From an uncultured Alphaproteobacteria bacterium (lineage in GTDB: Bacteria; Pseudomonadota; Alphaproteobacteria; SHVP01), in the NCBI GenBank assembly GCA_964350495.1, contig CAYGKG010000004.1, positions 1,900 to 65,899 of the forward strand: a stretch of DNA of 64,000 bases, in the 5' to 3' direction. Below the pieces are notes generated by a model. That model saw nothing but the letters and a program-made list of their open reading frames with translations. It searched no databases and had not been told where the DNA came from. Positions 1-64,000 of this stretch are shown here, in pieces; positions within the stretch are counted from its first letter, which is position 1, and each line of letters begins with the position of its first letter. A program made the position numbers and the translations under genes.

Positions 1-155
1 CCGACCGGAAAGCTTGGGACGACGGACAGAGGCATTTCCCGGTCGATATAGATTTCCAGGCCGAAGACGTCGCCATAAAACGCGATCGACCGGTCCATGT
101 CGCGCACGAATAGTGTCGCGCGCCTCAGGACGCTTTGGTTGTTCTCTTGCGCCAT
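1..155 (-). CDS. VOC/glyoxalase-family protein, N-terminal part (gene runs off the window start)
   Basis: Minus-strand translation from ATG at 153-155 gives MAQENNQSVLRRATLFVRDMDRSIAFYGDVFGLEIYIDRE, the N-terminal beta-alpha-beta-beta-beta module typical of glyoxalase/bleomycin-resistance (VOC) proteins. GGAGG lies 6 nt upstream. Confidence 0.55.
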   Translation of the reverse strand, partial: MAQENNQSVLRRATLFVRDMDRSIAFYGDVFGLEIYIDREMPLSVVPSFPV

Positions 156-422
156 GTGTCCTCCCAAGATCGAATGCCGCGAGCCTAGTGGGATGACGGT
201 CCCGGCGCCATGATCGCCGTAACCGTCGGGATACTGTGGATCACGCCTTCGTGCGAGGTCTCGCTTGCGCCGGATTCAGCCAGATTCAGAATGACGCCAA
301 GGTTCTTGCCGCGCTACGGTGATCCGCTGACGCAAAGGGATTGACGCGCGACCGTCGCCGACGACGGAATCGCTCCGCTTCGTTCGTGTTGTCGCCAGCT
401 TTGAGGAAAAGGTCTTTGGTCG

Positions 423-1751
423 ATGAAAATTAGGACGTCTGGTGGGGCGATTGTCGGCCTCGGCTTGGCCGTTGGGTTTTCCCTCATCCTCGGATGGTCG
501 TCGGCCATGGGCCAGGAACTCCCCGAACGCGCGCGGGCGATGGATACGAATGGGAATGGCGTCATCGATCGCGATGAAGCGCGGGGACCCCTTGCCTCGA
601 ATTTTGCCGTCATCGACAGCGACAAAAGCGGCGGGATCGACGGGACCGAACTTGCTGCTTTTTTTGGCGGTGGCGGGAACGGTGCGGCCGTTGTCGTGGA
701 CGCCGTGATCGAAGAGGACCTAAGTCAGACTACATCGGTGATTGGTGCCTTGGTCGCGCAGCAGGCCGGTCCGGTCGCGGCCCGCGTATCGGGACCGATC
801 GACACCATTCGGGTCCAGGTCGGCGACCGCGTGAAACGGGGCGATGTCCTGGTGGAGGTTTCCACGGCGCGGCTGCAGTCCGAGACCGATCGCAATCTGG
901 CGATGGTCGACCAGAAACAGGCGATGGTGGTTATCGCCGAAGCCGAGTTGGAGAAATCTAGGCAAGAACGCGCGCGTATCGAAAACCTTGAGGGGTCTTC
1001 CGCCGTTTCGCAGAAACGGCGGGACGACGTCATACAGGACGTTGTCATCAGAGACGGCAATCTCAACAATCGAAAGGCCGAACTCGCGCAAGCCGTCGAA
1101 CAACTGAACCGGGCGAACATCGACCTTCGGGATGCCGTCGTTCGTGCCCCCTACGACGGCATCGTCACCGAAAAAAGCACCGAGGTCGGTTCGTTTGTAA
1201 GCGTGGGGGCGCCGGTGGTTCGATTGGTGAATCAAGCGGCACTGGAAATCGAGGTTCAGGTCCCAACCAACCGACTCGGCGGTGTGAAGCCCGGCGCCGA
1301 GTTCCGGATCGCGTTGGATGACGGGTCGCAGCACACCGCGGTCGTGCGCGCCGTCGTTCCGGTCGAAAACCCTCTGACCCGCACCCGCACCGTCCGATTA
1401 ACGCCGGCTTTCAAGGATCTCCTGAAGCAGCCCGCGCTTAACCAAAGCGTCACGGTCGAGGTTCCCATCGGCGGGCAAGCAAGTGTCACAACGGTGCACA
1501 AGGACGCAGTCACCCGAGACGAAGGGCGGCCGCTGGTGTTCGTCGTGTCAAATGGCCGCGTCGAGCGCAGGGACGTCACGCTGGGCGAGGCCGTCGGTCA
1601 ACGTTTTACCGTCATTCGAGGGCTGCGACCGGGGGAACGCGTTGTCGTTCGGGGCAACGAGCAACTGTCGTCGGGCGCTGCCGTGCGGGTGGTTAGCGAA
1701 ACCGGCGGTGGGGAAACCAGTGGCGGGTTGTCGGGGTCGAGAACCAACTAA
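423..1751 (+). CDS. Efflux RND periplasmic adaptor (HlyD/MFP family) with an N-terminal TM anchor and two EF-hand-like Ca-binding loops
   Basis: 442 aa. The N-terminus has a hydrophobic anchor (IVGLGLAVGFSLILGW). Two canonical 12-residue EF-hand loops follow (DTNGNGVIDRDE and DSDKSGGIDGTE), then a Gly-rich linker. The rest carries biotinyl/lipoyl-like and beta-barrel MFP motifs (IRVQVGDRVKRGDVLVEV...). The stop abuts the ATG of the RND pump. Confidence 0.85.
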   Translation: MKIRTSGGAIVGLGLAVGFSLILGWSSAMGQELPERARAMDTNGNGVIDRDEARGPLASNFAVIDSDKSGGIDGTELAAFFGGGGNGAAVVVDAVIEEDLSQTTSVIGALVAQQAGPVAARVSGPIDTIRVQVGDRVKRGDVLVEVSTARLQSETDRNLAMVDQKQAMVVIAEAELEKSRQERARIENLEGSSAVSQKRRDDVIQDVVIRDGNLNNRKAELAQAVEQLNRANIDLRDAVVRAPYDGIVTEKSTEVGSFVSVGAPVVRLVNQAALEIEVQVPTNRLGGVKPGAEFRIALDDGSQHTAVVRAVVPVENPLTRTRTVRLTPAFKDLLKQPALNQSVTVEVPIGGQASVTTVHKDAVTRDEGRPLVFVVSNGRVERRDVTLGEAVGQRFTVIRGLRPGERVVVRGNEQLSSGAAVRVVSETGGGETSGGLSGSRTN

Positions 1752-4700
1752 ATGAACATCATCCAACTCTCTATTCAGCGGCCCATCGCGGTGTTGGCCG
1801 CTGTGGTCATGATCGTCCTGTTCGGGTGGGTGTCGCTCGATCGCATTCCGATCCAGATGGCTCCCGACGTGCGCCAACCCGTCATCCGGGTGACGACGAA
1901 CTGGCCGGGCGCGGCGCCGGCGGAAATCGAGCGCGAGGTGATCAACCGGCAAGAAGAGGTTCTGAAGGGGATCGAGGGGCTCCAGCGCATGGAGTCCAAC
2001 GCCAGGAACAATCAAGGCAACGTCGAACTGGAATTCTCGCCCGATGCCGACCTCAATCGCTCGCTCCTTCTCGTTGCCAACCGCTTGGACCGCGTAAGCG
2101 GCTATCCGGAGGAGGCCGACGAGCCGACCCTCAGCACGTTCGGGACCGAGGATAACTCGATTGCCTGGTTCACGCTGCGACGGGTGGAAGGCAACACGAG
2201 AGACCTGACGAGTTACTCGGCCTTTCTCCAGGATGTCGTGCAGGACGGTATCGAACGGGTCGACGGCGTCGCAGGTGTCAACGTCTGGGGCGCGACCGAA
2301 CAGGAGATGCGGATCGAAATCGATCCTGAGCGGCTCTCGCGCTACGCGTTGACGGTCAACGACGTGGTTAGCCGACTGCGCACCGCGAATGCTTCGATTA
2401 CCGGCGGCGATGTTGACGAGGGAAAGCGCCGATATATCGTCCGGACCGAGGGCGATTTCACGACCGTCGCGCAAGTGCAATCCATGCTGCTGCGCAGCGA
2501 GTCTGACGGCAGCGGGGTCGGGCGCGTTTCGCTGGGCGATATCGCCGATGTGTTCGTCCAGTTCAAAGAGCGGAACGCGGTTTCCAAGACGATGGGAGCC
2601 CCGTCGATGACCTTGAGCATCACGGGTCAACAGGGCGCAAACATCATCGAGACGATGGACCGAATTCGCGCGAAGGTGCGCGAGCTTTCCGAAGGGCCGC
2701 TCAAGGAAGCCGGACTTTTTGTCACCCAGATCTTCGATGAGACCGATTACATCAAGTCGGCGATCAATCTTGTGCTGCAGAATGTTGTGATCGGCGGCTT
2801 GCTCGCGGTCGTCATACTTTTAATTTTCCTGCGCTCGTGGCGCCCAACCCTTGTCGTTGCGCTTTCGATTCCGGTCTCGGTGATCGGCTCGTTCGTCGCG
2901 ATGGCGATACTCGGACGATCGCTCAACGTCATCAGTTTAGCGGGGATCGCCTTTGCCGTCGGTATGGTGGTCGACGCAGCGATCGTCGTGTTGGAAAACA
3001 TTTACCGGTTGCGGCAAAAGGGCTATCCGGCTCACAAAGCGGCATACGAGGGTGCCGCACAGGTCTGGCCGGCTGTGCTGGTATCGGCGTTGACCACCGT
3101 GATGGTGTTCATTCCGATCCTGGTGATGACCCTTGAAGCAGGGCAGCTGTTCCGCGACATCGCCGTCGCGATCTCGGTGTCGGTGACGCTATCGCTGCTT
3201 GTTTCGGTGACGCTTATCCCGGCGCTTGCCAACAGAATGCTCGCAGGGGGTGTCGCCGAGCGCGAGAAAACGTTCCCGCTGCCGGGTATCGATCATTTCG
3301 GCCGGGCCTTCACGGCGTTCTGGGTCTGGTTCTCGCGCCTCGTGGTTCGCCGGAAGGCCGTGGCTGTGGGCGTTATCGTCGGCATTACCGGTGCCGCGAT
3401 CGCAATTTCGATCAGCGTGCTTCCTAAGGTCGACTATCTGCCGACTGGTAATCGCAACTTCGTCTTCGGATTTGTGACGCCGCCGTCGGGCTATAACCTA
3501 CGGACGACCGAGGCAATCACCGACTTGATCGAAGACGGTACCCGCAATTACTGGGCCGAGGGGGCTGACCCGAACGTTCTTGAAATCAACGGTGTCCCGG
3601 CCCTTAAAAACTACTTTTCGATCGCCCTGCAAGGCCGCGCTTTTGTCGGCGGGACGACCGTTGACGAAAGTCGTGCGGGGGAGATCATTCCGCTTTTGCA
3701 AAGACCGGCGCGCGACGAACCCGGCACACTCGCATTCTTGTTCCAACCGTCTTTGTTTGGCCGATCCGTTGGCGGCGGGCGGTCGATCGACATCGATATT
3801 TCCGGGGCGGATCTCAAGGTCCTCTTCGACGTTGCGCAGAACGCCTACGACCGGGTTCAGCAGGTCCTTCCGCAAAGCCAGGGCCACCGTACGCGGCCCC
3901 GCCCGGGATTGGAATTCGGCGCGCCCGAAGTTCGGGTGGTGCCGGACCGGCTTCGCCTCGCCGACAATGGTTTGACGGCGCGGGATCTTGGGCAAACCAT
4001 CGATGCCTTCAACGACGGGCTGCGTGTTGCAGAGATCAATTTCGGCGGCAAGCGAATCGATCTGACGCTGGCAGGTAGTGCGCCCCTACGCGAAGAGACC
4101 CAAGCCATCGGCGCGTTGCCGGTCGTCACTCGGGGTGGCCGTATCGTCCCGGTCGAGAGCCTTGCGGATGTGATCGTGACCTCGGGCCCGACCGAGATTC
4201 GCCGGGTGGAACGCGCCCGCACCGTGACGTTGCAGGTGTCTCCGGCACGAACGATGCCGTTGCAAGAAGCGATCGATATTATCAACGAACAGGTTCTGGC
4301 GCCGATGCAAGCGGAAGGCTTGCCGGCGGGCGTCGCGTTCAACTTGTCCGGCTCGGCCGACAAGCTGACGCAGACTATGGACGAACTGTCGATCGATTTG
4401 GTGCTGGCGTTGGTCATCGTCTTCTTGGTCATGGCAGTCTTGTTCGAAAGCTTCATCTATCCATTGATCATCATGTTGTCGGTGCCGGTCGCGGCTGCAG
4501 GCGGATTGGGCGGCCTGGCGTTGCTCAACAGATTTGTCATCCAGCCGCTCGATATGCTTACGATGCTGGGGTTTGTCATTCTTATCGGCATCGTCGTGAA
4601 TAACGCGATCCTGCTCGTGCATCAGACGCTGCATAACATTCGGAAAGAAGGGATGGCGCCCGAAGATGCCATCACCGATGCTACCCGAAATCGGATCAGA

Positions 4701-4937
4701 CCGATTTTTAGTTCCACGCTGACGAGCGTCTTCGGGATGTTGCCGCTCGTGATGTTCCCCGGAGCAGGGTCCGAACTTTACCGTGGCCTTGGATCTGTCG
4801 TGGTTGGCGGCCTGGCATTGTCCGCCGTGCTGACAATGGCCATCGTACCGCCGATGATGTCGATCACCGTCGCATGGATCGAAGGACGCGGGCGCGAGCG
4901 CGGGAAGACCCAAGAGATCGAACAACCCGCCACTTAG
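1752..4937 (+). CDS. RND efflux transporter permease (AcrB/HAE1 family)
   Basis: 1061 aa with 12-TM RND topology and two large periplasmic loops. The N-terminus is typical (MNIIQLSIQRPIAVLAAVVMIVLFGW). The start codon directly follows the MFP stop (taa-atg). Confidence 0.9.
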   Translation: MNIIQLSIQRPIAVLAAVVMIVLFGWVSLDRIPIQMAPDVRQPVIRVTTNWPGAAPAEIEREVINRQEEVLKGIEGLQRMESNARNNQGNVELEFSPDADLNRSLLLVANRLDRVSGYPEEADEPTLSTFGTEDNSIAWFTLRRVEGNTRDLTSYSAFLQDVVQDGIERVDGVAGVNVWGATEQEMRIEIDPERLSRYALTVNDVVSRLRTANASITGGDVDEGKRRYIVRTEGDFTTVAQVQSMLLRSESDGSGVGRVSLGDIADVFVQFKERNAVSKTMGAPSMTLSITGQQGANIIETMDRIRAKVRELSEGPLKEAGLFVTQIFDETDYIKSAINLVLQNVVIGGLLAVVILLIFLRSWRPTLVVALSIPVSVIGSFVAMAILGRSLNVISLAGIAFAVGMVVDAAIVVLENIYRLRQKGYPAHKAAYEGAAQVWPAVLVSALTTVMVFIPILVMTLEAGQLFRDIAVAISVSVTLSLLVSVTLIPALANRMLAGGVAEREKTFPLPGIDHFGRAFTAFWVWFSRLVVRRKAVAVGVIVGITGAAIAISISVLPKVDYLPTGNRNFVFGFVTPPSGYNLRTTEAITDLIEDGTRNYWAEGADPNVLEINGVPALKNYFSIALQGRAFVGGTTVDESRAGEIIPLLQRPARDEPGTLAFLFQPSLFGRSVGGGRSIDIDISGADLKVLFDVAQNAYDRVQQVLPQSQGHRTRPRPGLEFGAPEVRVVPDRLRLADNGLTARDLGQTIDAFNDGLRVAEINFGGKRIDLTLAGSAPLREETQAIGALPVVTRGGRIVPVESLADVIVTSGPTEIRRVERARTVTLQVSPARTMPLQEAIDIINEQVLAPMQAEGLPAGVAFNLSGSADKLTQTMDELSIDLVLALVIVFLVMAVLFESFIYPLIIMLSVPVAAAGGLGGLALLNRFVIQPLDMLTMLGFVILIGIVVNNAILLVHQTLHNIRKEGMAPEDAITDATRNRIRPIFSSTLTSVFGMLPLVMFPGAGSELYRGLGSVVVGGLALSAVLTMAIVPPMMSITVAWIEGRGRERGKTQEIEQPAT

Positions 4938-4960
4938 TCACTAACCCCTCGGAGGCACGA

Positions 4961-5854
4961 ATGTCCGCCATGCCAACGCCTATCGCCGACGCGATCCGTG
5001 CCATGGGGAACGTGTTCGACCCCAGCGTCGTCGCGCAAACATTCGCGCTTTACGATCCGCTGATCGCGGGCGCCCCGCGAGAGGGGGTCGGTGTGGTCCG
5101 GGATGTGAGGTACGGATCCGATCCACGCCATTTGTTGGATATCCATGTTCCTGAAGGCGTTGCTGGGCAGCCCATGCCGGTGGTCGTCTTTATCCACGGC
5201 GGCGGTTTTGTGCGGGGTCACAAGAATTCTAACCCCGACAATCTGGACATGGCTTACGCCAATATCGCCACCTATTTTGCGCGCAACGGCATGGTTGGCG
5301 TGAACGCGACCTACCGCCTTGCACCGGATCATCAATGGCCGGCGGGCGGCGAAGATGTCGGGTCGATGGTGGCGTGGTTGCGCGACAATATCGCTGCGCA
5401 CGGTGGCGATCCCGACAGCATTTTCCTGTTCGGCCAATCTGCCGGGGCGGTTCATGCGGCGACCTACCTGTTCTTCCCCGAGTTGCACTGCGCGCCGGGG
5501 TCGGGCGTTGCGGGCGCCGTGCTATTTTCTGGCGTCTATGACGTGGAGGCTGTCCCGGCACCTGCTGCCGAAGCCTATTACGGCCCCGATAGGGCCCAGT
5601 ACCGCGCGCGGTCGCCGCTCCATGCCGCCGCGAACAGCGACGTGCCATTGTTCATCGTTATTGCCGAGTATGACCCGCCCATGATGGAACTGCAGGGCAT
5701 CGACCTGCTTCGGACGGTGGCGCGACGGGACGGGCACAGTCCGCGGTTCTCGCGGCTGAAAGGTCACAATCACCTGTCCGAGGCGCTGCACCTCAATACA
5801 GGCGAAGAAACGGTTGGGCCGGAGTTGCTCGATTTCGTCCGGACGCGACGCTAG
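4961..5854 (+). CDS. Alpha/beta-hydrolase (esterase/lipase family)
   Basis: Oxyanion-hole motif HGGGF and nucleophile elbow GQSAG are present. Start is taken at MSAMPTPIAD, preceded by GGAGG. The upstream extension of the ORF-track frame overlaps the RND gene. Confidence 0.75.
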   Translation: MSAMPTPIADAIRAMGNVFDPSVVAQTFALYDPLIAGAPREGVGVVRDVRYGSDPRHLLDIHVPEGVAGQPMPVVVFIHGGGFVRGHKNSNPDNLDMAYANIATYFARNGMVGVNATYRLAPDHQWPAGGEDVGSMVAWLRDNIAAHGGDPDSIFLFGQSAGAVHAATYLFFPELHCAPGSGVAGAVLFSGVYDVEAVPAPAAEAYYGPDRAQYRARSPLHAAANSDVPLFIVIAEYDPPMMELQGIDLLRTVARRDGHSPRFSRLKGHNHLSEALHLNTGEETVGPELLDFVRTRR

Positions 5855-5857
5855 GTT

Positions 5858-7105
5858 CTAATTCTTGAGCGACGTGCCGGTCGTATCGGCGCCGTCGAGA
5901 TTGGCGCCCGACAGATCGGCATCCGTTGTCTCGGCGCCCGCGAGGTTCGCCTCGCGTAAATCGCACTGGCGAAGGTTCGCGCCTGAAAGATTTGCCGCCG
6001 ACAAATCGCTGCGCATGAGGCGCGCATCCGACAGGTTGGCACCGGACAAGTCCGCGCCGTGGAGATCTGTCTGCTCGGCGATGGCACCGTGTAGGTCGCC
6101 GTCTGTCATTTTGGCTTCACGCAGGGTCGCGCCCGACAGGGCGCTTTGTCGCAGGGATGCATTGCTCAGATCGGATCGGCGCCGTTCCCCGGTCGACTCG
6201 CCGCTAGGGTTCAGAATTTGGGCAGGCTCGAATCGGGCTTCCTCGAGGCGGGCATGGCGAATCTTTGCGGCCTTGAGCGACGCTCCGGTCAAGTCGGCGC
6301 CACGTAGGTCGGCATCGTCCAAGACCGCACCGTCAAGCTCCGACAGAACCAACCAAGCACCGGCCAGCAGCGCGCCCTTGAGGTTCGTGCCGCGCAAATT
6401 GGCACCGCTCAGGTACGCCGATCTCAGGTCGATGCCGCCTAGGTCGCGCCCGGCGAAATCGGCGCGTTTACCCAGTGCGCCAAAGGAGTCGATCCACAGG
6501 GCGTGTTCGCGCAGCAGTAATTGGATGTCCTGGGGTAGCGCGGCACCGGTTAGGTTGATGACGGCGCCCTCGAGTTCGGCGCGATCGAAATCGGTGTCCA
6601 GCAGCAGAGCACCCCGCAGATTGGCGTGCGAGGCGTTTGCCCCGACAAACGATGCGCGCGTCAGATCGCTCGCGCCAAGTTCTGCCTGCCCGAGCTGGGC
6701 GTTCTCAAAATTGGCGCCGCGAAGGGTCGCACCGTAGAGCACGCTTCGTTGTTGGGTTTCGCCGTTCTCAGCCGGCCGCAGATCTGCACCGGCAAAGTTG
6801 GCCTCGCTCAGTTTGGCATGCCTCAGTCGGGCGCCGCGCAAGTTGGCGTGTTCGAAATTCGCACCTTCGGCGTCGGCATGCTCGAAGTTCGCCAAGGCCA
6901 AGGCCGCCCGACCGAAATCCGTACCGGTTAGGACGCACCGCGAAAAGTCCGTTCCGCTAAGAACGGACTCGCGCAAATTGAGTCCCGGCAAACGCAGTCC
7001 CGAAAGATTCTCACCTTCGATCCGCGCCCTTTTGCCGCCGGGCTCGCGCTTGGAGAAGCGTTCGTGCGCCCTCAAGAGCTCGACAAATTCTTGGGCGGTC
7101 AACAC
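5858..7105 (-). CDS. Pentapeptide-repeat protein (two repeat blocks, 415 aa)
   Basis: Long runs of A(D/N)LxGA(N/D)L-type pentapeptide repeats (ADLSGANLSDARLMRSDLSAANLSGANLRQCDLREANLAG...) are split into two blocks by a linker. Confidence 0.8.
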   Translation of the reverse strand: MLTAQEFVELLRAHERFSKREPGGKRARIEGENLSGLRLPGLNLRESVLSGTDFSRCVLTGTDFGRAALALANFEHADAEGANFEHANLRGARLRHAKLSEANFAGADLRPAENGETQQRSVLYGATLRGANFENAQLGQAELGASDLTRASFVGANASHANLRGALLLDTDFDRAELEGAVINLTGAALPQDIQLLLREHALWIDSFGALGKRADFAGRDLGGIDLRSAYLSGANLRGTNLKGALLAGAWLVLSELDGAVLDDADLRGADLTGASLKAAKIRHARLEEARFEPAQILNPSGESTGERRRSDLSNASLRQSALSGATLREAKMTDGDLHGAIAEQTDLHGADLSGANLSDARLMRSDLSAANLSGANLRQCDLREANLAGAETTDADLSGANLDGADTTGTSLKN

Positions 7106-7281
7106 CTGACTCGACCCCCAACATCCCTAAACATCACTACCAACCAAACTATTCCGGGCGACTGTTGAAAAGATGGCGTTCGGCGACGAGAATTGCCAGC
7201 ACTACTAGTGCGCACTTCGGATCAAATTTGAACTAAAGTCGGCGTTAACCATAATTACTGTTGAATAACTAGGATTGATGC

Positions 7282-8688
7282 ATGGCAGCGGCACCGACGG
7301 GGCAATACATCATTGAAGCTGGGTGGGTCCTTGCCCACCGCGACAACGAGTCGGTATTGATTCCGAACGGTTCGGTTCGGGTGGAACACGACCGCGTCGC
7401 GGAAGTCAGCGAGGGGCGCATCGCCGGCAACCTCCCGCGTATTTCGATTCCCGGCGATATCGTTATGCCTGGACTCATCAGCGGCCACACCCACGTTGCG
7501 AGTGGAACGCCCACGCGGGGCATCATTGAGGGTGGCCGTTCATATTCGCGCCCTATCAAGTTGATGGACCAGCTCTCGGACGACGAGCTAGACGACTTAA
7601 CCGCATTTAACCTACTCGAGATTCTAAAAGCCGGATGCACGACCCAGGTAGAGATGAGCCTTAGCCTGCGGCAGGCCGAATCCTATGTGCGGGTGGCAGG
7701 GGCATGGGGCGCCCGGGGGTTTCCCGGCGGCATGATCCCCGGCACTTCTCGTTTGGACGGGATTTGGTTTAGGGACGACGACCAAGCGCTCTTTGACTCG
7801 GTACCCGACACATTGGCGGAGATCGAAGCCAATCTCGATTTCGGCAGGAAGCTCGCGGGATCCTATGACGGTCGCATGATGGGCATGATGGCGCCGCATG
7901 CGACCGACACCCATACCGACGAGACGATGTCGGCGATTATTGCCGCCGCGGGTGAGCTTGGAACCGGCATTCAAATTCATTTGTCGCAGCGTGCGACGGA
8001 GACCGACGCCGTGCGCCGCCTTCAGAACGGTCTTTCGCCGACCCAATGGTTGGACAAGCTCGGCGGGTTTGCCGGACCCTTTCTCGGCGCCCACATGTCC
8101 GGTCTCGACTGGGAAACCGATCCAGAAATATTGAAGCGGCACGACGCGGTCTATGCGCATTGCCCGTCCGCCGGCGGTGCGGGCGGCGCGACGCAACCCT
8201 ATCCGGAGGCGCTAGCGGCTGGGATCGCCACGAATATCGCCATCGACACACACTCGAACGACTTGCTTGAGAATATCAAGCTTGCGGTGATTGGCGGTAA
8301 GGCGCGGGCAAAATTGCTCGCCGGATCGAAGGTCAAGATGCCGACGATTTGGGATGCGGTCGACGGTGCCACCGTTGTCGCGGCGGACGGGTTAAGGCGG
8401 CCCGATCTGGGCCGGCTATGCGCAGGTGCGAAGGCCGATTTCATTACCGTGGATCTATCGGACTGGTTGGTCGGCGCCGGTGCCGCGCCGCCGGAACCTT
8501 TGAACAATTTGCTTTACGCGAACGGATCGATGGTTCGGCATGTCGCGGTCGACGGTAGATTTCTCGTTTACGATCGTGCCCCAACAATGGCTAACGAAGG
8601 CGACATCTTCGAACGGGGCGCAGTGGTGAATCGCAAGATTTGGAAGCAACTTGCCGACGAAAACTGGTTTACCCCAACGCCCAGATGA
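7282..8688 (+). CDS. Amidohydrolase-family metal-dependent hydrolase (chlorohydrolase/aminohydrolase-like)
   Basis: 468 aa. The metal-binding HxH motif (PGLISGHTHV) sits near the N-terminus, with later conserved His and Asp residues. Overall TIM-barrel amidohydrolase layout (TRZ/ATZ-like). Confidence 0.75.
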   Translation: MAAAPTGQYIIEAGWVLAHRDNESVLIPNGSVRVEHDRVAEVSEGRIAGNLPRISIPGDIVMPGLISGHTHVASGTPTRGIIEGGRSYSRPIKLMDQLSDDELDDLTAFNLLEILKAGCTTQVEMSLSLRQAESYVRVAGAWGARGFPGGMIPGTSRLDGIWFRDDDQALFDSVPDTLAEIEANLDFGRKLAGSYDGRMMGMMAPHATDTHTDETMSAIIAAAGELGTGIQIHLSQRATETDAVRRLQNGLSPTQWLDKLGGFAGPFLGAHMSGLDWETDPEILKRHDAVYAHCPSAGGAGGATQPYPEALAAGIATNIAIDTHSNDLLENIKLAVIGGKARAKLLAGSKVKMPTIWDAVDGATVVAADGLRRPDLGRLCAGAKADFITVDLSDWLVGAGAAPPEPLNNLLYANGSMVRHVAVDGRFLVYDRAPTMANEGDIFERGAVVNRKIWKQLADENWFTPTPR

Positions 8689-9680
8689 CTCTATCGGTCG
8701 AGCAAACCATTCGTGACCACCTGGCGACACCAAGCTCAGGTTGGGCAATCGGCGCGTTCGGTGCCATTGCCGAATTCATTCGCGATCCGGATGAATGCCT
8801 TGCAGCGCAGGGACCGTTGGTTGTGGCCACAGAGCGTGGTGCAATTCGCATCCACGTGCCAGCCGGCGTGCAACCGGTGGCCTACGAGAGCGTTAGCGCC
8901 CACCCGGACCGCTGGCTGCACGGCATCGCTTTCTGTCTAAGCGAATCGGCCGCGCGCATGAGCGTTCGTCGCACGCTCACGGAGGTCGGGCCCGACGCGG
9001 AATCGATTCTCGAACGCGATCGCCAGGCTATCCTGTTCGATATCGGAACGGGCGCCGCGAACGTCGATGCTTTGGTACGGACGGACGATCCAATCTTGAT
9101 CGCGTTACTGCGTCGCTACGCGGGCCTCAATGCACTCGCGGCGCCCGAGATCATGGCGGCAATCGTGGCGGCAAACCCCCACCGCGTTTTCGTGTCGCGG
9201 ATGGGGCGTATCGAGGTCCGCCAGCGGATCGGCTCGCGCGACGCCGATCCACCGACTCCGGAAGGACCGCACACCCATGTGCTGCCGAACGTGTTGAGTA
9301 AGGGGCGAACCCACTCGGCCAATTTGCCGATCCCGGCCGGAACCGCCCCGTGCCTCAATCTCTACCCGGCAAACCCCACGTTCGACATGTTAGGCCGTCC
9401 GCGGGCGTTCGACGACTCGGCTTTCGCGCGCTTTCAAACACTTCTGGAAGCATGGGGCGTGCCGAGCGCTATTGACGCGAAGCGTTCCGCCCTTGAGGCG
9501 CTTGGTGCCGGTTTGGAGCCGGCAACGTTTCGTGCACCGGACCGCATTGGCCGGGCGGCCGTTCGGGTCGCGTTGCGCCAGGCAATACGCCGAGAGGGCG
9601 AATCGGCGCGGCTGGCCGAATGGCGTGCGGTCCACGATGGATCGACCTACCGGCCGGACGATCATCACCCCGACCACTAA
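8685..9680 (+). CDS. Hypothetical protein, translationally coupled to the upstream amidohydrolase
   Basis: Its ATG at 8685 overlaps the amidohydrolase TGA (ATGA). The 331-aa ORF has coding-like composition and no recognisable motifs. Confidence 0.55.
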   Translation: MTLSVEQTIRDHLATPSSGWAIGAFGAIAEFIRDPDECLAAQGPLVVATERGAIRIHVPAGVQPVAYESVSAHPDRWLHGIAFCLSESAARMSVRRTLTEVGPDAESILERDRQAILFDIGTGAANVDALVRTDDPILIALLRRYAGLNALAAPEIMAAIVAANPHRVFVSRMGRIEVRQRIGSRDADPPTPEGPHTHVLPNVLSKGRTHSANLPIPAGTAPCLNLYPANPTFDMLGRPRAFDDSAFARFQTLLEAWGVPSAIDAKRSALEALGAGLEPATFRAPDRIGRAAVRVALRQAIRREGESARLAEWRAVHDGSTYRPDDHHPDH

Positions 9681-9714
9681 CTTCCCGGGCTTGACTCGAC
9701 CCACCCGCGGCGTG

Positions 9715-9890
9715 TGACAATGGCTGCGACGGTTCCCCGCAAGGGGTGAAAAGGGAACACGGTGAGGCTTAGGCCGAAACCGTGGCTGCCCCCGCAACTG
9801 TAAGCGACGAGCTGGCGTCCGAACGTGCCACTGGGAAACCGGGAAGGCAGGGCGTTGGCGGTGACCCGCGAGCCAGGAGACCTGCCGTCA
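9715..9890 (+). ncRNA. Cobalamin (AdoCbl) riboswitch
   Basis: Conserved elements are read directly: AAGGGAAcacGGTGAgg, GCTGCCCCCGCAACTGTAAGCG, the B12-box GCCACTGGGAAaccGGGAAGGC, and the closing GAGCCAGGAGACCTGCC. It lies in the 5' leader of btuB. Confidence 0.85.
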
Positions 9891-10091
9891 ACGTCACCCA
9901 TCCGTCGATCGGGGCGCTCGGTGGTGCGGATTTCCGTAGTGGTGGCGACGAATGTACGTCGTAGCTGGGGGTCCGCGAGATGGAAGCTTTTGCCTTTCCG
10001 GAGAGACAAACCGCCAAGAATCGGGTGCCAGAGCTTTGTCTGGCCTTCGACGCTGCGAACGTACGCCACGTTCATCGCTTCGGAGGTCTTC

Positions 10092-12038
10092 ATGAAAACA
10101 GTAACGACAGCCACGGCGCTCGCCATGGGTCTACTTGCCGCTAGCCCGATCGACACCGCCCGGTCCCAGGGGTTGTTGCCTGAGACGATCGTCACCGCGA
10201 CTCGGTTGCCGACACCGCGGGAGCGCGTCGCCAGTTCGGTGACGGTCATTACCGCGGCGGATATCGCGGCCAAACAACAACGAACGTTGGTGGACGTGCT
10301 CGGCGACGTGCCGGGTCTACAGGTTGTGCAGTCGGGCGGGTTGGGCAAACAAACCTCGGTGTTCTCGCGCGGGAGCAACAGCAATCACACGCTGATCGTC
10401 ATCGACGGCGTCGAGATGAGCGACGCCAGCACGCCGAACGGGGCGTTCAATTTTGCCCATCTTTTGTCTGCAGACATCGAACGCATTGAAATCGTTCGCG
10501 GCCCGCAAAGCACGTTGTACGGGTCCGATGCGATCGGTGCGGTTATCAATATCACGACGAAACTGGGGTCCGGCCCTGCGCAGTATTTCGTGCATGGCGA
10601 AGGCGGGTCCTTCGACACCATCGCCGGCACGCTCCAGGCGCAGGGAAGCCGCGGGCGTCTTCAGTATGCCCTTGGGACAAGCTACCTCGATAGCGACGGC
10701 GAGAGCGTGACGCCCGCGCGCATTCGTGCCCTGCAGGCAGGCGCTACCGAGGAAGATGACGGTTACACCCAGCGTTCGGCATCGGTGCGTCTCGCCTATG
10801 AGGCCTCCGAAAGCGTGAACTTCGGTTTCGCGCTGCACCACATCAGAACCCGGTCCGAAACCGATCAACCGATCGAAGACCCCGATGCCTACGAACGGAC
10901 CCGTCAGTGGTTTGGCCGGGCGGACGCCACATTGGATTTCTTTGGCGGACTCATGGAATCGATTGTCGGCGCGTCGGTGACCCGCCACACACGGGATTCG
11001 TTCAATGTGCCTGGGATCGCTAACACGTTGCAGCGGAGCGACGATCTGGGAACAAAAACCAAGTTCGAAGTCCAAAACAGTTTCTTCGCGATTGACGATC
11101 ACGTTCTAACCTTGGGCCTGGAAACCGAACTCGATTCGCTGAAGAACGTGCAGTTCTCCAACTTCAGCGGTTTCACAATCGTGGGGACGACCGATTCGGA
11201 CGCCCGGACGAACGCGGCCTACGTCCAGGATCAGTTTGTGCTCGGCGAACGGGTGTTCGGCACTGTCGGCATTCGCTACGACGATCACGACACGTTGGGA
11301 TCGAAACTCACTTTCCGGTTAGCGCCGGTCGTCGCCTTTCCTGAGCACGGGCTTCGCCTCAAAGGAGCGGTCGGAACGGGGTTTCGTGCGCCCGCCTTGT
11401 TTCAGCTGTTCGGCAACACGCGTAGCAGCAACGGCGGTGTCTTTACCGGCGATCCCAATCTGCGCGCCGAAGAAAGCATGGGGTGGGAAGTTGGCTTCGA
11501 GCAAACGATGTTGGCCGGCAAGGTCGTGATGGGATCGACTTATTTCGATCAAGAAATCAAGAACCTGCTTGAGACGAAGTTCACAGGTTCGAACTCCACC
11601 GTCATTAACCTAGCGCGCGCGGACATCTTTGGGTTCGAGTCGTTTATCAGTGCAAGCGTGACTCCGACAGTTACGGTCAGGCTCGACCACACTTTCACCC
11701 GTGCCGAAAACAAAGCCACAGGTGGAGACTTGCGGCGGCGGCCTAAACAAAAACTTAGCGCCGACGTTCGCTACCAAGCGAGCGACCGGTTGTCGGTTGT
11801 CGGCGGTATGCGGTTTAACGGGCCGGGAAAGGACGTTTCCGGAAATCCGCTTGCGTCGTCCCAAGAGATCAACAAGGGAAGTCACACCCTCGTGGACGTT
11901 TCGGCAAATTACGACGTCAACGACGACGCGTCGCTATTCGGCAGGATCAATAACCTGCTGAACCGGAAGTATGAGACTGCCGATGGGTTGGCAGGGGCGA
12001 GCCGCGCGGTTGTCGTCGGCGCCCGCCTGAGGTTCTGA
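10092..12038 (+). CDS. btuB: TonB-dependent outer-membrane cobalamin receptor
   Basis: Signal peptide MKTVTTATALAMGLLAASPIDTARSQ. A TonB-box-like ETIVTATR follows, then the plug and barrel domains. The C-terminal residue is aromatic (RLRF). GGAGG lies upstream. The gene is downstream of the B12 riboswitch. The ORF-track start at 9825 would cut through the riboswitch. Confidence 0.85.
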   Translation: MKTVTTATALAMGLLAASPIDTARSQGLLPETIVTATRLPTPRERVASSVTVITAADIAAKQQRTLVDVLGDVPGLQVVQSGGLGKQTSVFSRGSNSNHTLIVIDGVEMSDASTPNGAFNFAHLLSADIERIEIVRGPQSTLYGSDAIGAVINITTKLGSGPAQYFVHGEGGSFDTIAGTLQAQGSRGRLQYALGTSYLDSDGESVTPARIRALQAGATEEDDGYTQRSASVRLAYEASESVNFGFALHHIRTRSETDQPIEDPDAYERTRQWFGRADATLDFFGGLMESIVGASVTRHTRDSFNVPGIANTLQRSDDLGTKTKFEVQNSFFAIDDHVLTLGLETELDSLKNVQFSNFSGFTIVGTTDSDARTNAAYVQDQFVLGERVFGTVGIRYDDHDTLGSKLTFRLAPVVAFPEHGLRLKGAVGTGFRAPALFQLFGNTRSSNGGVFTGDPNLRAEESMGWEVGFEQTMLAGKVVMGSTYFDQEIKNLLETKFTGSNSTVINLARADIFGFESFISASVTPTVTVRLDHTFTRAENKATGGDLRRRPKQKLSADVRYQASDRLSVVGGMRFNGPGKDVSGNPLASSQEINKGSHTLVDVSANYDVNDDASLFGRINNLLNRKYETADGLAGASRAVVVGARLRF

Positions 12039-12040
12039 GC

Positions 12041-12868
12041 GTGGCGGCACGACGGTCCCTGATGCTTGCCATCGTGTTGGTAGGGGCTTTGGCCGTCGCG
12101 TCGACTTCCGCCGGCGCACAGGTGGCGATGCGAGTCGTTTCGATCAATCTGTGCGCCGACCAGTTGGTGTCGCTGTTGGCGAATCGTGAAAGCATTCTGT
12201 CTGTCACCCACCTATCGGCCGACCCCTCGATCTCCTATGTGGCGAGCCGGGTTACGGACATACCGGTCAACTACGGTCGGTCCGAAGAAGTACTGGCGCT
12301 GCGACCGGATCTGGTTGTGGCCGGACGCTTTGCCGCTCGACCGGCAGTCGCCATGCTCCAACGGTTTGGCGTCGAGGTTGTCGATCTCCCGATCCCCGAA
12401 TCCTTTGCCGACATTCGCGCCCAGGTCCGCTTCCTGTCGCGGCGACTTGGTGTCGCGCCCCGCGGTGAAGAAATGGTCGAGGAAATGGACCGTCAGTTGG
12501 GCGCCATTTCGATCGGCGACCGCCCGGGGCCACGGGCGTTAGTGCTGGGAGTCCGTGGGTTTACCAGCGGTACTGGCACTTTGGTCGATGAGGTGCTTGC
12601 GGCGGCCGGTCTTCGGAATGTTGCGGTCGAGCTAGGCATTGACGGCTACGGTCAAATCGGATTGGAGGAAATTCTTCGGGCAGACCCGGAGATCGTCGTG
12701 ATCAATCAACCGACGGCGGCCTTTCCGTCGCTTGCCCGCGATGTGCTGGCGCACCCTGCGCTTCGGCATTTCGGCGGCCGGATCATTCAGATCGACCCTT
12801 CGTTATGGACCTGCGGCGGCCCCTATACCGTGGAGGCTGTGACGTTTCTGGCCCGGGCGACGCAATGA
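12041..12868 (+). CDS. btuF: Periplasmic cobalamin-binding protein of an ABC transporter (BtuF/FecB-like)
   Basis: GTG start followed by a signal peptide (MAARRSLMLAIVLVGALAVASTSAGA), then a class III periplasmic-binding-protein fold. It sits inside the btuB-btuCD operon. Confidence 0.75.
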   Translation: MAARRSLMLAIVLVGALAVASTSAGAQVAMRVVSINLCADQLVSLLANRESILSVTHLSADPSISYVASRVTDIPVNYGRSEEVLALRPDLVVAGRFAARPAVAMLQRFGVEVVDLPIPESFADIRAQVRFLSRRLGVAPRGEEMVEEMDRQLGAISIGDRPGPRALVLGVRGFTSGTGTLVDEVLAAAGLRNVAVELGIDGYGQIGLEEILRADPEIVVINQPTAAFPSLARDVLAHPALRHFGGRIIQIDPSLWTCGGPYTVEAVTFLARATQ

Positions 12869-13899
12869 CCGCGGTCTCCCCGGAACCGTCCGCGACCCCG
12901 CCGCGCGCACGCTCGGACGCAGGGTTGATCGTTGCACTCGGGCTTCTCGTCTTGGTCCTAGTGTTCGTTTCGATGGTTGTTGGGCGCGTCCCCCTCGCTT
13001 TCATCGAGACCGTGGGTCAGTTGATGACGGGTACCGACACAACCGCTGCCTTGATCTTGAGCGAGATTCGTTTTCCTCGGGCGCTTCTCGCCGCGTTGGT
13101 TGGCGCGACCTTAGGGGCTGCCGGCGCCGCGATGCAGGGCCTGCTAAGGAACCCATTGGCCGAACCCGGCATTCTCGGAATCTCGGCATCGGCCGGCCTC
13201 GGCGCCGTCATAGCCCTCTATTTCGGTCTTGCTCAAGCATCGAGCTATGCGCTGCCGTTTGCCGGCATGACAGGCGCGCTGATAGCGGTCCTGCTGACCT
13301 ATGTGTTGGCGGGGCGGGATGCGAGCATTCTGACGCTGATACTGGCGGGCGTCGCCCTGAATGCGTTTGCGGGGGCGCTGACCTCCCTTGCCCTCAATCT
13401 TGCACCTAGCCCCTATGCGGCGCTTGAAATCGTTTTCTGGATGCTGGGATCGTTGGCCGACCGGTCCTTCGATCACGTCAGAATCGCTCTGCCCCTCATG
13501 GTCGTGGGAGCCGTCCTTTTGGCTGGAACCGGGCGGGCGCTCAATGCGCTGTCGCTTGGGGAGGATGTCGCTCGCTCGCTCGGGGTCAATCTGCGTGTCG
13601 TTCGCGCGCGGCTTATTGTCGGAACTGCCTTCGCCGTCGGCGCCGCGGTGTCGGTCTCTGGAACGATCGGGTTCGTCGGCCTTGTGGTTCCGCATCTCCT
13701 CCGACCTTTGGTCGGGCATGAGCCCGGTCGGCTCATGCTTCCCAGCGCCCTCGGCGGCGCGGCGCTTGTGTTGGCGGCCGATATCGCGACGCGTCTCGTC
13801 CCGGTCGAGCCTGATCTTCAGTTGGGGGTGGTGACGGCGATCGTCGGTGCGCCGTTCTTTCTCTATCTCCTATTGCATATTCGCCGGTCCATGCGATGA
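12865..13899 (+). CDS. btuC: FecCD-family ABC permease (BtuC-like)
   Basis: About 10 TM helices in FecCD layout. Its ATG overlaps the btuF stop (ATGA). Confidence 0.8.
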   Translation: MTAVSPEPSATPPRARSDAGLIVALGLLVLVLVFVSMVVGRVPLAFIETVGQLMTGTDTTAALILSEIRFPRALLAALVGATLGAAGAAMQGLLRNPLAEPGILGISASAGLGAVIALYFGLAQASSYALPFAGMTGALIAVLLTYVLAGRDASILTLILAGVALNAFAGALTSLALNLAPSPYAALEIVFWMLGSLADRSFDHVRIALPLMVVGAVLLAGTGRALNALSLGEDVARSLGVNLRVVRARLIVGTAFAVGAAVSVSGTIGFVGLVVPHLLRPLVGHEPGRLMLPSALGGAALVLAADIATRLVPVEPDLQLGVVTAIVGAPFFLYLLLHIRRSMR

Positions 13900-14696
13900 G
13901 AGGCATTCAGGCAATAGACATTTCGGTGACCTTGGGCGGTCGGTCGGTGTTGCAGGGCGTGTCCCTGGATGGCGCCGCCGGGACGCTGATTGGCCTGATC
14001 GGACCCAACGGCTCCGGCAAGACGACGTTGTTGCGAACTCTTGCGGGGTTGCAGCGGTGCGCGGCCGGGAGTGTGAGAATCGATGGAAGCCCCATCGAGG
14101 CAATTGCCCGTTCTGCGTTGGCGCGCCAAGTGTCGTACTTGCCGCCCGGTGCCGAGATTCATTGGCCTCTCACGGTCGAACGCCTCGTTGCGCTCGGTCG
14201 CATACCGCACCTGGACGGGTGGCAGCGCCTCCGCGGGCCCGATCACGCGGCAATCAATCGGGCGATCGACGCCGTTGGCGCCGCTCACCTAACCGGTCGG
14301 ACAGTCTCGACACTTTCAACCGGTGAACGTGCCCGTGTGGTCCTCGCGCGCGCCTTGGCGAACGACCCGGCGATCCTACTTGCCGATGAGCCGGTTGCGT
14401 CGCTTGACCTCAACCAGCAACTCTTGGTCCTCGACCTCATTCGGGACCGCTGCAAGGCTGGAAAGACCGCGGTCGTGGTTCTGCACGACCTCAGTCTCGC
14501 CGCGCGATATTGCGATCGAACCTTTTTGCTCCATGAAGGCCGAGTCTTCGCCGATGGCCTCCCAGACGCCGTTCTCGTACCGGCGAACCTGCGTGCCGCC
14601 TACGGCGTCGAGGGCGAACTGATCCATCACCTTGGCGTGCCAAGTGTCGTGGCACTGCGGCGCCTTGACGGGCCGTCGTCGAAGGGGACGCCGTGA
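13896..14696 (+). CDS. btuD: ABC transporter ATP-binding protein (BtuD/FecE-like)
   Basis: Walker A GPNGSGKTTLL, ABC signature LSTGERARV, Walker B ILLADEP. Its ATG overlaps the btuC stop (ATGA). Confidence 0.85.
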   Translation: MRGIQAIDISVTLGGRSVLQGVSLDGAAGTLIGLIGPNGSGKTTLLRTLAGLQRCAAGSVRIDGSPIEAIARSALARQVSYLPPGAEIHWPLTVERLVALGRIPHLDGWQRLRGPDHAAINRAIDAVGAAHLTGRTVSTLSTGERARVVLARALANDPAILLADEPVASLDLNQQLLVLDLIRDRCKAGKTAVVVLHDLSLAARYCDRTFLLHEGRVFADGLPDAVLVPANLRAAYGVEGELIHHLGVPSVVALRRLDGPSSKGTP

Positions 14697-15685
14697 GAGC
14701 GCTCGGCCTCGGGCTCTATCTCTCTGCGACCGTCCATGTGGTCGCGATAGGCGCGATGCTCGTTGGCTTCCCGGGTACGGGGTCGTCCCCCGATCAACCG
14801 GACATCGTCGTTACCGAATTGATCTTTGAAGCTAGCAGCGCGCAACCGGAATCAAGGAATGCCAGTATTGAGGTCGCAACCCACGGTGCGGACGACTTAC
14901 CGGGGTCGGCACCTGCGACTGTGGGCGCTGACAAACCGGTCGCTGCCGATCCGGTTGGCGAGGAGGCAGGACCAATGCCGGCCTCGGGGACTCCCGTGGA
15001 GGACAACACCGCAACTCCTTTTCGCGAGGAACCGGTCGTTGCGGAGGCGGTGCAAATGGCGTCGTCGTCCCCAGTTGGACCAATCGCCGCGGCGCAGACC
15101 AACGCGCCACCGGGTCGTCCGGAAGTCCAATGGCACGGACCGGCACCGCGTAATAAGCCTGCGCCACCGCCGCATACGCAGCGCACCGCAGCGTCACCAT
15201 TGGCGGCGGAACGCGCCGTTGCCGCCCTGGCGCCCCAGGCGCTGCCGACAGGAAGCGATGCGGTGCCCCATCCCGTGGATCGACCGACGGCATCGCCGCC
15301 TCCGGTTCAGAGCCAGAGCAACCTTACCGCGCGACCCTCGCATGGCGCGGTAGGTGCGGTGCCTTCCGACACGGTAGAGACAGTTCCGGCGCAGTACGCC
15401 GGGATCGCCCTTGGCAATCGCTCGCCAGCGTACCCCTACGCCGCCCGCCGGATCGGCGTCGAGGGGCGGGTCGTTATCGGGGTGACGGTCGGGCGCGATG
15501 GCTTTGTTGCCAATGCAGCGATCGCTGAATCCAGCGGTCACCGACTTCTGGACCGCGCGGCGTTGGAGGCCGTGCGTGATTGGAGGTTCATCCCCGCCAA
15601 GCGCGCGGGTCAGCCGGTTGCATCGACCATTGCCGTGCCCATCGTTTTTCGTCTTGCGAACGAATCCGCACCCATAAGCAAGTAG
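14693..15685 (+). CDS. tonB: TonB-family energy transducer
   Basis: N-terminal TM helix, a long Pro/Ala-rich spacer, and a C-terminal TonB domain (GVEGRVVIGVTVGRDGFV...EAVRDWRFIPAKRAGQPV). Its GTG start overlaps the btuD stop (GTGA). Confidence 0.75.
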   Translation: MRALGLGLYLSATVHVVAIGAMLVGFPGTGSSPDQPDIVVTELIFEASSAQPESRNASIEVATHGADDLPGSAPATVGADKPVAADPVGEEAGPMPASGTPVEDNTATPFREEPVVAEAVQMASSSPVGPIAAAQTNAPPGRPEVQWHGPAPRNKPAPPPHTQRTAASPLAAERAVAALAPQALPTGSDAVPHPVDRPTASPPPVQSQSNLTARPSHGAVGAVPSDTVETVPAQYAGIALGNRSPAYPYAARRIGVEGRVVIGVTVGRDGFVANAAIAESSGHRLLDRAALEAVRDWRFIPAKRAGQPVASTIAVPIVFRLANESAPISK

Positions 15686-15765
15686 CTGGCGCGCCTTTGC
15701 GGTGACGGCGGTGGCGCGCATCGCTAGTCTTGCGCTGGGATTGTCATGAGCGTCAGGGGCGGAAC

Positions 15766-18084
15766 GTGAAAGCAGGTTTAGGAGAGGCGGTCGTCAGGGC
15801 CGAGGACGATCGATTGTTGTCCGGTCGCGGGCGCTATACCGACGATCACGTTCTACCCGGTGAGGCCCGCGCTGTGGTTCTGCGGTCGCCGCACGCCGCG
15901 GCGGTGATTCTCCGCATTGATACCGGGGGGGCGGCGGCGATGCCCGGAGTCCTTTCTGTTTTGACCGGCAAGGACATCCTGGCCGCCGGGTTGGGGTCTG
16001 CAGCCTCGATGGCCGACTACAAGCGGCCCGACGGTTCGCCCATGTTCAAGGCAGCGCGCCGCCCGCTTGTGGTCGACGGACGAGTCCGGTTCGTCGGCGA
16101 TCCTGTTGCGTTTGTCGTCGCCGAAACGCTGGAGATCGCCCGTGCGGCCGCGGAGGCCATTGTGGTCGACTATGAACCATTAGCGGCGGTGATCGATCCG
16201 CTCGATGCGTTGAAGCCCGGGGCCGCCGCAGTCTGGGATGAATGCCCCGACAACGTCTCGTTCCGTTTCGAGGCGGGCGATCGGGACGCGGTCGCGGCGG
16301 CCTTCGCTCGCGCGGACCACGTCACGCGTCTTGACCTGGTGATTAACCGGGTGTCGGCGGCGCCTATGGAACCGCGCGCCGCCGTCGCCGCCTTCGACCC
16401 CATCGGCGAACGGCTCGTGCTCTACTGCGGCGTCCAAAATCCGCACATCACCCGCCGTGTCCTGGCGCGACAGTTTCTCGACATCCCCGAAACGCAACTA
16501 CGGATTGTCAGCCCAGATATGGGTGGAGCGTTTGGCATGCGGTCCTCGCCGTATCCGGAAATGTCTTTGGTCTTGCATGCGGCGCGGCTTTTGAGGCGCC
16601 CAGTCCGCTGGACGATCGAGCGGTCGGAGGCGTTTATCGCTGACGATCAGGCACGGGACAATCGAACCCACGCCGAGCTGGCCTTGAGCAAAGACGGGAC
16701 GTTTTTGGCGCTGCGCGTCGAGACGGTTGCCGCGCTCGGCGCTTATGTTTCGATGGGCGGTGCCGGGCCGGCGACACTGAACATCGGCGGGCTGGCAGGC
16801 GTCTATCGGACTCCAGCCATCCATGTCGCCGTGACGGGAGCACTGTCAAACACACCATCGATCTCGGCTTATCGCGGCGCAGGCCGGCCTGAGGCTTCGT
16901 ACACCATCGAACGATTGATCGATGCGGCGGCACGGGAGCTCGGCATCGACCGCGTCGATCTGCGGCGACGCAATACGATCGGTACGCAGGAAATGCCGTT
17001 CAAGACGGGATTGGTCTTCACCTACGATTGCGGCGAGTTCGAGCGCAACATGGACCTGGCCTTAGAGACAATCGGGTACGACGGCTACCGGCGCCGCGCC
17101 GAGGAATCGGTCGGGAACGGAAAGCTGCGCGGCTTCGGATTAGCCAACGTGATCGAGCGGGCAGCGGCGCTCGGTGAGGAAACCGCCGAGATTCGTTTCG
17201 ATCCGTCGGGTGGGGTCACGCTCCTCATGGGAACCCATTCCCATGGCCAGGGCCACGAAACGGTGTTCAAACAACTTCTGTCCGGAAAACTGGGGTTGGA
17301 TTTCGACGACGTTCGCTACGTACAAGGCGATACGGACCTTGTCGCACACGGCTTCGGGACGTTTGGTTCGCGCTCCTCTGGCCTAGGCGGCGCGGCGTTG
17401 GAGCGTGCGGCGGATAAGATCGTCGAAAAGTGCAAGCTGATCGTGGCGCACGCGATGGAGACCGACCCGGCCGACATCGAGTTTGGGGACGGCGTGTTCT
17501 CCGTTGTTGGCACTGACCGCCGTACCACACTCCTTGAGGCGGCGGCGCAAGCTTTCAATGCACAGAAGTTACCGCCCGGTATGGAAGCCGGCCTGCACGA
17601 ACGCGCCGCGTTCTCGCCGATTGGCGCAACCTTCCCTAATGGGTGTCACGCCTGCGAGGTCGAGATCGATCCCGAGACGGGCACGGTCGAAATCCTGCGC
17701 TACGTCGTTGTTGACGATGTCGGCACCGTCATGAATCCGATGTTGCTGAAGGGGCAGATACATGGGGGCATCGCCCAGGGGATCGGCCAGATCGGTATGG
17801 AGGACATTGTGTGGGACTCGGAGACCGGGCAGCAGCTCTCTGGTTCTTTCATGGATTATTGCATGCCGAGGGCGCTTGATTTTCCGTTCTTTGAGGTTCT
17901 CAGCAACCCGGTTCCGACGGCCTTGAATCCGCTTGGGATCAAGGGGGCGGGCGAGGCCGGCACGGTTGGGGCGATGCCCTGTCTGATGAACGCCATCGTC
18001 GATGCACTCGGCGCACGCGGCGTCCACGCGCTTGACATGCCGGCGACGCCGCACCGAGTTTGGCAGGCGCTTCACAAAGGCTAA
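15766..18084 (+). CDS. Xanthine-dehydrogenase-family molybdopterin-binding subunit (form-II CoxL-like)
   Basis: Aldehyde-oxidase/XDH a/b hammerhead and molybdopterin-binding domains are present. The active-site loop is AYRGAGR, the form-II CoxL-like variant, not the VAYRCSFR of true CO dehydrogenase. Start is assigned to GTG 15766 (VKAGLGEAVVRAEDDRLLSGRGRYTDD). Confidence 0.8.
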   Translation: MKAGLGEAVVRAEDDRLLSGRGRYTDDHVLPGEARAVVLRSPHAAAVILRIDTGGAAAMPGVLSVLTGKDILAAGLGSAASMADYKRPDGSPMFKAARRPLVVDGRVRFVGDPVAFVVAETLEIARAAAEAIVVDYEPLAAVIDPLDALKPGAAAVWDECPDNVSFRFEAGDRDAVAAAFARADHVTRLDLVINRVSAAPMEPRAAVAAFDPIGERLVLYCGVQNPHITRRVLARQFLDIPETQLRIVSPDMGGAFGMRSSPYPEMSLVLHAARLLRRPVRWTIERSEAFIADDQARDNRTHAELALSKDGTFLALRVETVAALGAYVSMGGAGPATLNIGGLAGVYRTPAIHVAVTGALSNTPSISAYRGAGRPEASYTIERLIDAAARELGIDRVDLRRRNTIGTQEMPFKTGLVFTYDCGEFERNMDLALETIGYDGYRRRAEESVGNGKLRGFGLANVIERAAALGEETAEIRFDPSGGVTLLMGTHSHGQGHETVFKQLLSGKLGLDFDDVRYVQGDTDLVAHGFGTFGSRSSGLGGAALERAADKIVEKCKLIVAHAMETDPADIEFGDGVFSVVGTDRRTTLLEAAAQAFNAQKLPPGMEAGLHERAAFSPIGATFPNGCHACEVEIDPETGTVEILRYVVVDDVGTVMNPMLLKGQIHGGIAQGIGQIGMEDIVWDSETGQQLSGSFMDYCMPRALDFPFFEVLSNPVPTALNPLGIKGAGEAGTVGAMPCLMNAIVDALGARGVHALDMPATPHRVWQALHKG

Positions 18085-19283
18085 GCGGTGGCGCGGGCCG
18101 CGACGTTGAGGGGACGTTCCAGGATGCGTGTTAGCTCGCCGGCTGGAACCGGGGGCGAGATAAGATACCCCTGCGCGTAGTCGCAACCGGCTTTGGTGAG
18201 GTAGTCGAATGCAACCTGCGTTTCGACGCCTTCTGCGCAAACACTCAGTCCAAGATTATGGGCAAGATCGACGATAGAGCGAACGATGTGTGCCGCTTCG
18301 TCGTCGTCTGGCAACGAATGGACAAAGGATCGATCGATCTTCAATTCGCCAAAGGGCATCCGGTACAGTTGTATGAGCGACGAGTAGCCTGTACCGAAAT
18401 CGTCAATTGAGAGCTGCACGCCTTTGAGGCGAAACCGGGTCAGAATGTCCATCGACAGCGCCACGTTCTGCATCGCGCTTGTTTCGGTGACTTCAAGGAT
18501 GAGGAACGCAGGGGCAATACCGCCCTCTTTCAAGAGGTCGGCAATCGTGTCCGGCAACGTGATGTCCGTGAGCAGGGCGGGCGATAGGTTGACCGCCGCC
18601 GCGAGTTGGTGTCCGGCCGTGTGCCAAATCTTTAGATCGGCGATCACGCGTTCGATCATTTCCAGTGTGAGAGGCAGGATGGCGCCCGACTCTTCGGCAA
18701 TCCAAACGTACCGATCGGGTCCGACCAAGCCGATGTGGGCGTGGTTCCAGCGCGAAAGGGCTTCGATGCCCATTATTGCTGCCGGTTGTTGCGATTTTGG
18801 CAGGAGAACCTTCGGTTGATAGTAGTTGACGAACTCGCCATTCGCGATGCCGGCGGCGATACGCTCGGCATCGACGATCGACGCCGGCGCGCCGCGCCCT
18901 TTGCCCAACAGCGCTTTCATGCTGGAAACGGAAAAGGGTTTCCTTAGGTATCCGGCAATGTCGAGCTTTAGGTTCCCGGCGATCCGTTCGGCGGATCTTA
19001 GCGTGCGATCGTCCATGCCGCTCATCAGGACTATCTTGGAACGGCAGCCGACAGCGGCGAGGCGGCGGAGGACCTCGACGCCGTCACAGTCAGGCATCAC
19101 GAGATCCAGCATGATCACGTCTGGTGGGAGCGTGTCGAAGTGCTGCCAGAAAGCCGCGCCGTTCTCGCCGGTTCGCACGGAATAGCCCATCGACTCGGCA
19201 ACTTCCTCAACAATGCTGAGGATGCCCGGCTCATCGTCTGCGGCCAGCAGTCTTAAGGGTCGGTCCATGCCCCGGAATACCAA
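18081..19283 (-). CDS. Response-regulator receiver fused to an EAL c-di-GMP phosphodiesterase domain
   Basis: N-terminal REC domain (LLAADDEPGIL...DVIMLDLVMPDCDG) followed by an EAL domain with LILEVTETS and DDFGTGYSS motifs. Confidence 0.8.
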   Translation of the reverse strand: MVFRGMDRPLRLLAADDEPGILSIVEEVAESMGYSVRTGENGAAFWQHFDTLPPDVIMLDLVMPDCDGVEVLRRLAAVGCRSKIVLMSGMDDRTLRSAERIAGNLKLDIAGYLRKPFSVSSMKALLGKGRGAPASIVDAERIAAGIANGEFVNYYQPKVLLPKSQQPAAIMGIEALSRWNHAHIGLVGPDRYVWIAEESGAILPLTLEMIERVIADLKIWHTAGHQLAAAVNLSPALLTDITLPDTIADLLKEGGIAPAFLILEVTETSAMQNVALSMDILTRFRLKGVQLSIDDFGTGYSSLIQLYRMPFGELKIDRSFVHSLPDDDEAAHIVRSIVDLAHNLGLSVCAEGVETQVAFDYLTKAGCDYAQGYLISPPVPAGELTRILERPLNVAARATA

Positions 19284-19363
19284 GGGTCGGGCGTTCGCGA
19301 TACGCGGGGCCGCCCGTAGCCGACACGGTGCTCTACTTATTGGGGCGAGCCCACCCGCCGAGG

Positions 19364-19993
19364 TCAGGCTTCCGGACGCTGAATTCCGGCATCGATCGCG
19401 ATCTGTACCAATCCGGCGATGGACGATGCTTCCATCTTCTTCATCATGCGCATGCGTTGGACTTCGACGGTCCGTGGCGAGGTGTCGAGGGCCCGTGCGA
19501 TTTCCTTGTTCGATAGACCTTCCACGACCATTTCGAGGACCGTTCGTTCGCGCTCGGTCAAGGATTCCAGCCGCGTTGCAATCGCGGTCTTGGTGCGGTG
19601 GCGTTCGCGGTTTTCCGAATCCGCCCGGAGGCAGTTCTGGATCGAATCCAAAAGATCCTGAGCGCGAAAGGGTTTTTCGACAAATTCATGCGCGCCTGTG
19701 CGCATTGCCTCGACGGTCATGGGGATATCGCCGTACCCGGTAAGAACGATCACGGGTGGTGGGACCGGCTGTTCCTGAAGTTTCTTTTGTATTTCGAGTC
19801 CGCTGGTGCCGGGCATGCGGACATCCAAAATCACGCAGCCCGGAACAGTCGGTTGGTAGGCCGCTAGGAAATCGTCGCCGTTCTCGAATGTCTGGGACTG
19901 CAACCCGACCGTCTTGACGAGGTCGACGATGATTTGCCGAATGCCTTCGTCATCGTCGACAACGAAGACGGTAGGTGCGTCTTGACCGCTCAT
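19364..19993 (-). CDS. FixJ/NarL-family response regulator (REC + LuxR-type HTH)
   Basis: REC domain (VFVVDDDEGIR...CVILDVRMPGTSG) and a C-terminal LuxR HTH (LTERERTVLEMVVEGLSNKEIARALDTSPRTVEVQR). Confidence 0.85.
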   Translation of the reverse strand: MSGQDAPTVFVVDDDEGIRQIIVDLVKTVGLQSQTFENGDDFLAAYQPTVPGCVILDVRMPGTSGLEIQKKLQEQPVPPPVIVLTGYGDIPMTVEAMRTGAHEFVEKPFRAQDLLDSIQNCLRADSENRERHRTKTAIATRLESLTERERTVLEMVVEGLSNKEIARALDTSPRTVEVQRMRMMKKMEASSIAGLVQIAIDAGIQRPEA

Positions 19994-20023
19994 CTGCTCT
20001 CCCTGCGTTACTTGCCGGCCGGA

Positions 20024-23000
20024 CTACCGCCGATCCAGAACCGACCGCACGCGCCTTGCTAACGCCGATTTGCTGTAGGGCTTCGATAACAGTTCGATGC
20101 CCGGTCGCAAAGCCCCATGTTCCAGCAAGGCATCCCCCGAATAGCCCGACATGAAAAGTACCTTTATCCCCGGAAAGAGGCGTTTGATCTCCTCCGAAAC
20201 GACCGGTCCCGACATCCCTTTTGGCAAGACGACGTCGGTTAACAATAGGTCCAAGTCGTCGATGTCTGCTGCTACGGTGACCGCTGTGGGGCCGTCGCCA
20301 GCCTGAATCACTTGGTAGCCCAGGGATGATAGTGCAGCGACTGCAATTTCGCGAACATCCGGGTCGTCCTCAACGACCAGTATTCTTTCGGTGCCGAGCG
20401 GTAGATCTGTCGCGGGGCTGTCCCGTGGTGCTTCGGCTCGTGTGTGCTCGGGCGCTACGGGCAGATATAGCCTGACCGTGGTTCCCGCCCCCTCCTCGCT
20501 ATCGATCTCAAAACGGCCGCCTGACTGCCGCGCAAATCCGTACACCATACTGAGACCAAGACCGGTGCCGGAGCCCGCCGGTTTCGTCGTGTAGAACGGC
20601 TCGATGGCGCGACTCAAGACATCGGCCGACATGCCACTGCCCTCGTCGGTGACTTCGATGAGGACGAAGGGTAGGCCTTCCAGATCGGATGGTCGGGCGG
20701 TCAACCAAAGACGTCCACCGTCGGGCATCGCGTCGCGCGCGTTGACCGCCAGATTGAGGAGGGCGTTTTCGAGTTGATTGCGGTCGACAAGGGTAGGCGG
20801 CACGTTCGCGGCGCTTGCCAGGATCTCGACCTTCTCGCCTAGGGTGCGTTTCATCAATTGGACGAGGTCGATGAAGAGCCGATCGATCCGTACGCTTTCA
20901 GGTCGAAGCGCCTGTTTTCGGGAGAATGCGAGGAGGCGCTGCGTGAAGCCCGCGCCTCGCCGGGCCGCCTTGATCGACGATGCCAAGAAGCGCTCCGCAT
21001 CGTCATCTGATTGCTCTTTGGTCTGTAGCAACTCCAAGTTGCCGATAATCACCGTTAGCAGGTTGTTGAAGTCGTGTGCGATCCCGCCGGTAAGCTGACC
21101 CACTGCGTCCATCTTCTGAGCTTGCCGAAGCTGGACTTCCGCTGCGCGTTGGCTCGTTACATCGGCATTGATGCTGCCGATGCCGATGAGATCGGCGTCG
21201 CGATTCTGCACCGGGAAAAGCGAAGAGAAGATTCGGCGGGCATCTCCGTCAACAAGGACATGCTCGCTTTCGAACTGATGAATACCCCCAGCACTCAACA
21301 CCGCAGGCAGCGCTCGTCCCTCGTCGTCGAGGCCGATTTGGTCGAGGGTCAGGCCAACAATTGAATCCGTGTGGCCCTGCGAGAATAACTTCTCCGCCGG
21401 CCGGTTTGCCGATTGAATGCGTCCCTCCGCGTTTGCGAACAGAATCGCGTTGGGTGAATTGTCGACCAACGCGGAGAACTGCCCAACGCTGCGGCTCGCT
21501 GCGGCGGCAACTTCCTTTTGCTCGGTAAGATCTTCGACCAGTTCGAAGTGTCCAAGAATCGCCCCTTCGGGTGATGTATGGGGCGCGAAAATCGCCTTAA
21601 TGTCCCGCGTCCGACCGTCGGGATACCGAATTCGCGTCTCCACTTGCTTTTCTTCGCCGGCCGCAGCCGCGGCCTCGATCGTGGAAGCGAGCTTAGCCAA
21701 CTCCGGCCCTAGAATTTCCGTCGCCGTCCGACCGATGATTTCGTGCTGTTCGGCGCCATACCATGCAGCACAGGTGGCGTTGACAAAGCGATACCGGGAG
21801 TCCGCGCCAACGTACGCGATCAGGACGGGAAGCGAATCGGTAACCAACCGCATCTGATCGCGGCTTTGGCGCGTCGCCTCCTCGCGCCGGATGGCGTCGG
21901 TGACGTCGGTGGCAACCGACATCAACCCGCCCTCGCGCGTCGATACATTGCGAACCTGAATGATCCGTCCGTTCCGGGTGCCAACGATTTCCGGTTTGCC
22001 GTCGGCGCGTGCGTGGCGCCGGAGGATACGCTCCAATATTTCGGTCGCGTTTGAGTCGGGGTCGCCGATGAGTCCGAGCTGCGCCGCCTCCTTTAGGGCG
22101 TCGTGGCGGGATCGGCCGGGCTCGAAAATCGCTCTCGTTCCCGGGTAGATATCGACGAACCGATCATTGAACAGAACGATCCGATCGGCGGAGTCATACA
22201 GAATGATGCCCTGTTCCATGCTGAAGACCGCATCCTCAAGGCGTCCGTAGGCTTCCTGCGCCGAGCGCTCGGCTTCCTTGAGTTGGGTTACATCGGAGAA
22301 AATGAACGCAGTGTTCTTGCGTGCAGTCCGGTTCCGCCGGATTTGAACCCAACGGCCGTCCGCGAGGTGGGCGACGGTCTCGGTGCTTCCTTCGATCGTT
22401 CGCTGGAGAATGGTTGTCCAGTTCTTGCCTTTGTCGCCGGTTGCGTCGACGGGCTGCGCGCCCGCGGCCAGGAGTTCCGGGAGAGCGGCGCCGCGGAGGA
22501 GGCGATCTTCCCCGATCCCGAGTATTTGCCCGAACGGGCGGTTCCACATCATGAGGCGGTTTTGTTCGTCGAAAAGCGCGAAACCGTCGGCGTTGTCGGA
22601 AAGATCGAGCCATTCTTGGCGCTCTTCGTTGAACTGGTCGGTTAGGGCGCTGCTCAGCGCGTGGGCGTCGGTCTCGCGGACAAGCGCGTCATACACTGCC
22701 CGTGCGGACGACAGCATGCCGATGCATAGCACCAGTTCGAGAACGGAAAGGCCCAGGAAGGCGATGTCGGTCTGAAAGGCGAAATAGACTGCCGTGGGGA
22801 CGAGACTTAGGCCGATAAAGAGCGCCGCGGCTCCGGGCAGCGCTGCAAGCGTCGTGGCGCCGCCAATCGCCATCGCGGCGACCACAACGAGGATGGCGAC
22901 CTGTAGCGGCGGGGCCGCAAAGGGGAAGAAAAGAACCGTCGATCCCCACAACGCACCGGACAGGCCGGCCCAAAGGTGGGCACGGATAAGGAACTTTCGG

Positions 23001-23260
23001 GAGGCCGGCCGGACATGGCGCGCGGCGCGGCGCCGGAACCAGTTGATGTAAAGAAACCCAGCGCTCGCGAGGTGAAGAACCACCCAAGGTACTGTCAGGT
23101 AGAGCGGAACCGATCTGCTCAGAAGGATCCACAACGTGCCGGCGGTGACCGCGGTAATGATCGCGTTCTTCGGGGTTTGGCGGACGAATGCATCGACCCG
23201 AATCGGGTTGACGCGTGGATCGCTACGACGCCAGAACCGCGGCAATCTGAGAAGGCTCAT
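20024..23260 (-). CDS. Hybrid sensor histidine kinase (polytopic N-terminal membrane domain, multiple PAS domains, HisKA/HATPase, C-terminal REC)
   Basis: 1078 aa. About 6 N-terminal TM helices, several PAS-like segments, the H-box HDFNNLLTVIIGNLELL, G-boxes (GSGTGLGLSMVYGF), and a C-terminal receiver (ILVVEDDPDVREIAV...DLLLTDVVLP). Confidence 0.85.
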   Translation of the reverse strand: MSLLRLPRFWRRSDPRVNPIRVDAFVRQTPKNAIITAVTAGTLWILLSRSVPLYLTVPWVVLHLASAGFLYINWFRRRAARHVRPASRKFLIRAHLWAGLSGALWGSTVLFFPFAAPPLQVAILVVVAAMAIGGATTLAALPGAAALFIGLSLVPTAVYFAFQTDIAFLGLSVLELVLCIGMLSSARAVYDALVRETDAHALSSALTDQFNEERQEWLDLSDNADGFALFDEQNRLMMWNRPFGQILGIGEDRLLRGAALPELLAAGAQPVDATGDKGKNWTTILQRTIEGSTETVAHLADGRWVQIRRNRTARKNTAFIFSDVTQLKEAERSAQEAYGRLEDAVFSMEQGIILYDSADRIVLFNDRFVDIYPGTRAIFEPGRSRHDALKEAAQLGLIGDPDSNATEILERILRRHARADGKPEIVGTRNGRIIQVRNVSTREGGLMSVATDVTDAIRREEATRQSRDQMRLVTDSLPVLIAYVGADSRYRFVNATCAAWYGAEQHEIIGRTATEILGPELAKLASTIEAAAAAGEEKQVETRIRYPDGRTRDIKAIFAPHTSPEGAILGHFELVEDLTEQKEVAAAASRSVGQFSALVDNSPNAILFANAEGRIQSANRPAEKLFSQGHTDSIVGLTLDQIGLDDEGRALPAVLSAGGIHQFESEHVLVDGDARRIFSSLFPVQNRDADLIGIGSINADVTSQRAAEVQLRQAQKMDAVGQLTGGIAHDFNNLLTVIIGNLELLQTKEQSDDDAERFLASSIKAARRGAGFTQRLLAFSRKQALRPESVRIDRLFIDLVQLMKRTLGEKVEILASAANVPPTLVDRNQLENALLNLAVNARDAMPDGGRLWLTARPSDLEGLPFVLIEVTDEGSGMSADVLSRAIEPFYTTKPAGSGTGLGLSMVYGFARQSGGRFEIDSEEGAGTTVRLYLPVAPEHTRAEAPRDSPATDLPLGTERILVVEDDPDVREIAVAALSSLGYQVIQAGDGPTAVTVAADIDDLDLLLTDVVLPKGMSGPVVSEEIKRLFPGIKVLFMSGYSGDALLEHGALRPGIELLSKPYSKSALARRVRSVLDRR

Positions 23261-23331
23261 GGTCGCAAATACTGAAGGGTGGCCCCCGGAATAGCCAGCG
23301 GGATTGGGTTTTTCCGGGTCCGCTAGCGGGA

Positions 23332-24126
23332 CTAGGGCCGTGCGTCGAGCAAGCAGTCGTCCTTGCCCGGAACAATCGCGGTGAAATCGCGGCCGGCATG
23401 GTATTCTGCCCGGGCGAACGTGGTTTGCGGGTTCTCCACGGAGTTGACGTTGACGTAAAATAGGGCGCGCCGTCGCGGCGAAATATTCGCGCTCGAGCCG
23501 TGGACAAGGTTGCAGTGCATGAACAAGACTGAACCGGCTGTCCCCATACCGGCGGCGATGCCCCCTTTATCGACCATCGTCCGGAGTAGCCCGCCGCTCA
23601 ACTTCATGAGGACGTTGCCGGTGGCATCTTTGACCGGTTCGAAATCGTCGATCAGCCCCTCCTTGTGGGAACCGGGGATATACAATAACGGCCCGTTGGT
23701 GGCGTCCATGTCGTCGAGAAAAACGGCGATCATCATGGCGCGGGGTCGCGGCAGGCCGTCGACCTTGTGCCAAGTCGAGTAGTCTTGGTGCCAGTCGAAT
23801 CCGCCCGTTCCAAGGCCGGCGTTAAAATTCAACCGAGATTGGTGAACATAGAGGCCCGATCCGATCAGTTGCGCAGCTGGGCCGATCAAGCGTGGGTGTC
23901 GGCAGAGCTCCCGAAAGGTGTCGTCGTAGCTGTGGGCGCCGTGGACCATGCGGGCTGTCGAACCGGTAAATTCCGGCGTCACGTTCGGTCGCTTTTCGGC
24001 GCTCACGCGCTCCGCTGCCGCACGCAGGACGGCAACTTCCGGCGTGCTGAAAACCCCTTCGATGAGAAGCGCGCCGTCGGTTTGGTAGGCGGCAATTTGG
24101 CTTTCGTTCAGCATGCTAAACCCCAT
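23332..24126 (-). CDS. Phytanoyl-CoA dioxygenase (PhyH)-family Fe(II)/2-oxoglutarate oxygenase, ectoine-hydroxylase-like
   Basis: The motif FDWHQDYSTWHKVDGLP resembles the EctD/PhyH iron-binding signature (WHSDFETWHxEDG). The distal His lies in HCNLVHGSSAN. Confidence 0.7.
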   Translation of the reverse strand: MGFSMLNESQIAAYQTDGALLIEGVFSTPEVAVLRAAAERVSAEKRPNVTPEFTGSTARMVHGAHSYDDTFRELCRHPRLIGPAAQLIGSGLYVHQSRLNFNAGLGTGGFDWHQDYSTWHKVDGLPRPRAMMIAVFLDDMDATNGPLLYIPGSHKEGLIDDFEPVKDATGNVLMKLSGGLLRTMVDKGGIAAGMGTAGSVLFMHCNLVHGSSANISPRRRALFYVNVNSVENPQTTFARAEYHAGRDFTAIVPGKDDCLLDARP

Positions 24127-24137
24127 AGCGGTCCAAG

Positions 24138-24214
24138 TGGCGCGCCCGGCAGGATTCGAACCTGCGACCCCAGGATTAGGAATCCTGTGCTCTATCCTAC
24201 TGAGCTACGGGCGC
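24138..24214 (-). tRNA. tRNA-Arg (anticodon CCT), with encoded CCA
   Basis: The reverse complement reads GCGCCCGTAGCTCAGTAGGATAGAGCACAGGATTCCTAATCCTGGGGTCGCAGGTTCGAATCCTGCCGGGCGCGCCA. This gives a cloverleaf with a D-arm (AGCTCAGT.GGATAGAGC), anticodon loop TTCCTAA and T-arm (GGTTCGAATCC). Confidence 0.9.
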
Positions 24215-24339
24215 TCGCCTCCGTTCTAGGATGGGCCCCTTTGGGCGTCAACGTGTTGGGACTAAGATGCCACCGGTTGGCGGCGGCCGGTTAGGCTAGG
24301 CTGCGGGTGGGCGACATAGTTTGGTATTTGGAGGCAAAA

Positions 24340-25803
24340 ATGATTGGTCGCCGCATACGGGCCGGATTCGGTGTATTGGCGGTGCTTGCGCTCGCGGCGA
24401 GCGGTTGCTCGACCAATCCAGCAACGGGCGAGTCGGCGTTCACGCTGTTTATGCCGCCGTCCGACGAAATTCGCGTTGGGGCTCAGGAACATCCCAAGAT
24501 TCTCGAGCGGTTTGGCGGCGTCTACGACGACCCCGAGGTGGGCGGCTATATCGCAGAGGTTGGGGGGCGCCTGGTTGCCAACTCGGAGATGCCGTCGTTT
24601 CCGTTCACTTTCACCGTTCTGAATTCGCCCGACGTAAACGCCTTTGCGCTACCGGGCGGCTATGTTTACGTCACGCGCGGATTGCTTGCGCTGGCGAACA
24701 GCGAGGCGGAGCTTGCTGGCGTTATCGGCCATGAGATTGGCCACGTGGTTGCCCGCCACACCGCGCAACGGTACAGCCAAGCCGTCGTCGCAGGACTAGG
24801 CGCGGCATTGCTTGGTGCCGCGGTTGGCGGCGACGCCGAGCAATTGGCCCAGCTCGGCAGCGAGCTCTACTTGGCGAGCTTCTCACGCGATCAGGAATAT
24901 CAGGCCGACCAACTCGGCGTCCGTTACTTAAGGAATGCCGGGTATCAACCGGGCGCGATGGCAGGGTTCCTCGGGAACCTTGCCCGCAACAAAGCACTCC
25001 AAGAGAAACTGTTGGACGAGAATCTGCCGGAATCGGATTTCTTCGCGACACATCCCAATACACCGGATCGCATCTCCCGGGCGGCCGCGCTGGCGGTCGG
25101 TTTGCAGGGCGCGATACGGGAGGATGAATTGTTCGGTGCGATTTCGGGCCTAGTGTACGGCGATGACCCTGCCCAAGGTCTTGTTCGCGGTCGCCGATTT
25201 TCGCATGCCGACCTGGGGCTGACCTTTGAGGCCCCGCCAGGCTTTCGGTTAATCAATACTGAGCAAGCGGTGTATGTGCGCCAAAAAAATGCGGCGGTCG
25301 TACGCTTCGATGCCGCGCGCCGGGACGAATCCCATCCCGACCCTTTGGTCTACTTGACCCAGATTTGGGCCCCCGACTTGCGCCTGCGAGAAGCAGAGCG
25401 AATTGTCGTCAATGGTCTGCCGGCGGCGACCGCATCTGCCCAGGTGTCCGGTAAACTTGACGATTATCGCGGACCGCTCAGCGCCCGATTCGTGGTGGTC
25501 CAATTCCCGGGCAACAAACTCTATCGCCTATTCTTCTTGTCGCCGCCGGGGCGGGAGGCCGCCCTGCGCGACGATTTCCAGAGAATGACGTTTTCCTTGC
25601 GACCGCTGACGCGGGAGGAGGCCGCCGGTTTGGTCCCCTTGACTGTAGAAATTCTCCAAGTGCCGCCGGGCGCAACCACGGAAACGCTCGCAGCAGGTTT
25701 GCCGTTTGCCGATCTGAAAGTTGAGCGGTTCCGGGTGTTGAACGGCTTCGACCCAGGCGAAGAGCCGCGGTCCGGGCAAAAGGTCAAGATTATCGCGGAG
25801 TAG
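24340..25803 (+). CDS. M48-family zinc metalloprotease lipoprotein with a C-terminal LysM-like domain
   Basis: Lipoprotein signal with lipobox (MIGRRIRAGFGVLAVLALAASGC). HExxH motif in GHEIGHVVARH. The C-terminal ~50 aa fits a LysM pattern (LQVPPGATTETLAAGLPFADLKVERFRVLNGFDPGEEPRSGQKVKII). Confidence 0.75.
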   Translation: MIGRRIRAGFGVLAVLALAASGCSTNPATGESAFTLFMPPSDEIRVGAQEHPKILERFGGVYDDPEVGGYIAEVGGRLVANSEMPSFPFTFTVLNSPDVNAFALPGGYVYVTRGLLALANSEAELAGVIGHEIGHVVARHTAQRYSQAVVAGLGAALLGAAVGGDAEQLAQLGSELYLASFSRDQEYQADQLGVRYLRNAGYQPGAMAGFLGNLARNKALQEKLLDENLPESDFFATHPNTPDRISRAAALAVGLQGAIREDELFGAISGLVYGDDPAQGLVRGRRFSHADLGLTFEAPPGFRLINTEQAVYVRQKNAAVVRFDAARRDESHPDPLVYLTQIWAPDLRLREAERIVVNGLPAATASAQVSGKLDDYRGPLSARFVVVQFPGNKLYRLFFLSPPGREAALRDDFQRMTFSLRPLTREEAAGLVPLTVEILQVPPGATTETLAAGLPFADLKVERFRVLNGFDPGEEPRSGQKVKIIAE

Positions 25804-25815
25804 GGCAGGAGAGCG

Positions 25816-26619
25816 TCATGCTTCGAGCCATTCGGTGGCCGATCCGTCGGTAAGGAAGCAGGCTGCGGCGAGACGTCCCCCGAAACCGCATCCGGCATCG
25901 ACGGTTGCAGTCCATTGATTCATCGCTAAGCCGGCATGGCGCCGATCGTAGCCACGGACGATCATCTTGACGTCGCCATACGGCGCATCGATTGCGCTGA
26001 AATATCCCGATCCCCACCAAAAAGTATCGCCCTGTTGGGACAAGGGACGGTGGGGGTCGATGCCGGCATGGACAAAGAGAAGCCGCCCGTTTTCGGTGAA
26101 GGCTGCCCGCTTCACGCTATTGAGAAGGTCGTCGTGACCGGGACGGCGCTGGGCACTGGTCCGGAGAGCATTGGTCCAGCGGGTAATTGCGATGGCGCCC
26201 TCGCCAAGCAACGTGCGGGCTTCGTCGGCGCGACCGCCGTAGGCTTGAAGGGTGGCCTCGACTCCCTGCTGCATCATCCATTCGAAGACCTCCCGTGGAT
26301 TGGGGGCGAACTGGATCTGAAGCAGCTTGTTCCACATTTCCTCTTGCGAGCCACGCAGGTACACGAAGTCGCCGGATTCCATCCCTGGGGCAAACACCGA
26401 ACGCCGAAAGGCCAAAACCTCGTCAAGCGTCTCAAGAATACTGTCGCCGTAACCGAGCAGGTTGCCGAGGTAAACAAAGCGGTCGCCACGCTGGGTCCGC
26501 GTCGCGATCTCGCTATGAAGTTTTTTCAATTTTTCGGCGTCGCCATGAATGGCGCCGATTGCCCAGACGCGCCGGACCGCCGTCAGTTTCCCGTAGACGT
26601 CACTGTCGACGTCAATCAT
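25816..26619 (-). CDS. Metallophosphoesterase (calcineurin-like Ser/Thr phosphatase/ApaH-like)
   Basis: Calcineurin-like metal-ligand motifs are present (IGAIHGD, GNLLGYGD, and later His-containing motifs). Confidence 0.7.
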   Translation of the reverse strand: MIDVDSDVYGKLTAVRRVWAIGAIHGDAEKLKKLHSEIATRTQRGDRFVYLGNLLGYGDSILETLDEVLAFRRSVFAPGMESGDFVYLRGSQEEMWNKLLQIQFAPNPREVFEWMMQQGVEATLQAYGGRADEARTLLGEGAIAITRWTNALRTSAQRRPGHDDLLNSVKRAAFTENGRLLFVHAGIDPHRPLSQQGDTFWWGSGYFSAIDAPYGDVKMIVRGYDRRHAGLAMNQWTATVDAGCGFGGRLAAACFLTDGSATEWLEA

Positions 26620-26714
26620 GCCGGTGCGGCGCCGCTCGATGCGGTGCGGCCGCTCTTGGGCGTTGTTTCGAATCTTGGGCTAGTCGACATTGCACAGTGC
26701 CGCAGCCTGCCACG

Positions 26715-27542
26715 CTATGCTGCCTGGAGGACTGCCTGCAACCGTTCCTGAGCCGCATCCTCGTCGATCTTCTCGACTGCGGCGACCTCGCGGACCAAGC
26801 GATCAAGCGCAGCCTCGTAGATTTGTCGCTCGCTGTAGGATTGTTCGGGCTGGTTGGCATTTCGGTGGAGGTCTCTAACCACTTCGGCGATGGAAATCGG
26901 ATCGCCGGAATTGATCTTGGCTTCGTATTCCTGTGCCCGTCGGCTCCACATCGTCCGTTTGACCCGTGCGCGGCCCTTGAGCGTCGTCATGGCGTCTTCC
27001 ATGACCTTTGGGGTGGCGAGTTTCCTCATCCCCGTAGTGTCTACCTTTGCGACCGGAACCCGCAAAATCATTTTGTCCTTGTCGAACTCGACGACAAACA
27101 TCTCCAAATGAATACCGGAGATCTCTTTGTCCTCGATCGCTGTGATCTTTCCTACACCGTGGGTGGGATAGACCACGAAGTCGTTGACCGCGAAGGGTAG
27201 TTTGCGCTTTGCCTTGTCGGCTTTCACTGGCGTCACATTGGCTCCGGTTCGGGGCGGGGTCGGTTGCGGGCTTGGCGGTTTCTTGGGTGCACTCGGGGCA
27301 GCTTTTTTTGGGATGGCTTTTGGCGCGGCCTTCGGGGCCGGTCGCTTTGCCGCGGTGGGTGTCGTTTTCGGTCTGGCGGCGGGCTTCTTCTTTTTGGATG
27401 CGGCAGCGTTGGCCGGTTTCGATTTTGGCGGGCTCGGCTTTTTCTTTGTTGAAGCTGCCTTTTTCTTGGGTGCAGCTGGTTTCTTTTTTGCCGCCTTCTT
27501 CTTGCTTCCTGCCATCTCTCGGCCCCATTCAGTGCGCGGCAC
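26715..27542 (-). CDS. cdnL: CarD/CdnL-family RNAP-binding transcription regulator with a Lys/Ala/Pro-rich N-terminal extension
   Basis: The C-terminal ~165 aa is a canonical CdnL (FAVNDFVVYPTHGVGKITAIEDKEISGIHLEMFVVEF... plus a C-terminal helical domain). The N-terminal ~110 aa is MAGSKKKAAKKKPAAPKKKAASTKKKPSPPKSKPANAAASKKKKPAARPK..., resembling a histone-H1 tail. It lies downstream of fdxA, as is typical in alphaproteobacteria. Confidence 0.8.
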   Translation of the reverse strand: MPRTEWGREMAGSKKKAAKKKPAAPKKKAASTKKKPSPPKSKPANAAASKKKKPAARPKTTPTAAKRPAPKAAPKAIPKKAAPSAPKKPPSPQPTPPRTGANVTPVKADKAKRKLPFAVNDFVVYPTHGVGKITAIEDKEISGIHLEMFVVEFDKDKMILRVPVAKVDTTGMRKLATPKVMEDAMTTLKGRARVKRTMWSRRAQEYEAKINSGDPISIAEVVRDLHRNANQPEQSYSERQIYEAALDRLVREVAAVEKIDEDAAQERLQAVLQAA

Positions 27543-27734
27543 TGCCTGCCAGCCGCAGCCGGATCTCCGTTAGGGACTTACCCCGGGAGAGCCTGTGTCC
27601 TGCATTGGGAGGCACGAGAAGCCGCGAATCCGATCCTCAGATCGCTGGATGTACCACAGAAGGCAGTTCAGTGCCACGTCCGGGCCTGCGCTGCACGCCT
27701 AGCGGAATGCAGCGTGGGCCGCAATCGGGGTCGT

Positions 27735-28070
27735 TCAGGAGCCGCCCGGATTGGCTGAGAAGTATTTATCGAATTTTCCAGCAGCACCGCGGAAATCGGC
27801 TTCATCTGCCGGAACGTCGCCTTTTTGGGTGATATTCGGCCATTTCGCCGAATATTCCGTGTTGAGTTCGATCCAGGGTTTGGACTGGTCGTCGGTGTCG
27901 GGGAGAATCGCCTCAACCGGGCACTCGGGCTCGCAGACCCCGCAGTCGATGCACTCGTCGGGGTTGATGACCAGCATCACCTCGCCCTCGTAGAAGCAGT
28001 CCACCGGGCATACCTCGACACAATCTTGCAACTTGCACTTAATGCAGGCGTCGTTAACTACGTACGTCAT
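27735..28070 (-). CDS. fdxA: 7Fe ferredoxin ([3Fe-4S][4Fe-4S], FdxA type)
   Basis: [29 protein letters not shown]...[16 protein letters not shown] carries both Cys clusters of Azotobacter-type FdxA. Confidence 0.9.
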
Positions 28071-28152
28071 CTCTTGTTCTCCACGCTGACGACGGCAGAG
28101 CCTAACCGAGACCGATCCGGCGTGCCATAGTTTTTGAACCTTAGATCGATCT

Positions 28153-28611
28153 TCACTTGAGGCCGAGGCGCTGGCGAACGCGGAGCCGGGCGCTGCCCGA
28201 TTCTTGATCGGTCACGTAGATGAGTCCGGCGACGCGACGCATTAGGTTCGCCTCAAACGCGTGCTCCTCGCCGTCGGCGAAGACGACTTCCCAAAGCATC
28301 TCGAGAAGCGCGATTCGCTCCTCATGACCGGTGTGTTCTTTGATGTCGCGGGTGAAACGAAGGATTTGATTGGTATTCTCTTCCGCCGCGCGCGCGTCCT
28401 CAAGCAATGTCTTGAGGTCCGCCTGATTCAGATCGAAGCGCCGGACCAGGAGGTCGGCGATAACCTGTTCTTCGGCGGGCTCGATTTCCCCGTCGAGTGC
28501 CGCAGCGTGGAAGAGCAAGGCGGCAATGGCGATCTGTCGCGCCTCCGGATTGTCGCTCATCTCTTTCGATGGGGAGGGAGCCTCGAAGAGGCGGCGGAGG
28601 CGATCAAGCAT
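28153..28611 (-). CDS. TerB-like (tellurite-resistance TerB family) protein
   Basis: 152-aa helical protein with paired acidic TerB-like motifs ([20 protein letters not shown] and [18 protein letters not shown]). Confidence 0.6.
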
Positions 28612-28642
28612 GGCGCGGTGGTATCAGCCCACCGGATGAAGA

Positions 28643-31174
28643 TCAAGATTGGGTAACGCGACGGTCGTTCCGCTTTGGCCCTTGGGCTCCGGACTTGCCG
28701 GGGTAGAGTTCTCGGAGGATCGCAAAGGGCGAGGGGGCTGGCGCCGCCTGGGTCGATTTTCGATTGCGGTTCTCGCGCCGACGACCCGGCGACGGCGCCA
28801 GCGAGAAAAGTCCCGCGGTCGCCCTGGATTGCCGGTACCCGACAAATTCCATGGCCCACGGGAAATCGCTGCGGGGGAATCCTACGAGGGACAGAAGTTG
28901 AGGGCTTTCGCGGACGCTCGGACCAATATCCGCTAGCGCCCGGGCGAGGCGTTCGAGCGCGTCGACACGGACGGCGCGATTATGGAGGCGCCAGTAGCCA
29001 CATGCTTTGAGCAGCTCGTCGTCAGCACCTCGGAGCGCTTCGAACGACACTCTCCCGGCCGGCAGGTCTGGGACCGTCCGACCGTGGAAAGCGCATGAAA
29101 GTTCCAGTGTCAGGGCGGTGCGCTTCTGTTTCAGCATTGACGGCAGGAAGACGAAGTGGCGCCCCAATGTTATCCCGAGACCTTTGAGTTGCTTTTTCTC
29201 GAGCGGCGACAAGTCTGCGAGCAAATCCGCGATTTCCGTTGCGCGAACGAACCCGAAGCTTTCGACGAGTTGATAGGCCAAGCCACGGCACGCCCCTTTG
29301 AAGTCGATCCGGTCGAGTTGAATCAACGGCGCAAGAACGGTCGAGATGTATTGGCCTAGCCATTGCGCAATCCGCGCCTGGACAAGCGATCGACGGTGGC
29401 CGTCGAGCGTGGCGTCATCGTCAACAAGGTCGATCGAGGGGCGAAGCGGGTGGTCGCCGCGGATGAGACGCGCGATCAACGCACCACGCCACCAAATGCC
29501 GCTGGCTTTGAGATCGAAGGGATCGGCATCGTCGGACAGGATCGCTCCTGCGCGCCGCTCTACTTCTGACCGGAGTTCGCGGCGAATCGCTTTGCCATCG
29601 GCGGCCGTTAGGCTGACGGACGGCGAGAATTTCAATCCTTGCAGTCGGCCGACGACGGCGCCGTCGACGGCGACCACATCGTCTGGGTCCACGCGGACCG
29701 CAAGCGTGCCCGCCTCGCGAAGCCGGCGCAGGGTGGCGACATGGTGACGATCGACAAACCGCTGGGTCAGTCGTGCATGCAGAGCATCGGATAAGCGGTC
29801 CTCGACCGCGATGGCGCGCGCCCGCCAATGCCCTGCGTTTTCGATCCAATCTCGTTGGTGGGCGACGTAGGTCCAGGTCCGGATATGGGCGAGGCGGGCT
29901 TGCAGCGTGTCGATATCTCCGGCCGTACGGTCGAGACGTTCGACGTTGCGAGCGAGCAAGTCGTCGGGCAGGCGGCGCGAAGTGCCGGCGAGATAGCGAA
30001 AAATCTGGCCAAGCAAGTTGGCATGGGATTCGTGCAGCATCTGCTGAAAATCGGGAACGGTGCAGACCTGCCATAACAGAGAGACATTGGTGGGCGAGCG
30101 CGCTGCTTGGGCGATATCTGGCTCGCGGTAAAGGCTACGCAAGGTTTGGATGTCGGACGCTTCATGGGCCGGGCGCAGGAAGTTCTTGCGCGGTGGCGCC
30201 TCGAGACTCGTGATCAGTCCCGGAACGGACGAGAAGTCGAGGCTGGCGTTACGATACCGAAGCTGGGTTAGTGCGGGAAAGCTGTGCGACTCGATCGCAT
30301 TCACCAAATCGTCTTCGAAGGGTTCGGCTTCCCCGGTCGTGCCGAAGGTGCCGGGGTTTAGGTACCGTCCGGCGCGACCGGCAACCTGTGCGACCTCTGC
30401 CGTGGTTAGCCGCCGTTCGATTTGTCCGTCGAACTTGTGGCGCGCCGCAAATGCGACATGATCGATACCAAGGTTGAGGCCCATACCAACGGCATCGGTG
30501 GCGACAAGATAGTCTACTTCCCCGGCTTCAAACATGGCGACCTGGGCGTTTCGGGTGCGCGGACTCAGCGCCCCCATGACAACGGCGGCGCCGCCTTTCT
30601 GGCGGCGCAGGACTTCGGCGATCGCGTATACGTCCTCTGCGCGATAGGCGATGACCGCAGACCGTCTGGGCAACCGGGAAAGTTTGTGATGCCCGACGAA
30701 GCTGAGGCGAGAGAGCCGCGGTCGACCATCGACCCGAGCTCCTGGAATTAGGCGCTTAAGGAGCGGGCGAATGGTATCTGCACCGAGGAACATTGTCTCG
30801 TGAGTGCCTCGCGCTGAAATTAGGCGATCGGTAAACGTGTGCCCGCGGTCCGGATCGGCCGCTAGCTGGATTTCGTCGACTGCTAGGAACTCCACAGGGA
30901 CTGACGTCGGCATGGCTTCGACGGTGCACACCCAAAAGCGGGGCGCGCGCGGTACTAGGCGTTCTTCGCCGGTCACTAGGGCGACGTGATCGCCCCCGAT
31001 CTGACTAACAACGCGGTCGAAGACCTCGCGGGCGAGAAGCCGGAGCGGCAGTCCGATCATGCCGGTGCGGTGGGCGAGCATCCGCTCGACCGCCAGGTGG
31101 GTTTTCCCGGTATTTGTCGGCCCGAGGACGGCGACCACCGGTGCAGGGGTTTCAAGGTCTATGGGCCGCGTCAT
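28643..31174 (-). CDS. SF2 ATP-dependent helicase, Suv3-like ("helicase-related protein")
   Basis: The Walker A motif GPTNTGKTH matches the Suv3-type GPTNSGKT. A DEIQ (DExx) box and further helicase motifs (VATDAVGMGLNL, QVAGRAGR) are present, followed by a long C-terminal extension. Confidence 0.7.
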   Translation of the reverse strand: MTRPIDLETPAPVVAVLGPTNTGKTHLAVERMLAHRTGMIGLPLRLLAREVFDRVVSQIGGDHVALVTGEERLVPRAPRFWVCTVEAMPTSVPVEFLAVDEIQLAADPDRGHTFTDRLISARGTHETMFLGADTIRPLLKRLIPGARVDGRPRLSRLSFVGHHKLSRLPRRSAVIAYRAEDVYAIAEVLRRQKGGAAVVMGALSPRTRNAQVAMFEAGEVDYLVATDAVGMGLNLGIDHVAFAARHKFDGQIERRLTTAEVAQVAGRAGRYLNPGTFGTTGEAEPFEDDLVNAIESHSFPALTQLRYRNASLDFSSVPGLITSLEAPPRKNFLRPAHEASDIQTLRSLYREPDIAQAARSPTNVSLLWQVCTVPDFQQMLHESHANLLGQIFRYLAGTSRRLPDDLLARNVERLDRTAGDIDTLQARLAHIRTWTYVAHQRDWIENAGHWRARAIAVEDRLSDALHARLTQRFVDRHHVATLRRLREAGTLAVRVDPDDVVAVDGAVVGRLQGLKFSPSVSLTAADGKAIRRELRSEVERRAGAILSDDADPFDLKASGIWWRGALIARLIRGDHPLRPSIDLVDDDATLDGHRRSLVQARIAQWLGQYISTVLAPLIQLDRIDFKGACRGLAYQLVESFGFVRATEIADLLADLSPLEKKQLKGLGITLGRHFVFLPSMLKQKRTALTLELSCAFHGRTVPDLPAGRVSFEALRGADDELLKACGYWRLHNRAVRVDALERLARALADIGPSVRESPQLLSLVGFPRSDFPWAMEFVGYRQSRATAGLFSLAPSPGRRRENRNRKSTQAAPAPSPFAILRELYPGKSGAQGPKRNDRRVTQS

Positions 31175-31342
31175 GCCCCCACCAGACCAGATCGCCGCCT
31201 ACCTCGACAAGGGGGCAACAAATCGCTTGTGCTCTGCCCTGGATTGGCCTTATGGGCGGTACGTGACATCGCTCGATGGTGCCATCCCTGGCCGCAGCCG
31301 CCGGCCGGTCGCCAAATAGGCAAGATACGGTAAGCTAGGAAA

Positions 31343-33250
31343 ATGAGAGAACCCCTCAACCCGCCGACCGGACGAACCCTTGGTCCGGTCTCCGATCTCG
31401 AACGCCACCTTCCGTCGGACTGGTGGCAGACCCTCTTTAATTCGCTCTACCTCAAGACCGATGGCGATGTCGTGGAGAACGCGGCCAACACCAAGACCGA
31501 CATCGATTTGGTGCTCAAGAGCGTGGGTCTCGAGCCGAACGACCACGTACTGGACCTCTGTTGCGGACAAGGACGGCACAGTCTTGAACTGGCTCGGCGC
31601 GGTTTCCGGCATGTCACCGGCGTGGACCGGTCGCGCTACCTAGTGCGGCTCGCGCGGACGCGCGCGCGCAAGGAAGGGTTGAATGCGGCGTTTCGCGAAG
31701 GCGATGCGCGCACCGTTCGACTGAAAGCGGCGTCGTTCCACTGCGTCATCATGATGGGGAACTCCTTCGGCTATTTTGACCGGGAGGAAGACGACGCGGC
31801 CGTTCTTGAAACGGCGAAGAAAGCGCTGGTCTCGCGTGGCACCCTTGTGATGGACATCGCCGACGGCGAATGGATGAAGGACCGTTTCGAGCGGCGTTCT
31901 TGGGAGTGGGTCGACCAGAATCACTTCGTTTGCAGGGAGCGCAATCTGGCGCGCGACGGTAGGCGCCTGATCTCGCGCGAAGTTGTGGTCCACGCCGAGC
32001 GTGGCGTATTGGCCGACCAGTTCTATTCCGAACGCCTGTATACGCGCAAAGAGATTCAGGAACTGATGGAGTCGGTTGGCTTCACGCAAGTTCGTTTCCA
32101 CGCTGAGGTGCAAAGCGATTCGTCCCGGAACCAAGACCTCGGGATGATGGCGCATCGCTTGTTTCTCACGTCCGAGGCACCAGCGAAGTCGACCGTGACT
32201 CGAAAGCGCGAGGTTCCCTTCCCCGAGGTGACCGTTCTGATGGGCGATCCGCGGTTGCCCGACAGCGTAAAACTGGGTGGACAATTCAATCCCGAGGACT
32301 TGGACACGATCGAACGCTTGAAAGAAGCCCTTGGCGAGATGGAGGGCGTCTCCTTCAAGTATCTCGACAACCATCAGTCGCTCTGGACGGAGTTGCGGAC
32401 GAACCAGCCAAGTTTCGTCCTCAATCTGTGCGACGAAGGATTCAATAACGACGCGTTTCTCGAGCTGCACGTTCCGGCGATGTTGGAAATCCTCGGTGTG
32501 CCCTATTCCGGGGCGGCACCGGCAGCTCTGGGGTTGTGCTACGACAAGTCGTTGGTCCGCGCCGTCGCGCAGTCTCTCGACGTCCCAGTCCCGTCGGAGA
32601 CGTTCTTCGATCCCAGCGATCAGGCCGCGACGCTCCCCGGCATTTTCCCCGCGATGATCAAGCCGAATTTTGGCGATTCCAGTATCGGTATTACGAAGAA
32701 CGCGGTCGTCCGAACTCCGGAAGAGGCAATCAACTACATCAACGAGCTGCGTGAGCTCCTACCGAATCGGCCCTTGCTCGTCCAAGAGTACCTGGAGGGT
32801 GCCGAATACTCGGTTGGCGTCATTGGCAATCCCGGCTTCGACTTCCACGTCATGCCGGTACTGGAAGTCGACTATACCGGCCTGGACGCGGGGTTGCCGA
32901 AGATCTTGGGCTACGAGTCGAAGTGGGATCCGTCCTCGGCGTACTGGACTCAGATCAAGTACAAAGAAGCGGTGCTGTCGGAGGAGGATCGGCGACTTCT
33001 CGCCGACAATTCGCGTGCGTTGTTCGATCGGCTCGGCTGCCGCGACTACGCGCGCTTCGACTTCCGGGCGGATGCGGCGGGACGAATCAAGCTGCTTGAG
33101 GTCAATCCGAACCCCGGTTGGTCGTGGGATGCGAAGATGAACATCATGGCGGGGTTCGAAGGCTTGAGGTACTCGGACCTGCTTCGGATGATTGTCGAAG
33201 CCGCGCAGGCGCGTGTTGCGGCGCAGCGGGGGTCGGTTCCCGCAACCTAG
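31343..33250 (+). CDS. Fusion protein: N-terminal class I SAM-dependent methyltransferase + C-terminal D-Ala-D-Ala-ligase-like ATP-grasp domain
   Basis: N-terminal SAM-binding motif I VLDLCCGQGRHSLELARRG, with post-I acidic residue and motif II (FHCVIMMGNSFGYF). C-terminal ATP-grasp elements include MIKPNFGDSSIGI, LVQEYLEGAEYSVGVIGNPG and the LLEVNPNPGWSWDAKMN Mg/ATP loop typical of Ddl-like ligases. Confidence 0.8.
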   Translation: MREPLNPPTGRTLGPVSDLERHLPSDWWQTLFNSLYLKTDGDVVENAANTKTDIDLVLKSVGLEPNDHVLDLCCGQGRHSLELARRGFRHVTGVDRSRYLVRLARTRARKEGLNAAFREGDARTVRLKAASFHCVIMMGNSFGYFDREEDDAAVLETAKKALVSRGTLVMDIADGEWMKDRFERRSWEWVDQNHFVCRERNLARDGRRLISREVVVHAERGVLADQFYSERLYTRKEIQELMESVGFTQVRFHAEVQSDSSRNQDLGMMAHRLFLTSEAPAKSTVTRKREVPFPEVTVLMGDPRLPDSVKLGGQFNPEDLDTIERLKEALGEMEGVSFKYLDNHQSLWTELRTNQPSFVLNLCDEGFNNDAFLELHVPAMLEILGVPYSGAAPAALGLCYDKSLVRAVAQSLDVPVPSETFFDPSDQAATLPGIFPAMIKPNFGDSSIGITKNAVVRTPEEAINYINELRELLPNRPLLVQEYLEGAEYSVGVIGNPGFDFHVMPVLEVDYTGLDAGLPKILGYESKWDPSSAYWTQIKYKEAVLSEEDRRLLADNSRALFDRLGCRDYARFDFRADAAGRIKLLEVNPNPGWSWDAKMNIMAGFEGLRYSDLLRMIVEAAQARVAAQRGSVPAT

Positions 33251-33314
33251 CCGGTTTGACACCCGCGCCGCTGGTTTCTCATACTGATTTCGCACCTGCG
33301 AAAAAGAGAGATCG

Positions 33315-35456
33315 ATGGCAAAGTTTGGGACGCCGACGCTGGCCGAATGGCAGGCCCTGGCTGAAAAAGAACTCAAGGACGAATCGTTAGACGGGTTGGT
33401 TTGGCACACGCCCGAAGGGATCGCCGTCAAACCGCTCTACACCGAGGCTGACACCACGGACCGTGCCGCCGGTCTTCCCGGGTTCGCGCCCTATTTGAGA
33501 GGGCCGCGGGCGACGATGTACGCGAACCGTCCGTGGACCATTCGGCAATATGCCGGGTTTTCAACCGCCGACGAGTCCAACGCCTTTTACCGGCGGGCCC
33601 TGGCAGCCGGGCAAATGGGGCTGTCGGTCGCCTTCGATTTGGCGACCCACCGCGGGTATGACTCCGACCATCCGCGGGTCGAGGGCGACGTCGGCAAAGC
33701 CGGGGTCGCGATTGATTCGGTCGAAGACATGAAGGCCCTCTTCGATGGCATCCCGCTGGATCGGGTCAGCGTCTCCATGACGATGAATGGCGCGGTGCTG
33801 CCGGTGCTCGCGGGCTATATCGTTGCGGCCGAAGAACAGGGCGTATCGGCCGAGGAGCTCTCTGGCACGATCCAGAACGACATTCTCAAAGAATTCATGG
33901 TGCGCAACACCTACATCTACCCGCCGGAAGCGTCGATGCGGATTGTTGCCGACATCATCGGCTACACGGCACGCGAGATGCCGCGGTTCAACTCGATATC
34001 GATATCCGGCTATCACATGCAAGAAGCGGGGGCGACGCTGGTTCAGGAGCTTGCGTACACGCTTGCCGACGGGTTGGAGTACGTCAAAGCGGCGATCGCG
34101 ACCGGTCTTGACGTCGATTCTTTTGCGCCCCGGTTGTCGTTTTTCTTTTGCATCGGCATGAATTTTTTCATGGAGGTTGCAAAACTAAGGGCGGCTAGGT
34201 TGCTGTGGGCCGAGCTGATGCAGGAATTCGGTCCGAAGGACGTTCGATCCCTGTCGTTGCGGACTCATTGCCAAACCTCCGGTGTCTCGCTGACCGAACA
34301 GGACCCGCACAACAACGTCGTGCGAACCGCCTATGAAGCGATGGCGGCGGTTCTGGGCGGGACACAGAGCCTCCATACGAATGCCTTCGACGAAGCGCTT
34401 GCGTTGCCCTCAGAGCTTTCGGCCCGGATTGCCCGCAACACCCAGCTCATTCTCGCCGAGGAAACCGGCATTACACATGTAGTCGACCCCCTTGGCGGGT
34501 CTTACTACGTCGAGGCGCTTACCGACTCGCTGGTCCATGAGGCTCGGGCGTTGATCGATGAAGTCCAAAAACTCGGTGGAATGACCAAAGCGGTCGCCCA
34601 GGGCTTGCCAAAACTGCGAATCGAGGAGTCCGCAGCCAAAAAGCAGGCGCGCATCGATCGCGGTGAAGAAGTGATTGTCGGTGTCAATAAGTACCGGCTC
34701 GATAAAGCGGAGGAAATCGATTTGCTGGAGGTCGACAATCAGCGTGTGCGGCTACAGCAGATCGAAAGACTGAACGCGATCAAAAACAGCCGCAATGCGG
34801 CACAAGTCGACGCCACGTTGGAGGCGCTGCGCGCCGGCGCACGGGGTGACGGTAATCTTCTTGCCCTCAGTGTCGAAGCCATACGCGCCCGGGCGACGGT
34901 CGGCGAAGTTTCTTCTGCACTTGAAGATGTGTTCGGGCGTCACCGCGCGCAGACGATGGCGGTTTCCGGCGTGTACGGCGACGCCTTTGTCGATGACGAA
35001 GGGTTTTCACAAACACGCGAGGCGGTCGAACGCTTTGCCACCCGAGAAGGCAGGCGCCCTCGAATTCTGGTCGCGAAATTGGGGCAAGACGGCCATGACC
35101 GGGGCGCCAAGGTTATCGCGACCGCCCTAGCCGATATCGGTTTCGACGTCGATATCGGCCCTCTATTTGCGACGCCCAACGAAGCTGCGAAACAAGCGGT
35201 CGAGAACGACGTCCACGTTATCGGCATTTCCTCGCAGGCAGCGGGGCACAAAACGCTGGTTCCGCAATTGGTCGCTGCGCTGAAGGAAGAGGGCGCCGGG
35301 GATATCGTTGTGGTGGTCGGCGGGATTATTCCGCCCAAGGACTACGACTTCCTCTATAAAGCCGGCGTTGGGGCTATTTTTGGCCCGGGTAGCAATATCG
35401 TTGCCGCAGCAGATCGAATCCTCACGCTCCTCGGCGATAACCGGGCCGCGGCTTAA
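33315..35456 (+). CDS. scpA: Methylmalonyl-CoA mutase, large (catalytic alpha) subunit with C-terminal B12-binding domain
   Basis: Characteristic N-terminus [43 protein letters not shown]. The TIM-barrel substrate-binding region follows. The C-terminal Rossmann B12 domain carries DxHxxG ([11 protein letters not shown]). Confidence 0.9.
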
Positions 35457-35469
35457 TGGCGCGGTTGTT

Positions 35470-35874
35470 CTAGGGTTTATCGTCTTGCGCTCGCCGTGCG
35501 GCGGTCCGCACGACTCGTGTCCGATTGACCTGGGTCGCCCGCGCGCCGTTCTCGGGCGCTGCGCCCGCTGATGTCGCCGATGGCCATGGGGACATGGGCC
35601 AAGGCCGCAGTTCCGAGCCAAAGGTCTCGAAAGCGGCGACCTGCCGAAAATAGTGGCCAAGGCCCGTGCCAAAGGCGGCAAGGCGTGGCACGGAACGCCC
35701 CGAAATCAACTTGAACCCAAGTTGGATTAAGACGACCGCCGCGCCAACCCAGATCGCAAGATAAAACGCGACGGCATAGAGCAGCATGAAGACCACGCGA
35801 ACCCAGACCTCTGAGTTCGTTAGGTTGCCGGCGATTTCATTGTCTCGGTCGGCCATCGGTATCCTAGTCGCCAA
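35470..35874 (-). CDS. Small membrane protein of unknown function
   Basis: 134 aa with two hydrophobic helices (VWVRVVFMLLYAVAFYLAIWVGAAVVLIQLGF). It is convergent with the mutase gene and has coding-like composition. Confidence 0.45.
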   Translation of the reverse strand: MATRIPMADRDNEIAGNLTNSEVWVRVVFMLLYAVAFYLAIWVGAAVVLIQLGFKLISGRSVPRLAAFGTGLGHYFRQVAAFETFGSELRPWPMSPWPSATSAGAAPENGARATQVNRTRVVRTAARRAQDDKP

Positions 35875-36012
35875 ATTTCTCGGATGTTAACGGGTCGTTT
35901 AGCGGACGTTGCCATGATTCCAGGGCATTGAACAACGCCCAGCCGTCACTGTAACGCCAGATTTGGGCGACGTAGGGGATTCTGGTCTATCATGGCGTTC
36001 AGGTGAATACGT

Positions 36013-37224
36013 ATGGCAAGAGTTCCCGTTAGGCGGGCACGCGGAGACGCGCCGACGATCGCCGATCCGCCCTGGGTCGACGATGTGCGGCCGTCGGACG
36101 ATCCGCCGCCGCCGATTGAGCCCGACTGGGCGCGCGCAGTCCGTCCTTCGGACGGTGCCGCCTCTGAACCCTTCGAGCCCGATTGGGCTCAAGACCGCCC
36201 CGAGGACCGCCGGGCGCCAAGACCGATCGACCCGCCCTGGGCCGCTGAATCGGCTACCGATCGTGAGGACACCCTGCGGGCCGCCTTAGCTGAGGCTGCG
36301 CCGCCAGATCCGCCTTGGGCGCGCGCCGCCGCTAGACCGCGGCAGACAAAGCCGATTGACCCCCCTTGGGTCGAAGACAATCGCCCCACCAACGATCCAT
36401 TGCCGCCGATCGAGCCCGGTTGGGCGGCCGCGACGGCGGACACCGATGACGAGGCGCGCCAACCCGCCGATCCGCCGTGGGCGAACGCCGCCCCCGTTCG
36501 GGCGCCGGTGATCCTGCGTGGGCCGATCGATCCGCCCTGGGTCCCGGACGCCATTTCCGAAGCCCTCGACGCCAAAGAGGAAGCAGCGCGGGCTGCCTTC
36601 GAGCCGGCTTGGGCGGCCAACCCGGCGGTTCGGGTTCGTCGCGGCCCGCTTGCCCCGGTGGAGCCGTCATGGGCCACCGCCGGCGCGACGCCGGCGCCAG
36701 AACCTGCAGGGTTGTTTGATCCGGGGTGGGAGCGCAATCCGTCGCTCGCTTCCCTTCGACCGTCGCCGATCGAGCCCGATTGGGCGTCCGAAAGCAGCGA
36801 GGCGCGCGACGATCAAGCGATCGAGCTGTTCGACCCCGACTGGGAGGAGGCCGGATCCCTTCGGACGGCTGATACGTTGCCGCCGATGGAGCCCAGCTGG
36901 GCTGTCGAGACGCGCAGCGAGGTCGAGCAAGCGAGATCGGACCCGTTCGATTCGCGATATGAGGAGAATACCATTTCGTTGCCCGACAAGACCATCGTCC
37001 GGAGAGGTGCACGGCGGTTGAAGGACCTTGCATCGCAGGTGTCGTTGAATCCGTTTGGCCGCGCCAAGCGAAAGAGCGAGGCGCGCGCGCTCGACCGCCA
37101 AAAACTCATTGCCGAAGCGATGCGGATTCGTAGCGAGACCCGTGAGGCCCTCGGCGAGGATACAGTCAATGCACTGTACCGCGGCATTATGGGGACCGAT
37201 CCTCCGGCAGGCGAGAACCGCTGA
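36013..37224 (+). CDS. Acidic Pro/Trp-rich tandem-repeat protein (about 16 copies of an [I/F]-[DE]-P-x-W-[AEV] motif), unknown function
   Basis: The translation shows a ~20-residue periodicity: IADPPWV..IEPDWA..EPDWA..IDPPWA..DPPWA..IDPPWV..IEPGWA..DPPWA..IDPPWV..EPAWA..EPSWA..DPGWE..IEPDWA..DPDWE..EPSWA. It ends in a basic C-terminal segment. The gene sits between the mutase and meaB. Confidence 0.65.
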   Translation: MARVPVRRARGDAPTIADPPWVDDVRPSDDPPPPIEPDWARAVRPSDGAASEPFEPDWAQDRPEDRRAPRPIDPPWAAESATDREDTLRAALAEAAPPDPPWARAAARPRQTKPIDPPWVEDNRPTNDPLPPIEPGWAAATADTDDEARQPADPPWANAAPVRAPVILRGPIDPPWVPDAISEALDAKEEAARAAFEPAWAANPAVRVRRGPLAPVEPSWATAGATPAPEPAGLFDPGWERNPSLASLRPSPIEPDWASESSEARDDQAIELFDPDWEEAGSLRTADTLPPMEPSWAVETRSEVEQARSDPFDSRYEENTISLPDKTIVRRGARRLKDLASQVSLNPFGRAKRKSEARALDRQKLIAEAMRIRSETREALGEDTVNALYRGIMGTDPPAGENR

Positions 37225-37312
37225 CGCCCATGCGGCCTGACGTTACCGAGCTGGTCAAACCGGAAAGTAGAGTGTCGCACTATTTCAATTGGACGTGGCG
37301 TCGAGCGACCCC

Positions 37313-38350
37313 ATGAACGCGCCTAACCATACGGGCGATGACGCGCTCAGGTCGTCGATCCTGGCCGGCGATCGACGCGGCCTCGCGCGTGGGATCACGC
37401 TGATCGAATCGGATCGGCCCGACCATCAGTCGCGCGCCGAAAACCTGATCACGTCGCTATTGCCCCAAACCGGTCGCGCGACGCGGCTGGGAGTTTCCGG
37501 CGCGCCAGGTGCAGGGAAGTCGACCTTCGTCGAAGCGTTCGGCATGCATGTCGTGACTGCCGGCCATCGGGTAGCGGTCCTCGCGATCGATCCCTCCAGC
37601 CGCCTATCGGGCGGTGCGATCCTGGGCGACAAGACCAGAATGGACGAGCTAAGCAGGCACCCTGCGGCTTTCGTCAGGCCGTCCGCGGCCGGTCGAACGT
37701 TGGGTGGGGTTGCCCGCCGCACCCGCGAGGCGGTCCTTCTTTGCGAAGCCGCGGGTTATGACATCGTGATCGTAGAAACGGTGGGCGTCGGCCAATCGGA
37801 AGCGACCGTCGCAGACATGGTCGATCTGTTCCTTCTCCTCATCGCCCCGGGCGGTGGGGACGAGCTTCAAGGGATCAAGCGCGGAATCGTGGAACTGGTC
37901 GATTTGATCGTCGTTAATAAGTGCGACGGCGATCTTGTCCCGGCCGCGGGGCGAATTGCCGCTGACTACGCCGGCGCCCTGGGACTCCTACGGGCGCAGT
38001 CGCAGCACTGGAAACCGGAGGTCGTCCAATGTTCGGCGTTGGAGCGTAAGGGAATTGACGACGTTTGGCGCACGGTCGAACGGTGCGCCGAAACGCTGCG
38101 CAGCGCAGGCGATTTTTCCCGGCGGCGGAAGCGTCAACTTACCGACTGGTTTTGGCAGGAGATCACCGGCGGGGTCATGGACGCATTGCGGCGCGACGAC
38201 GCGGCCAACGCGGTTGCCAAGCGGCTCGAACAAGACGTGATTGCCCGAAATCTGTTGCCCCCGGCCGCCGCCCGTCAGGTAAGGGACACCTTTTTTCGGC
38301 CCGCCGCGGTCGCCCACGACGACGCCAAAACTGGCCGTTCGCCGGGATAG
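37313..38350 (+). CDS. meaB: Methylmalonyl-CoA mutase-associated G-protein chaperone (MeaB/ArgK)
   Basis: P-loop GVSGAPGAGKSTFVEAFG, switch regions, and the NKxD motif VVNKCD. Start is assigned to MNAPNHT. Confidence 0.9.
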   Translation: MNAPNHTGDDALRSSILAGDRRGLARGITLIESDRPDHQSRAENLITSLLPQTGRATRLGVSGAPGAGKSTFVEAFGMHVVTAGHRVAVLAIDPSSRLSGGAILGDKTRMDELSRHPAAFVRPSAAGRTLGGVARRTREAVLLCEAAGYDIVIVETVGVGQSEATVADMVDLFLLLIAPGGGDELQGIKRGIVELVDLIVVNKCDGDLVPAAGRIAADYAGALGLLRAQSQHWKPEVVQCSALERKGIDDVWRTVERCAETLRSAGDFSRRRKRQLTDWFWQEITGGVMDALRRDDAANAVAKRLEQDVIARNLLPPAAARQVRDTFFRPAAVAHDDAKTGRSPG

Positions 38351-38483
38351 CCCCTTGCTGGATAGGGAGGACTCCTGCTTTGACGTATCGTGGCGCTGCA
38401 AACTAAGCGTTTGATTTTAAAAGAATATGTTGCCAATTTGGGGGCGCGGTGCGGTCGAGGAGACTAAGCCGGCGCAAGGTACC

Positions 38484-38512
38484 TTGACGCTGCTGGTTCA
38501 GGGAACTAAACA
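38484..38512 (+). promoter_or_regulatory. Putative sigma-70-type promoter of rpmB (TTGACG-17 nt-CTAAAC)
   Basis: A -35/-10-like pair with 17-nt spacing lies about 45 nt upstream of the rpmB start. This is a sequence-pattern inference only. Confidence 0.3.
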
Positions 38513-38554
38513 AACGCCCTTCCGGCGCGCCGGAAGATGCTGAGAGGATACGAG

Positions 38555-38848
38555 ATGTCTAGACGTTGTGAACTGACTGGAAAAGGCGTTCTGACCGGGA
38601 ACAATGTCAGCCACGCGCATAATAAGACCCGCCGCCGGTTCTTGCCGAACCTTCTGGACGTCTCGTTGATTAGCGACTCGCTCGGGCAGAGTTTTCGCCT
38701 GAAGATTTCTCGTCAAGCGCAACGGTCGGTCGATCACGCGGGCGGTTTTGATTCGTTCATCGCCAAGGCGAAAGACGAGCACCTCAGCGATCGCGTACGT
38801 CAGATCAAGAAACGGGTCGTGAAAACGGCGGCTGCTGCCGCGGCTTAG
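38555..38848 (+). CDS. rpmB: 50S ribosomal protein L28
   Basis: [33 protein letters not shown] is the conserved L28 N-terminus. The Ala-rich C-terminal tail matches the alphaproteobacterial long form. The RBS is GAGAGGA. Confidence 0.9.
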
Positions 38849-38908
38849 TTTTTCCGACATGGCGTGGGCACCACCCCGCGCTCGCGCCCAGCCCTTCCAT
38901 TCCGCAGC

Positions 38909-39472
38909 ATGCAGGGGACTGCATTGCCAGATCACCGCGCATTGATACTCCCTATCGTCGCGATGGTGGCGATCGTCGTTGCGTCGAACTTTCTTGTTCA
39001 GTTTCCGATCAACGACTTCCTGACTTGGGGTGCGTTTACTTTTCCGATTGCCTTTCTCGTCACCGACCTCACGAACCGGAGGTTCGGTCCTTCGCGTGCC
39101 CGACTCGTTGTCTATGCCGGTTTTTTGATCGGCGTCTTGCTTTCGGGCGTTCTCGCCGGTCCGCGGATCGGCATTGCGAGCGGGACCGCTTTCCTCGCCG
39201 GGCAGCTTCTTGATATTGCCGTCTTTGACCGCCTAAGGCGGGCCACATGGTGGCGCGCGCCGCTTGCCTCGTCGGTTTCGGCCTCGGCGGTCGATACCGC
39301 CATCTTCTTCAGTTTGGCGTTTGCCGGCACCGGCGTTCCCTGGATTACCTTGGGAATCGGCGACTTTGGCGTGAAGCTGGCGATGGCCGCGACACTCCTG
39401 ATCCCCTATCGCGCGTTGATGGTTTATGTTGCGGCCATGCCGCCGCGGCGGTCCGACATCGGACTGCACTAA
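38909..39472 (+). CDS. yhhQ: Queuosine-precursor transporter (YhhQ/DUF165 family) membrane protein
   Basis: Multi-TM protein with conserved [33 protein letters not shown] and [15 protein letters not shown] segments typical of YhhQ. Confidence 0.7.
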
Positions 39473-39494
39473 CCTTCAACAAAGCGACGCTCCC

Positions 39495-40121
39495 ATGCTC
39501 AATGTTCTGGATCATCCCCTTATCGCGCACAAGCTAAGCCTTATGCGCGACGTTGCCTGCTCGACGAAGGATTTCCGGACATTGCTCAAGGAGATCGGTC
39601 TTCTCATGGGGTATGAACTGACCCGCGACCTACCGGTGCGCTATGAAAAGGTAACGACGCCTGTCGCAGAAACGATGGGGCGCTTTATTGCCGGAAAGAA
39701 GGTCGCAATTGTGCCGATCCTGCGCGCCGGTCTGGGCATGGCCGACGGTCTGTTGGAACTGATGCCGTCGGCGCGAGTCGGTCATGTTGGGGTTTACCGC
39801 GACCCTGAATCGTTGGAAGCGATCGAGTATTTGGTGAAGCTTCCCGAGGCCGAGGGACGATTGTTCATTGTCGTCGACCCGATGCTCGCGACCGGCAACT
39901 CGGCGGTGCACGCCCTCGATGTCTTGAACAAACGAGGCGTCGCAGACGAGAACATTCGCTTCATGGCACTGGTCGCGGCCCCCGAGGGCGTCGCCCGGTT
40001 GGCCGAAACCCACCCGAACGTTTCGATATTCGTCGCGGCGCTGGACGAGAGGCTGAACGACCACGCCTACATCGTTCCAGGTCTTGGCGATGCCGGCGAC
40101 CGCCTATTCGGCACGAAGTAG
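39495..40121 (+). CDS. upp: Uracil phosphoribosyltransferase
   Basis: N-terminus [23 protein letters not shown]-binding motif [13 protein letters not shown]-terminus [17 protein letters not shown]. Confidence 0.9.
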
Positions 40122-40125
40122 CGAC

Positions 40126-41103
40126 CTAAACCGGATCCCAGACGAAGCCCAGCAGCAGCGTCTGCTGCAAGAAGTTGAAGTTGTCGTCGGAGATCAGCCA
40201 GACGAACAGGCGACCGTCCGGTCGTTCGGACACGGCGATACCTTCGAAGTTGTCGCTGATCGTCGATCCCGCAAAGCGCGCGATGATGTCGCCGCCGATG
40301 GACCTGCCCGGAACGATCGCGGACTTCTCGATCAGGCGAACTCTTGCCGTGAACCCGATCAGTGCCGAAAACCGCCGCTCCAGGACGAGCAATCCTATTG
40401 TCGGGTGGTAGGCGGCGTCCGTCGGTTTCCAGTTGGTCTTTGGATAGGCCACGGGATCGCGCCGGTCCCGATCGATGAGCCACCCGACAAGATCGCCGCT
40501 TGGCGCATAATCCTCGGTCAACGCAAGCAGGCGTCCATCATCCAGCCCGGCCAGGGCTTCGATACCGCCGTTCGCCGGGGATTTGGCGAGGCCCGGGATA
40601 TCGCGGATGTAGTCGGGGCGTCCTAGGTCGCGTGCCGCCGGGTCGTAGAGTCCGATTCGGTGGAACCGTTCAAACGCCACCGCATAGGTGCCGTTCCATT
40701 TCGTGATCGCCTCGGCGTCGTGTTCGCCGCGTTCGATCTTCAAGGGTTCGCCCTTGCTGCTCAGAATCGGAGCAAGTTCGCTCCCGTCGATGCCGGTAAA
40801 GCGACCGTCGTTATTCACCACAAGGCGTGCGCGATACCAAAAGCCGCGATCGGTTACCGCCGTGAGGCGATCGGCTTCCACGACGAGGCCCGAGAGCCCG
40901 CCAAACCGCCGGTCGCGGGCGTTGAGGGCAAAGCCGCCGACGTACCTGAGGGGGCCGAGGCGGGTGACTGAAGGGTCTTCGCGGTCGAGTTGAGCCGGCG
41001 TCGCGGATACGACGATCGGTTCGGCCGCTCCTTCGCTTGCGCCAAGAAATGTGAGGAGCGCTAAGAGCGCGAGCGGGCCGCCAAAGTGAAAGGCGCGACT
41101 CAA
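40126..41103 (-). CDS. Secreted esterase-like-activity-of-phytase family protein
   Basis: Signal peptide (MSRAFHFGGPLALLALLTFLGASEGAA). The layout matches the phytase-like esterase domain (GGLSGLVV...EGIAVSERPDGRLFVWLISDDNF). Confidence 0.6.
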   Translation of the reverse strand: MSRAFHFGGPLALLALLTFLGASEGAAEPIVVSATPAQLDREDPSVTRLGPLRYVGGFALNARDRRFGGLSGLVVEADRLTAVTDRGFWYRARLVVNNDGRFTGIDGSELAPILSSKGEPLKIERGEHDAEAITKWNGTYAVAFERFHRIGLYDPAARDLGRPDYIRDIPGLAKSPANGGIEALAGLDDGRLLALTEDYAPSGDLVGWLIDRDRRDPVAYPKTNWKPTDAAYHPTIGLLVLERRFSALIGFTARVRLIEKSAIVPGRSIGGDIIARFAGSTISDNFEGIAVSERPDGRLFVWLISDDNFNFLQQTLLLGFVWDPV

Positions 41104-41783
41104 TCGGTCGGCTTTGGCGGCAGCGTCACTTTGAAATGACGCCGAAGGATTTCAGCAATATTCTCGTAGCACACGCCGTACCGGTGGACGGTGCAATTCT
41201 CGACGTCGAGCAACGTCGAGGAAGCCGCATAGGTGTGGTACTTCATTAGGCCGTAATCGACGACGATGTCGGCAATGTCGGTGATTTCGCTCTGCATTTC
41301 ATCGACGCGGAAACGCGTGCCTGTGAGGGTCAGGTTGGCCGACGATCCAAACAGGAGATGTTCTTGCGACAAGCTAAGTTTGGTGATCTCCGCGTGAAAC
41401 TTGCCGGAGTTCATCAACATCAGAAGTGTGTCGCCCTTTGTGCTGCGCTGGTAGGTGTCGCGGTCTAGCGTTTTCAGCAACGGATGATCGATGGCGCACG
41501 GGGCGATCAAGCCCAACGGTAAGTCGTAGTCCAAGCAAATCGCTTCGTAGATTTCCTGGCCGCGGGTGCTGACCCGATGAAGTGCCCTGTGCAGATCGTC
41601 GTTTCCTAGCATGGCGTTGAGCTTCGAGGGGGCTCGCTTCTTCGTGTCGAAAATGCGTTTGAGCGCCTGCGGCGATCCACCAATCAACGAATAACCTACG
41701 TCCATCGGCAGGATCGCGATCCCGCCGTCCCTCAGGATCGCAAAGGCCTTCGCCGCGTCGCCTTGGATATCTAGTACGCTCAT
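41100..41783 (-). CDS. YrdC/Sua5-family (L-threonylcarbamoyladenylate synthase-like) protein
   Basis: N-terminal pattern LRDGGIAILPMDVGYSLIGGSPQALKRIFDTKKRAPSK fits the YrdC fold signature. Start is taken at MSVLD. The longer ORF-track start would overlap the cobT 3' end. Confidence 0.55.
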   Translation of the reverse strand: MSVLDIQGDAAKAFAILRDGGIAILPMDVGYSLIGGSPQALKRIFDTKKRAPSKLNAMLGNDDLHRALHRVSTRGQEIYEAICLDYDLPLGLIAPCAIDHPLLKTLDRDTYQRSTKGDTLLMLMNSGKFHAEITKLSLSQEHLLFGSSANLTLTGTRFRVDEMQSEITDIADIVVDYGLMKYHTYAASSTLLDVENCTVHRYGVCYENIAEILRRHFKVTLPPKPTD

Positions 41784-41799
41784 CTGATCTACTTTCTTG

Positions 41800-43644
41800 T
41801 TAATGTCGAGCCCGGGCTTGGCCGGGGTCTTCGTCGAACAGGTCGGCAAGTTGCTCCATCATCGCGCCGCCGAGTTGTTCGGCGTCGACGATCGTCACGG
41901 CGCGGCGATAGTACCGATTGACGTCGTGCCCGATTCCGATGGCGATGAGTTCGACTGGCGATCGGTTCTCGATCCAATTGATCACTTCGCGCAGATGTTG
42001 GTCTAGGTAGTTGCCCGGATTAACCGACAGCGTCGAATCGTCGACCGGAGCGCCATCGGAGATCACCATGAGGATGCGCCGCTGCTCGGGCCGGGCCAAT
42101 AGCCGTTGGTGGGCCCATGTGAGCGCTTCCCCGTCGATATTTTCTTTGAGCAGTCCTTCGCGCAGCATCAGGCCCAGCCCACGCCGCGCGCGCCGCCAGG
42201 GTTCGTCGGCGGACTTGTAGACGATGTGGCGCAGGTCGTTCAGACGACCTGGGTTGAGCGGTTTGCCCTCCGACAGCCATTTCTCGCGAGCCTGGCCGCC
42301 CTTCCAGGCCACCGTTGTGAAGCCAAGAATTTCCACATTGACGCCGCAACGTTCGAGCGTCCGGGCGAGGATGTCCGCGCACATAGCAGCCACCGTGACC
42401 GGCCTACCGCGCATCGAGCCTGAATTGTCGATTAGCAACGATACGACGGTATCTCGAAAGTCGGTCTCGCGTTCCATCTTGTAGGACAGGGAATAGAGCG
42501 GATTGACGATCACCCGAGCCAGGCGGGCGGCGTCGAGTTGACCTTCCTCCAGGTCGAAATCCCAGGCCCGCTGCTGCTTGGCCATGAGCCGACGCTGGAG
42601 CCGATTGGCGAGCCTGCCGACCGCACCTTGCAGGTAGTGCAACTGCTGATCCAAATGGCGACGGAGGCGGGCGAGTTCGTCCGGATCGCACAGGTCCGAG
42701 GCATGAACGATTTCGTCGAATGCCGTGGTATAGGCGCGGTAGGTCGGTTCGTTGCGCCGCCGGCTAGGGTCGTCCTGCCATTGTTCGGGGCGCCCCCCAG
42801 GCTCTCCTTCGCCGGCCATTTCGCGTCGTTCCTCGGCACTCGTGCCGGCCGCCGATTCGGCGGCATCGTCCATCGACCCATCGGCCGCGTCGTCGCCGAC
42901 CGATTGCATCGCGCCTTCGGCTTCGCCGTCGCCTTCGTCGGATTGCCCCTCTTGTTCCTGATCGGCGTCGTCGGATTCCTCGGCTTCGTCCGGATCCGGC
43001 TCAAGGGTATCTTCTTCGGCCAGGTCGAGGTGGGCGATCAGGCGACGGGCAACCTTGGAGAACGCCGCTTGATCTCCAACCGTCTCGCATAGTGCGTCGA
43101 TGTCTTCGCGGGCAGGACCATCGAGGGTCTCACGCCAGGCGTCCACGATCGCCCGCGCCGCTTCGGGCGCTTCGGCGCCGGTGAGTTTCTCGCGTAAAGC
43201 CAGGCGCACAGCCTCCGACAGGGGCAGGTCATCTGGGCTACGAGTGTCCTCAGGTCGAGCCCGCTCGTAATGCTCGGCGAGCGCAGCCTCAAGGTTCCTC
43301 GCGACGCCTTCATACTGCAGTGCGCCGATAGCTTCGATCCGGGCTAGTTCCGCCGAGTCATAGACCGCTTGTGCAACCGCGCCGTCAGGACGTCGGCGCG
43401 CATGCAGCTTTGCGTCGTGGTGTCTTAGTCGGAGTGCAAAGGAATCGGCGACACCGCGAACCTGGCTCACCTCGTTGGTGTTGAGATCGCGGGAGGGTTG
43501 CGGAAGACGAACGCTGTCTTCCCTGATCCCGGGCGATTCGACGCCGAACGACACCTCGAGGTCTTTGACCGCAGAAATGGCCCGCGTAGCAGCGCTAACT
43601 GCCCGTTTGAAGTTCTCGACCGGGCTGCGGGTCTCGCTCGACAC
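41800..43644 (-). CDS. cobT: Aerobic cobaltochelatase subunit CobT (acidic region + C-terminal vWA domain)
   Basis: N-terminus (V/M)[22 protein letters not shown]...RLPQPSRD is typical of CobT. A long Asp/Glu-rich segment follows. The C-terminal vWA/MIDAS region is [19 protein letters not shown]. The GTG start abuts the cobS stop. Confidence 0.85.
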
Positions 43645-44649
43645 TTAGTGTGGTTTTGCGAGGGCGGCGCTTTCCGGCAAATCTTCGCCGAAGGACCGCT
43701 GGTAGTATTCCGCAATGAGCGGTCGTTCCATCTCGTCGCATTTGTTCGCGAAAGTGAGGCGGAAAGCGAACCCGACATCGTTGAAAATCTGGGCGTTCTC
43801 GGCCCACGTGATCACCGTGCGCGGCGACATGACGGTCGAAATGTCGCCGGACTGAAAGCCGGTGCGCGAAAGCTCCGCGACGCGGACCATCTTGGCGACG
43901 ATCTTTCGCCCATCCTCGGTGTCGTACTCCGGAACCTTGGCGAGCACGATGGCGACCTCTTGCTCGTGCGGCAGGTAGTTCAAAGTCGCCACCAGATTCC
44001 AGCGGTCCATTTGACCTTGGTTGATCTGTTGCGTTCCGTGATAGAGGCCGGTTGTGTCGCCCAAGCCGATAGTATTCGCTGTCGCGAACAGGCGGAACGC
44101 AGGGTGGGGACGGATCACTCGATTCTGGTCAAGGAGGGTCATCTTGCCCTCGGCCTCGAGGACTCGCTGGATCACGAACATCACATCGGCGCGTCCGGCA
44201 TCGTACTCGTCGAAGACCAACGCGGTCGCCGTCTGCAACGCCCACGGCAGAATTCCTTCGCGAAATTCCGTGATCTGTTTGCCGTCGCGGATCACGATGG
44301 CGTCCTTGCCGATGAGGTCGATTCGGCTGATGTGGCTATCGAGGTTCACGCGGATGCAAGGCCAGTTCAACCGCGCCGCGACCTGCTCGATGTGAGTGGA
44401 CTTCCCGGTACCGTGCAGGCCTTGGATCATGACCTTTCGGTTGTACTTGAACCCGGCCAAGATCGCGGTCGTCGTGTCGTGGTCGAAGCGATAGGCCTCA
44501 TCGATATCGGGCACATATTCGTTCGGTTGCGAAAACGCGGGCACGAGCATGTCGGTATCGAGACCGAATACCTGCCGAGCGGATACATCGATGTCTGGAA
44601 TGTGGTTAGGATCCTTAGCTGCGGCCAAGGCGCTTTCGTGGCTCTCCAA
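43645..44649 (-). CDS. cobS: Aerobic cobaltochelatase subunit CobS (AAA+ MoxR-like ATPase)
   Basis: [19 protein letters not shown] is the CobS N-terminal signature. Walker A is [16 protein letters not shown]+ sensor motifs are present. Confidence 0.85.
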
Positions 44650-44671
44650 GTTTTTCGTCCCGATTCCTGGT

Positions 44672-45247
44672 TTAGACGTGCCCTGCAGACAGCAGGTACG
44701 AGTAGGCTTCGTTGATTCGTTTCAAACGCTCTTCGGCCTCTTTATTCCCGCCATTCAGATCGGGGTGGAACCGTTTCGCCAATTCCTTATAGCGGAATTT
44801 GACCTCCTGAGGAGTCGCCTCTTCGGGGAGGCCCAGCCGCCGCAATGCCTTGGCGACTGGCCCCGGAACGCGCCGCTTGGCTTGCCGAAGGCGAACACCG
44901 TCGATCCCGAGCGGGTTGTCGCGGAAGAGGCCGAACTGGTCGTCGATCCCTTCGAAGATCGCTTTCTTTCGGTCTGCGCCTCTGGTCTTGCCGGTGACGC
45001 TCCAGGTTGGCCGATGCCACGTGTTGGTGTTGTGGCGATAATCTTCGACCTCAGCGTCCGACATGCCTTCGAAATAGTTCCACGATTTGTTGTATTCGCG
45101 CACGTGTTTGAGGCAAAACCAGTGATATTCCGACGGCTCGCCACGGGATTTGGGCGCACGATGGGCCCCTTCGGCGTCGCACCCCTCGTGGTCGCACAGG
45201 CGTTTGGACGTCGATTCGCGTATCGTTTCGCGCGGGTCAAAGGTCAT
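44672..45247 (-). CDS. J-domain protein with N-terminal Cys/His-rich segment (conserved partner of cobS in alphaproteobacteria)
   Basis: The C-terminal J domain carries the HPD motif ([33 protein letters not shown]). The N-terminus has [10 protein letters not shown]...HWFCLKH. Confidence 0.75.
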
Positions 45248-45334
45248 TGGCGGAGTATGATATTTCGCAATCGTCCCGGCAAACCAAACTCGAACGTCAA
45301 TTCGCCGAAAAGCATTAATTACTGAGGTTTCAAA

Positions 45335-45625
45335 ATGGGTGCTGAAAGCAGAATTCGCAACCGGTTATCTGAACTCGAGCCAACGGTTGTCGAACTCGTA
45401 GACGAGTCCGCCAAGCACCACGGGCATGCCGGGTGGCGGGAAGGCGGGGAAACCCACTTCAATCTCAAAATAGAAGCCGCCGTTTTTGTCGGAAAGTCCC
45501 GGGTTCAGCGCCAGCGACTTGTTCTCAAGGCGCTGCAGGCCGAGTTCGATGCCGGTCTTCACGCCTTGACCATCGATGCCTATGCCCCTGGCGAACGGGC
45601 AGGTCCGGCCGGGGCCGCTCGCTAA
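45335..45625 (+). CDS. bolA: BolA-family protein
   Basis: 96-aa protein with BolA-like VVELVDESAKHHGHAG...HFNLKIEAAVFVGKSRVQRQR. Confidence 0.7.
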   Translation: MGAESRIRNRLSELEPTVVELVDESAKHHGHAGWREGGETHFNLKIEAAVFVGKSRVQRQRLVLKALQAEFDAGLHALTIDAYAPGERAGPAGAAR

Positions 45626-46500
45626 AGCACCAGAATCAGCAGGAAAGGCATGGTCGCGAAGGAGATGGCCGTCGACAGGATGATGGCCGCAGCCACGTCG
45701 TCTGGTTCCCGCTTGTACCGCAGGGCGAACACATAGTTGAAGATCGCCACGGGCATGGTGGATTGAAGAAGCAGGACGCCTCGAACCGTCCCTTCCAGGC
45801 CGAACAGTTCGGCGATTGCCAAGCCCGCTAGCAGCCCACCGAGCAGGCGTGCCACGGCAAATCCCAGACTGCGACGAATCCGCCTCAGCCGCATCCGGGC
45901 GAGCGAGACCCCGAGCGTCAAAAGCATCAACGGCACGACGAGCGATGCGAGGAGCTCGACGGTGTTGGTGGCCCATTCCGGCAGAGCCGTTTGCGTCACC
46001 ATGAATGGTAACGACAACAGAAGACCGTACAGGACAGGCGTACGTACAAGCTGCTTGGCGTGAACGCCGCCCGCATGGATCGAAATGCCGATCGTGAACT
46101 GCGCGACGGAGTGAACTGAAAACGCTGCGACAGCGAGCGCTAATCCTTCATCGCCAAAGGCGAAGAAGGCGAGCGGAACGCCCATGTTGCCTAGATTCCC
46201 GAACATCACGGACGGGAGGTAGGATGGCAGTTCCAACCTTAGAACGTACTTGATGATTGCGGCGCCAACGACGCCCGTAAGAGCAAGAACCGAAAGATAC
46301 GATCCTGCTACGGCGGCCAGCGTTTCCATCGACACGTCGAGACGCGTGAGGGAGGAAAAAACCAAGCACGGCGTCGCAATGGTCAGGACGATCCCGGTCA
46401 CAAAGTCGGTATCGAAGACACGGCCCGACTTGACCCAGGCGAAGCCGATCGCGGCGGTTAGGAAGACCGGCGCAACGATCGAAAATAGTTCGTTGATCAT
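45622..46500 (-). CDS. AEC-family (auxin-efflux-carrier-like) membrane transporter
   Basis: About 8-10 TM helices. The N-terminus MINELFSIVAPVFLTAAIGFAWVKSGRVFD is typical of the AEC/malate-permease family. Confidence 0.7.
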   Translation of the reverse strand: MINELFSIVAPVFLTAAIGFAWVKSGRVFDTDFVTGIVLTIATPCLVFSSLTRLDVSMETLAAVAGSYLSVLALTGVVGAAIIKYVLRLELPSYLPSVMFGNLGNMGVPLAFFAFGDEGLALAVAAFSVHSVAQFTIGISIHAGGVHAKQLVRTPVLYGLLLSLPFMVTQTALPEWATNTVELLASLVVPLMLLTLGVSLARMRLRRIRRSLGFAVARLLGGLLAGLAIAELFGLEGTVRGVLLLQSTMPVAIFNYVFALRYKREPDDVAAAIILSTAISFATMPFLLILVL

Positions 46501-46531
46501 CCGGCCGCTCGCGGCCCCGGCGCGCTCATCG

Positions 46532-47803
46532 TTAGGTCTTTTTCAGCGGCGTCAGACGCAGCAGCGTGATCTGATTGCGCTTGCGGCGAACGATTTCAAA
46601 CCGCGTGTTGTAGTACTGAAAGACCTGTCCTACCTCGGGAATAGACTGTGATTCATGGATGACGATGCCGGCGACGGTCACCGCCTCTTCGTCGGGTAGA
46701 GTCCAGCCCAAGTCGCGGTTCAGATCGCGAATCGTGACACTCCCCTCAACGATTATGGATCCGTCCTGTTGCGCCCGGATGCCGCGGTGGGCGACGTCGT
46801 ACTCGTCTGCGATCGGTCCTACGATTTCCTCAAGAATGTCCTCCAGCGTCACCATCCCCATGAGGGCGCCGTATTCGTCGACGACAAGGGCGAAGTGTTG
46901 GCGCCGGTCGCGAAACGCCGCCATTTGCTCGATCAACGTTGTCGTCTCGGGAATGAACCAGGGTTCTGCGGCGATTTGCTGCGGATCGATGGCGGCGCTA
47001 TTGCCGCCCGCGGCGACTAGGGCGCGCAGCACGTCCTTTGCATGGAGGATGCCCACGATGTTTTCTGGTTCGTCCCGCCAGAGCGGGAGACGGGTATAGG
47101 GGCTGCTGAGGACCTCTTTGACGATGACTTCTGCTGGCTGACCCGCGTTCACCATGGACATGTTGCTGCGGTGAATCATGACGTCTTCGACGCTGGTTTC
47201 GCTGAGGTCGAATATCCCGTGGAGCATGTCGCTTTCATGCTTCACGAGTCCTCCTTCGTCGGCGTGGATCTGAATGGCGCTTCTCAGTTCCTCCTGCGGC
47301 GACACCAGGAGCGCGTGGGCGCCCCGTTCGGCACCGAATAGACGCAGCGTGAGGCCGACGATCCATTCCACGGACCTGACCACCGGGGTCAGAACCGTCA
47401 CCGTGGCGCCAACGAAAGGCGCGACTCGGAGCGACGTTCGTGTGGGGTGTCTCAGTGCGTAAGTCTTGGGGAGCACCTCGGCGAAGATCAGAACCAGGGC
47501 GGTCATCAGAATCGTGGCATACGCAACGCCGGCGTCGCCGAATTCACTAATCAAGACGCTCGTCGCGAGGGCAGAGGCGAGAATGTTGACGAGATTGTTG
47601 CCCAACAGAATGGAGCCGATCAGGCGCTCGCGTGCCTCGATCAATCGAATGACGGCCTTCGCGCGCCGATTTCCTTGCTTTTCGAGGTGCGAAATGCGGG
47701 GTCGCGATGCGGCGGTCAAGGCGGTCTCCGATCCGGAAAACAGGCCGGAGAGGAATAGCAACGCCAGGATCGCGAGGATCGTCAGAATGACTTCCATGGT
47801 CAT
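46532..47803 (-). CDS. HlyC/CorC-family transporter (DUF21 + CBS pair + CorC_HlyC domains)
   Basis: N-terminal DUF21 TM region (LFLSGLFSGSETALTAAS), tandem CBS domains, and a C-terminal transporter-associated domain. Confidence 0.8.
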   Translation of the reverse strand: MTMEVILTILAILALLFLSGLFSGSETALTAASRPRISHLEKQGNRRAKAVIRLIEARERLIGSILLGNNLVNILASALATSVLISEFGDAGVAYATILMTALVLIFAEVLPKTYALRHPTRTSLRVAPFVGATVTVLTPVVRSVEWIVGLTLRLFGAERGAHALLVSPQEELRSAIQIHADEGGLVKHESDMLHGIFDLSETSVEDVMIHRSNMSMVNAGQPAEVIVKEVLSSPYTRLPLWRDEPENIVGILHAKDVLRALVAAGGNSAAIDPQQIAAEPWFIPETTTLIEQMAAFRDRRQHFALVVDEYGALMGMVTLEDILEEIVGPIADEYDVAHRGIRAQQDGSIIVEGSVTIRDLNRDLGWTLPDEEAVTVAGIVIHESQSIPEVGQVFQYYNTRFEIVRRKRNQITLLRLTPLKKT

Positions 47804-47818
47804 AGGGTATCCGTCGCC

Positions 47819-48925
47819 TTAGGTCGCGCCGCCGGCGTGCAGCGCGGAAAGAACGCGTTCGCTAGCGATATCGTTTGTCAAAGAAGCGCGTCCGATTTCG
47901 TCGACAAGGACGAAGGTGATCTTGCCCGCGTGCACCTTTTTGTCCTGTGCCATGAGTGCATACAGGCTCGAAGCCGTGGCGACTAGGCCGAGATCGCCCA
48001 AACAGACCGGCAGACCGACTGAGGACAGGTGGTCCTGCACGCGCTGCGATTCGTGGAAGCCGCGGTTGGCGGAGAGATGGACAGCCATGACGATGCCGAC
48101 AGCAACCGCTTCGCCGTGCAGAATGCGCCCATCGAACCCGCCAGCCGCCTCAATGGCGTGGCCGAAAGTATGGCCAAGATTGAGCAGGGCTCGGGCGCCG
48201 CTAGTCTCTCGTTCATCGGACTCGACAATCGCCGCCTTCGTGCGACAGCTCGTGGCGACCGCAAGTCGGGTCGCATCGCCGTCGCGCCCGAGGACGGAAG
48301 CGCCGTTCACTTCGAGCCAGCCGAAGAAATCTGCGTCCCTGATGAGCCCGTACTTGGCAACTTCCGCATACCCTGCGCGCATTTGTCGGTCCGGCAGTGT
48401 CTCCAGCGTGTCCAAGTCGATCAAGACCAACGAAGGTTGATGGAACGTGCCGACAAGGTTCTTGCCGTGCTGTGTATTGATGCCCGTCTTGCCCCCGACG
48501 GAGCTATCGACTTGAGACAAAAGAGTCGTTGGGATTTGAACGACGGCGACACCCCTGCGGAGAATGCTTGCGGCAAAACCCGCGAGGTCGCCGACAACGC
48601 CGCCGCCGAGGGCGACGACCGTGTCGCCGCGTTCGATCTCGGCGTCGAGCATGGCGCCGATGACGCGTTCGAGATGATCGAAGCCCTTCGTCGCCTCGCC
48701 CGCCGGTAAGACAATCGCATGCGGAGTCATGCCTGCCGACCTGCAGCTTGCCTCGATCGGGGCAAGGTAGGTCGAAGCGACGGTCTCGTCCGTGACGATC
48801 GCGCATTTTGACGCACCGGTTGCTGCCGCGATCCTCGCGCCCGCCTCGGCGATCAATGCGCGTCCGATCAAGATGTCGTAGCGACGTCCCGGCAATCCAA
48901 CATGGACTGTTTCTTCTATCGTCAT
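47819..48925 (-). CDS. aroB: 3-dehydroquinate synthase
   Basis: NAD-binding GGGVVGDLAGFAA, KTGINTQHGKNLVGTFHQP, and metal-binding His residues (GHTFGHAIE). Confidence 0.9.
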   Translation of the reverse strand: MTIEETVHVGLPGRRYDILIGRALIAEAGARIAAATGASKCAIVTDETVASTYLAPIEASCRSAGMTPHAIVLPAGEATKGFDHLERVIGAMLDAEIERGDTVVALGGGVVGDLAGFAASILRRGVAVVQIPTTLLSQVDSSVGGKTGINTQHGKNLVGTFHQPSLVLIDLDTLETLPDRQMRAGYAEVAKYGLIRDADFFGWLEVNGASVLGRDGDATRLAVATSCRTKAAIVESDERETSGARALLNLGHTFGHAIEAAGGFDGRILHGEAVAVGIVMAVHLSANRGFHESQRVQDHLSSVGLPVCLGDLGLVATASSLYALMAQDKKVHAGKITFVLVDEIGRASLTNDIASERVLSALHAGGAT

Positions 48926-49488
48926 CGCGGGTCTTCCGGTGTGCGCTCACGGAGCGCGTCCAAAATGGCGTCGACGACTTTGTCGATCGCGGTGTCGCCG
49001 CTGTCGACGACAAGGTCGGCTTCCGCGTAGATGGGGTCCCGTTCGGCCATAAGCCGGCGAAGCGTCGTGCCTGGATCCGCCCCGGTCAACAGGGGGCGAT
49101 TGTTGTTTCGTTTGACGCGTTTGAGGATCGTTTCAAGGTCGGCCCGAAGCCAAATGGACAATGCTTTGCTCCGAATGCGCGATCTTGTTTCGGGGTCGAT
49201 GAAGGCGCCGCCGCCGGTCGAGATTACCTTGGGCGCGCCCTCTAGAATGCGTTTAATGACACGGCGCTCCCCTTCGCGGAAGGTTGCCTCACCATGGAAC
49301 TCGAAAATGTCGCTGATGGAGCATCCGGCGGCTTTTTCTATCTCCGTGTCGGCATCCACAAACGGAATGTTCATGCGGCGGGCAAGTCGTCGACCGACGG
49401 TCGTCTTGCCCACCCCCATCAGACCCACCAATACCAAGGGCCGAGAGGGTGGTTTGATTCCTCCACGCCCCTTTTTGTTCTGTGCCAT
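48922..49488 (-). CDS. aroK: Shikimate kinase
   Basis: Walker A LVGLMGVGKTTVGRRLA. It overlaps the aroB start (aroK-aroB operon). Start is taken at MAQNKKGR. Confidence 0.85.
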   Translation of the reverse strand: MAQNKKGRGGIKPPSRPLVLVGLMGVGKTTVGRRLARRMNIPFVDADTEIEKAAGCSISDIFEFHGEATFREGERRVIKRILEGAPKVISTGGGAFIDPETRSRIRSKALSIWLRADLETILKRVKRNNNRPLLTGADPGTTLRRLMAERDPIYAEADLVVDSGDTAIDKVVDAILDALRERTPEDPR

Positions 49489-49647
49489 GAGTTCGACGAC
49501 CGCCGGGAAGGTTTGCCGGAGTGGTTTGAAAGCGAAATGTGCACCCACTAGAATGCCCCATCGTCGCCATATTTTGGCAAGATTATATCTATCTTGGCGT
49601 GTTGCCTTAAAGTGCCGCGTTAAGAATAGCGGGCGAGGCTGAACCGG

Positions 49648-49788
49648 ATGTCCATGGCGTCAAAACTGACAATTCTTCTGATCGTCGCGTTGGTGGCCGG
49701 CGGGACAGTCTTCTTGGCCACCTGGGATATTCCGGCACCAACCAAGCAGGTTGAAAAAGTCCTGCCCGACAACCGGTTTCCTCGGTAG
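49648..49788 (+). CDS. Candidate small membrane protein (46 aa, single TM)
   Basis: An ORF absent from the 60-aa track: MSMASKLTILLIVALVAGGTVFLATWDIPAPTKQVEKVLPDNRFPR. GAGG lies 9 nt upstream. Its stop is 5 nt before the next gene's ATG. Confidence 0.4.
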   Translation: MSMASKLTILLIVALVAGGTVFLATWDIPAPTKQVEKVLPDNRFPR

Positions 49789-49793
49789 ACGAT

Positions 49794-51578
49794 ATGGAAT
49801 ATTTGGGCCTGCGCCGCAGAGTTTTGTTGTTCGCGGCAGTTATTGTGGTGGCCTGGAGTGGGGTGTCTGCGTGGGCGCAACAAGCCGCAGAGGGACCAAT
49901 TCGACTTCTGCCAGCCGAACAAGTTGTGCCGACCTCTCCCCAAGCAGTGCCGGCGCAAAATCAACCGGCGTCGGGCGATCAAGGAATAGCCGTTGTCGCA
50001 CTTGAACAATTCGACCCGTCGTCGGTCGGCGTGTTGTCCCCGGAAACTGGGGGGTTCGGCGTTACTCTTTGGTCCGGCTCGCGCCGTGAACAGATCGAAG
50101 GTCTGCTGCCGCGTATTCCGGCGCTGACGCCGTCCCGAGTCGCCCAATCTCTTCGTCGCCGGCTCCTGCTGACCGCCGCACAGGTTCCGTCAGGCGCTCC
50201 CACGGTGCCAAGTTTCCTCGGTCTGCGGGTCGAGCGCCTGGCCGCAGCAGGCGATTATCCGTCGGCGACCGCGTTAGCGGCGCTTGCGCCGCCACAAATG
50301 GAGGATCCGGCCCTCGATATTGCGCGCGCCGAGGGGGCACTTCTAAACGGCAACCACCAAGCGGCCTGCGAGGTCATCGACCGTTCGCTCGCGCTCGGTC
50401 GTCGCTCGCCCTACTGGGCGAGGCGCCTGGTTTTTTGCCGTGTCCTCGATGGCGACGTGGAGCGCGCCCGGCTTACCGCAGCGATCCTGCGCGAATTGCC
50501 CGGCGACCCTGACCCGCTTTTCGACCAGCTGCTCGCAATCTTGGTGGATGGGCGCGACGTCGCGGTTGAAGCGGCTGAGGACATGACCCCTCTCCACTTC
50601 GCGATGATCAGGGCCGCGCGCCGGACCATTCCAGATAGCGCGGCGAACAGCGACAGTCCCGCGATCTTGCGGGCGATTGCGACATCGGCAAACGCTTCGA
50701 TCGAGGCGCGCCTCATGGCCGGCGAGTCCGCTGAGATTGCGGGCGCCCTGCCGGCGGAATCCCTTGGCCAAATCTATGCGAGTTTGGCCTTCAGCGACGA
50801 TCAACGGGCCAACGTCCTGACTGCAGCGCTGGAACTGCCGCGTCGATTGGCGAATGCGCTGCTGTTTCAGTCGGCGGTCGGGGAAGACATTCCCGCGGCA
50901 CAGGCCGAGGCCCTGCAAACCGCGCTCAGACTGGCGAATGCACGGACGCATGGGATGGTTTCCCGCGTCAACGCGGATCGCCTCGTGGCCCTGGCGCCCG
51001 ATCCCGACCTTGTGTGGTTCGCCGCGGACGCGGGCCTCGCTCTGCTGCATGCCGGCGCGGTCGACGCTGCGCGCGGCTGGTTTGACCTTGCGCGGTTGCT
51101 CGTTTCCGAGACTCAGGCCGACGCCGCCGTTGCGGTCTTGAAACTATGGCCGCCGTTGATGGTTGTCCCGCTCGCCGATCCGCTGCCCTGGGCACCGGAT
51201 GCTTTGACGGCTTGGTGGAGCGGGATTGCCGCGCTCGACGGGAACCAAGTGCAGGAGCTTGGCGGTCCCGTACTTTCGATGTTCGACGCCGTTGGCTTGG
51301 TGGTTCCCGAACCCGTTTGGGAGCAGTTTACACAGATGGCGGGCCCGGTTCTGGCGCAACGCCCCTCGGTCGGCGTCTTACGGGGACTGCGTGTTGCCGC
51401 CCAAGGCGGTCGCGTCGGTGAAACGGTTCTGTTCGCCTTGGTTGCTTTGGGCGATCGGCATCCGGCCGAGGTCGATTCGGCCGTCCTTGCGGACATCGTC
51501 GCCGCATTGTTGGTCGTCGGTTTGAAACAGGATGCGCAGGCTTTGGCGCTTGAAGCGCTGGTGGGCCGGAGCCTTTGA
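49794..51578 (+). CDS. Large secreted/periplasmic helical-repeat protein of unknown function
   Basis: Signal peptide (LLFAAVIVVAWSGVSAWAQQ). Ala/Leu-rich helical composition. Its stop overlaps the xerD ATG (TGATG). Confidence 0.6.
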   Translation: MEYLGLRRRVLLFAAVIVVAWSGVSAWAQQAAEGPIRLLPAEQVVPTSPQAVPAQNQPASGDQGIAVVALEQFDPSSVGVLSPETGGFGVTLWSGSRREQIEGLLPRIPALTPSRVAQSLRRRLLLTAAQVPSGAPTVPSFLGLRVERLAAAGDYPSATALAALAPPQMEDPALDIARAEGALLNGNHQAACEVIDRSLALGRRSPYWARRLVFCRVLDGDVERARLTAAILRELPGDPDPLFDQLLAILVDGRDVAVEAAEDMTPLHFAMIRAARRTIPDSAANSDSPAILRAIATSANASIEARLMAGESAEIAGALPAESLGQIYASLAFSDDQRANVLTAALELPRRLANALLFQSAVGEDIPAAQAEALQTALRLANARTHGMVSRVNADRLVALAPDPDLVWFAADAGLALLHAGAVDAARGWFDLARLLVSETQADAAVAVLKLWPPLMVVPLADPLPWAPDALTAWWSGIAALDGNQVQELGGPVLSMFDAVGLVVPEPVWEQFTQMAGPVLAQRPSVGVLRGLRVAAQGGRVGETVLFALVALGDRHPAEVDSAVLADIVAALLVVGLKQDAQALALEALVGRSL

Positions 51579-52510
51579 TGGCGCTCGGCGTCCAGACCGA
51601 GACTCTGATCGAACGGTTTCTCGAGATGATCTCGGCCGAACGCGGGGCCTCCCCGCGAACTCTGTCGGCCTACGGCAAGGATCTGACCCATTTTGCCGGC
51701 TATCTCGGAGGCGAGAAAGTCGATGCGGCTAGGTGTGACGGCGCGCTGTTGCGGCGGTACGTCGCGGCCTTGGGTGCGCGCGGTCTGGCACCATCGACGA
51801 TTTCTAGAAAAATCTCGACGCTGCGTCAGTTTTTCAAGTTCCTGGTCATCGACGGCGTGCGTGCCAGCGACCCTAGTCGGCTCCTTGATGCGCCGCGTAG
51901 AGGGCGGTCGCTACCGCGGGTATTGGCCGCGGCAGAAGTGGAATCGTTGCTGATCCAAGTTCGTCAAATGGCGGGCGCCGAGGGCGTAAGAGCCACGGCG
52001 CTGCTGGAATTGTTATACGCCTCCGGCCTCCGGGTGAGTGAGTTGGTCGGCCTTCCCCTTGCCAATCTCGACTTGGATGCCGGCATGATTCTCGTTCGGG
52101 GAAAGGGCGGTCGGGAACGATATGTTCCGGTCGGTGGCTCGGCTCTAGCCGCGCTGCGGGCCTACCTCGGTCGTCGTAAGGAGTTTTTGCCTGCGGAGAG
52201 GGAATCGTCCTGGTTGTTTCCTTCCCGCGCCAGTCACGGTCACCTGAGCCGGCAACGGTTCGCACAAATCCTCGATGACCTCGCGGTAAGCGCGGATATC
52301 GATCCGCGGCGCGTTTCGCCGCACGTGTTGCGCCACGCCTTTGCGTCCCATTTGCTCGCGAACGGCGCAGATTTGCGTTCAGTTCAGCAGATGCTTGGAC
52401 ACGCCGACATTTCTACGACACAAATCTACACTCATGTCCTCGAAGAGCGTCTCCGACAGACGGTGGTGGCCCATCACCCGCTGTCTAAAGGCGCGGAGAC
52501 GGTACGCTGA
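51575..52510 (+). CDS. xerD: Site-specific tyrosine recombinase XerD
   Basis: N-terminal SAM-like domain and C-terminal catalytic residues (RHAFASHLL...HTQIYTHV, with Tyr in IYTHV). Confidence 0.9.
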   Translation: MMALGVQTETLIERFLEMISAERGASPRTLSAYGKDLTHFAGYLGGEKVDAARCDGALLRRYVAALGARGLAPSTISRKISTLRQFFKFLVIDGVRASDPSRLLDAPRRGRSLPRVLAAAEVESLLIQVRQMAGAEGVRATALLELLYASGLRVSELVGLPLANLDLDAGMILVRGKGGRERYVPVGGSALAALRAYLGRRKEFLPAERESSWLFPSRASHGHLSRQRFAQILDDLAVSADIDPRRVSPHVLRHAFASHLLANGADLRSVQQMLGHADISTTQIYTHVLEERLRQTVVAHHPLSKGAETVR

Positions 52511-53458
52511 ATGAATACCTTCCTGGATTTCGAAAAGCCGGTCGCCGAGCTTGAAGGCAAGATCAAAGAATTGCGCCATACCGCAGATGGCGGAGATGTG
52601 AATATTTCGGACGAGCTGGGCAAGCTCGAGGCCAAAGTCGACCAAGTTCTCAAGCAGATCTATGGAAAGCTCACACCTTGGCAGAAGATTCAGGTCGCTC
52701 GCCATCCCGATAGGCCGCACTTCTCTCACTATGTCGAGACGTTGTTCGACGACTTCGTTGAACTGAGCGGCGACCGGGCCTACGGCAACGATGCGGCCCT
52801 GGTCGGCGGAATCGCTCGGTTTCGTGGTCGCTCGGTTTTCATCGTCGGTCATGAAAAGGGGAGCGGGACGGACGGGCGTGTGCGCCACAATTTTGGGATG
52901 GCGCATCCGGAAGGGTATCGAAAGGCCATTCGCCTGATGAATATGGCCAACCACTACAATTTGCCGCTGCTCACGTTCGTCGATACGCCCGGCGCTTATC
53001 CCGGCGTTGAGGCCGAAGAGCGCGGCCAGTCGGAGGCGATCGCTCGGGCGATCGAGGCGAGCCTTCGTCTCGAAGTCCCGTTTATTGCGTCCATCGTCGG
53101 CGAGGGCGGCTCTGGCGGCGCGGTCGCTCTAGCGACGGCGGACCGTGTCTTGATGCTCGAGCATGCGGTCTATTCGGTGATCTCGCCCGAGGGTTGTGCA
53201 TCGATCCTGTGGCGCAGTGCGGCAAGGGCGCAGGATGCCGCGGACGCCTTGAAGTTGACCGCCGAGGACCTTCTGGCCCTTAACGTGATTGACCGTGTGG
53301 TGCCAGAACCATTAGGCGCTGCGCACCGCCAACCGACCGCGGCCATCCGGGCGCTTGGCGATGAAATCGAGAAGACTCTCGTGCGACTTATTGCCGAGCA
53401 ATCCGGCTCTCGGCGCATTCGCCGCCGCGAAAAATTCCTAGCGATGGGGCAGGTCTGA
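52511..53458 (+). CDS. accA: Acetyl-CoA carboxylase carboxyltransferase alpha subunit
   Basis: MNTFLDFEKPVAELEGKIKELR...RPHFSHYVETLFDDFVELSGDRAYG...FIVGHEKG...FVDTPGAYPGVEAEERGQ is canonical AccA. Confidence 0.92.
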   Translation: MNTFLDFEKPVAELEGKIKELRHTADGGDVNISDELGKLEAKVDQVLKQIYGKLTPWQKIQVARHPDRPHFSHYVETLFDDFVELSGDRAYGNDAALVGGIARFRGRSVFIVGHEKGSGTDGRVRHNFGMAHPEGYRKAIRLMNMANHYNLPLLTFVDTPGAYPGVEAEERGQSEAIARAIEASLRLEVPFIASIVGEGGSGGAVALATADRVLMLEHAVYSVISPEGCASILWRSAARAQDAADALKLTAEDLLALNVIDRVVPEPLGAAHRQPTAAIRALGDEIEKTLVRLIAEQSGSRRIRRREKFLAMGQV

Positions 53459-53472
53459 CAGACCGGTGCGCG

Positions 53473-56199
<2,727 letters not shown>

Positions 56200-56431
56200 C
56201 TAGATTCCTCACTATTGCTGTAGGTGCAGGGCAGGCCCGAAGGGCGCATCAATACGAGAAATAAGGACCGCCAATCCGTCTGTCAACGGACGCTGTGACA
56301 TCGTGACCGGTGCGTTCCTGTCAATCGAACGTGAAGGGAAAGGTCTGAAAAAAATGGCGGTATATTGGCTTGTCACCATGTTACAACCGCCCTCCGCGCT
56401 TTGTGTCACTCGCCCAAGAAGGGACTTGCCG

Positions 56432-57271
56432 ATGCTTTCCAACGCTGCCCGGTTATCCGGAGCACTCGCCGTGGCCGTCTTTCTTGGGGCGAATTCTCTC
56501 GCTGTGGCGCAGGAAAGCCAGCAGGATCCGATCCGTGCGACCGTCGCCGGCGAAGAAATTCGTCAATCGGATGTCGATGCCTTCATCGCCCAATTGCCCG
56601 AACAGGTTCAGTCCGCGCCGCGCGAACAAATCGATCCGCTGGTTGTCAACGAACTGGTCAATACTCGTTTAGTTGTCGCCCTCGCGCGGGCGGCCGGAAC
56701 CGAGCAGGACGCCGAGTACAAGCGTCAAGCCGAGGTCGCGGCCCTACGGATCTTGCAAAACGTCTATTTGAGCCGCCAGATCGAAAGCGGGCTCACGGAA
56801 GATCGGTTGAAGAAGCTCTACGACGAGTTCGTCGCGGACAACCCGCCGGCCGAGCAAATTCGCGCGAGCCACATACTTGTGGAAACGAAGGAAACCGCAC
56901 AGGCGATTACATCCGAGGTGCGCGGCGGTGCCGATTTCGCCGAGGTCGCGCGGCGGGAGTCCACCGGGCCGTCGGCCAGTGCGGGGGGCGATCTCGGCTA
57001 CTTTGAAAAGGGTCAGATGGTCCCGACGTTTTCGGAAGCAGCCTTTGCGTTGGAAATCGGCGAAGTTTCGGAACCGGTCCAGACGCAGTTCGGCTGGCAT
57101 GTCATCAGATTAACGGACCGCCGTCAGGCGCCGCCACCGTCGCTTGATGAGGTTCGCGACGAACTGACCCAGCAATTGACGAATGTGATCGTGCAAGAGG
57201 TCCTTACCGAGGCACGAAAGGGCGTTACCGTCGAGTTGTTTGACGCTCAGGGAAATCGCGTCGAGAACTAG
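56432..57271 (+). CDS. Periplasmic parvulin-type peptidyl-prolyl cis-trans isomerase (SurA-like)
   Basis: Signal peptide MLSNAARLSGALAVAVFLGANSLAVAQ. Parvulin domain (IRASHILVETKE...GGDLGYFEKGQMVPTFSEAAF...FGWHVIR). Confidence 0.8.
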   Translation: MLSNAARLSGALAVAVFLGANSLAVAQESQQDPIRATVAGEEIRQSDVDAFIAQLPEQVQSAPREQIDPLVVNELVNTRLVVALARAAGTEQDAEYKRQAEVAALRILQNVYLSRQIESGLTEDRLKKLYDEFVADNPPAEQIRASHILVETKETAQAITSEVRGGADFAEVARRESTGPSASAGGDLGYFEKGQMVPTFSEAAFALEIGEVSEPVQTQFGWHVIRLTDRRQAPPPSLDEVRDELTQQLTNVIVQEVLTEARKGVTVELFDAQGNRVEN

Positions 57272-57313
57272 GGCCATTGCCGGGACGGCGCCGTCCCGGC
57301 ATTCTAGCGCAAT

Positions 57314-58552
57314 ATGGCACGACAGCTGACAAGATCACCTCTTGCGCCGGCCTCCTTTCCGGACTTGCCGCCGATTACCGGCGTCCGATTGTCGACGATT
57401 ACCGCTGGCATCAAATACGATCGGGCCGATGTGCTCCTGGCCGAAATGTCGGAAGGGACCACCGCTGCCGGCGTTTTGACGCGGTCTCGTACGGCGTCCG
57501 CGCCCGTATTGTGGTGCCGCGACATCCTCCAGAGCGGCACCGCCCGCGGACTCTTGGTCAATTCGGGGAACTCCAACGCGTTCACCGGTTATGAAGGAAT
57601 TCGGGCCGTGGCTGCGACAACCGCCGCCGTGGCCCGCGCGCTTGGCTGTAGGGCCGATCAGGTTTTTGTCAGTTCAACTGGCGTTATTGGCGAGAAGCTG
57701 CCAACCGATAAGATCCTCGGGGTTATTGAGACGCTGAAGCGGGGCCTGGGCGAGGGCAACTGGCGCGCCGCAGCGGAGGCAATCCGAACCACGGATACTT
57801 TCCCGAAGCTCGCAACGCGCCCGTTCAAGATTGGGGACACGCTGTACCAGCTGAACGGCATCGCCAAGGGGTCTGGGATGATCGCGCCGGACATGGCGAC
57901 AATGCTGGCCTATGTCTTCACCGACGCAACCATTCCCCATGACGTGTTGCAGGCCGAATTGGCGCGCGCCAATGAACGTTCCTTCAACGCAATCACGGTC
58001 GATGGCGACACCTCGACCAGCGATACGACGCTGCTCTTTGCCACCGGCGCAGGCCCCCGGCACGAACCCATTTCGAATGCCAAGAGCCCGCTTTTAAGGG
58101 GTTTCAGGCGCGCGCTCACCGATCTGACCAAGGATCTTGCCCACCAGATCGTGCGCGACGGCGAAGGGGCGACGAAGTTCGTTGAGATCCAAGTTTCGGG
58201 CGCGAAATCTAAGCGAGCGGCGAAGCGTATCGGGATGTCTATTGCCAACTCGCCGTTGGTCAAGACGGCCATTGCCGGCGAAGATCCGAACTGGGGCAGA
58301 GTGGTGATGGCGGTTGGCAAGGCCGGGGAAGAAGCCGATCGCGATCGGCTTCGAATCGCCTTTGGCGACCACATTGTCGCCGAAAACGGCGTTGTCGTCG
58401 CGGGCTATCAGGAATCGGTCGTCGCAAGCTATATGAAGAATCCGCTAATCGAGGTCAAAGTCGATGTCGGCGTGGGCCGGTCGGCGTTCACCGTTTGGAC
58501 GTGCGATTTCACCGAAGGCTATATCCGAATCAATGCGGACTATCGTTCCTAG
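57314..58552 (+). CDS. argJ: Bifunctional glutamate N-acetyltransferase/amino-acid acetyltransferase
   Basis: Autoprocessing site ATML (PDMATMLAYVFTDA) and overall ArgJ motifs. Confidence 0.9.
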   Translation: MARQLTRSPLAPASFPDLPPITGVRLSTITAGIKYDRADVLLAEMSEGTTAAGVLTRSRTASAPVLWCRDILQSGTARGLLVNSGNSNAFTGYEGIRAVAATTAAVARALGCRADQVFVSSTGVIGEKLPTDKILGVIETLKRGLGEGNWRAAAEAIRTTDTFPKLATRPFKIGDTLYQLNGIAKGSGMIAPDMATMLAYVFTDATIPHDVLQAELARANERSFNAITVDGDTSTSDTTLLFATGAGPRHEPISNAKSPLLRGFRRALTDLTKDLAHQIVRDGEGATKFVEIQVSGAKSKRAAKRIGMSIANSPLVKTAIAGEDPNWGRVVMAVGKAGEEADRDRLRIAFGDHIVAENGVVVAGYQESVVASYMKNPLIEVKVDVGVGRSAFTVWTCDFTEGYIRINADYRS

Positions 58553-58578
58553 TCGACGCGCGTGGCTTTCGCAGTGCG

Positions 58579-59121
58579 ATGAACGTCCATAATTCGATCG
58601 TGCAACCCCTAGAAACACTGCGGCTCCACCTTCGTCCCTTTGCTGCGACCGACAGAAATCCGCTCGTGGCGCAGTTGACCGACCCGCTGGTGTCAAAGCA
58701 GCTTGCCTTCGTCCCGCATCCCTATGATGCGACCCACGCAGAGGCTTGGATAAAGGACTGCGCGCGCAACCCGCCGGGGAAGATTGTCGGATGCAGGTTT
58801 GCGATCGAGCGTCGCGAGGACGGCGCGTTTATCGGTGGGCTCGGCTTGATGCCCCACGAACGAGCCTTCGAACTTGGATACTGGCTCGATCGCCGGTGCT
58901 GGGGCCAGGGATTCGCCACCGAAGCGGTCGGCGCTGCGTTAGAGTTCGGTGTGGCCGCCCTTGGCATGCAGCGGATCGTCGCCTTCGTGTTCATGGGCAA
59001 CCCGGCCTCGACGCGCGTCTTGGCCCGCCTCGGCTTCGTCTATCAGGGCCTTGAGAACTCTGCGACAACCGGCGGGTCGAGCCGAAAAGTCTTGCGCTAC
59101 GATCTCAACCGTACCGCATGA
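58579..59121 (+). CDS. GNAT-family N-acetyltransferase (RimJ/RimL-like)
   Basis: Acetyl-CoA-binding motif A (RRCWGQGFATEAVGAALEFG). Start is taken at MNVHNSIV. Confidence 0.7.
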   Translation: MNVHNSIVQPLETLRLHLRPFAATDRNPLVAQLTDPLVSKQLAFVPHPYDATHAEAWIKDCARNPPGKIVGCRFAIERREDGAFIGGLGLMPHERAFELGYWLDRRCWGQGFATEAVGAALEFGVAALGMQRIVAFVFMGNPASTRVLARLGFVYQGLENSATTGGSSRKVLRYDLNRTA

Positions 59122-59537
59122 GTGCCGCCCCCATCGACGTTCCGACGGTTCTCGTCGTCGCAGTCGCGCTTCTCGATGGCGATGACCGTGTCCTCATCGC
59201 GCAACGCCCGCCGGGTAAATCCATGGCGGGCCTGTGGGAATTTCCGGGCGGCAAGATTGCTGCCGGCGAAACGCCGGAAGTCGCGCTGATTCGTGAGCTG
59301 CGGGAGGAACTCGGCATCGATACGGAGGAGAGCTGCCTCGCGCCGTTTTGTTTCGCTTCGCATCGTTACGAGACCTTTCACCTCCTCATGCCGCTCTACA
59401 TATGTCGCGTCTGGGTGGGGCACGCGCACGGGCGCGAGGGGCAGAACCTGCGATGGGTGAATGTCAACGATCTGTCGGCGGTTGAAATGCCGCCGGCCGA
59501 TGTTCCCCTCGTCGCGATGTTGCGGGACTACCTCTGA
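59118..59537 (+). CDS. mutT: NUDIX hydrolase (8-oxo-dGTP diphosphatase MutT-like)
   Basis: NUDIX box GLWEFPGGKIAAGETPEVALIRELREELGI. Confidence 0.85.
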   Translation: MSAAPIDVPTVLVVAVALLDGDDRVLIAQRPPGKSMAGLWEFPGGKIAAGETPEVALIRELREELGIDTEESCLAPFCFASHRYETFHLLMPLYICRVWVGHAHGREGQNLRWVNVNDLSAVEMPPADVPLVAMLRDYL

Positions 59538-60445
59538 ACCTTTGGCGATGCCCGTTCGCCGGTCGGCCGTTCCTCGGTATCCAGGGCGGTGGCGAGCCGG
59601 GTTCGGGCGCTTCCCGGCCGGAGGGGACGTTGCTGGGATTCATGCGGCGCCCAGCCGGTCAGATAGGTCACATCGAAGGTGGCGGGGATACGGTCGTCAC
59701 GGCCATACTTCTCGGCGTAGAGCGCGGCGGCGCGCAGGAATACCGCCCGGGACGAAAAATGCCTGCGACGTTGGGCAAGGGCGTTGGTTTCCCCCATCCC
59801 GCGCAGGTCGTGCATGAGTGCGAACATGGACGCGTAGGTCACGTCGAGTCGGTCTTTGTCGGCGACGGGCAGGGCAAAGCCAGCGCGTTGCAAGAGGCCG
59901 CCGGCATCGCGAATGTCGGCGAACGGGCTCACCCGCGGGCTCAGGCCGCCTGAAACCTCGATTTCCGCCGTTGCAAGGCAATCCCGCAGCTCATGGAGCG
60001 TCTCGCCGCCGAGAAAGGCCGCGACGAACAATCCGTCCGGTCGCAACGCGCGACGAACCTGGGACAGCATGCCGGGGACGTCGTTGACCCAGTGCAGCGC
60101 CATGACGCTGGTTGCAAGGTCGATGCAGGATTCTGCAAAGGGCAGGAGTTCGGGATCGCTGGCGACCGGCACTCGGCCACCGGTCAGTTCGGTCGACTCC
60201 ACGGCGGTGATGATCGTCTCGATTCTACGCGCTTCGATGACGCCCGCGTCTTCTAGCAAAGTTTCGAACCCGCGATGGCCGCTCAAGTCGAGGGCCAGCG
60301 GAAAGTCGCGCCGAACGTCGAGCAGGCGGTCGGCGAGCCTGTTCCCGATCTCCCGAAAAAGAAACGACCCTTGCGGGGTCAGAGACCGCGACCGCAGGTG
60401 GTTGCGAACGACGGCCTGCCGATCGAAGAGGTATGCGTCACTCAT
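59528..60445 (-). CDS. Class I SAM-dependent methyltransferase
   Basis: Start at MSDAYLFDRQAVVRNHL (60445). Methyltransferase motif (DLATSVMALHWVNDVPGMLSQVRRALRPDGLFVAAFLGG). The 5' part of the 511-aa ORF-track frame overlaps the plus-strand dehydrogenase and is not part of the gene. Confidence 0.7.
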   Translation of the reverse strand: MSDAYLFDRQAVVRNHLRSRSLTPQGSFLFREIGNRLADRLLDVRRDFPLALDLSGHRGFETLLEDAGVIEARRIETIITAVESTELTGGRVPVASDPELLPFAESCIDLATSVMALHWVNDVPGMLSQVRRALRPDGLFVAAFLGGETLHELRDCLATAEIEVSGGLSPRVSPFADIRDAGGLLQRAGFALPVADKDRLDVTYASMFALMHDLRGMGETNALAQRRRHFSSRAVFLRAAALYAEKYGRDDRIPATFDVTYLTGWAPHESQQRPLRPGSARTRLATALDTEERPTGERASPKVQR

Positions 60446-60550
60446 AGTGTTGCTAGGCTGTGCTCGTGGTGGAGGGGTTCCCCGATCGTACCCCACTGCG
60501 CCGGATTTGGTGCTAGAGTGCGCGCCTGTTTTTGCTGAAGGGGCCGGAAA

Positions 60551-61594
60551 ATGAAGGCAGTTGTGATCCATGAGTGTGGGCCGTCGGATGTCCTGACTTA
60601 CGAGGACATCGACACACCCAGAGTGGGACCTGGCGAGGTGCTCATCAATCTCAAGACGGTCGGCCTGAATCACTTCGATTTGGATTTGCGGGGGGATATT
60701 TCCGGCTATGCCGGGCTGAAAATGCCGCACATCCTCGGCGTCGAAGGCGCCGGTGTCGTTGCGGAAATTGGCTCCGGCGTCACGGCGTTTCGCGTTGGCG
60801 ACCGCGTGATGCCCCAACTCACAACATCGTCGGGTCAGTGCAGGCGGGCGATTTGCAACTGCGCGCTTGGGATGGACAACATCTGCATGGACTTCGACAA
60901 GCTCGGCGTCACGCGTTGGGGCACCTACGCCGAGTACGTGAAGGTTTCCGAGCCGAATGTCATTCGAATTCCTGACGGGCTCTCGGACCTGGATGCGGCG
61001 GCGACGCAGGTCGCGATGGCGACCGCGTGGGAACTTGTCGTGACCAAGGGCAAGGTCAAACAAGGTGAAGACGTTGTCGTCAACGCAGCAGGCTCAGGTG
61101 TCGGATCGGCCGCAGTGCAAATCGCCGCCCTCGCCGGCGCCCGGGTCATTGCCACCGCCGGGTCGGACGAAAAGCTGGACCGCGCCCGGCAGCTAGGCGC
61201 CTCCGACGTTATCAACTACACCAACCAAAGCATCGTCGACGAAGTGATGAAGATGACCGATGGCCGCGGGGCCGACGCCGTTATCGAATGCGTAGGCGGC
61301 AACGTTCTCCAGCAGAGTCTCTCCGCTCTCTGTCTCAACGGTCGTCTCTCGACCGCCGGCGCCCACGCCGGCGAGAAGGTCGAGATCGACATGATCGAAT
61401 TCTTTCGCAAGCAACTGACGATGACGTCAACGCACTTTGCTCCCGTTTCGACGAATCAGATGGTCCTCAAGCTTGTCAAGGAGGGCAAGCTGCGCCCGGT
61501 TATCGAGAAGATACTGCCGCTCAGGGAGATGAAGTCCGCGCACGACCTTCTCGCGAGTCGCCGGTTCTTCGGTAAAGTTGTTCTAGAGGTTTAG
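60551..61594 (+). CDS. Zinc-type alcohol dehydrogenase/quinone oxidoreductase (MDR superfamily)
   Basis: GroES-like N-domain (GPGEVLINLKTVGLNHFD) and a Rossmann motif VVNAAGSGVGSAAVQIA. Confidence 0.85.
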   Translation: MKAVVIHECGPSDVLTYEDIDTPRVGPGEVLINLKTVGLNHFDLDLRGDISGYAGLKMPHILGVEGAGVVAEIGSGVTAFRVGDRVMPQLTTSSGQCRRAICNCALGMDNICMDFDKLGVTRWGTYAEYVKVSEPNVIRIPDGLSDLDAAATQVAMATAWELVVTKGKVKQGEDVVVNAAGSGVGSAAVQIAALAGARVIATAGSDEKLDRARQLGASDVINYTNQSIVDEVMKMTDGRGADAVIECVGGNVLQQSLSALCLNGRLSTAGAHAGEKVEIDMIEFFRKQLTMTSTHFAPVSTNQMVLKLVKEGKLRPVIEKILPLREMKSAHDLLASRRFFGKVVLEV

Positions 61595-61648
61595 CGCAGG
61601 CGTCCGCGCACGTCATAAAGCATCTCTGCGCCGTCCATAGCGGCGGGC

Positions 61649-62386
61649 ATGATGAGCGCATTGCCGCGGATTGCGCACCGATCCGTCGGTCGCGCATTGG
61701 ATTTTGTTGCCCCCAATCGCTGTGGCGCCTGTGGCGCCCGCATCCACAGTGCGGGGCTGTGCGGCGCATGCTGGGCCAAGGCGCAGTTCGTGACCGCGCC
61801 CTTCTGCGCGCGTTGCGGCCTTCCCTTTGATTTCGACGCCGGATCGGGTCTGTGGTGTGGCGCCTGCATCGCCCATTCCCCCAGATTTGATCGGGCTAGG
61901 TCGGCGTTGGTCTACGGCGACGTCTCCCGAGACTTGATACTTGCCTTCAAGCACGGCGATCGCCTTGACCTGACGCCGTTGGCGGTGTCGTGGCTACAGA
62001 CTGCCGGGCAGGAGCTTCTCGCCGACGCCGATGTCGTCGTTCCGGTGCCGCTACATCCGCGTCGGTTGCTCCGCCGCCGGTACAATCAATCTTCGGTTCT
62101 TGCGACGCGGTTGGCGGCCGCCAACGGCCTTGGCGTGCTTGTCGGGGCACTGCGGCGCACACGAAATACGCCGCGCCAAGGCGGCCTGGGCCGGCGAGCA
62201 CGGGAGACAAACGTCCGCGGATCGATCGAGGTGCCTGCCTCGGTACGACCGTTCATTGGCGCTCGGCGGGTGCTCTTGATTGACGACGTACTCACTACGG
62301 GGGCGACAGCGGACGTGTGTGCCCGCGCTCTTCTTGGCGCAGGTGCGGCCCACGTCGACGTTCTGACCTTGGCGCGGGTGATCTAG
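61649..62386 (+). CDS. comF: ComF-family protein (double zinc ribbon + phosphoribosyltransferase-type domain)
   Basis: CGACGARIHSAGLCGACWAKAQFVTAPFCARCGLPF is the zinc ribbon. The C-terminal PRTase motif is VLLIDDVLTTGAT. Confidence 0.85.
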   Translation: MMSALPRIAHRSVGRALDFVAPNRCGACGARIHSAGLCGACWAKAQFVTAPFCARCGLPFDFDAGSGLWCGACIAHSPRFDRARSALVYGDVSRDLILAFKHGDRLDLTPLAVSWLQTAGQELLADADVVVPVPLHPRRLLRRRYNQSSVLATRLAAANGLGVLVGALRRTRNTPRQGGLGRRARETNVRGSIEVPASVRPFIGARRVLLIDDVLTTGATADVCARALLGAGAAHVDVLTLARVI

Positions 62387-62487
62387 GGGTCACCCAACAT
62401 TGTAGGATTTGCGCCTGCCGCCTGTTGCGAAGGCCTTGCCGACACACCTAGTGTATCGGCGTTCCTTCCATTTGCGGTGCTGGAGTC

Positions 62488-62754
62488 ATGGCCAACGTTG
62501 AAATCTATACGACGATGATGTGCGGGTTCTGTGCCCGCGCCAAGAACCTTCTGAACAAGAAATCGATCACGTTCGATGAAGTTGACGTAACCTTCAGCGA
62601 TGCGAAGCGCCAGGAAATGATGGCGCGGGCTGACGGGCGTTACACCGTGCCGCAGATATTCATTAACGGAAAAGGCGTGGGGGGCTGTGACGAGCTTTAC
62701 GCGTTGGAGCGCGAGGGGCGTCTTGACGCCATGCTGGCCGAGCCCTCGGCCTAG
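62488..62754 (+). CDS. grxC: Glutaredoxin 3
   Basis: Active site MCGFC, TVPQIF, and a GG motif (GKGVGGCDEL). Confidence 0.92.
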   Translation: MANVEIYTTMMCGFCARAKNLLNKKSITFDEVDVTFSDAKRQEMMARADGRYTVPQIFINGKGVGGCDELYALEREGRLDAMLAEPSA

Positions 62755-62766
62755 GCGCGCGGTCTC

Positions 62767-63603
62767 ATGAAAATCGCCTGCGTTCAGATCTGCGCGGGCG
62801 ACGATATGGACCGCAATCTCGCGACCGTCACCGAGGCCATCCGCGAGGCAGCGTGCGCGGGTGCCGACTTTATTGCGACCCCGGAAAACGTCGCGCTAAT
62901 GGCGGCCAGCCGGGAGCAGCTTTTGTCCCTGGCCGTCGGCGAGGCAGATCACCCCGCGGTTGCTCGATTCTCCGGAGTGGCTGCGGCGGTCCAACGGTGG
63001 GTGCTGGCCGGTTCGATCGGCGTTGCCACAGGCGATGGCCGGGTCTTCAACCGATCACTGTTGTTTGGGCCGGACGGTCGCGTTGCGGCCCGCTACGACA
63101 AGATTCACATGTTCGACGTTGCGTTGCCTGGCGGTGAGACCTACCAGGAATCGCGGAACTATCGCCCCGGATCCGACGTGGTCATGGCAGATCTCCCGTG
63201 GGGCGCGTTAGGGATGACGATTTGCTACGACATCCGGTTTCCGGAGCTTTACCGAACGCTGGGTCGCCTCAAGGCTCGCTTGATCAGCGTTCCCTCCGCG
63301 TTCACCAAAGTGACGGGCCAGGCCCATTGGGCGGTCCTGTTACGGGCGCGAGCGATCGAGTCCGGGGCTTTCGTTGTGGCTCCGGCTCAGACCGGAAGGC
63401 ATCCGGCCAACCGCGAAACATTCGGTCATTCCATGGTCGTCGGACCGTGGGGCGAGGTTCTGCTCGACGCCGGCGACGCGCCCGGCGTGTATTACGCGGA
63501 CATCGATTTCGCCAAGGTCGATGCTGCCCGGTCTGCCATTCCGGCGTGGTCTACCTTTGCCGATTTTCGGGCTCCGGTTTTCCCTGGGGACGATCGGACT
63601 TAG
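62767..63603 (+). CDS. Carbon-nitrogen hydrolase (Nit/nitrilase-superfamily) protein
   Basis: Catalytic triad context: E in PENV, K in YDKIHMFD, C in GMTICYDIRFPE. Confidence 0.85.
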   Translation: MKIACVQICAGDDMDRNLATVTEAIREAACAGADFIATPENVALMAASREQLLSLAVGEADHPAVARFSGVAAAVQRWVLAGSIGVATGDGRVFNRSLLFGPDGRVAARYDKIHMFDVALPGGETYQESRNYRPGSDVVMADLPWGALGMTICYDIRFPELYRTLGRLKARLISVPSAFTKVTGQAHWAVLLRARAIESGAFVVAPAQTGRHPANRETFGHSMVVGPWGEVLLDAGDAPGVYYADIDFAKVDAARSAIPAWSTFADFRAPVFPGDDRT

Positions 63604-63694
63604 GTCGAGACACGCGTTTAGCGGGCATTGGCCTTGAACTCGAGAATACCCTTCTATATCGAGAGTTGATTGCAGCAAGGATACGTTGTTCGGC

Positions 63695-64000
63695 ATGATC
63701 TCATTCGATCTACGTTGCGCAAATGCCCATGTATTCGAGGCGTGGTTCTCGAACAGCGACGCATATCGACAACAAAGCCAACAGGGTGAGTTGGCTTGCC
63801 CGATCTGCGGCGACACCGATCTCGACAAAGCGCTCATGGCACCTAACGTCAGCACGCGGGCTGTAGTGGGTCCAAATCCCGCTGCCAATGTGGCGCCCTC
63901 GGCTGTGGCCACCACCCGGGCGGCGGAGTTGATGCAAATGGTGCGGGCGCTGCGCGAAGAAGTGGAAAAAAACTTCGACCATGTTGGCGACACGTTCGCT
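63695..64000 (+). CDS. DUF1178-family zinc-ribbon-like protein (5' part; continues beyond window end)
   Basis: MISFDLRCANAHVFEAWFSNSDAYRQQSQQGELACPICGDTDLDKALMAPNVS... The frame is open to the end of the window. Confidence 0.6.
   Translation, partial: MISFDLRCANAHVFEAWFSNSDAYRQQSQQGELACPICGDTDLDKALMAPNVSTRAVVGPNPAANVAPSAVATTRAAELMQMVRALREEVEKNFDHVGDTFA

What the first reader, a model, noticed from the sequence alone, without database searches (positions are those of the whole stretch)
36013..37224. Trp/Pro tandem-repeat protein inserted between methylmalonyl-CoA mutase and its MeaB chaperone
A 403-aa ORF lies exactly where mutase operons normally proceed straight to meaB. It encodes about 16 evenly spaced copies (period about 19-21 aa) of an acidic [I/F]-[D/E]-P-[P/D/G/S/A]-W-[A/E/V] motif. 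These sit in a Pro/Asp/Glu/Arg-rich sequence that is predicted disordered, and a basic C-terminal tail follows. The repeat periodicity is also visible at the DNA level (gatccgccctgg.../gagcccgactgggc... units). I do not recognise this as any described family. Periodic short Trp-containing motifs in a disordered scaffold suggest a multivalent binding platform. Its operon position makes a function linked to mutase/B12-cofactor handling or localisation a testable idea. The tandem DNA repeats may also be copy-number variable.
Basis: seen in the sequence. Interest (0 to 1): 0.75.

Follow-up and report, generated by a model that had tools for sequence, protein, structure and literature searches.

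The report
Trp-motif repeat protein upstream of meaB
A real, conserved gene encodes a mostly disordered protein with 15 evenly spaced acidic Pro-x-Trp motifs; it is a clade-specific enlargement of a previously undescribed ~70-residue helical protein encoded just upstream of the B12-chaperone gene meaB, and its function is unknown.

Summary
ORF 36013-37224 (+) encodes 403 aa. All 15 Trp sit in P-[IFVM]-[DE]-P-x-W-[AV] motifs spaced 17-26 aa apart, which no shuffle approaches. The gene is under purifying selection (dN/dS 0.16-0.25), with motifs conserved (0.88) and linkers not (0.55). It matches nothing in Pfam, NCBIfam or PDB, and a profile search of 1.84 billion proteins finds only its own small family, all from uncultured Alphaproteobacteria.

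- The mutase does not run straight into this gene. A minus-strand DUF4389 gene lies between them, so the unit is X-meaB, transcribed divergently from DUF4389.
- It is not a foreign insertion. The last ~78 aa form a helical module that exists alone as 61-80-aa proteins at the same locus in a sister clade, 4-23 nt before meaB in most lineages. The repeat array is an N-terminal expansion built by hierarchical duplication.
- The DNA is not a tandem array. Copy number is 15 in most members, with rare in-frame block losses or gains. One lineage lost the array but kept the C-module under selection.

Best reading, inferred and not shown: a meaB-operon accessory protein whose C-module is the core, with the array acting as a dispensable multivalent binding platform.

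The parts
36013..37224 (+). Whole gene 'X': 403-aa protein made of an N-terminal W-motif repeat array plus a C-terminal helical module
   Evidence: ORF listing and translation. There are 10 orthologs at 42-96% identity. dN/dS is 0.16-0.25.
36001..36006 (+). Shine-Dalgarno-like AGGTGA, 6 nt upstream of the ATG
   Evidence: Read directly from the sequence. The block around it is conserved in 5 of 6 aligned orthologous intergenic regions.
35985..35998 (+). Conserved intergenic block GGTCTATCATGGCG, containing TATCAT at 35988-35993; a possible -10 element of an X-meaB promoter
   Evidence: Alignment of six orthologous DUF4389/X intergenic regions. The promoter role is an inference. The consensus scan did not call it.
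35906..35920 (.). Second conserved intergenic block ACGTTGCCATGATTC between the divergent DUF4389 and X genes
   Evidence: Mostly invariant columns in all six aligned loci. Function unknown; possibly an operator or promoter element.
36013..36942 (+). Repeat array, aa 1-310. It holds 15 copies of P-[IFVM]-[DE]-P-x-W-[AV], with Trp at aa 21, 39, 58, 76, 102, 119, 137, 156, 176, 200, 220, 239, 257, 277 and 296. Linkers are acidic and Pro/Ala/Arg-rich.
   Evidence: Motif count and spacing. Shuffle tests. Per-position conservation: W 1.00, P 0.99, D/E 0.98, +1 A/V 0.91, linkers 0.55. AlphaFold gives coil with mostly pLDDT 40-65. No hydrophobic segment; maximum Kyte-Doolittle 19-residue window is 0.47.
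36064..36288 (+). Super-unit A (aa 18-92): four motifs followed by a short helix, LRAALAE
   Evidence: 47% identical over 83 aa to super-unit B, E=1.5e-15. The 74-nt DNA family D2 recurs at 36064, 36358 and 36718. AlphaFold predicts a helix at 81-92.
36358..36600 (+). Super-unit B (aa 116-196): a duplicate of A, ending in the most conserved element of the array, PVILRGPIDPPWVPD..SEAL.A.EE, plus a helix
   Evidence: Invariant columns 163-189 in alignment A1. AlphaFold predicts a helix at 179-196. This unit is duplicated again in L009.
36937..36948 (+). Degenerate 16th motif S-D-P-F (aa 309-312)
   Evidence: D310 and F312 are invariant in A1. It lies 16 aa after the last Trp.
36988..37221 (+). 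C-terminal module (aa 326-403): a basic amphipathic helix (GARRLKDLASQV), then NPFGRAKR, then a long helix LIAEAMRIRSETREALGEDTVNALYRGIMG. This is the ancestral core of the protein.
   Evidence: AlphaFold predicts helices at 326-343, 347-380 and 382-393, with pLDDT 82-92 from about aa 351 and 60-74 for the first helix (for the module alone). dN/dS is 0.05-0.06. Stand-alone 61-80-aa homologs sit at the same locus. The module is kept under selection after the array was lost in L033/L043.
37289..38350 (+). meaB (G3E GTPase chaperone of the mutase), 64 nt downstream on the same strand; the probable operon partner
   Evidence: Pfam PF03308 E=5.8e-106 and NCBIfam NF006958. No terminator-like site lies between X and meaB.
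38392..38411 (+). Terminator-like hairpin plus T-run after meaB; the likely end of the X-meaB unit
   Evidence: Consensus scan only, and the total count is not above the shuffle expectation. Weak evidence.
35470..35874 (-). DUF4389 gene (predicted membrane protein), divergent from X; it separates X from the mutase
   Evidence: Pfam PF14333 E=1.8e-20. It is present in the same position and orientation in every long- and short-form locus that extends far enough.
33315..35456 (+). Methylmalonyl-CoA mutase, single-chain type of 713 aa with a B12-binding domain
   Evidence: Pfam PF01642 and PF02310; NCBIfam NF006944 at 1245 bits.

Best explanation
X is a bipartite cytoplasmic protein.

Its core is the C-terminal ~78-aa helical module. 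This module is a previously undescribed small protein that one alphaproteobacterial group encodes immediately upstream of meaB on the same strand, probably co-transcribed with it. In most short forms the two genes are probably also translationally coupled.

In the window's clade the small gene was extended at its 5' end by hierarchical duplication. A ~19-codon unit grew into a ~4-5-unit block, and that block was then duplicated. The result is a 310-aa acidic, disordered arm displaying 15 (+1 degenerate) copies of the short linear motif P-Phi-[DE]-P-x-W-[A/V].

Proposed mechanism (inferred): the C-module docks on its ancestral partner. The most economical candidate is MeaB or the MeaB-mutase complex. 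The arm then acts as a multivalent platform whose Trp motifs each insert into a pocket of a folded partner, or associate with each other and with Arg. This would cluster or tether many copies near the chaperone-mutase machinery.

The arm is an accessory gain, not essential to the core function.

Shown here: the gene is real; motifs are conserved and linkers are not; the array is an expansion or appendage of a small syntenic protein; the array is dispensable.

Inferred only: disorder, co-transcription, the identity of any partner, and any link to B12.
For: Real coding gene:
- dN/dS is 0.25 (against L013) and 0.16 (against L011). For the C-module it is 0.05-0.06.
- An SD-like AGGTGA lies 6 nt before the ATG.

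Motif array:
- 15 of 15 Trp lie in [DE]PxW. No shuffle among 200,000 exceeded 6, and the spacing CV is 0.126.
- Motif columns are 0.88 conserved against 0.55 for linkers, Mann-Whitney p=5e-25. Each repeat keeps its own subtype (DPPW, Phi-EPxWA or FDPxWE) across orthologs.

Disorder:
- AlphaFold predicts coil at low pLDDT over the array and helices only in the C-module.
- The array is 18% Pro and 18% hydrophobic residues, with no transmembrane segment.

Origin by duplication:
- aa 18-92 and aa 116-196 are 47% identical, E=1.5e-15.
- A 74-nt family recurs at 294- and 360-nt spacing.

Small ancestral module:
- Stand-alone proteins of 61-80 aa (P0017, P0027/28/30, P0032, P0033/34) match only the C-module.
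- They lie in the arrangement mutase(+)/DUF4389(-)/small ORF(+)/meaB(+). The gap to meaB is 4-23 nt in loci L014-L022, L034-35 and L040-42, and 176 nt in L037.
- In MeaB and mutase trees the long forms make one clade and the short forms the sister clade.

Dispensability of the array:
- In L033 and L043 the array is deleted or frameshifted and evolves about neutrally (90.2% DNA identity).
- The C-module ORF in the same loci stays intact, with pS 0.118 against pN 0.021. meaB is intact in L043.

Operon:
- Same strand as meaB, 48-90-nt gaps in long forms, and no terminator-like site before meaB.
Against: - No direct evidence exists for any interaction. No complex prediction or expression data were available.
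- Gene order over more than 15 kb is conserved across all these loci (Suv3-like helicase, mutase, DUF4389, X, meaB, L28, UPRTase, phytase-like, CobT/S). Synteny with meaB could therefore be inherited rather than functional.
- Related small modules (P0016/P0031; marginally P0037) are not next to meaB on their contigs, which are short.
- No candidate Trp-motif-binding domain is apparent in the neighbourhood.
- The polarity (short to long) rests on midpoint rooting and on the internal-duplication signature, not on an outgroup.
- Fairly conserved linker lengths (mostly within 1-4 aa at 42-55% identity) are more than independent motifs strictly need. They could indicate a regular polymeric partner or a folded repeat.
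Confidence: 0.4

Rival explanations
1. Self-associating 'stickers-and-spacers' scaffold. The 15 evenly spaced Trp (stickers), together with the ~30 Arg of the array (cation-pi partners) and the acidic Pro-rich spacers, drive condensate formation. The C-module recruits its client (MeaB/mutase or another protein) into that condensate. This is a sub-variant of the best explanation in which the array's partner is itself.
For: - Aromatic residues are extremely regularly spaced, with CV 0.126.
- Trp is the only aromatic residue class that is conserved.
- The array contains 32 K/R and 60 D/E in 310 aa.
- AlphaFold predicts coil.
- Eukaryotic Trp-repeat assemblies such as the NANOG WR domain show that Trp repeats can drive assembly (PMC9106587, found).
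Against: - The flanks of each Trp are near-invariant ([DE] 0.98, P 0.99, +1 A/V 0.91), and subtype conservation is repeat-specific. This looks like recognition by a defined pocket, not generic stickers.
- The net charge of about -28 disfavours homotypic coacervation without a basic partner.
Confidence: 0.15
2. X is unrelated to mutase/B12. The C-module is a general small adaptor: its N-terminal basic amphipathic segment could bind membrane, or the divergently encoded DUF4389 membrane protein. The array binds some regularly spaced cellular polymer or oligomer. Adjacency to meaB is inherited gene order.
For: - The entire neighbourhood, including unrelated housekeeping genes, is syntenic across the clade.
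- DUF4389 is as constantly adjacent (divergent) as meaB.
- Module relatives P0016/P0031 lie next to a pyridine-nucleotide-disulfide oxidoreductase, with no meaB on their 1.5-3-kb contigs.
- Short forms start with basic/aromatic amphipathic segments: MRNPLRWFRRWR, MASRFLSRLFG, MAKRGIIARLLG.
- Linker lengths are fairly conserved.
Against: - 4-23-nt same-strand spacing to meaB in three of the four short-form lineages suggests co-expression. L037 has a 176-nt gap.
- No membrane segment is present in X.
- The P0016 and P0037 groups are distant, and the P0037 match is marginal (E=0.036).
Confidence: 0.3
3. The array is a folded structural tandem repeat, for example a solenoid or polyproline-II-type stack with one buried Trp per ~19-aa turn, rather than a disordered motif display.
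For: - The ~19-aa period is regular, with fairly conserved linker lengths and one invariant Trp per unit.
- About half of the residues have intermediate pLDDT (50-70) rather than very low values.
- The alignment given to AlphaFold was shallow, at 11 sequences.
Against: - No secondary structure is predicted in the repeats.
- Linkers are poorly conserved in sequence (0.55), rich in Pro/Asp/Glu/Arg, and only 18% hydrophobic.
- In-frame loss of 3-5 units (L031, L027) and a gain (L009) are tolerated.
- No Pfam repeat family or PDB relative was found.
Confidence: 0.1
4. The open frame is a chance product of GC-rich, repeat-containing non-coding DNA and is not translated.
For: - The region has 68% G+C and several long overlapping ORFs on both strands.
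- No expression data are available.
Against: - dN/dS is 0.16-0.25 with saturated synonymous change.
- The frame, start and stop are conserved in about 20 loci down to 42% identity.
- Block deletions are in frame.
- An SD-like sequence is present.
- In contrast, the genuinely decayed copies L033/L043 show frameshifts and stops.
Confidence: 0.01

Closest known systems
Eps15 / epsin DPF and DPW motif arrays (eukaryotic endocytic scaffolds binding the AP-2 appendage). The comparison draws on my general knowledge, not on a tool result.
   Same: A long disordered region carries many copies of an acidic Asp-Pro-aromatic tripeptide-like motif separated by variable linkers. This is a multivalent, low-affinity display attached to a folded or helical anchoring part. 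X even has one true DPF (aa 310-312).
   Different: No homology: nothing was found by Pfam, PDB or a 1.84-billion-protein profile search. The motif is [DE]-P-x-W with an extra residue and conserved P-Phi before it and A/V after it. The organism is bacterial, with no AP-2-like partner. Spacing is far more regular in X.
GW182/TNRC6 W-motifs (Argonaute and CCR4-NOT binding); PMC5314787, found
   Same: Multiple single-Trp motifs in a disordered protein, where each Trp is thought to insert into a hydrophobic pocket of a folded partner. Function scales with motif number.
   Different: GW182 Trp residues are flanked by Gly/Ser/Thr and are irregularly spaced. In X the flanks are Pro and Asp/Glu and the spacing is regular. 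There is no sequence relationship, and no Argonaute lies in the neighbourhood.
Bacterial repeat scaffolds of enzyme assemblies, such as carboxysome CsoS2 and CcmM (from general knowledge)
   Same: A bacterial, largely disordered, repeat-built protein encoded in the operon of the enzyme system it organises. Its repeats arose by internal duplication.
   Different: Those repeats are basic, Trp-poor and bind Rubisco or shell proteins. X is acidic and Trp-based, no microcompartment genes are nearby, and no interaction has been shown.
Accessory proteins of G3E GTPase metallochaperones: MeaB-mutase-adenosyltransferase, UreG-UreEFD, HypB-HypA (from general knowledge)
   Same: A small protein encoded tightly upstream of a G3E GTPase gene in the same orientation, which is the usual signature of an accessory subunit.
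   Different: No described MeaB partner resembles the module, and PDB searches at E<=10 and E<=1 found no MeaB- or MMAA-related entries. The module is restricted to one alphaproteobacterial group, whereas meaB is widespread.

Membership tests
Any curated protein family (Pfam-A, NCBIfam) or solved structure | Significant profile match | tested here: not met
   No Pfam hit at E<=0.01 for the whole protein, and none at E<=10 for the C-module. No NCBIfam hit at E<=0.1. PDB profile searches gave nothing at E<=1 for A1 and only noise (E>=0.14) for A2.
Short-linear-motif array in a disordered scaffold | Motif residues conserved while intervening sequence diverges | tested here: met
   Conservation is 0.88 for motifs against 0.55 for linkers, p=5e-25, with W 1.00, P 0.99 and D/E 0.98.
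Short-linear-motif array in a disordered scaffold | Host region intrinsically disordered | tested here: inconclusive
   AlphaFold predicts coil with pLDDT mostly 40-65, but from a shallow alignment. Composition is 18% Pro and 18% hydrophobic. No dedicated disorder predictor or experiment was available.
Short-linear-motif array in a disordered scaffold | Identified folded partner that binds the motif | not testable with these tools
   No complex prediction or interaction data were available, and no obvious binding domain lies in the neighbourhood.
Eps15/epsin-type DPF/DPW motifs | Motif is D-P-[FW], bound by the AP-2 appendage | tested here: not met
   The motif is [DE]-P-x-W, with one residue between Pro and Trp, in 15 of 15 copies. 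There is only one DPF. The host is bacterial.
meaB-operon accessory protein | Same-strand, closely spaced gene next to meaB, recurring across independent lineages | tested here: met
   Long forms have 48-90-nt gaps. Three short-form lineages have 4-23-nt gaps, and L037 has 176 nt. The caveat is that the whole neighbourhood is syntenic.
meaB-operon accessory protein | Physical or functional interaction with MeaB or the mutase | not testable with these tools
   Needs pull-down or two-hybrid assays, multimer modelling or genetics.
Variable-number tandem DNA repeat (contingency-type locus) | Near-identical head-to-tail DNA units, with copy number differing between close relatives | tested here: not met
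   TRF finds no array at score >=30. Only 18-20-nt cores are alike, at 73-90%. The 96%- and 73%-identical orthologs have the same 15 copies.
Structural ~20-aa aromatic repeats (e.g. choline/cell-wall-binding repeats) | Profile match; secreted or surface protein | tested here: not met
   No Pfam repeat match. No hydrophobic N-terminal or transmembrane segment; the maximum 19-residue hydropathy window is 0.47.
Ribbon-helix-helix DNA-binding proteins (considered for the C-module) | Profile similarity to an RHH protein (Arc repressor; sequence recalled from memory) | tested here: not met
   hhalign probability 0.2%, E=0.29. A variable 20-25-aa linker separates the basic N-terminal segment from the helix in short forms.

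The most novel reading that the evidence does not exclude
The ~70-aa helical module is an unrecognised third component of the MeaB/methylmalonyl-CoA-mutase cofactor-chaperone system in a group of Alphaproteobacteria. In the window's clade it has evolved a 15-valent Trp-motif arm that assembles the B12-dependent mutase machinery into a higher-order cluster or condensate. That would be a bacterial, non-compartment 'metabolon scaffold' built from a de novo amplified short linear motif.
Probability: 0.15. Interest if true: 0.8.

Novelty: new variant of a known kind. Interest (0 to 1): 0.55.

Why it matters
If the C-module really is a MeaB partner, it would add a component to a well-studied B12 chaperone system (MeaB/MMAA with the mutase) that has been described as complete.

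The array is a clean natural example of how a bacterial small protein acquires a highly regular multivalent motif display by hierarchical duplication:
- The ancestral-like short state survives in a sister clade.
- The expanded state is under selection.
- A secondary loss has left the core intact.

That series makes the question 'what does valency add?' directly testable by swapping natural variants with 0, 10, 12, 15 and 16 copies.

The limits are that the family is confined to uncultured Alphaproteobacteria and that no function has been demonstrated.

Tried and rejected
- Tandem Repeats Finder on 35400-37400 at minimum score 30 returned nothing. The DNA-array idea was dropped.
- Pfam, NCBIfam and PDB sequence searches of the whole protein, the C-module and the small homologs gave no meaningful hits. 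The best was RqcH at E=0.14, which is noise.
- A profile search of 1.84 billion cluster representatives found only the family itself, fragments of it, and three small module proteins. P0011 (436 aa, with PAS domains) matches only its first ~100 aa and looks like a chimeric assembly.
- tblastn against the plasmid and phage collections found no match.
- Rfam on the whole window found nothing in or near the gene, so there is no riboswitch or leader in front of X.
- A ribbon-helix-helix fold for the C-module was rejected (hhalign probability 0.2%).
- The idea that X and meaB decay together was rejected. meaB is frameshifted in L033 but intact in L043.
- Five literature searches covered meaB-linked hypothetical or small proteins, DUF4389, DPPW/EPDW/PxW motifs and Trp-motif repeats. 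They found nothing on this protein. 'DPPW' hits are the unrelated catalytic motif of N6-adenine methyltransferases.
- No fold search was run. Both AlphaFold models are low-confidence coil or isolated helices (pTM 0.19 and 0.32), so matches would be meaningless.
- The consensus promoter scan did not call a promoter for X. The TATCAT block is proposed only from conservation.
Full report
**1. The observation**

- The ORF at 36013-37224 (+) starts with ATG and encodes 403 aa. It contains 15 Trp, and every one lies in a [DE]-P-x-W tetrapeptide.
- With flanks, the motif is P-[I/F/V/M]-[D/E]-P-x-W-[A/V].
- Successive motifs are 17-26 aa apart (mean 19.6, CV 0.126).
- In 200,000 composition-preserving shuffles no sequence had more than 6 such motifs. 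Random placement of 15 residues never gave so regular a spacing.
- An invariant S-D-P-F at aa 309-312 is a degenerate 16th copy.
- The array (aa 1-310) has 60 D/E, 32 K/R, 57 Pro and 57 Ala. The last 93 aa are mildly basic.
- The neighbours are a single-chain methylmalonyl-CoA mutase (33315-35456) and MeaB (37289-38350).
The mutase therefore cannot share a simple operon with it.
- Tandem Repeats Finder reports no DNA array. Only the codon-constrained 18-20-nt cores are alike, at 73-90%.

**2. It is a real gene**

- Ten orthologs at 42-96% identity were found among 5.8 billion proteins.
- Seven loci were found in 185,579 species genomes, all MAGs labelled Alphaproteobacteria or Proteobacteria. 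Metagenome contigs gave more.
- Nei-Gojobori dN/dS is 0.25 against the 96%-identical copy and 0.16 against the 73%-identical one. For the last 93 codons it is 0.05-0.06.
- An AGGTGA lies 6 nt before the ATG.
- In 16 non-redundant full-length sequences, the seven motif positions have a mean majority fraction of 0.88 against 0.55 for linkers (p=5e-25). W is 1.00, the preceding P 0.99, D/E 0.98 and the following A/V 0.91.
- Each repeat keeps its own flavour across orthologs: DPPW; Phi-EPxWA; FDPxWE.

**3. Structure**

- AlphaFold2 with the family alignment gives coil and low confidence over the array.
- Short helices are predicted at 81-92 and 179-196.
- A helical C-terminus is predicted at 326-343, 347-380 and 382-393, with pLDDT 82-92 from about aa 351.
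- The module alone is predicted as helices, not as a globular fold.
- There is no hydrophobic segment, so the protein is probably cytoplasmic.

**4. No known relatives**

- Pfam, NCBIfam and PDB gave nothing.
- A full HMMER profile scan of 1.84 billion cluster representatives returned nine hits. These were family members, fragments, and three small proteins (61-69 aa) matching only the C-terminal ~45 residues.
- Plasmid and phage collections gave nothing.
- Literature searches gave nothing on this protein.

**5. The key result: the C-terminus is an older, stand-alone small protein at the same locus**

- Searching with the C-module profile recovered several groups of 61-80-aa proteins.
- Four groups lie in exactly the same arrangement, mutase(+) / DUF4389(-) / small ORF(+) / meaB(+): P0017, P0027/28/30, P0032 (NCBI MAG GCA_009694165.1) and P0033/34.
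- The gap to meaB is 17-22 nt for P0017 and P0027, 4 nt for P0034 and 176 nt for P0032.
- A survey of all fetched loci shows two forms, both in this arrangement wherever the contig extends far enough. The long form has 338-416 aa and 10-15 PxW motifs (plus one ORF cut by a contig end). The short form has no PxW motifs.
- In MeaB and mutase neighbour-joining trees the long-form loci form one clade and the short-form loci its sister.
- Short forms share with X aa 326-403 a basic amphipathic N-terminal segment, a variable linker, and the helix L[IV]xEAMRIRxExRExLGE..(x)LY....G.
- Two further groups are not next to meaB on their short contigs, so the module is not exclusively meaB-linked. These are P0016/P0031, and the marginal P0037 (E=0.036).

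**6. How the array arose and how it varies**

- aa 18-92 and aa 116-196 are 47% identical over 83 aa (E=1.5e-15). Each consists of four motifs ending in a short helix.
- A 74-nt DNA family recurs at 36064, 36358 and 36718.
- The array was therefore built hierarchically: a unit, then a block, then block duplication. The duplications are old, because all 15 positions are orthologous across the clade.
- Later changes are rare in-frame block events:
  - L031 lost repeats 6-8 by recombination between PIDPPWV cores, leaving 12 copies.
  - L027/P0006 has 10 copies.
  - L009 duplicated the RGPIDPPWVPD...FEPDW unit.
- One lineage inside the long-form clade (L033, L043, and the fragments P0012-14, P0018, P0021, P0023) lost the array. 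There is a large deletion fusing repeat 1 to repeat 9, plus frameshifts and stops.
- The decayed stretch is 90.2% identical between the two contigs, which is about the synonymous rate. The C-module remains an intact ORF, with pS 0.118 against pN 0.021 (7 synonymous and 4 non-synonymous changes).
- meaB is intact in L043 and frameshifted in L033, so there is no consistent co-decay.
- The natural series thus says the module is the core and the array is a dispensable accessory.

**7. Transcription**

- X and DUF4389 are divergent, with a 138-nt spacer. The spacer holds two conserved blocks: ACGTTGCCATGATTC at 35906-35920, and GGTCTATCATGGCG at 35985-35998, which includes a TATCAT.
- No terminator-like hairpin lies between X and meaB. 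One follows meaB at 38392-38411, but this is weak, consensus-only evidence.
- I infer an X-meaB transcription unit separate from the mutase.

**8. Mechanism**

What is shown:
- The gene is selected.
- It carries a conserved multivalent Trp motif on variable linkers.
- A helical core module is tightly coupled in position to meaB.
- The array is dispensable.

What is inferred:
- The module docks to MeaB or the MeaB-mutase complex, or possibly to the DUF4389 membrane protein.
- The arm displays 15 equivalent Trp 'pegs' to a folded partner or to itself, clustering components.

With about 12-residue linkers, adjacent motifs can span at most roughly 4-6 nm (my estimate from residue counts). This would suit neighbouring subunits of an oligomer or polymer, and it may explain why linker lengths are fairly conserved. 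I give the full statement a confidence of 0.4. The structural and evolutionary parts alone are near 0.9.

**9. Comparison with known systems**

- The closest analogues are non-homologous. They are the Eps15/epsin DPF/DPW arrays, the GW182 W-motifs (PMC5314787), Trp-repeat assemblies such as NANOG (PMC9106587), and bacterial repeat scaffolds such as CsoS2.
- X shares the logic of many copies of a tiny aromatic motif on a disordered arm. It does not share their motif, partners or ancestry.
- It fails membership of every curated family tested (see the membership table).

**10. Verdict**

- The finding is real, and the family is undescribed. It is better described as 'a small meaB-upstream helical protein that, in one uncultured alphaproteobacterial clade, grew a 15-valent Trp-motif arm' than as 'a repeat protein inserted in the mutase operon'.
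- Function remains unknown, and the distribution is narrow.
- Interest is 0.55. At the family level it is new. At the level of kind, a multivalent short-linear-motif scaffold or operon accessory protein, it is a new variant.

Noticed in passing
window 35470-35874 (-); same position in L001-L043: A DUF4389 gene (predicted membrane protein of unknown function) is always wedged, on the opposite strand, between the methylmalonyl-CoA mutase and the X/meaB pair. This holds in both long- and short-form clades. Its constant association with a B12-mutase locus is unexplained. The only paper in the searched library that mentions DUF4389 is unrelated.
   Followed up: partly
window 31343-33250 (+): A 635-aa fusion of a SAM-dependent methyltransferase domain (aa ~58-180) with a D-Ala-D-Ala-ligase-like ATP-grasp domain (aa ~320-625) lies directly upstream of the mutase. 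It is present in L002, L003 and L011, absent in L001, and replaced by an unannotated 264-269-aa gene in short-form loci.
   Followed up: no
window 9713-9903 (+) and 9825-13899: A cobalamin riboswitch (127 bits) precedes a TonB-dependent receptor, a periplasmic binding protein (Peripla_BP_2) and a FecCD permease. This is a BtuB/F/C-like B12 uptake operon. CobS/CobT also lie at ~41800-44700, so the organism both imports corrinoids and processes them.
   Followed up: partly
L033 4405-5183 and 5244-6219; L043 532-1320: A sublineage carries a pseudogenised repeat array with the same shared frameshifted tail (…SGRQSRV) in independent samples, so this is a natural lineage and not an assembly error. 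In L033 meaB itself is frameshifted near position 5995, while the mutase is intact.
   Followed up: yes
L023 1900-2085; L024-L026; L038 6001-6255: Small (61-84 aa) proteins share the helix motif LIxEA...REAIGEE..LDK but lie in other contexts. One group is next to a pyridine-nucleotide-disulfide oxidoreductase and an unannotated 140-aa gene. The other is downstream of a cytochrome-c peroxidase (MauG-like). This hints at a wider, undescribed family of small alphaproteobacterial helical proteins.
   Followed up: partly
P0011 (436 aa): The first ~100 aa are a typical long-form N-terminus, but the rest is a Lys/Asn/Glu-rich coiled-coil and PAS protein of very different composition. It is probably a chimeric metagenome contig and not a real fusion.
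   Followed up: no
window 35906-35920 and 35985-35998: Two short blocks in the DUF4389/X divergent intergenic region are conserved down to loci whose X proteins are ~50% identical. They are candidate shared operator or promoter elements.
   Followed up: partly
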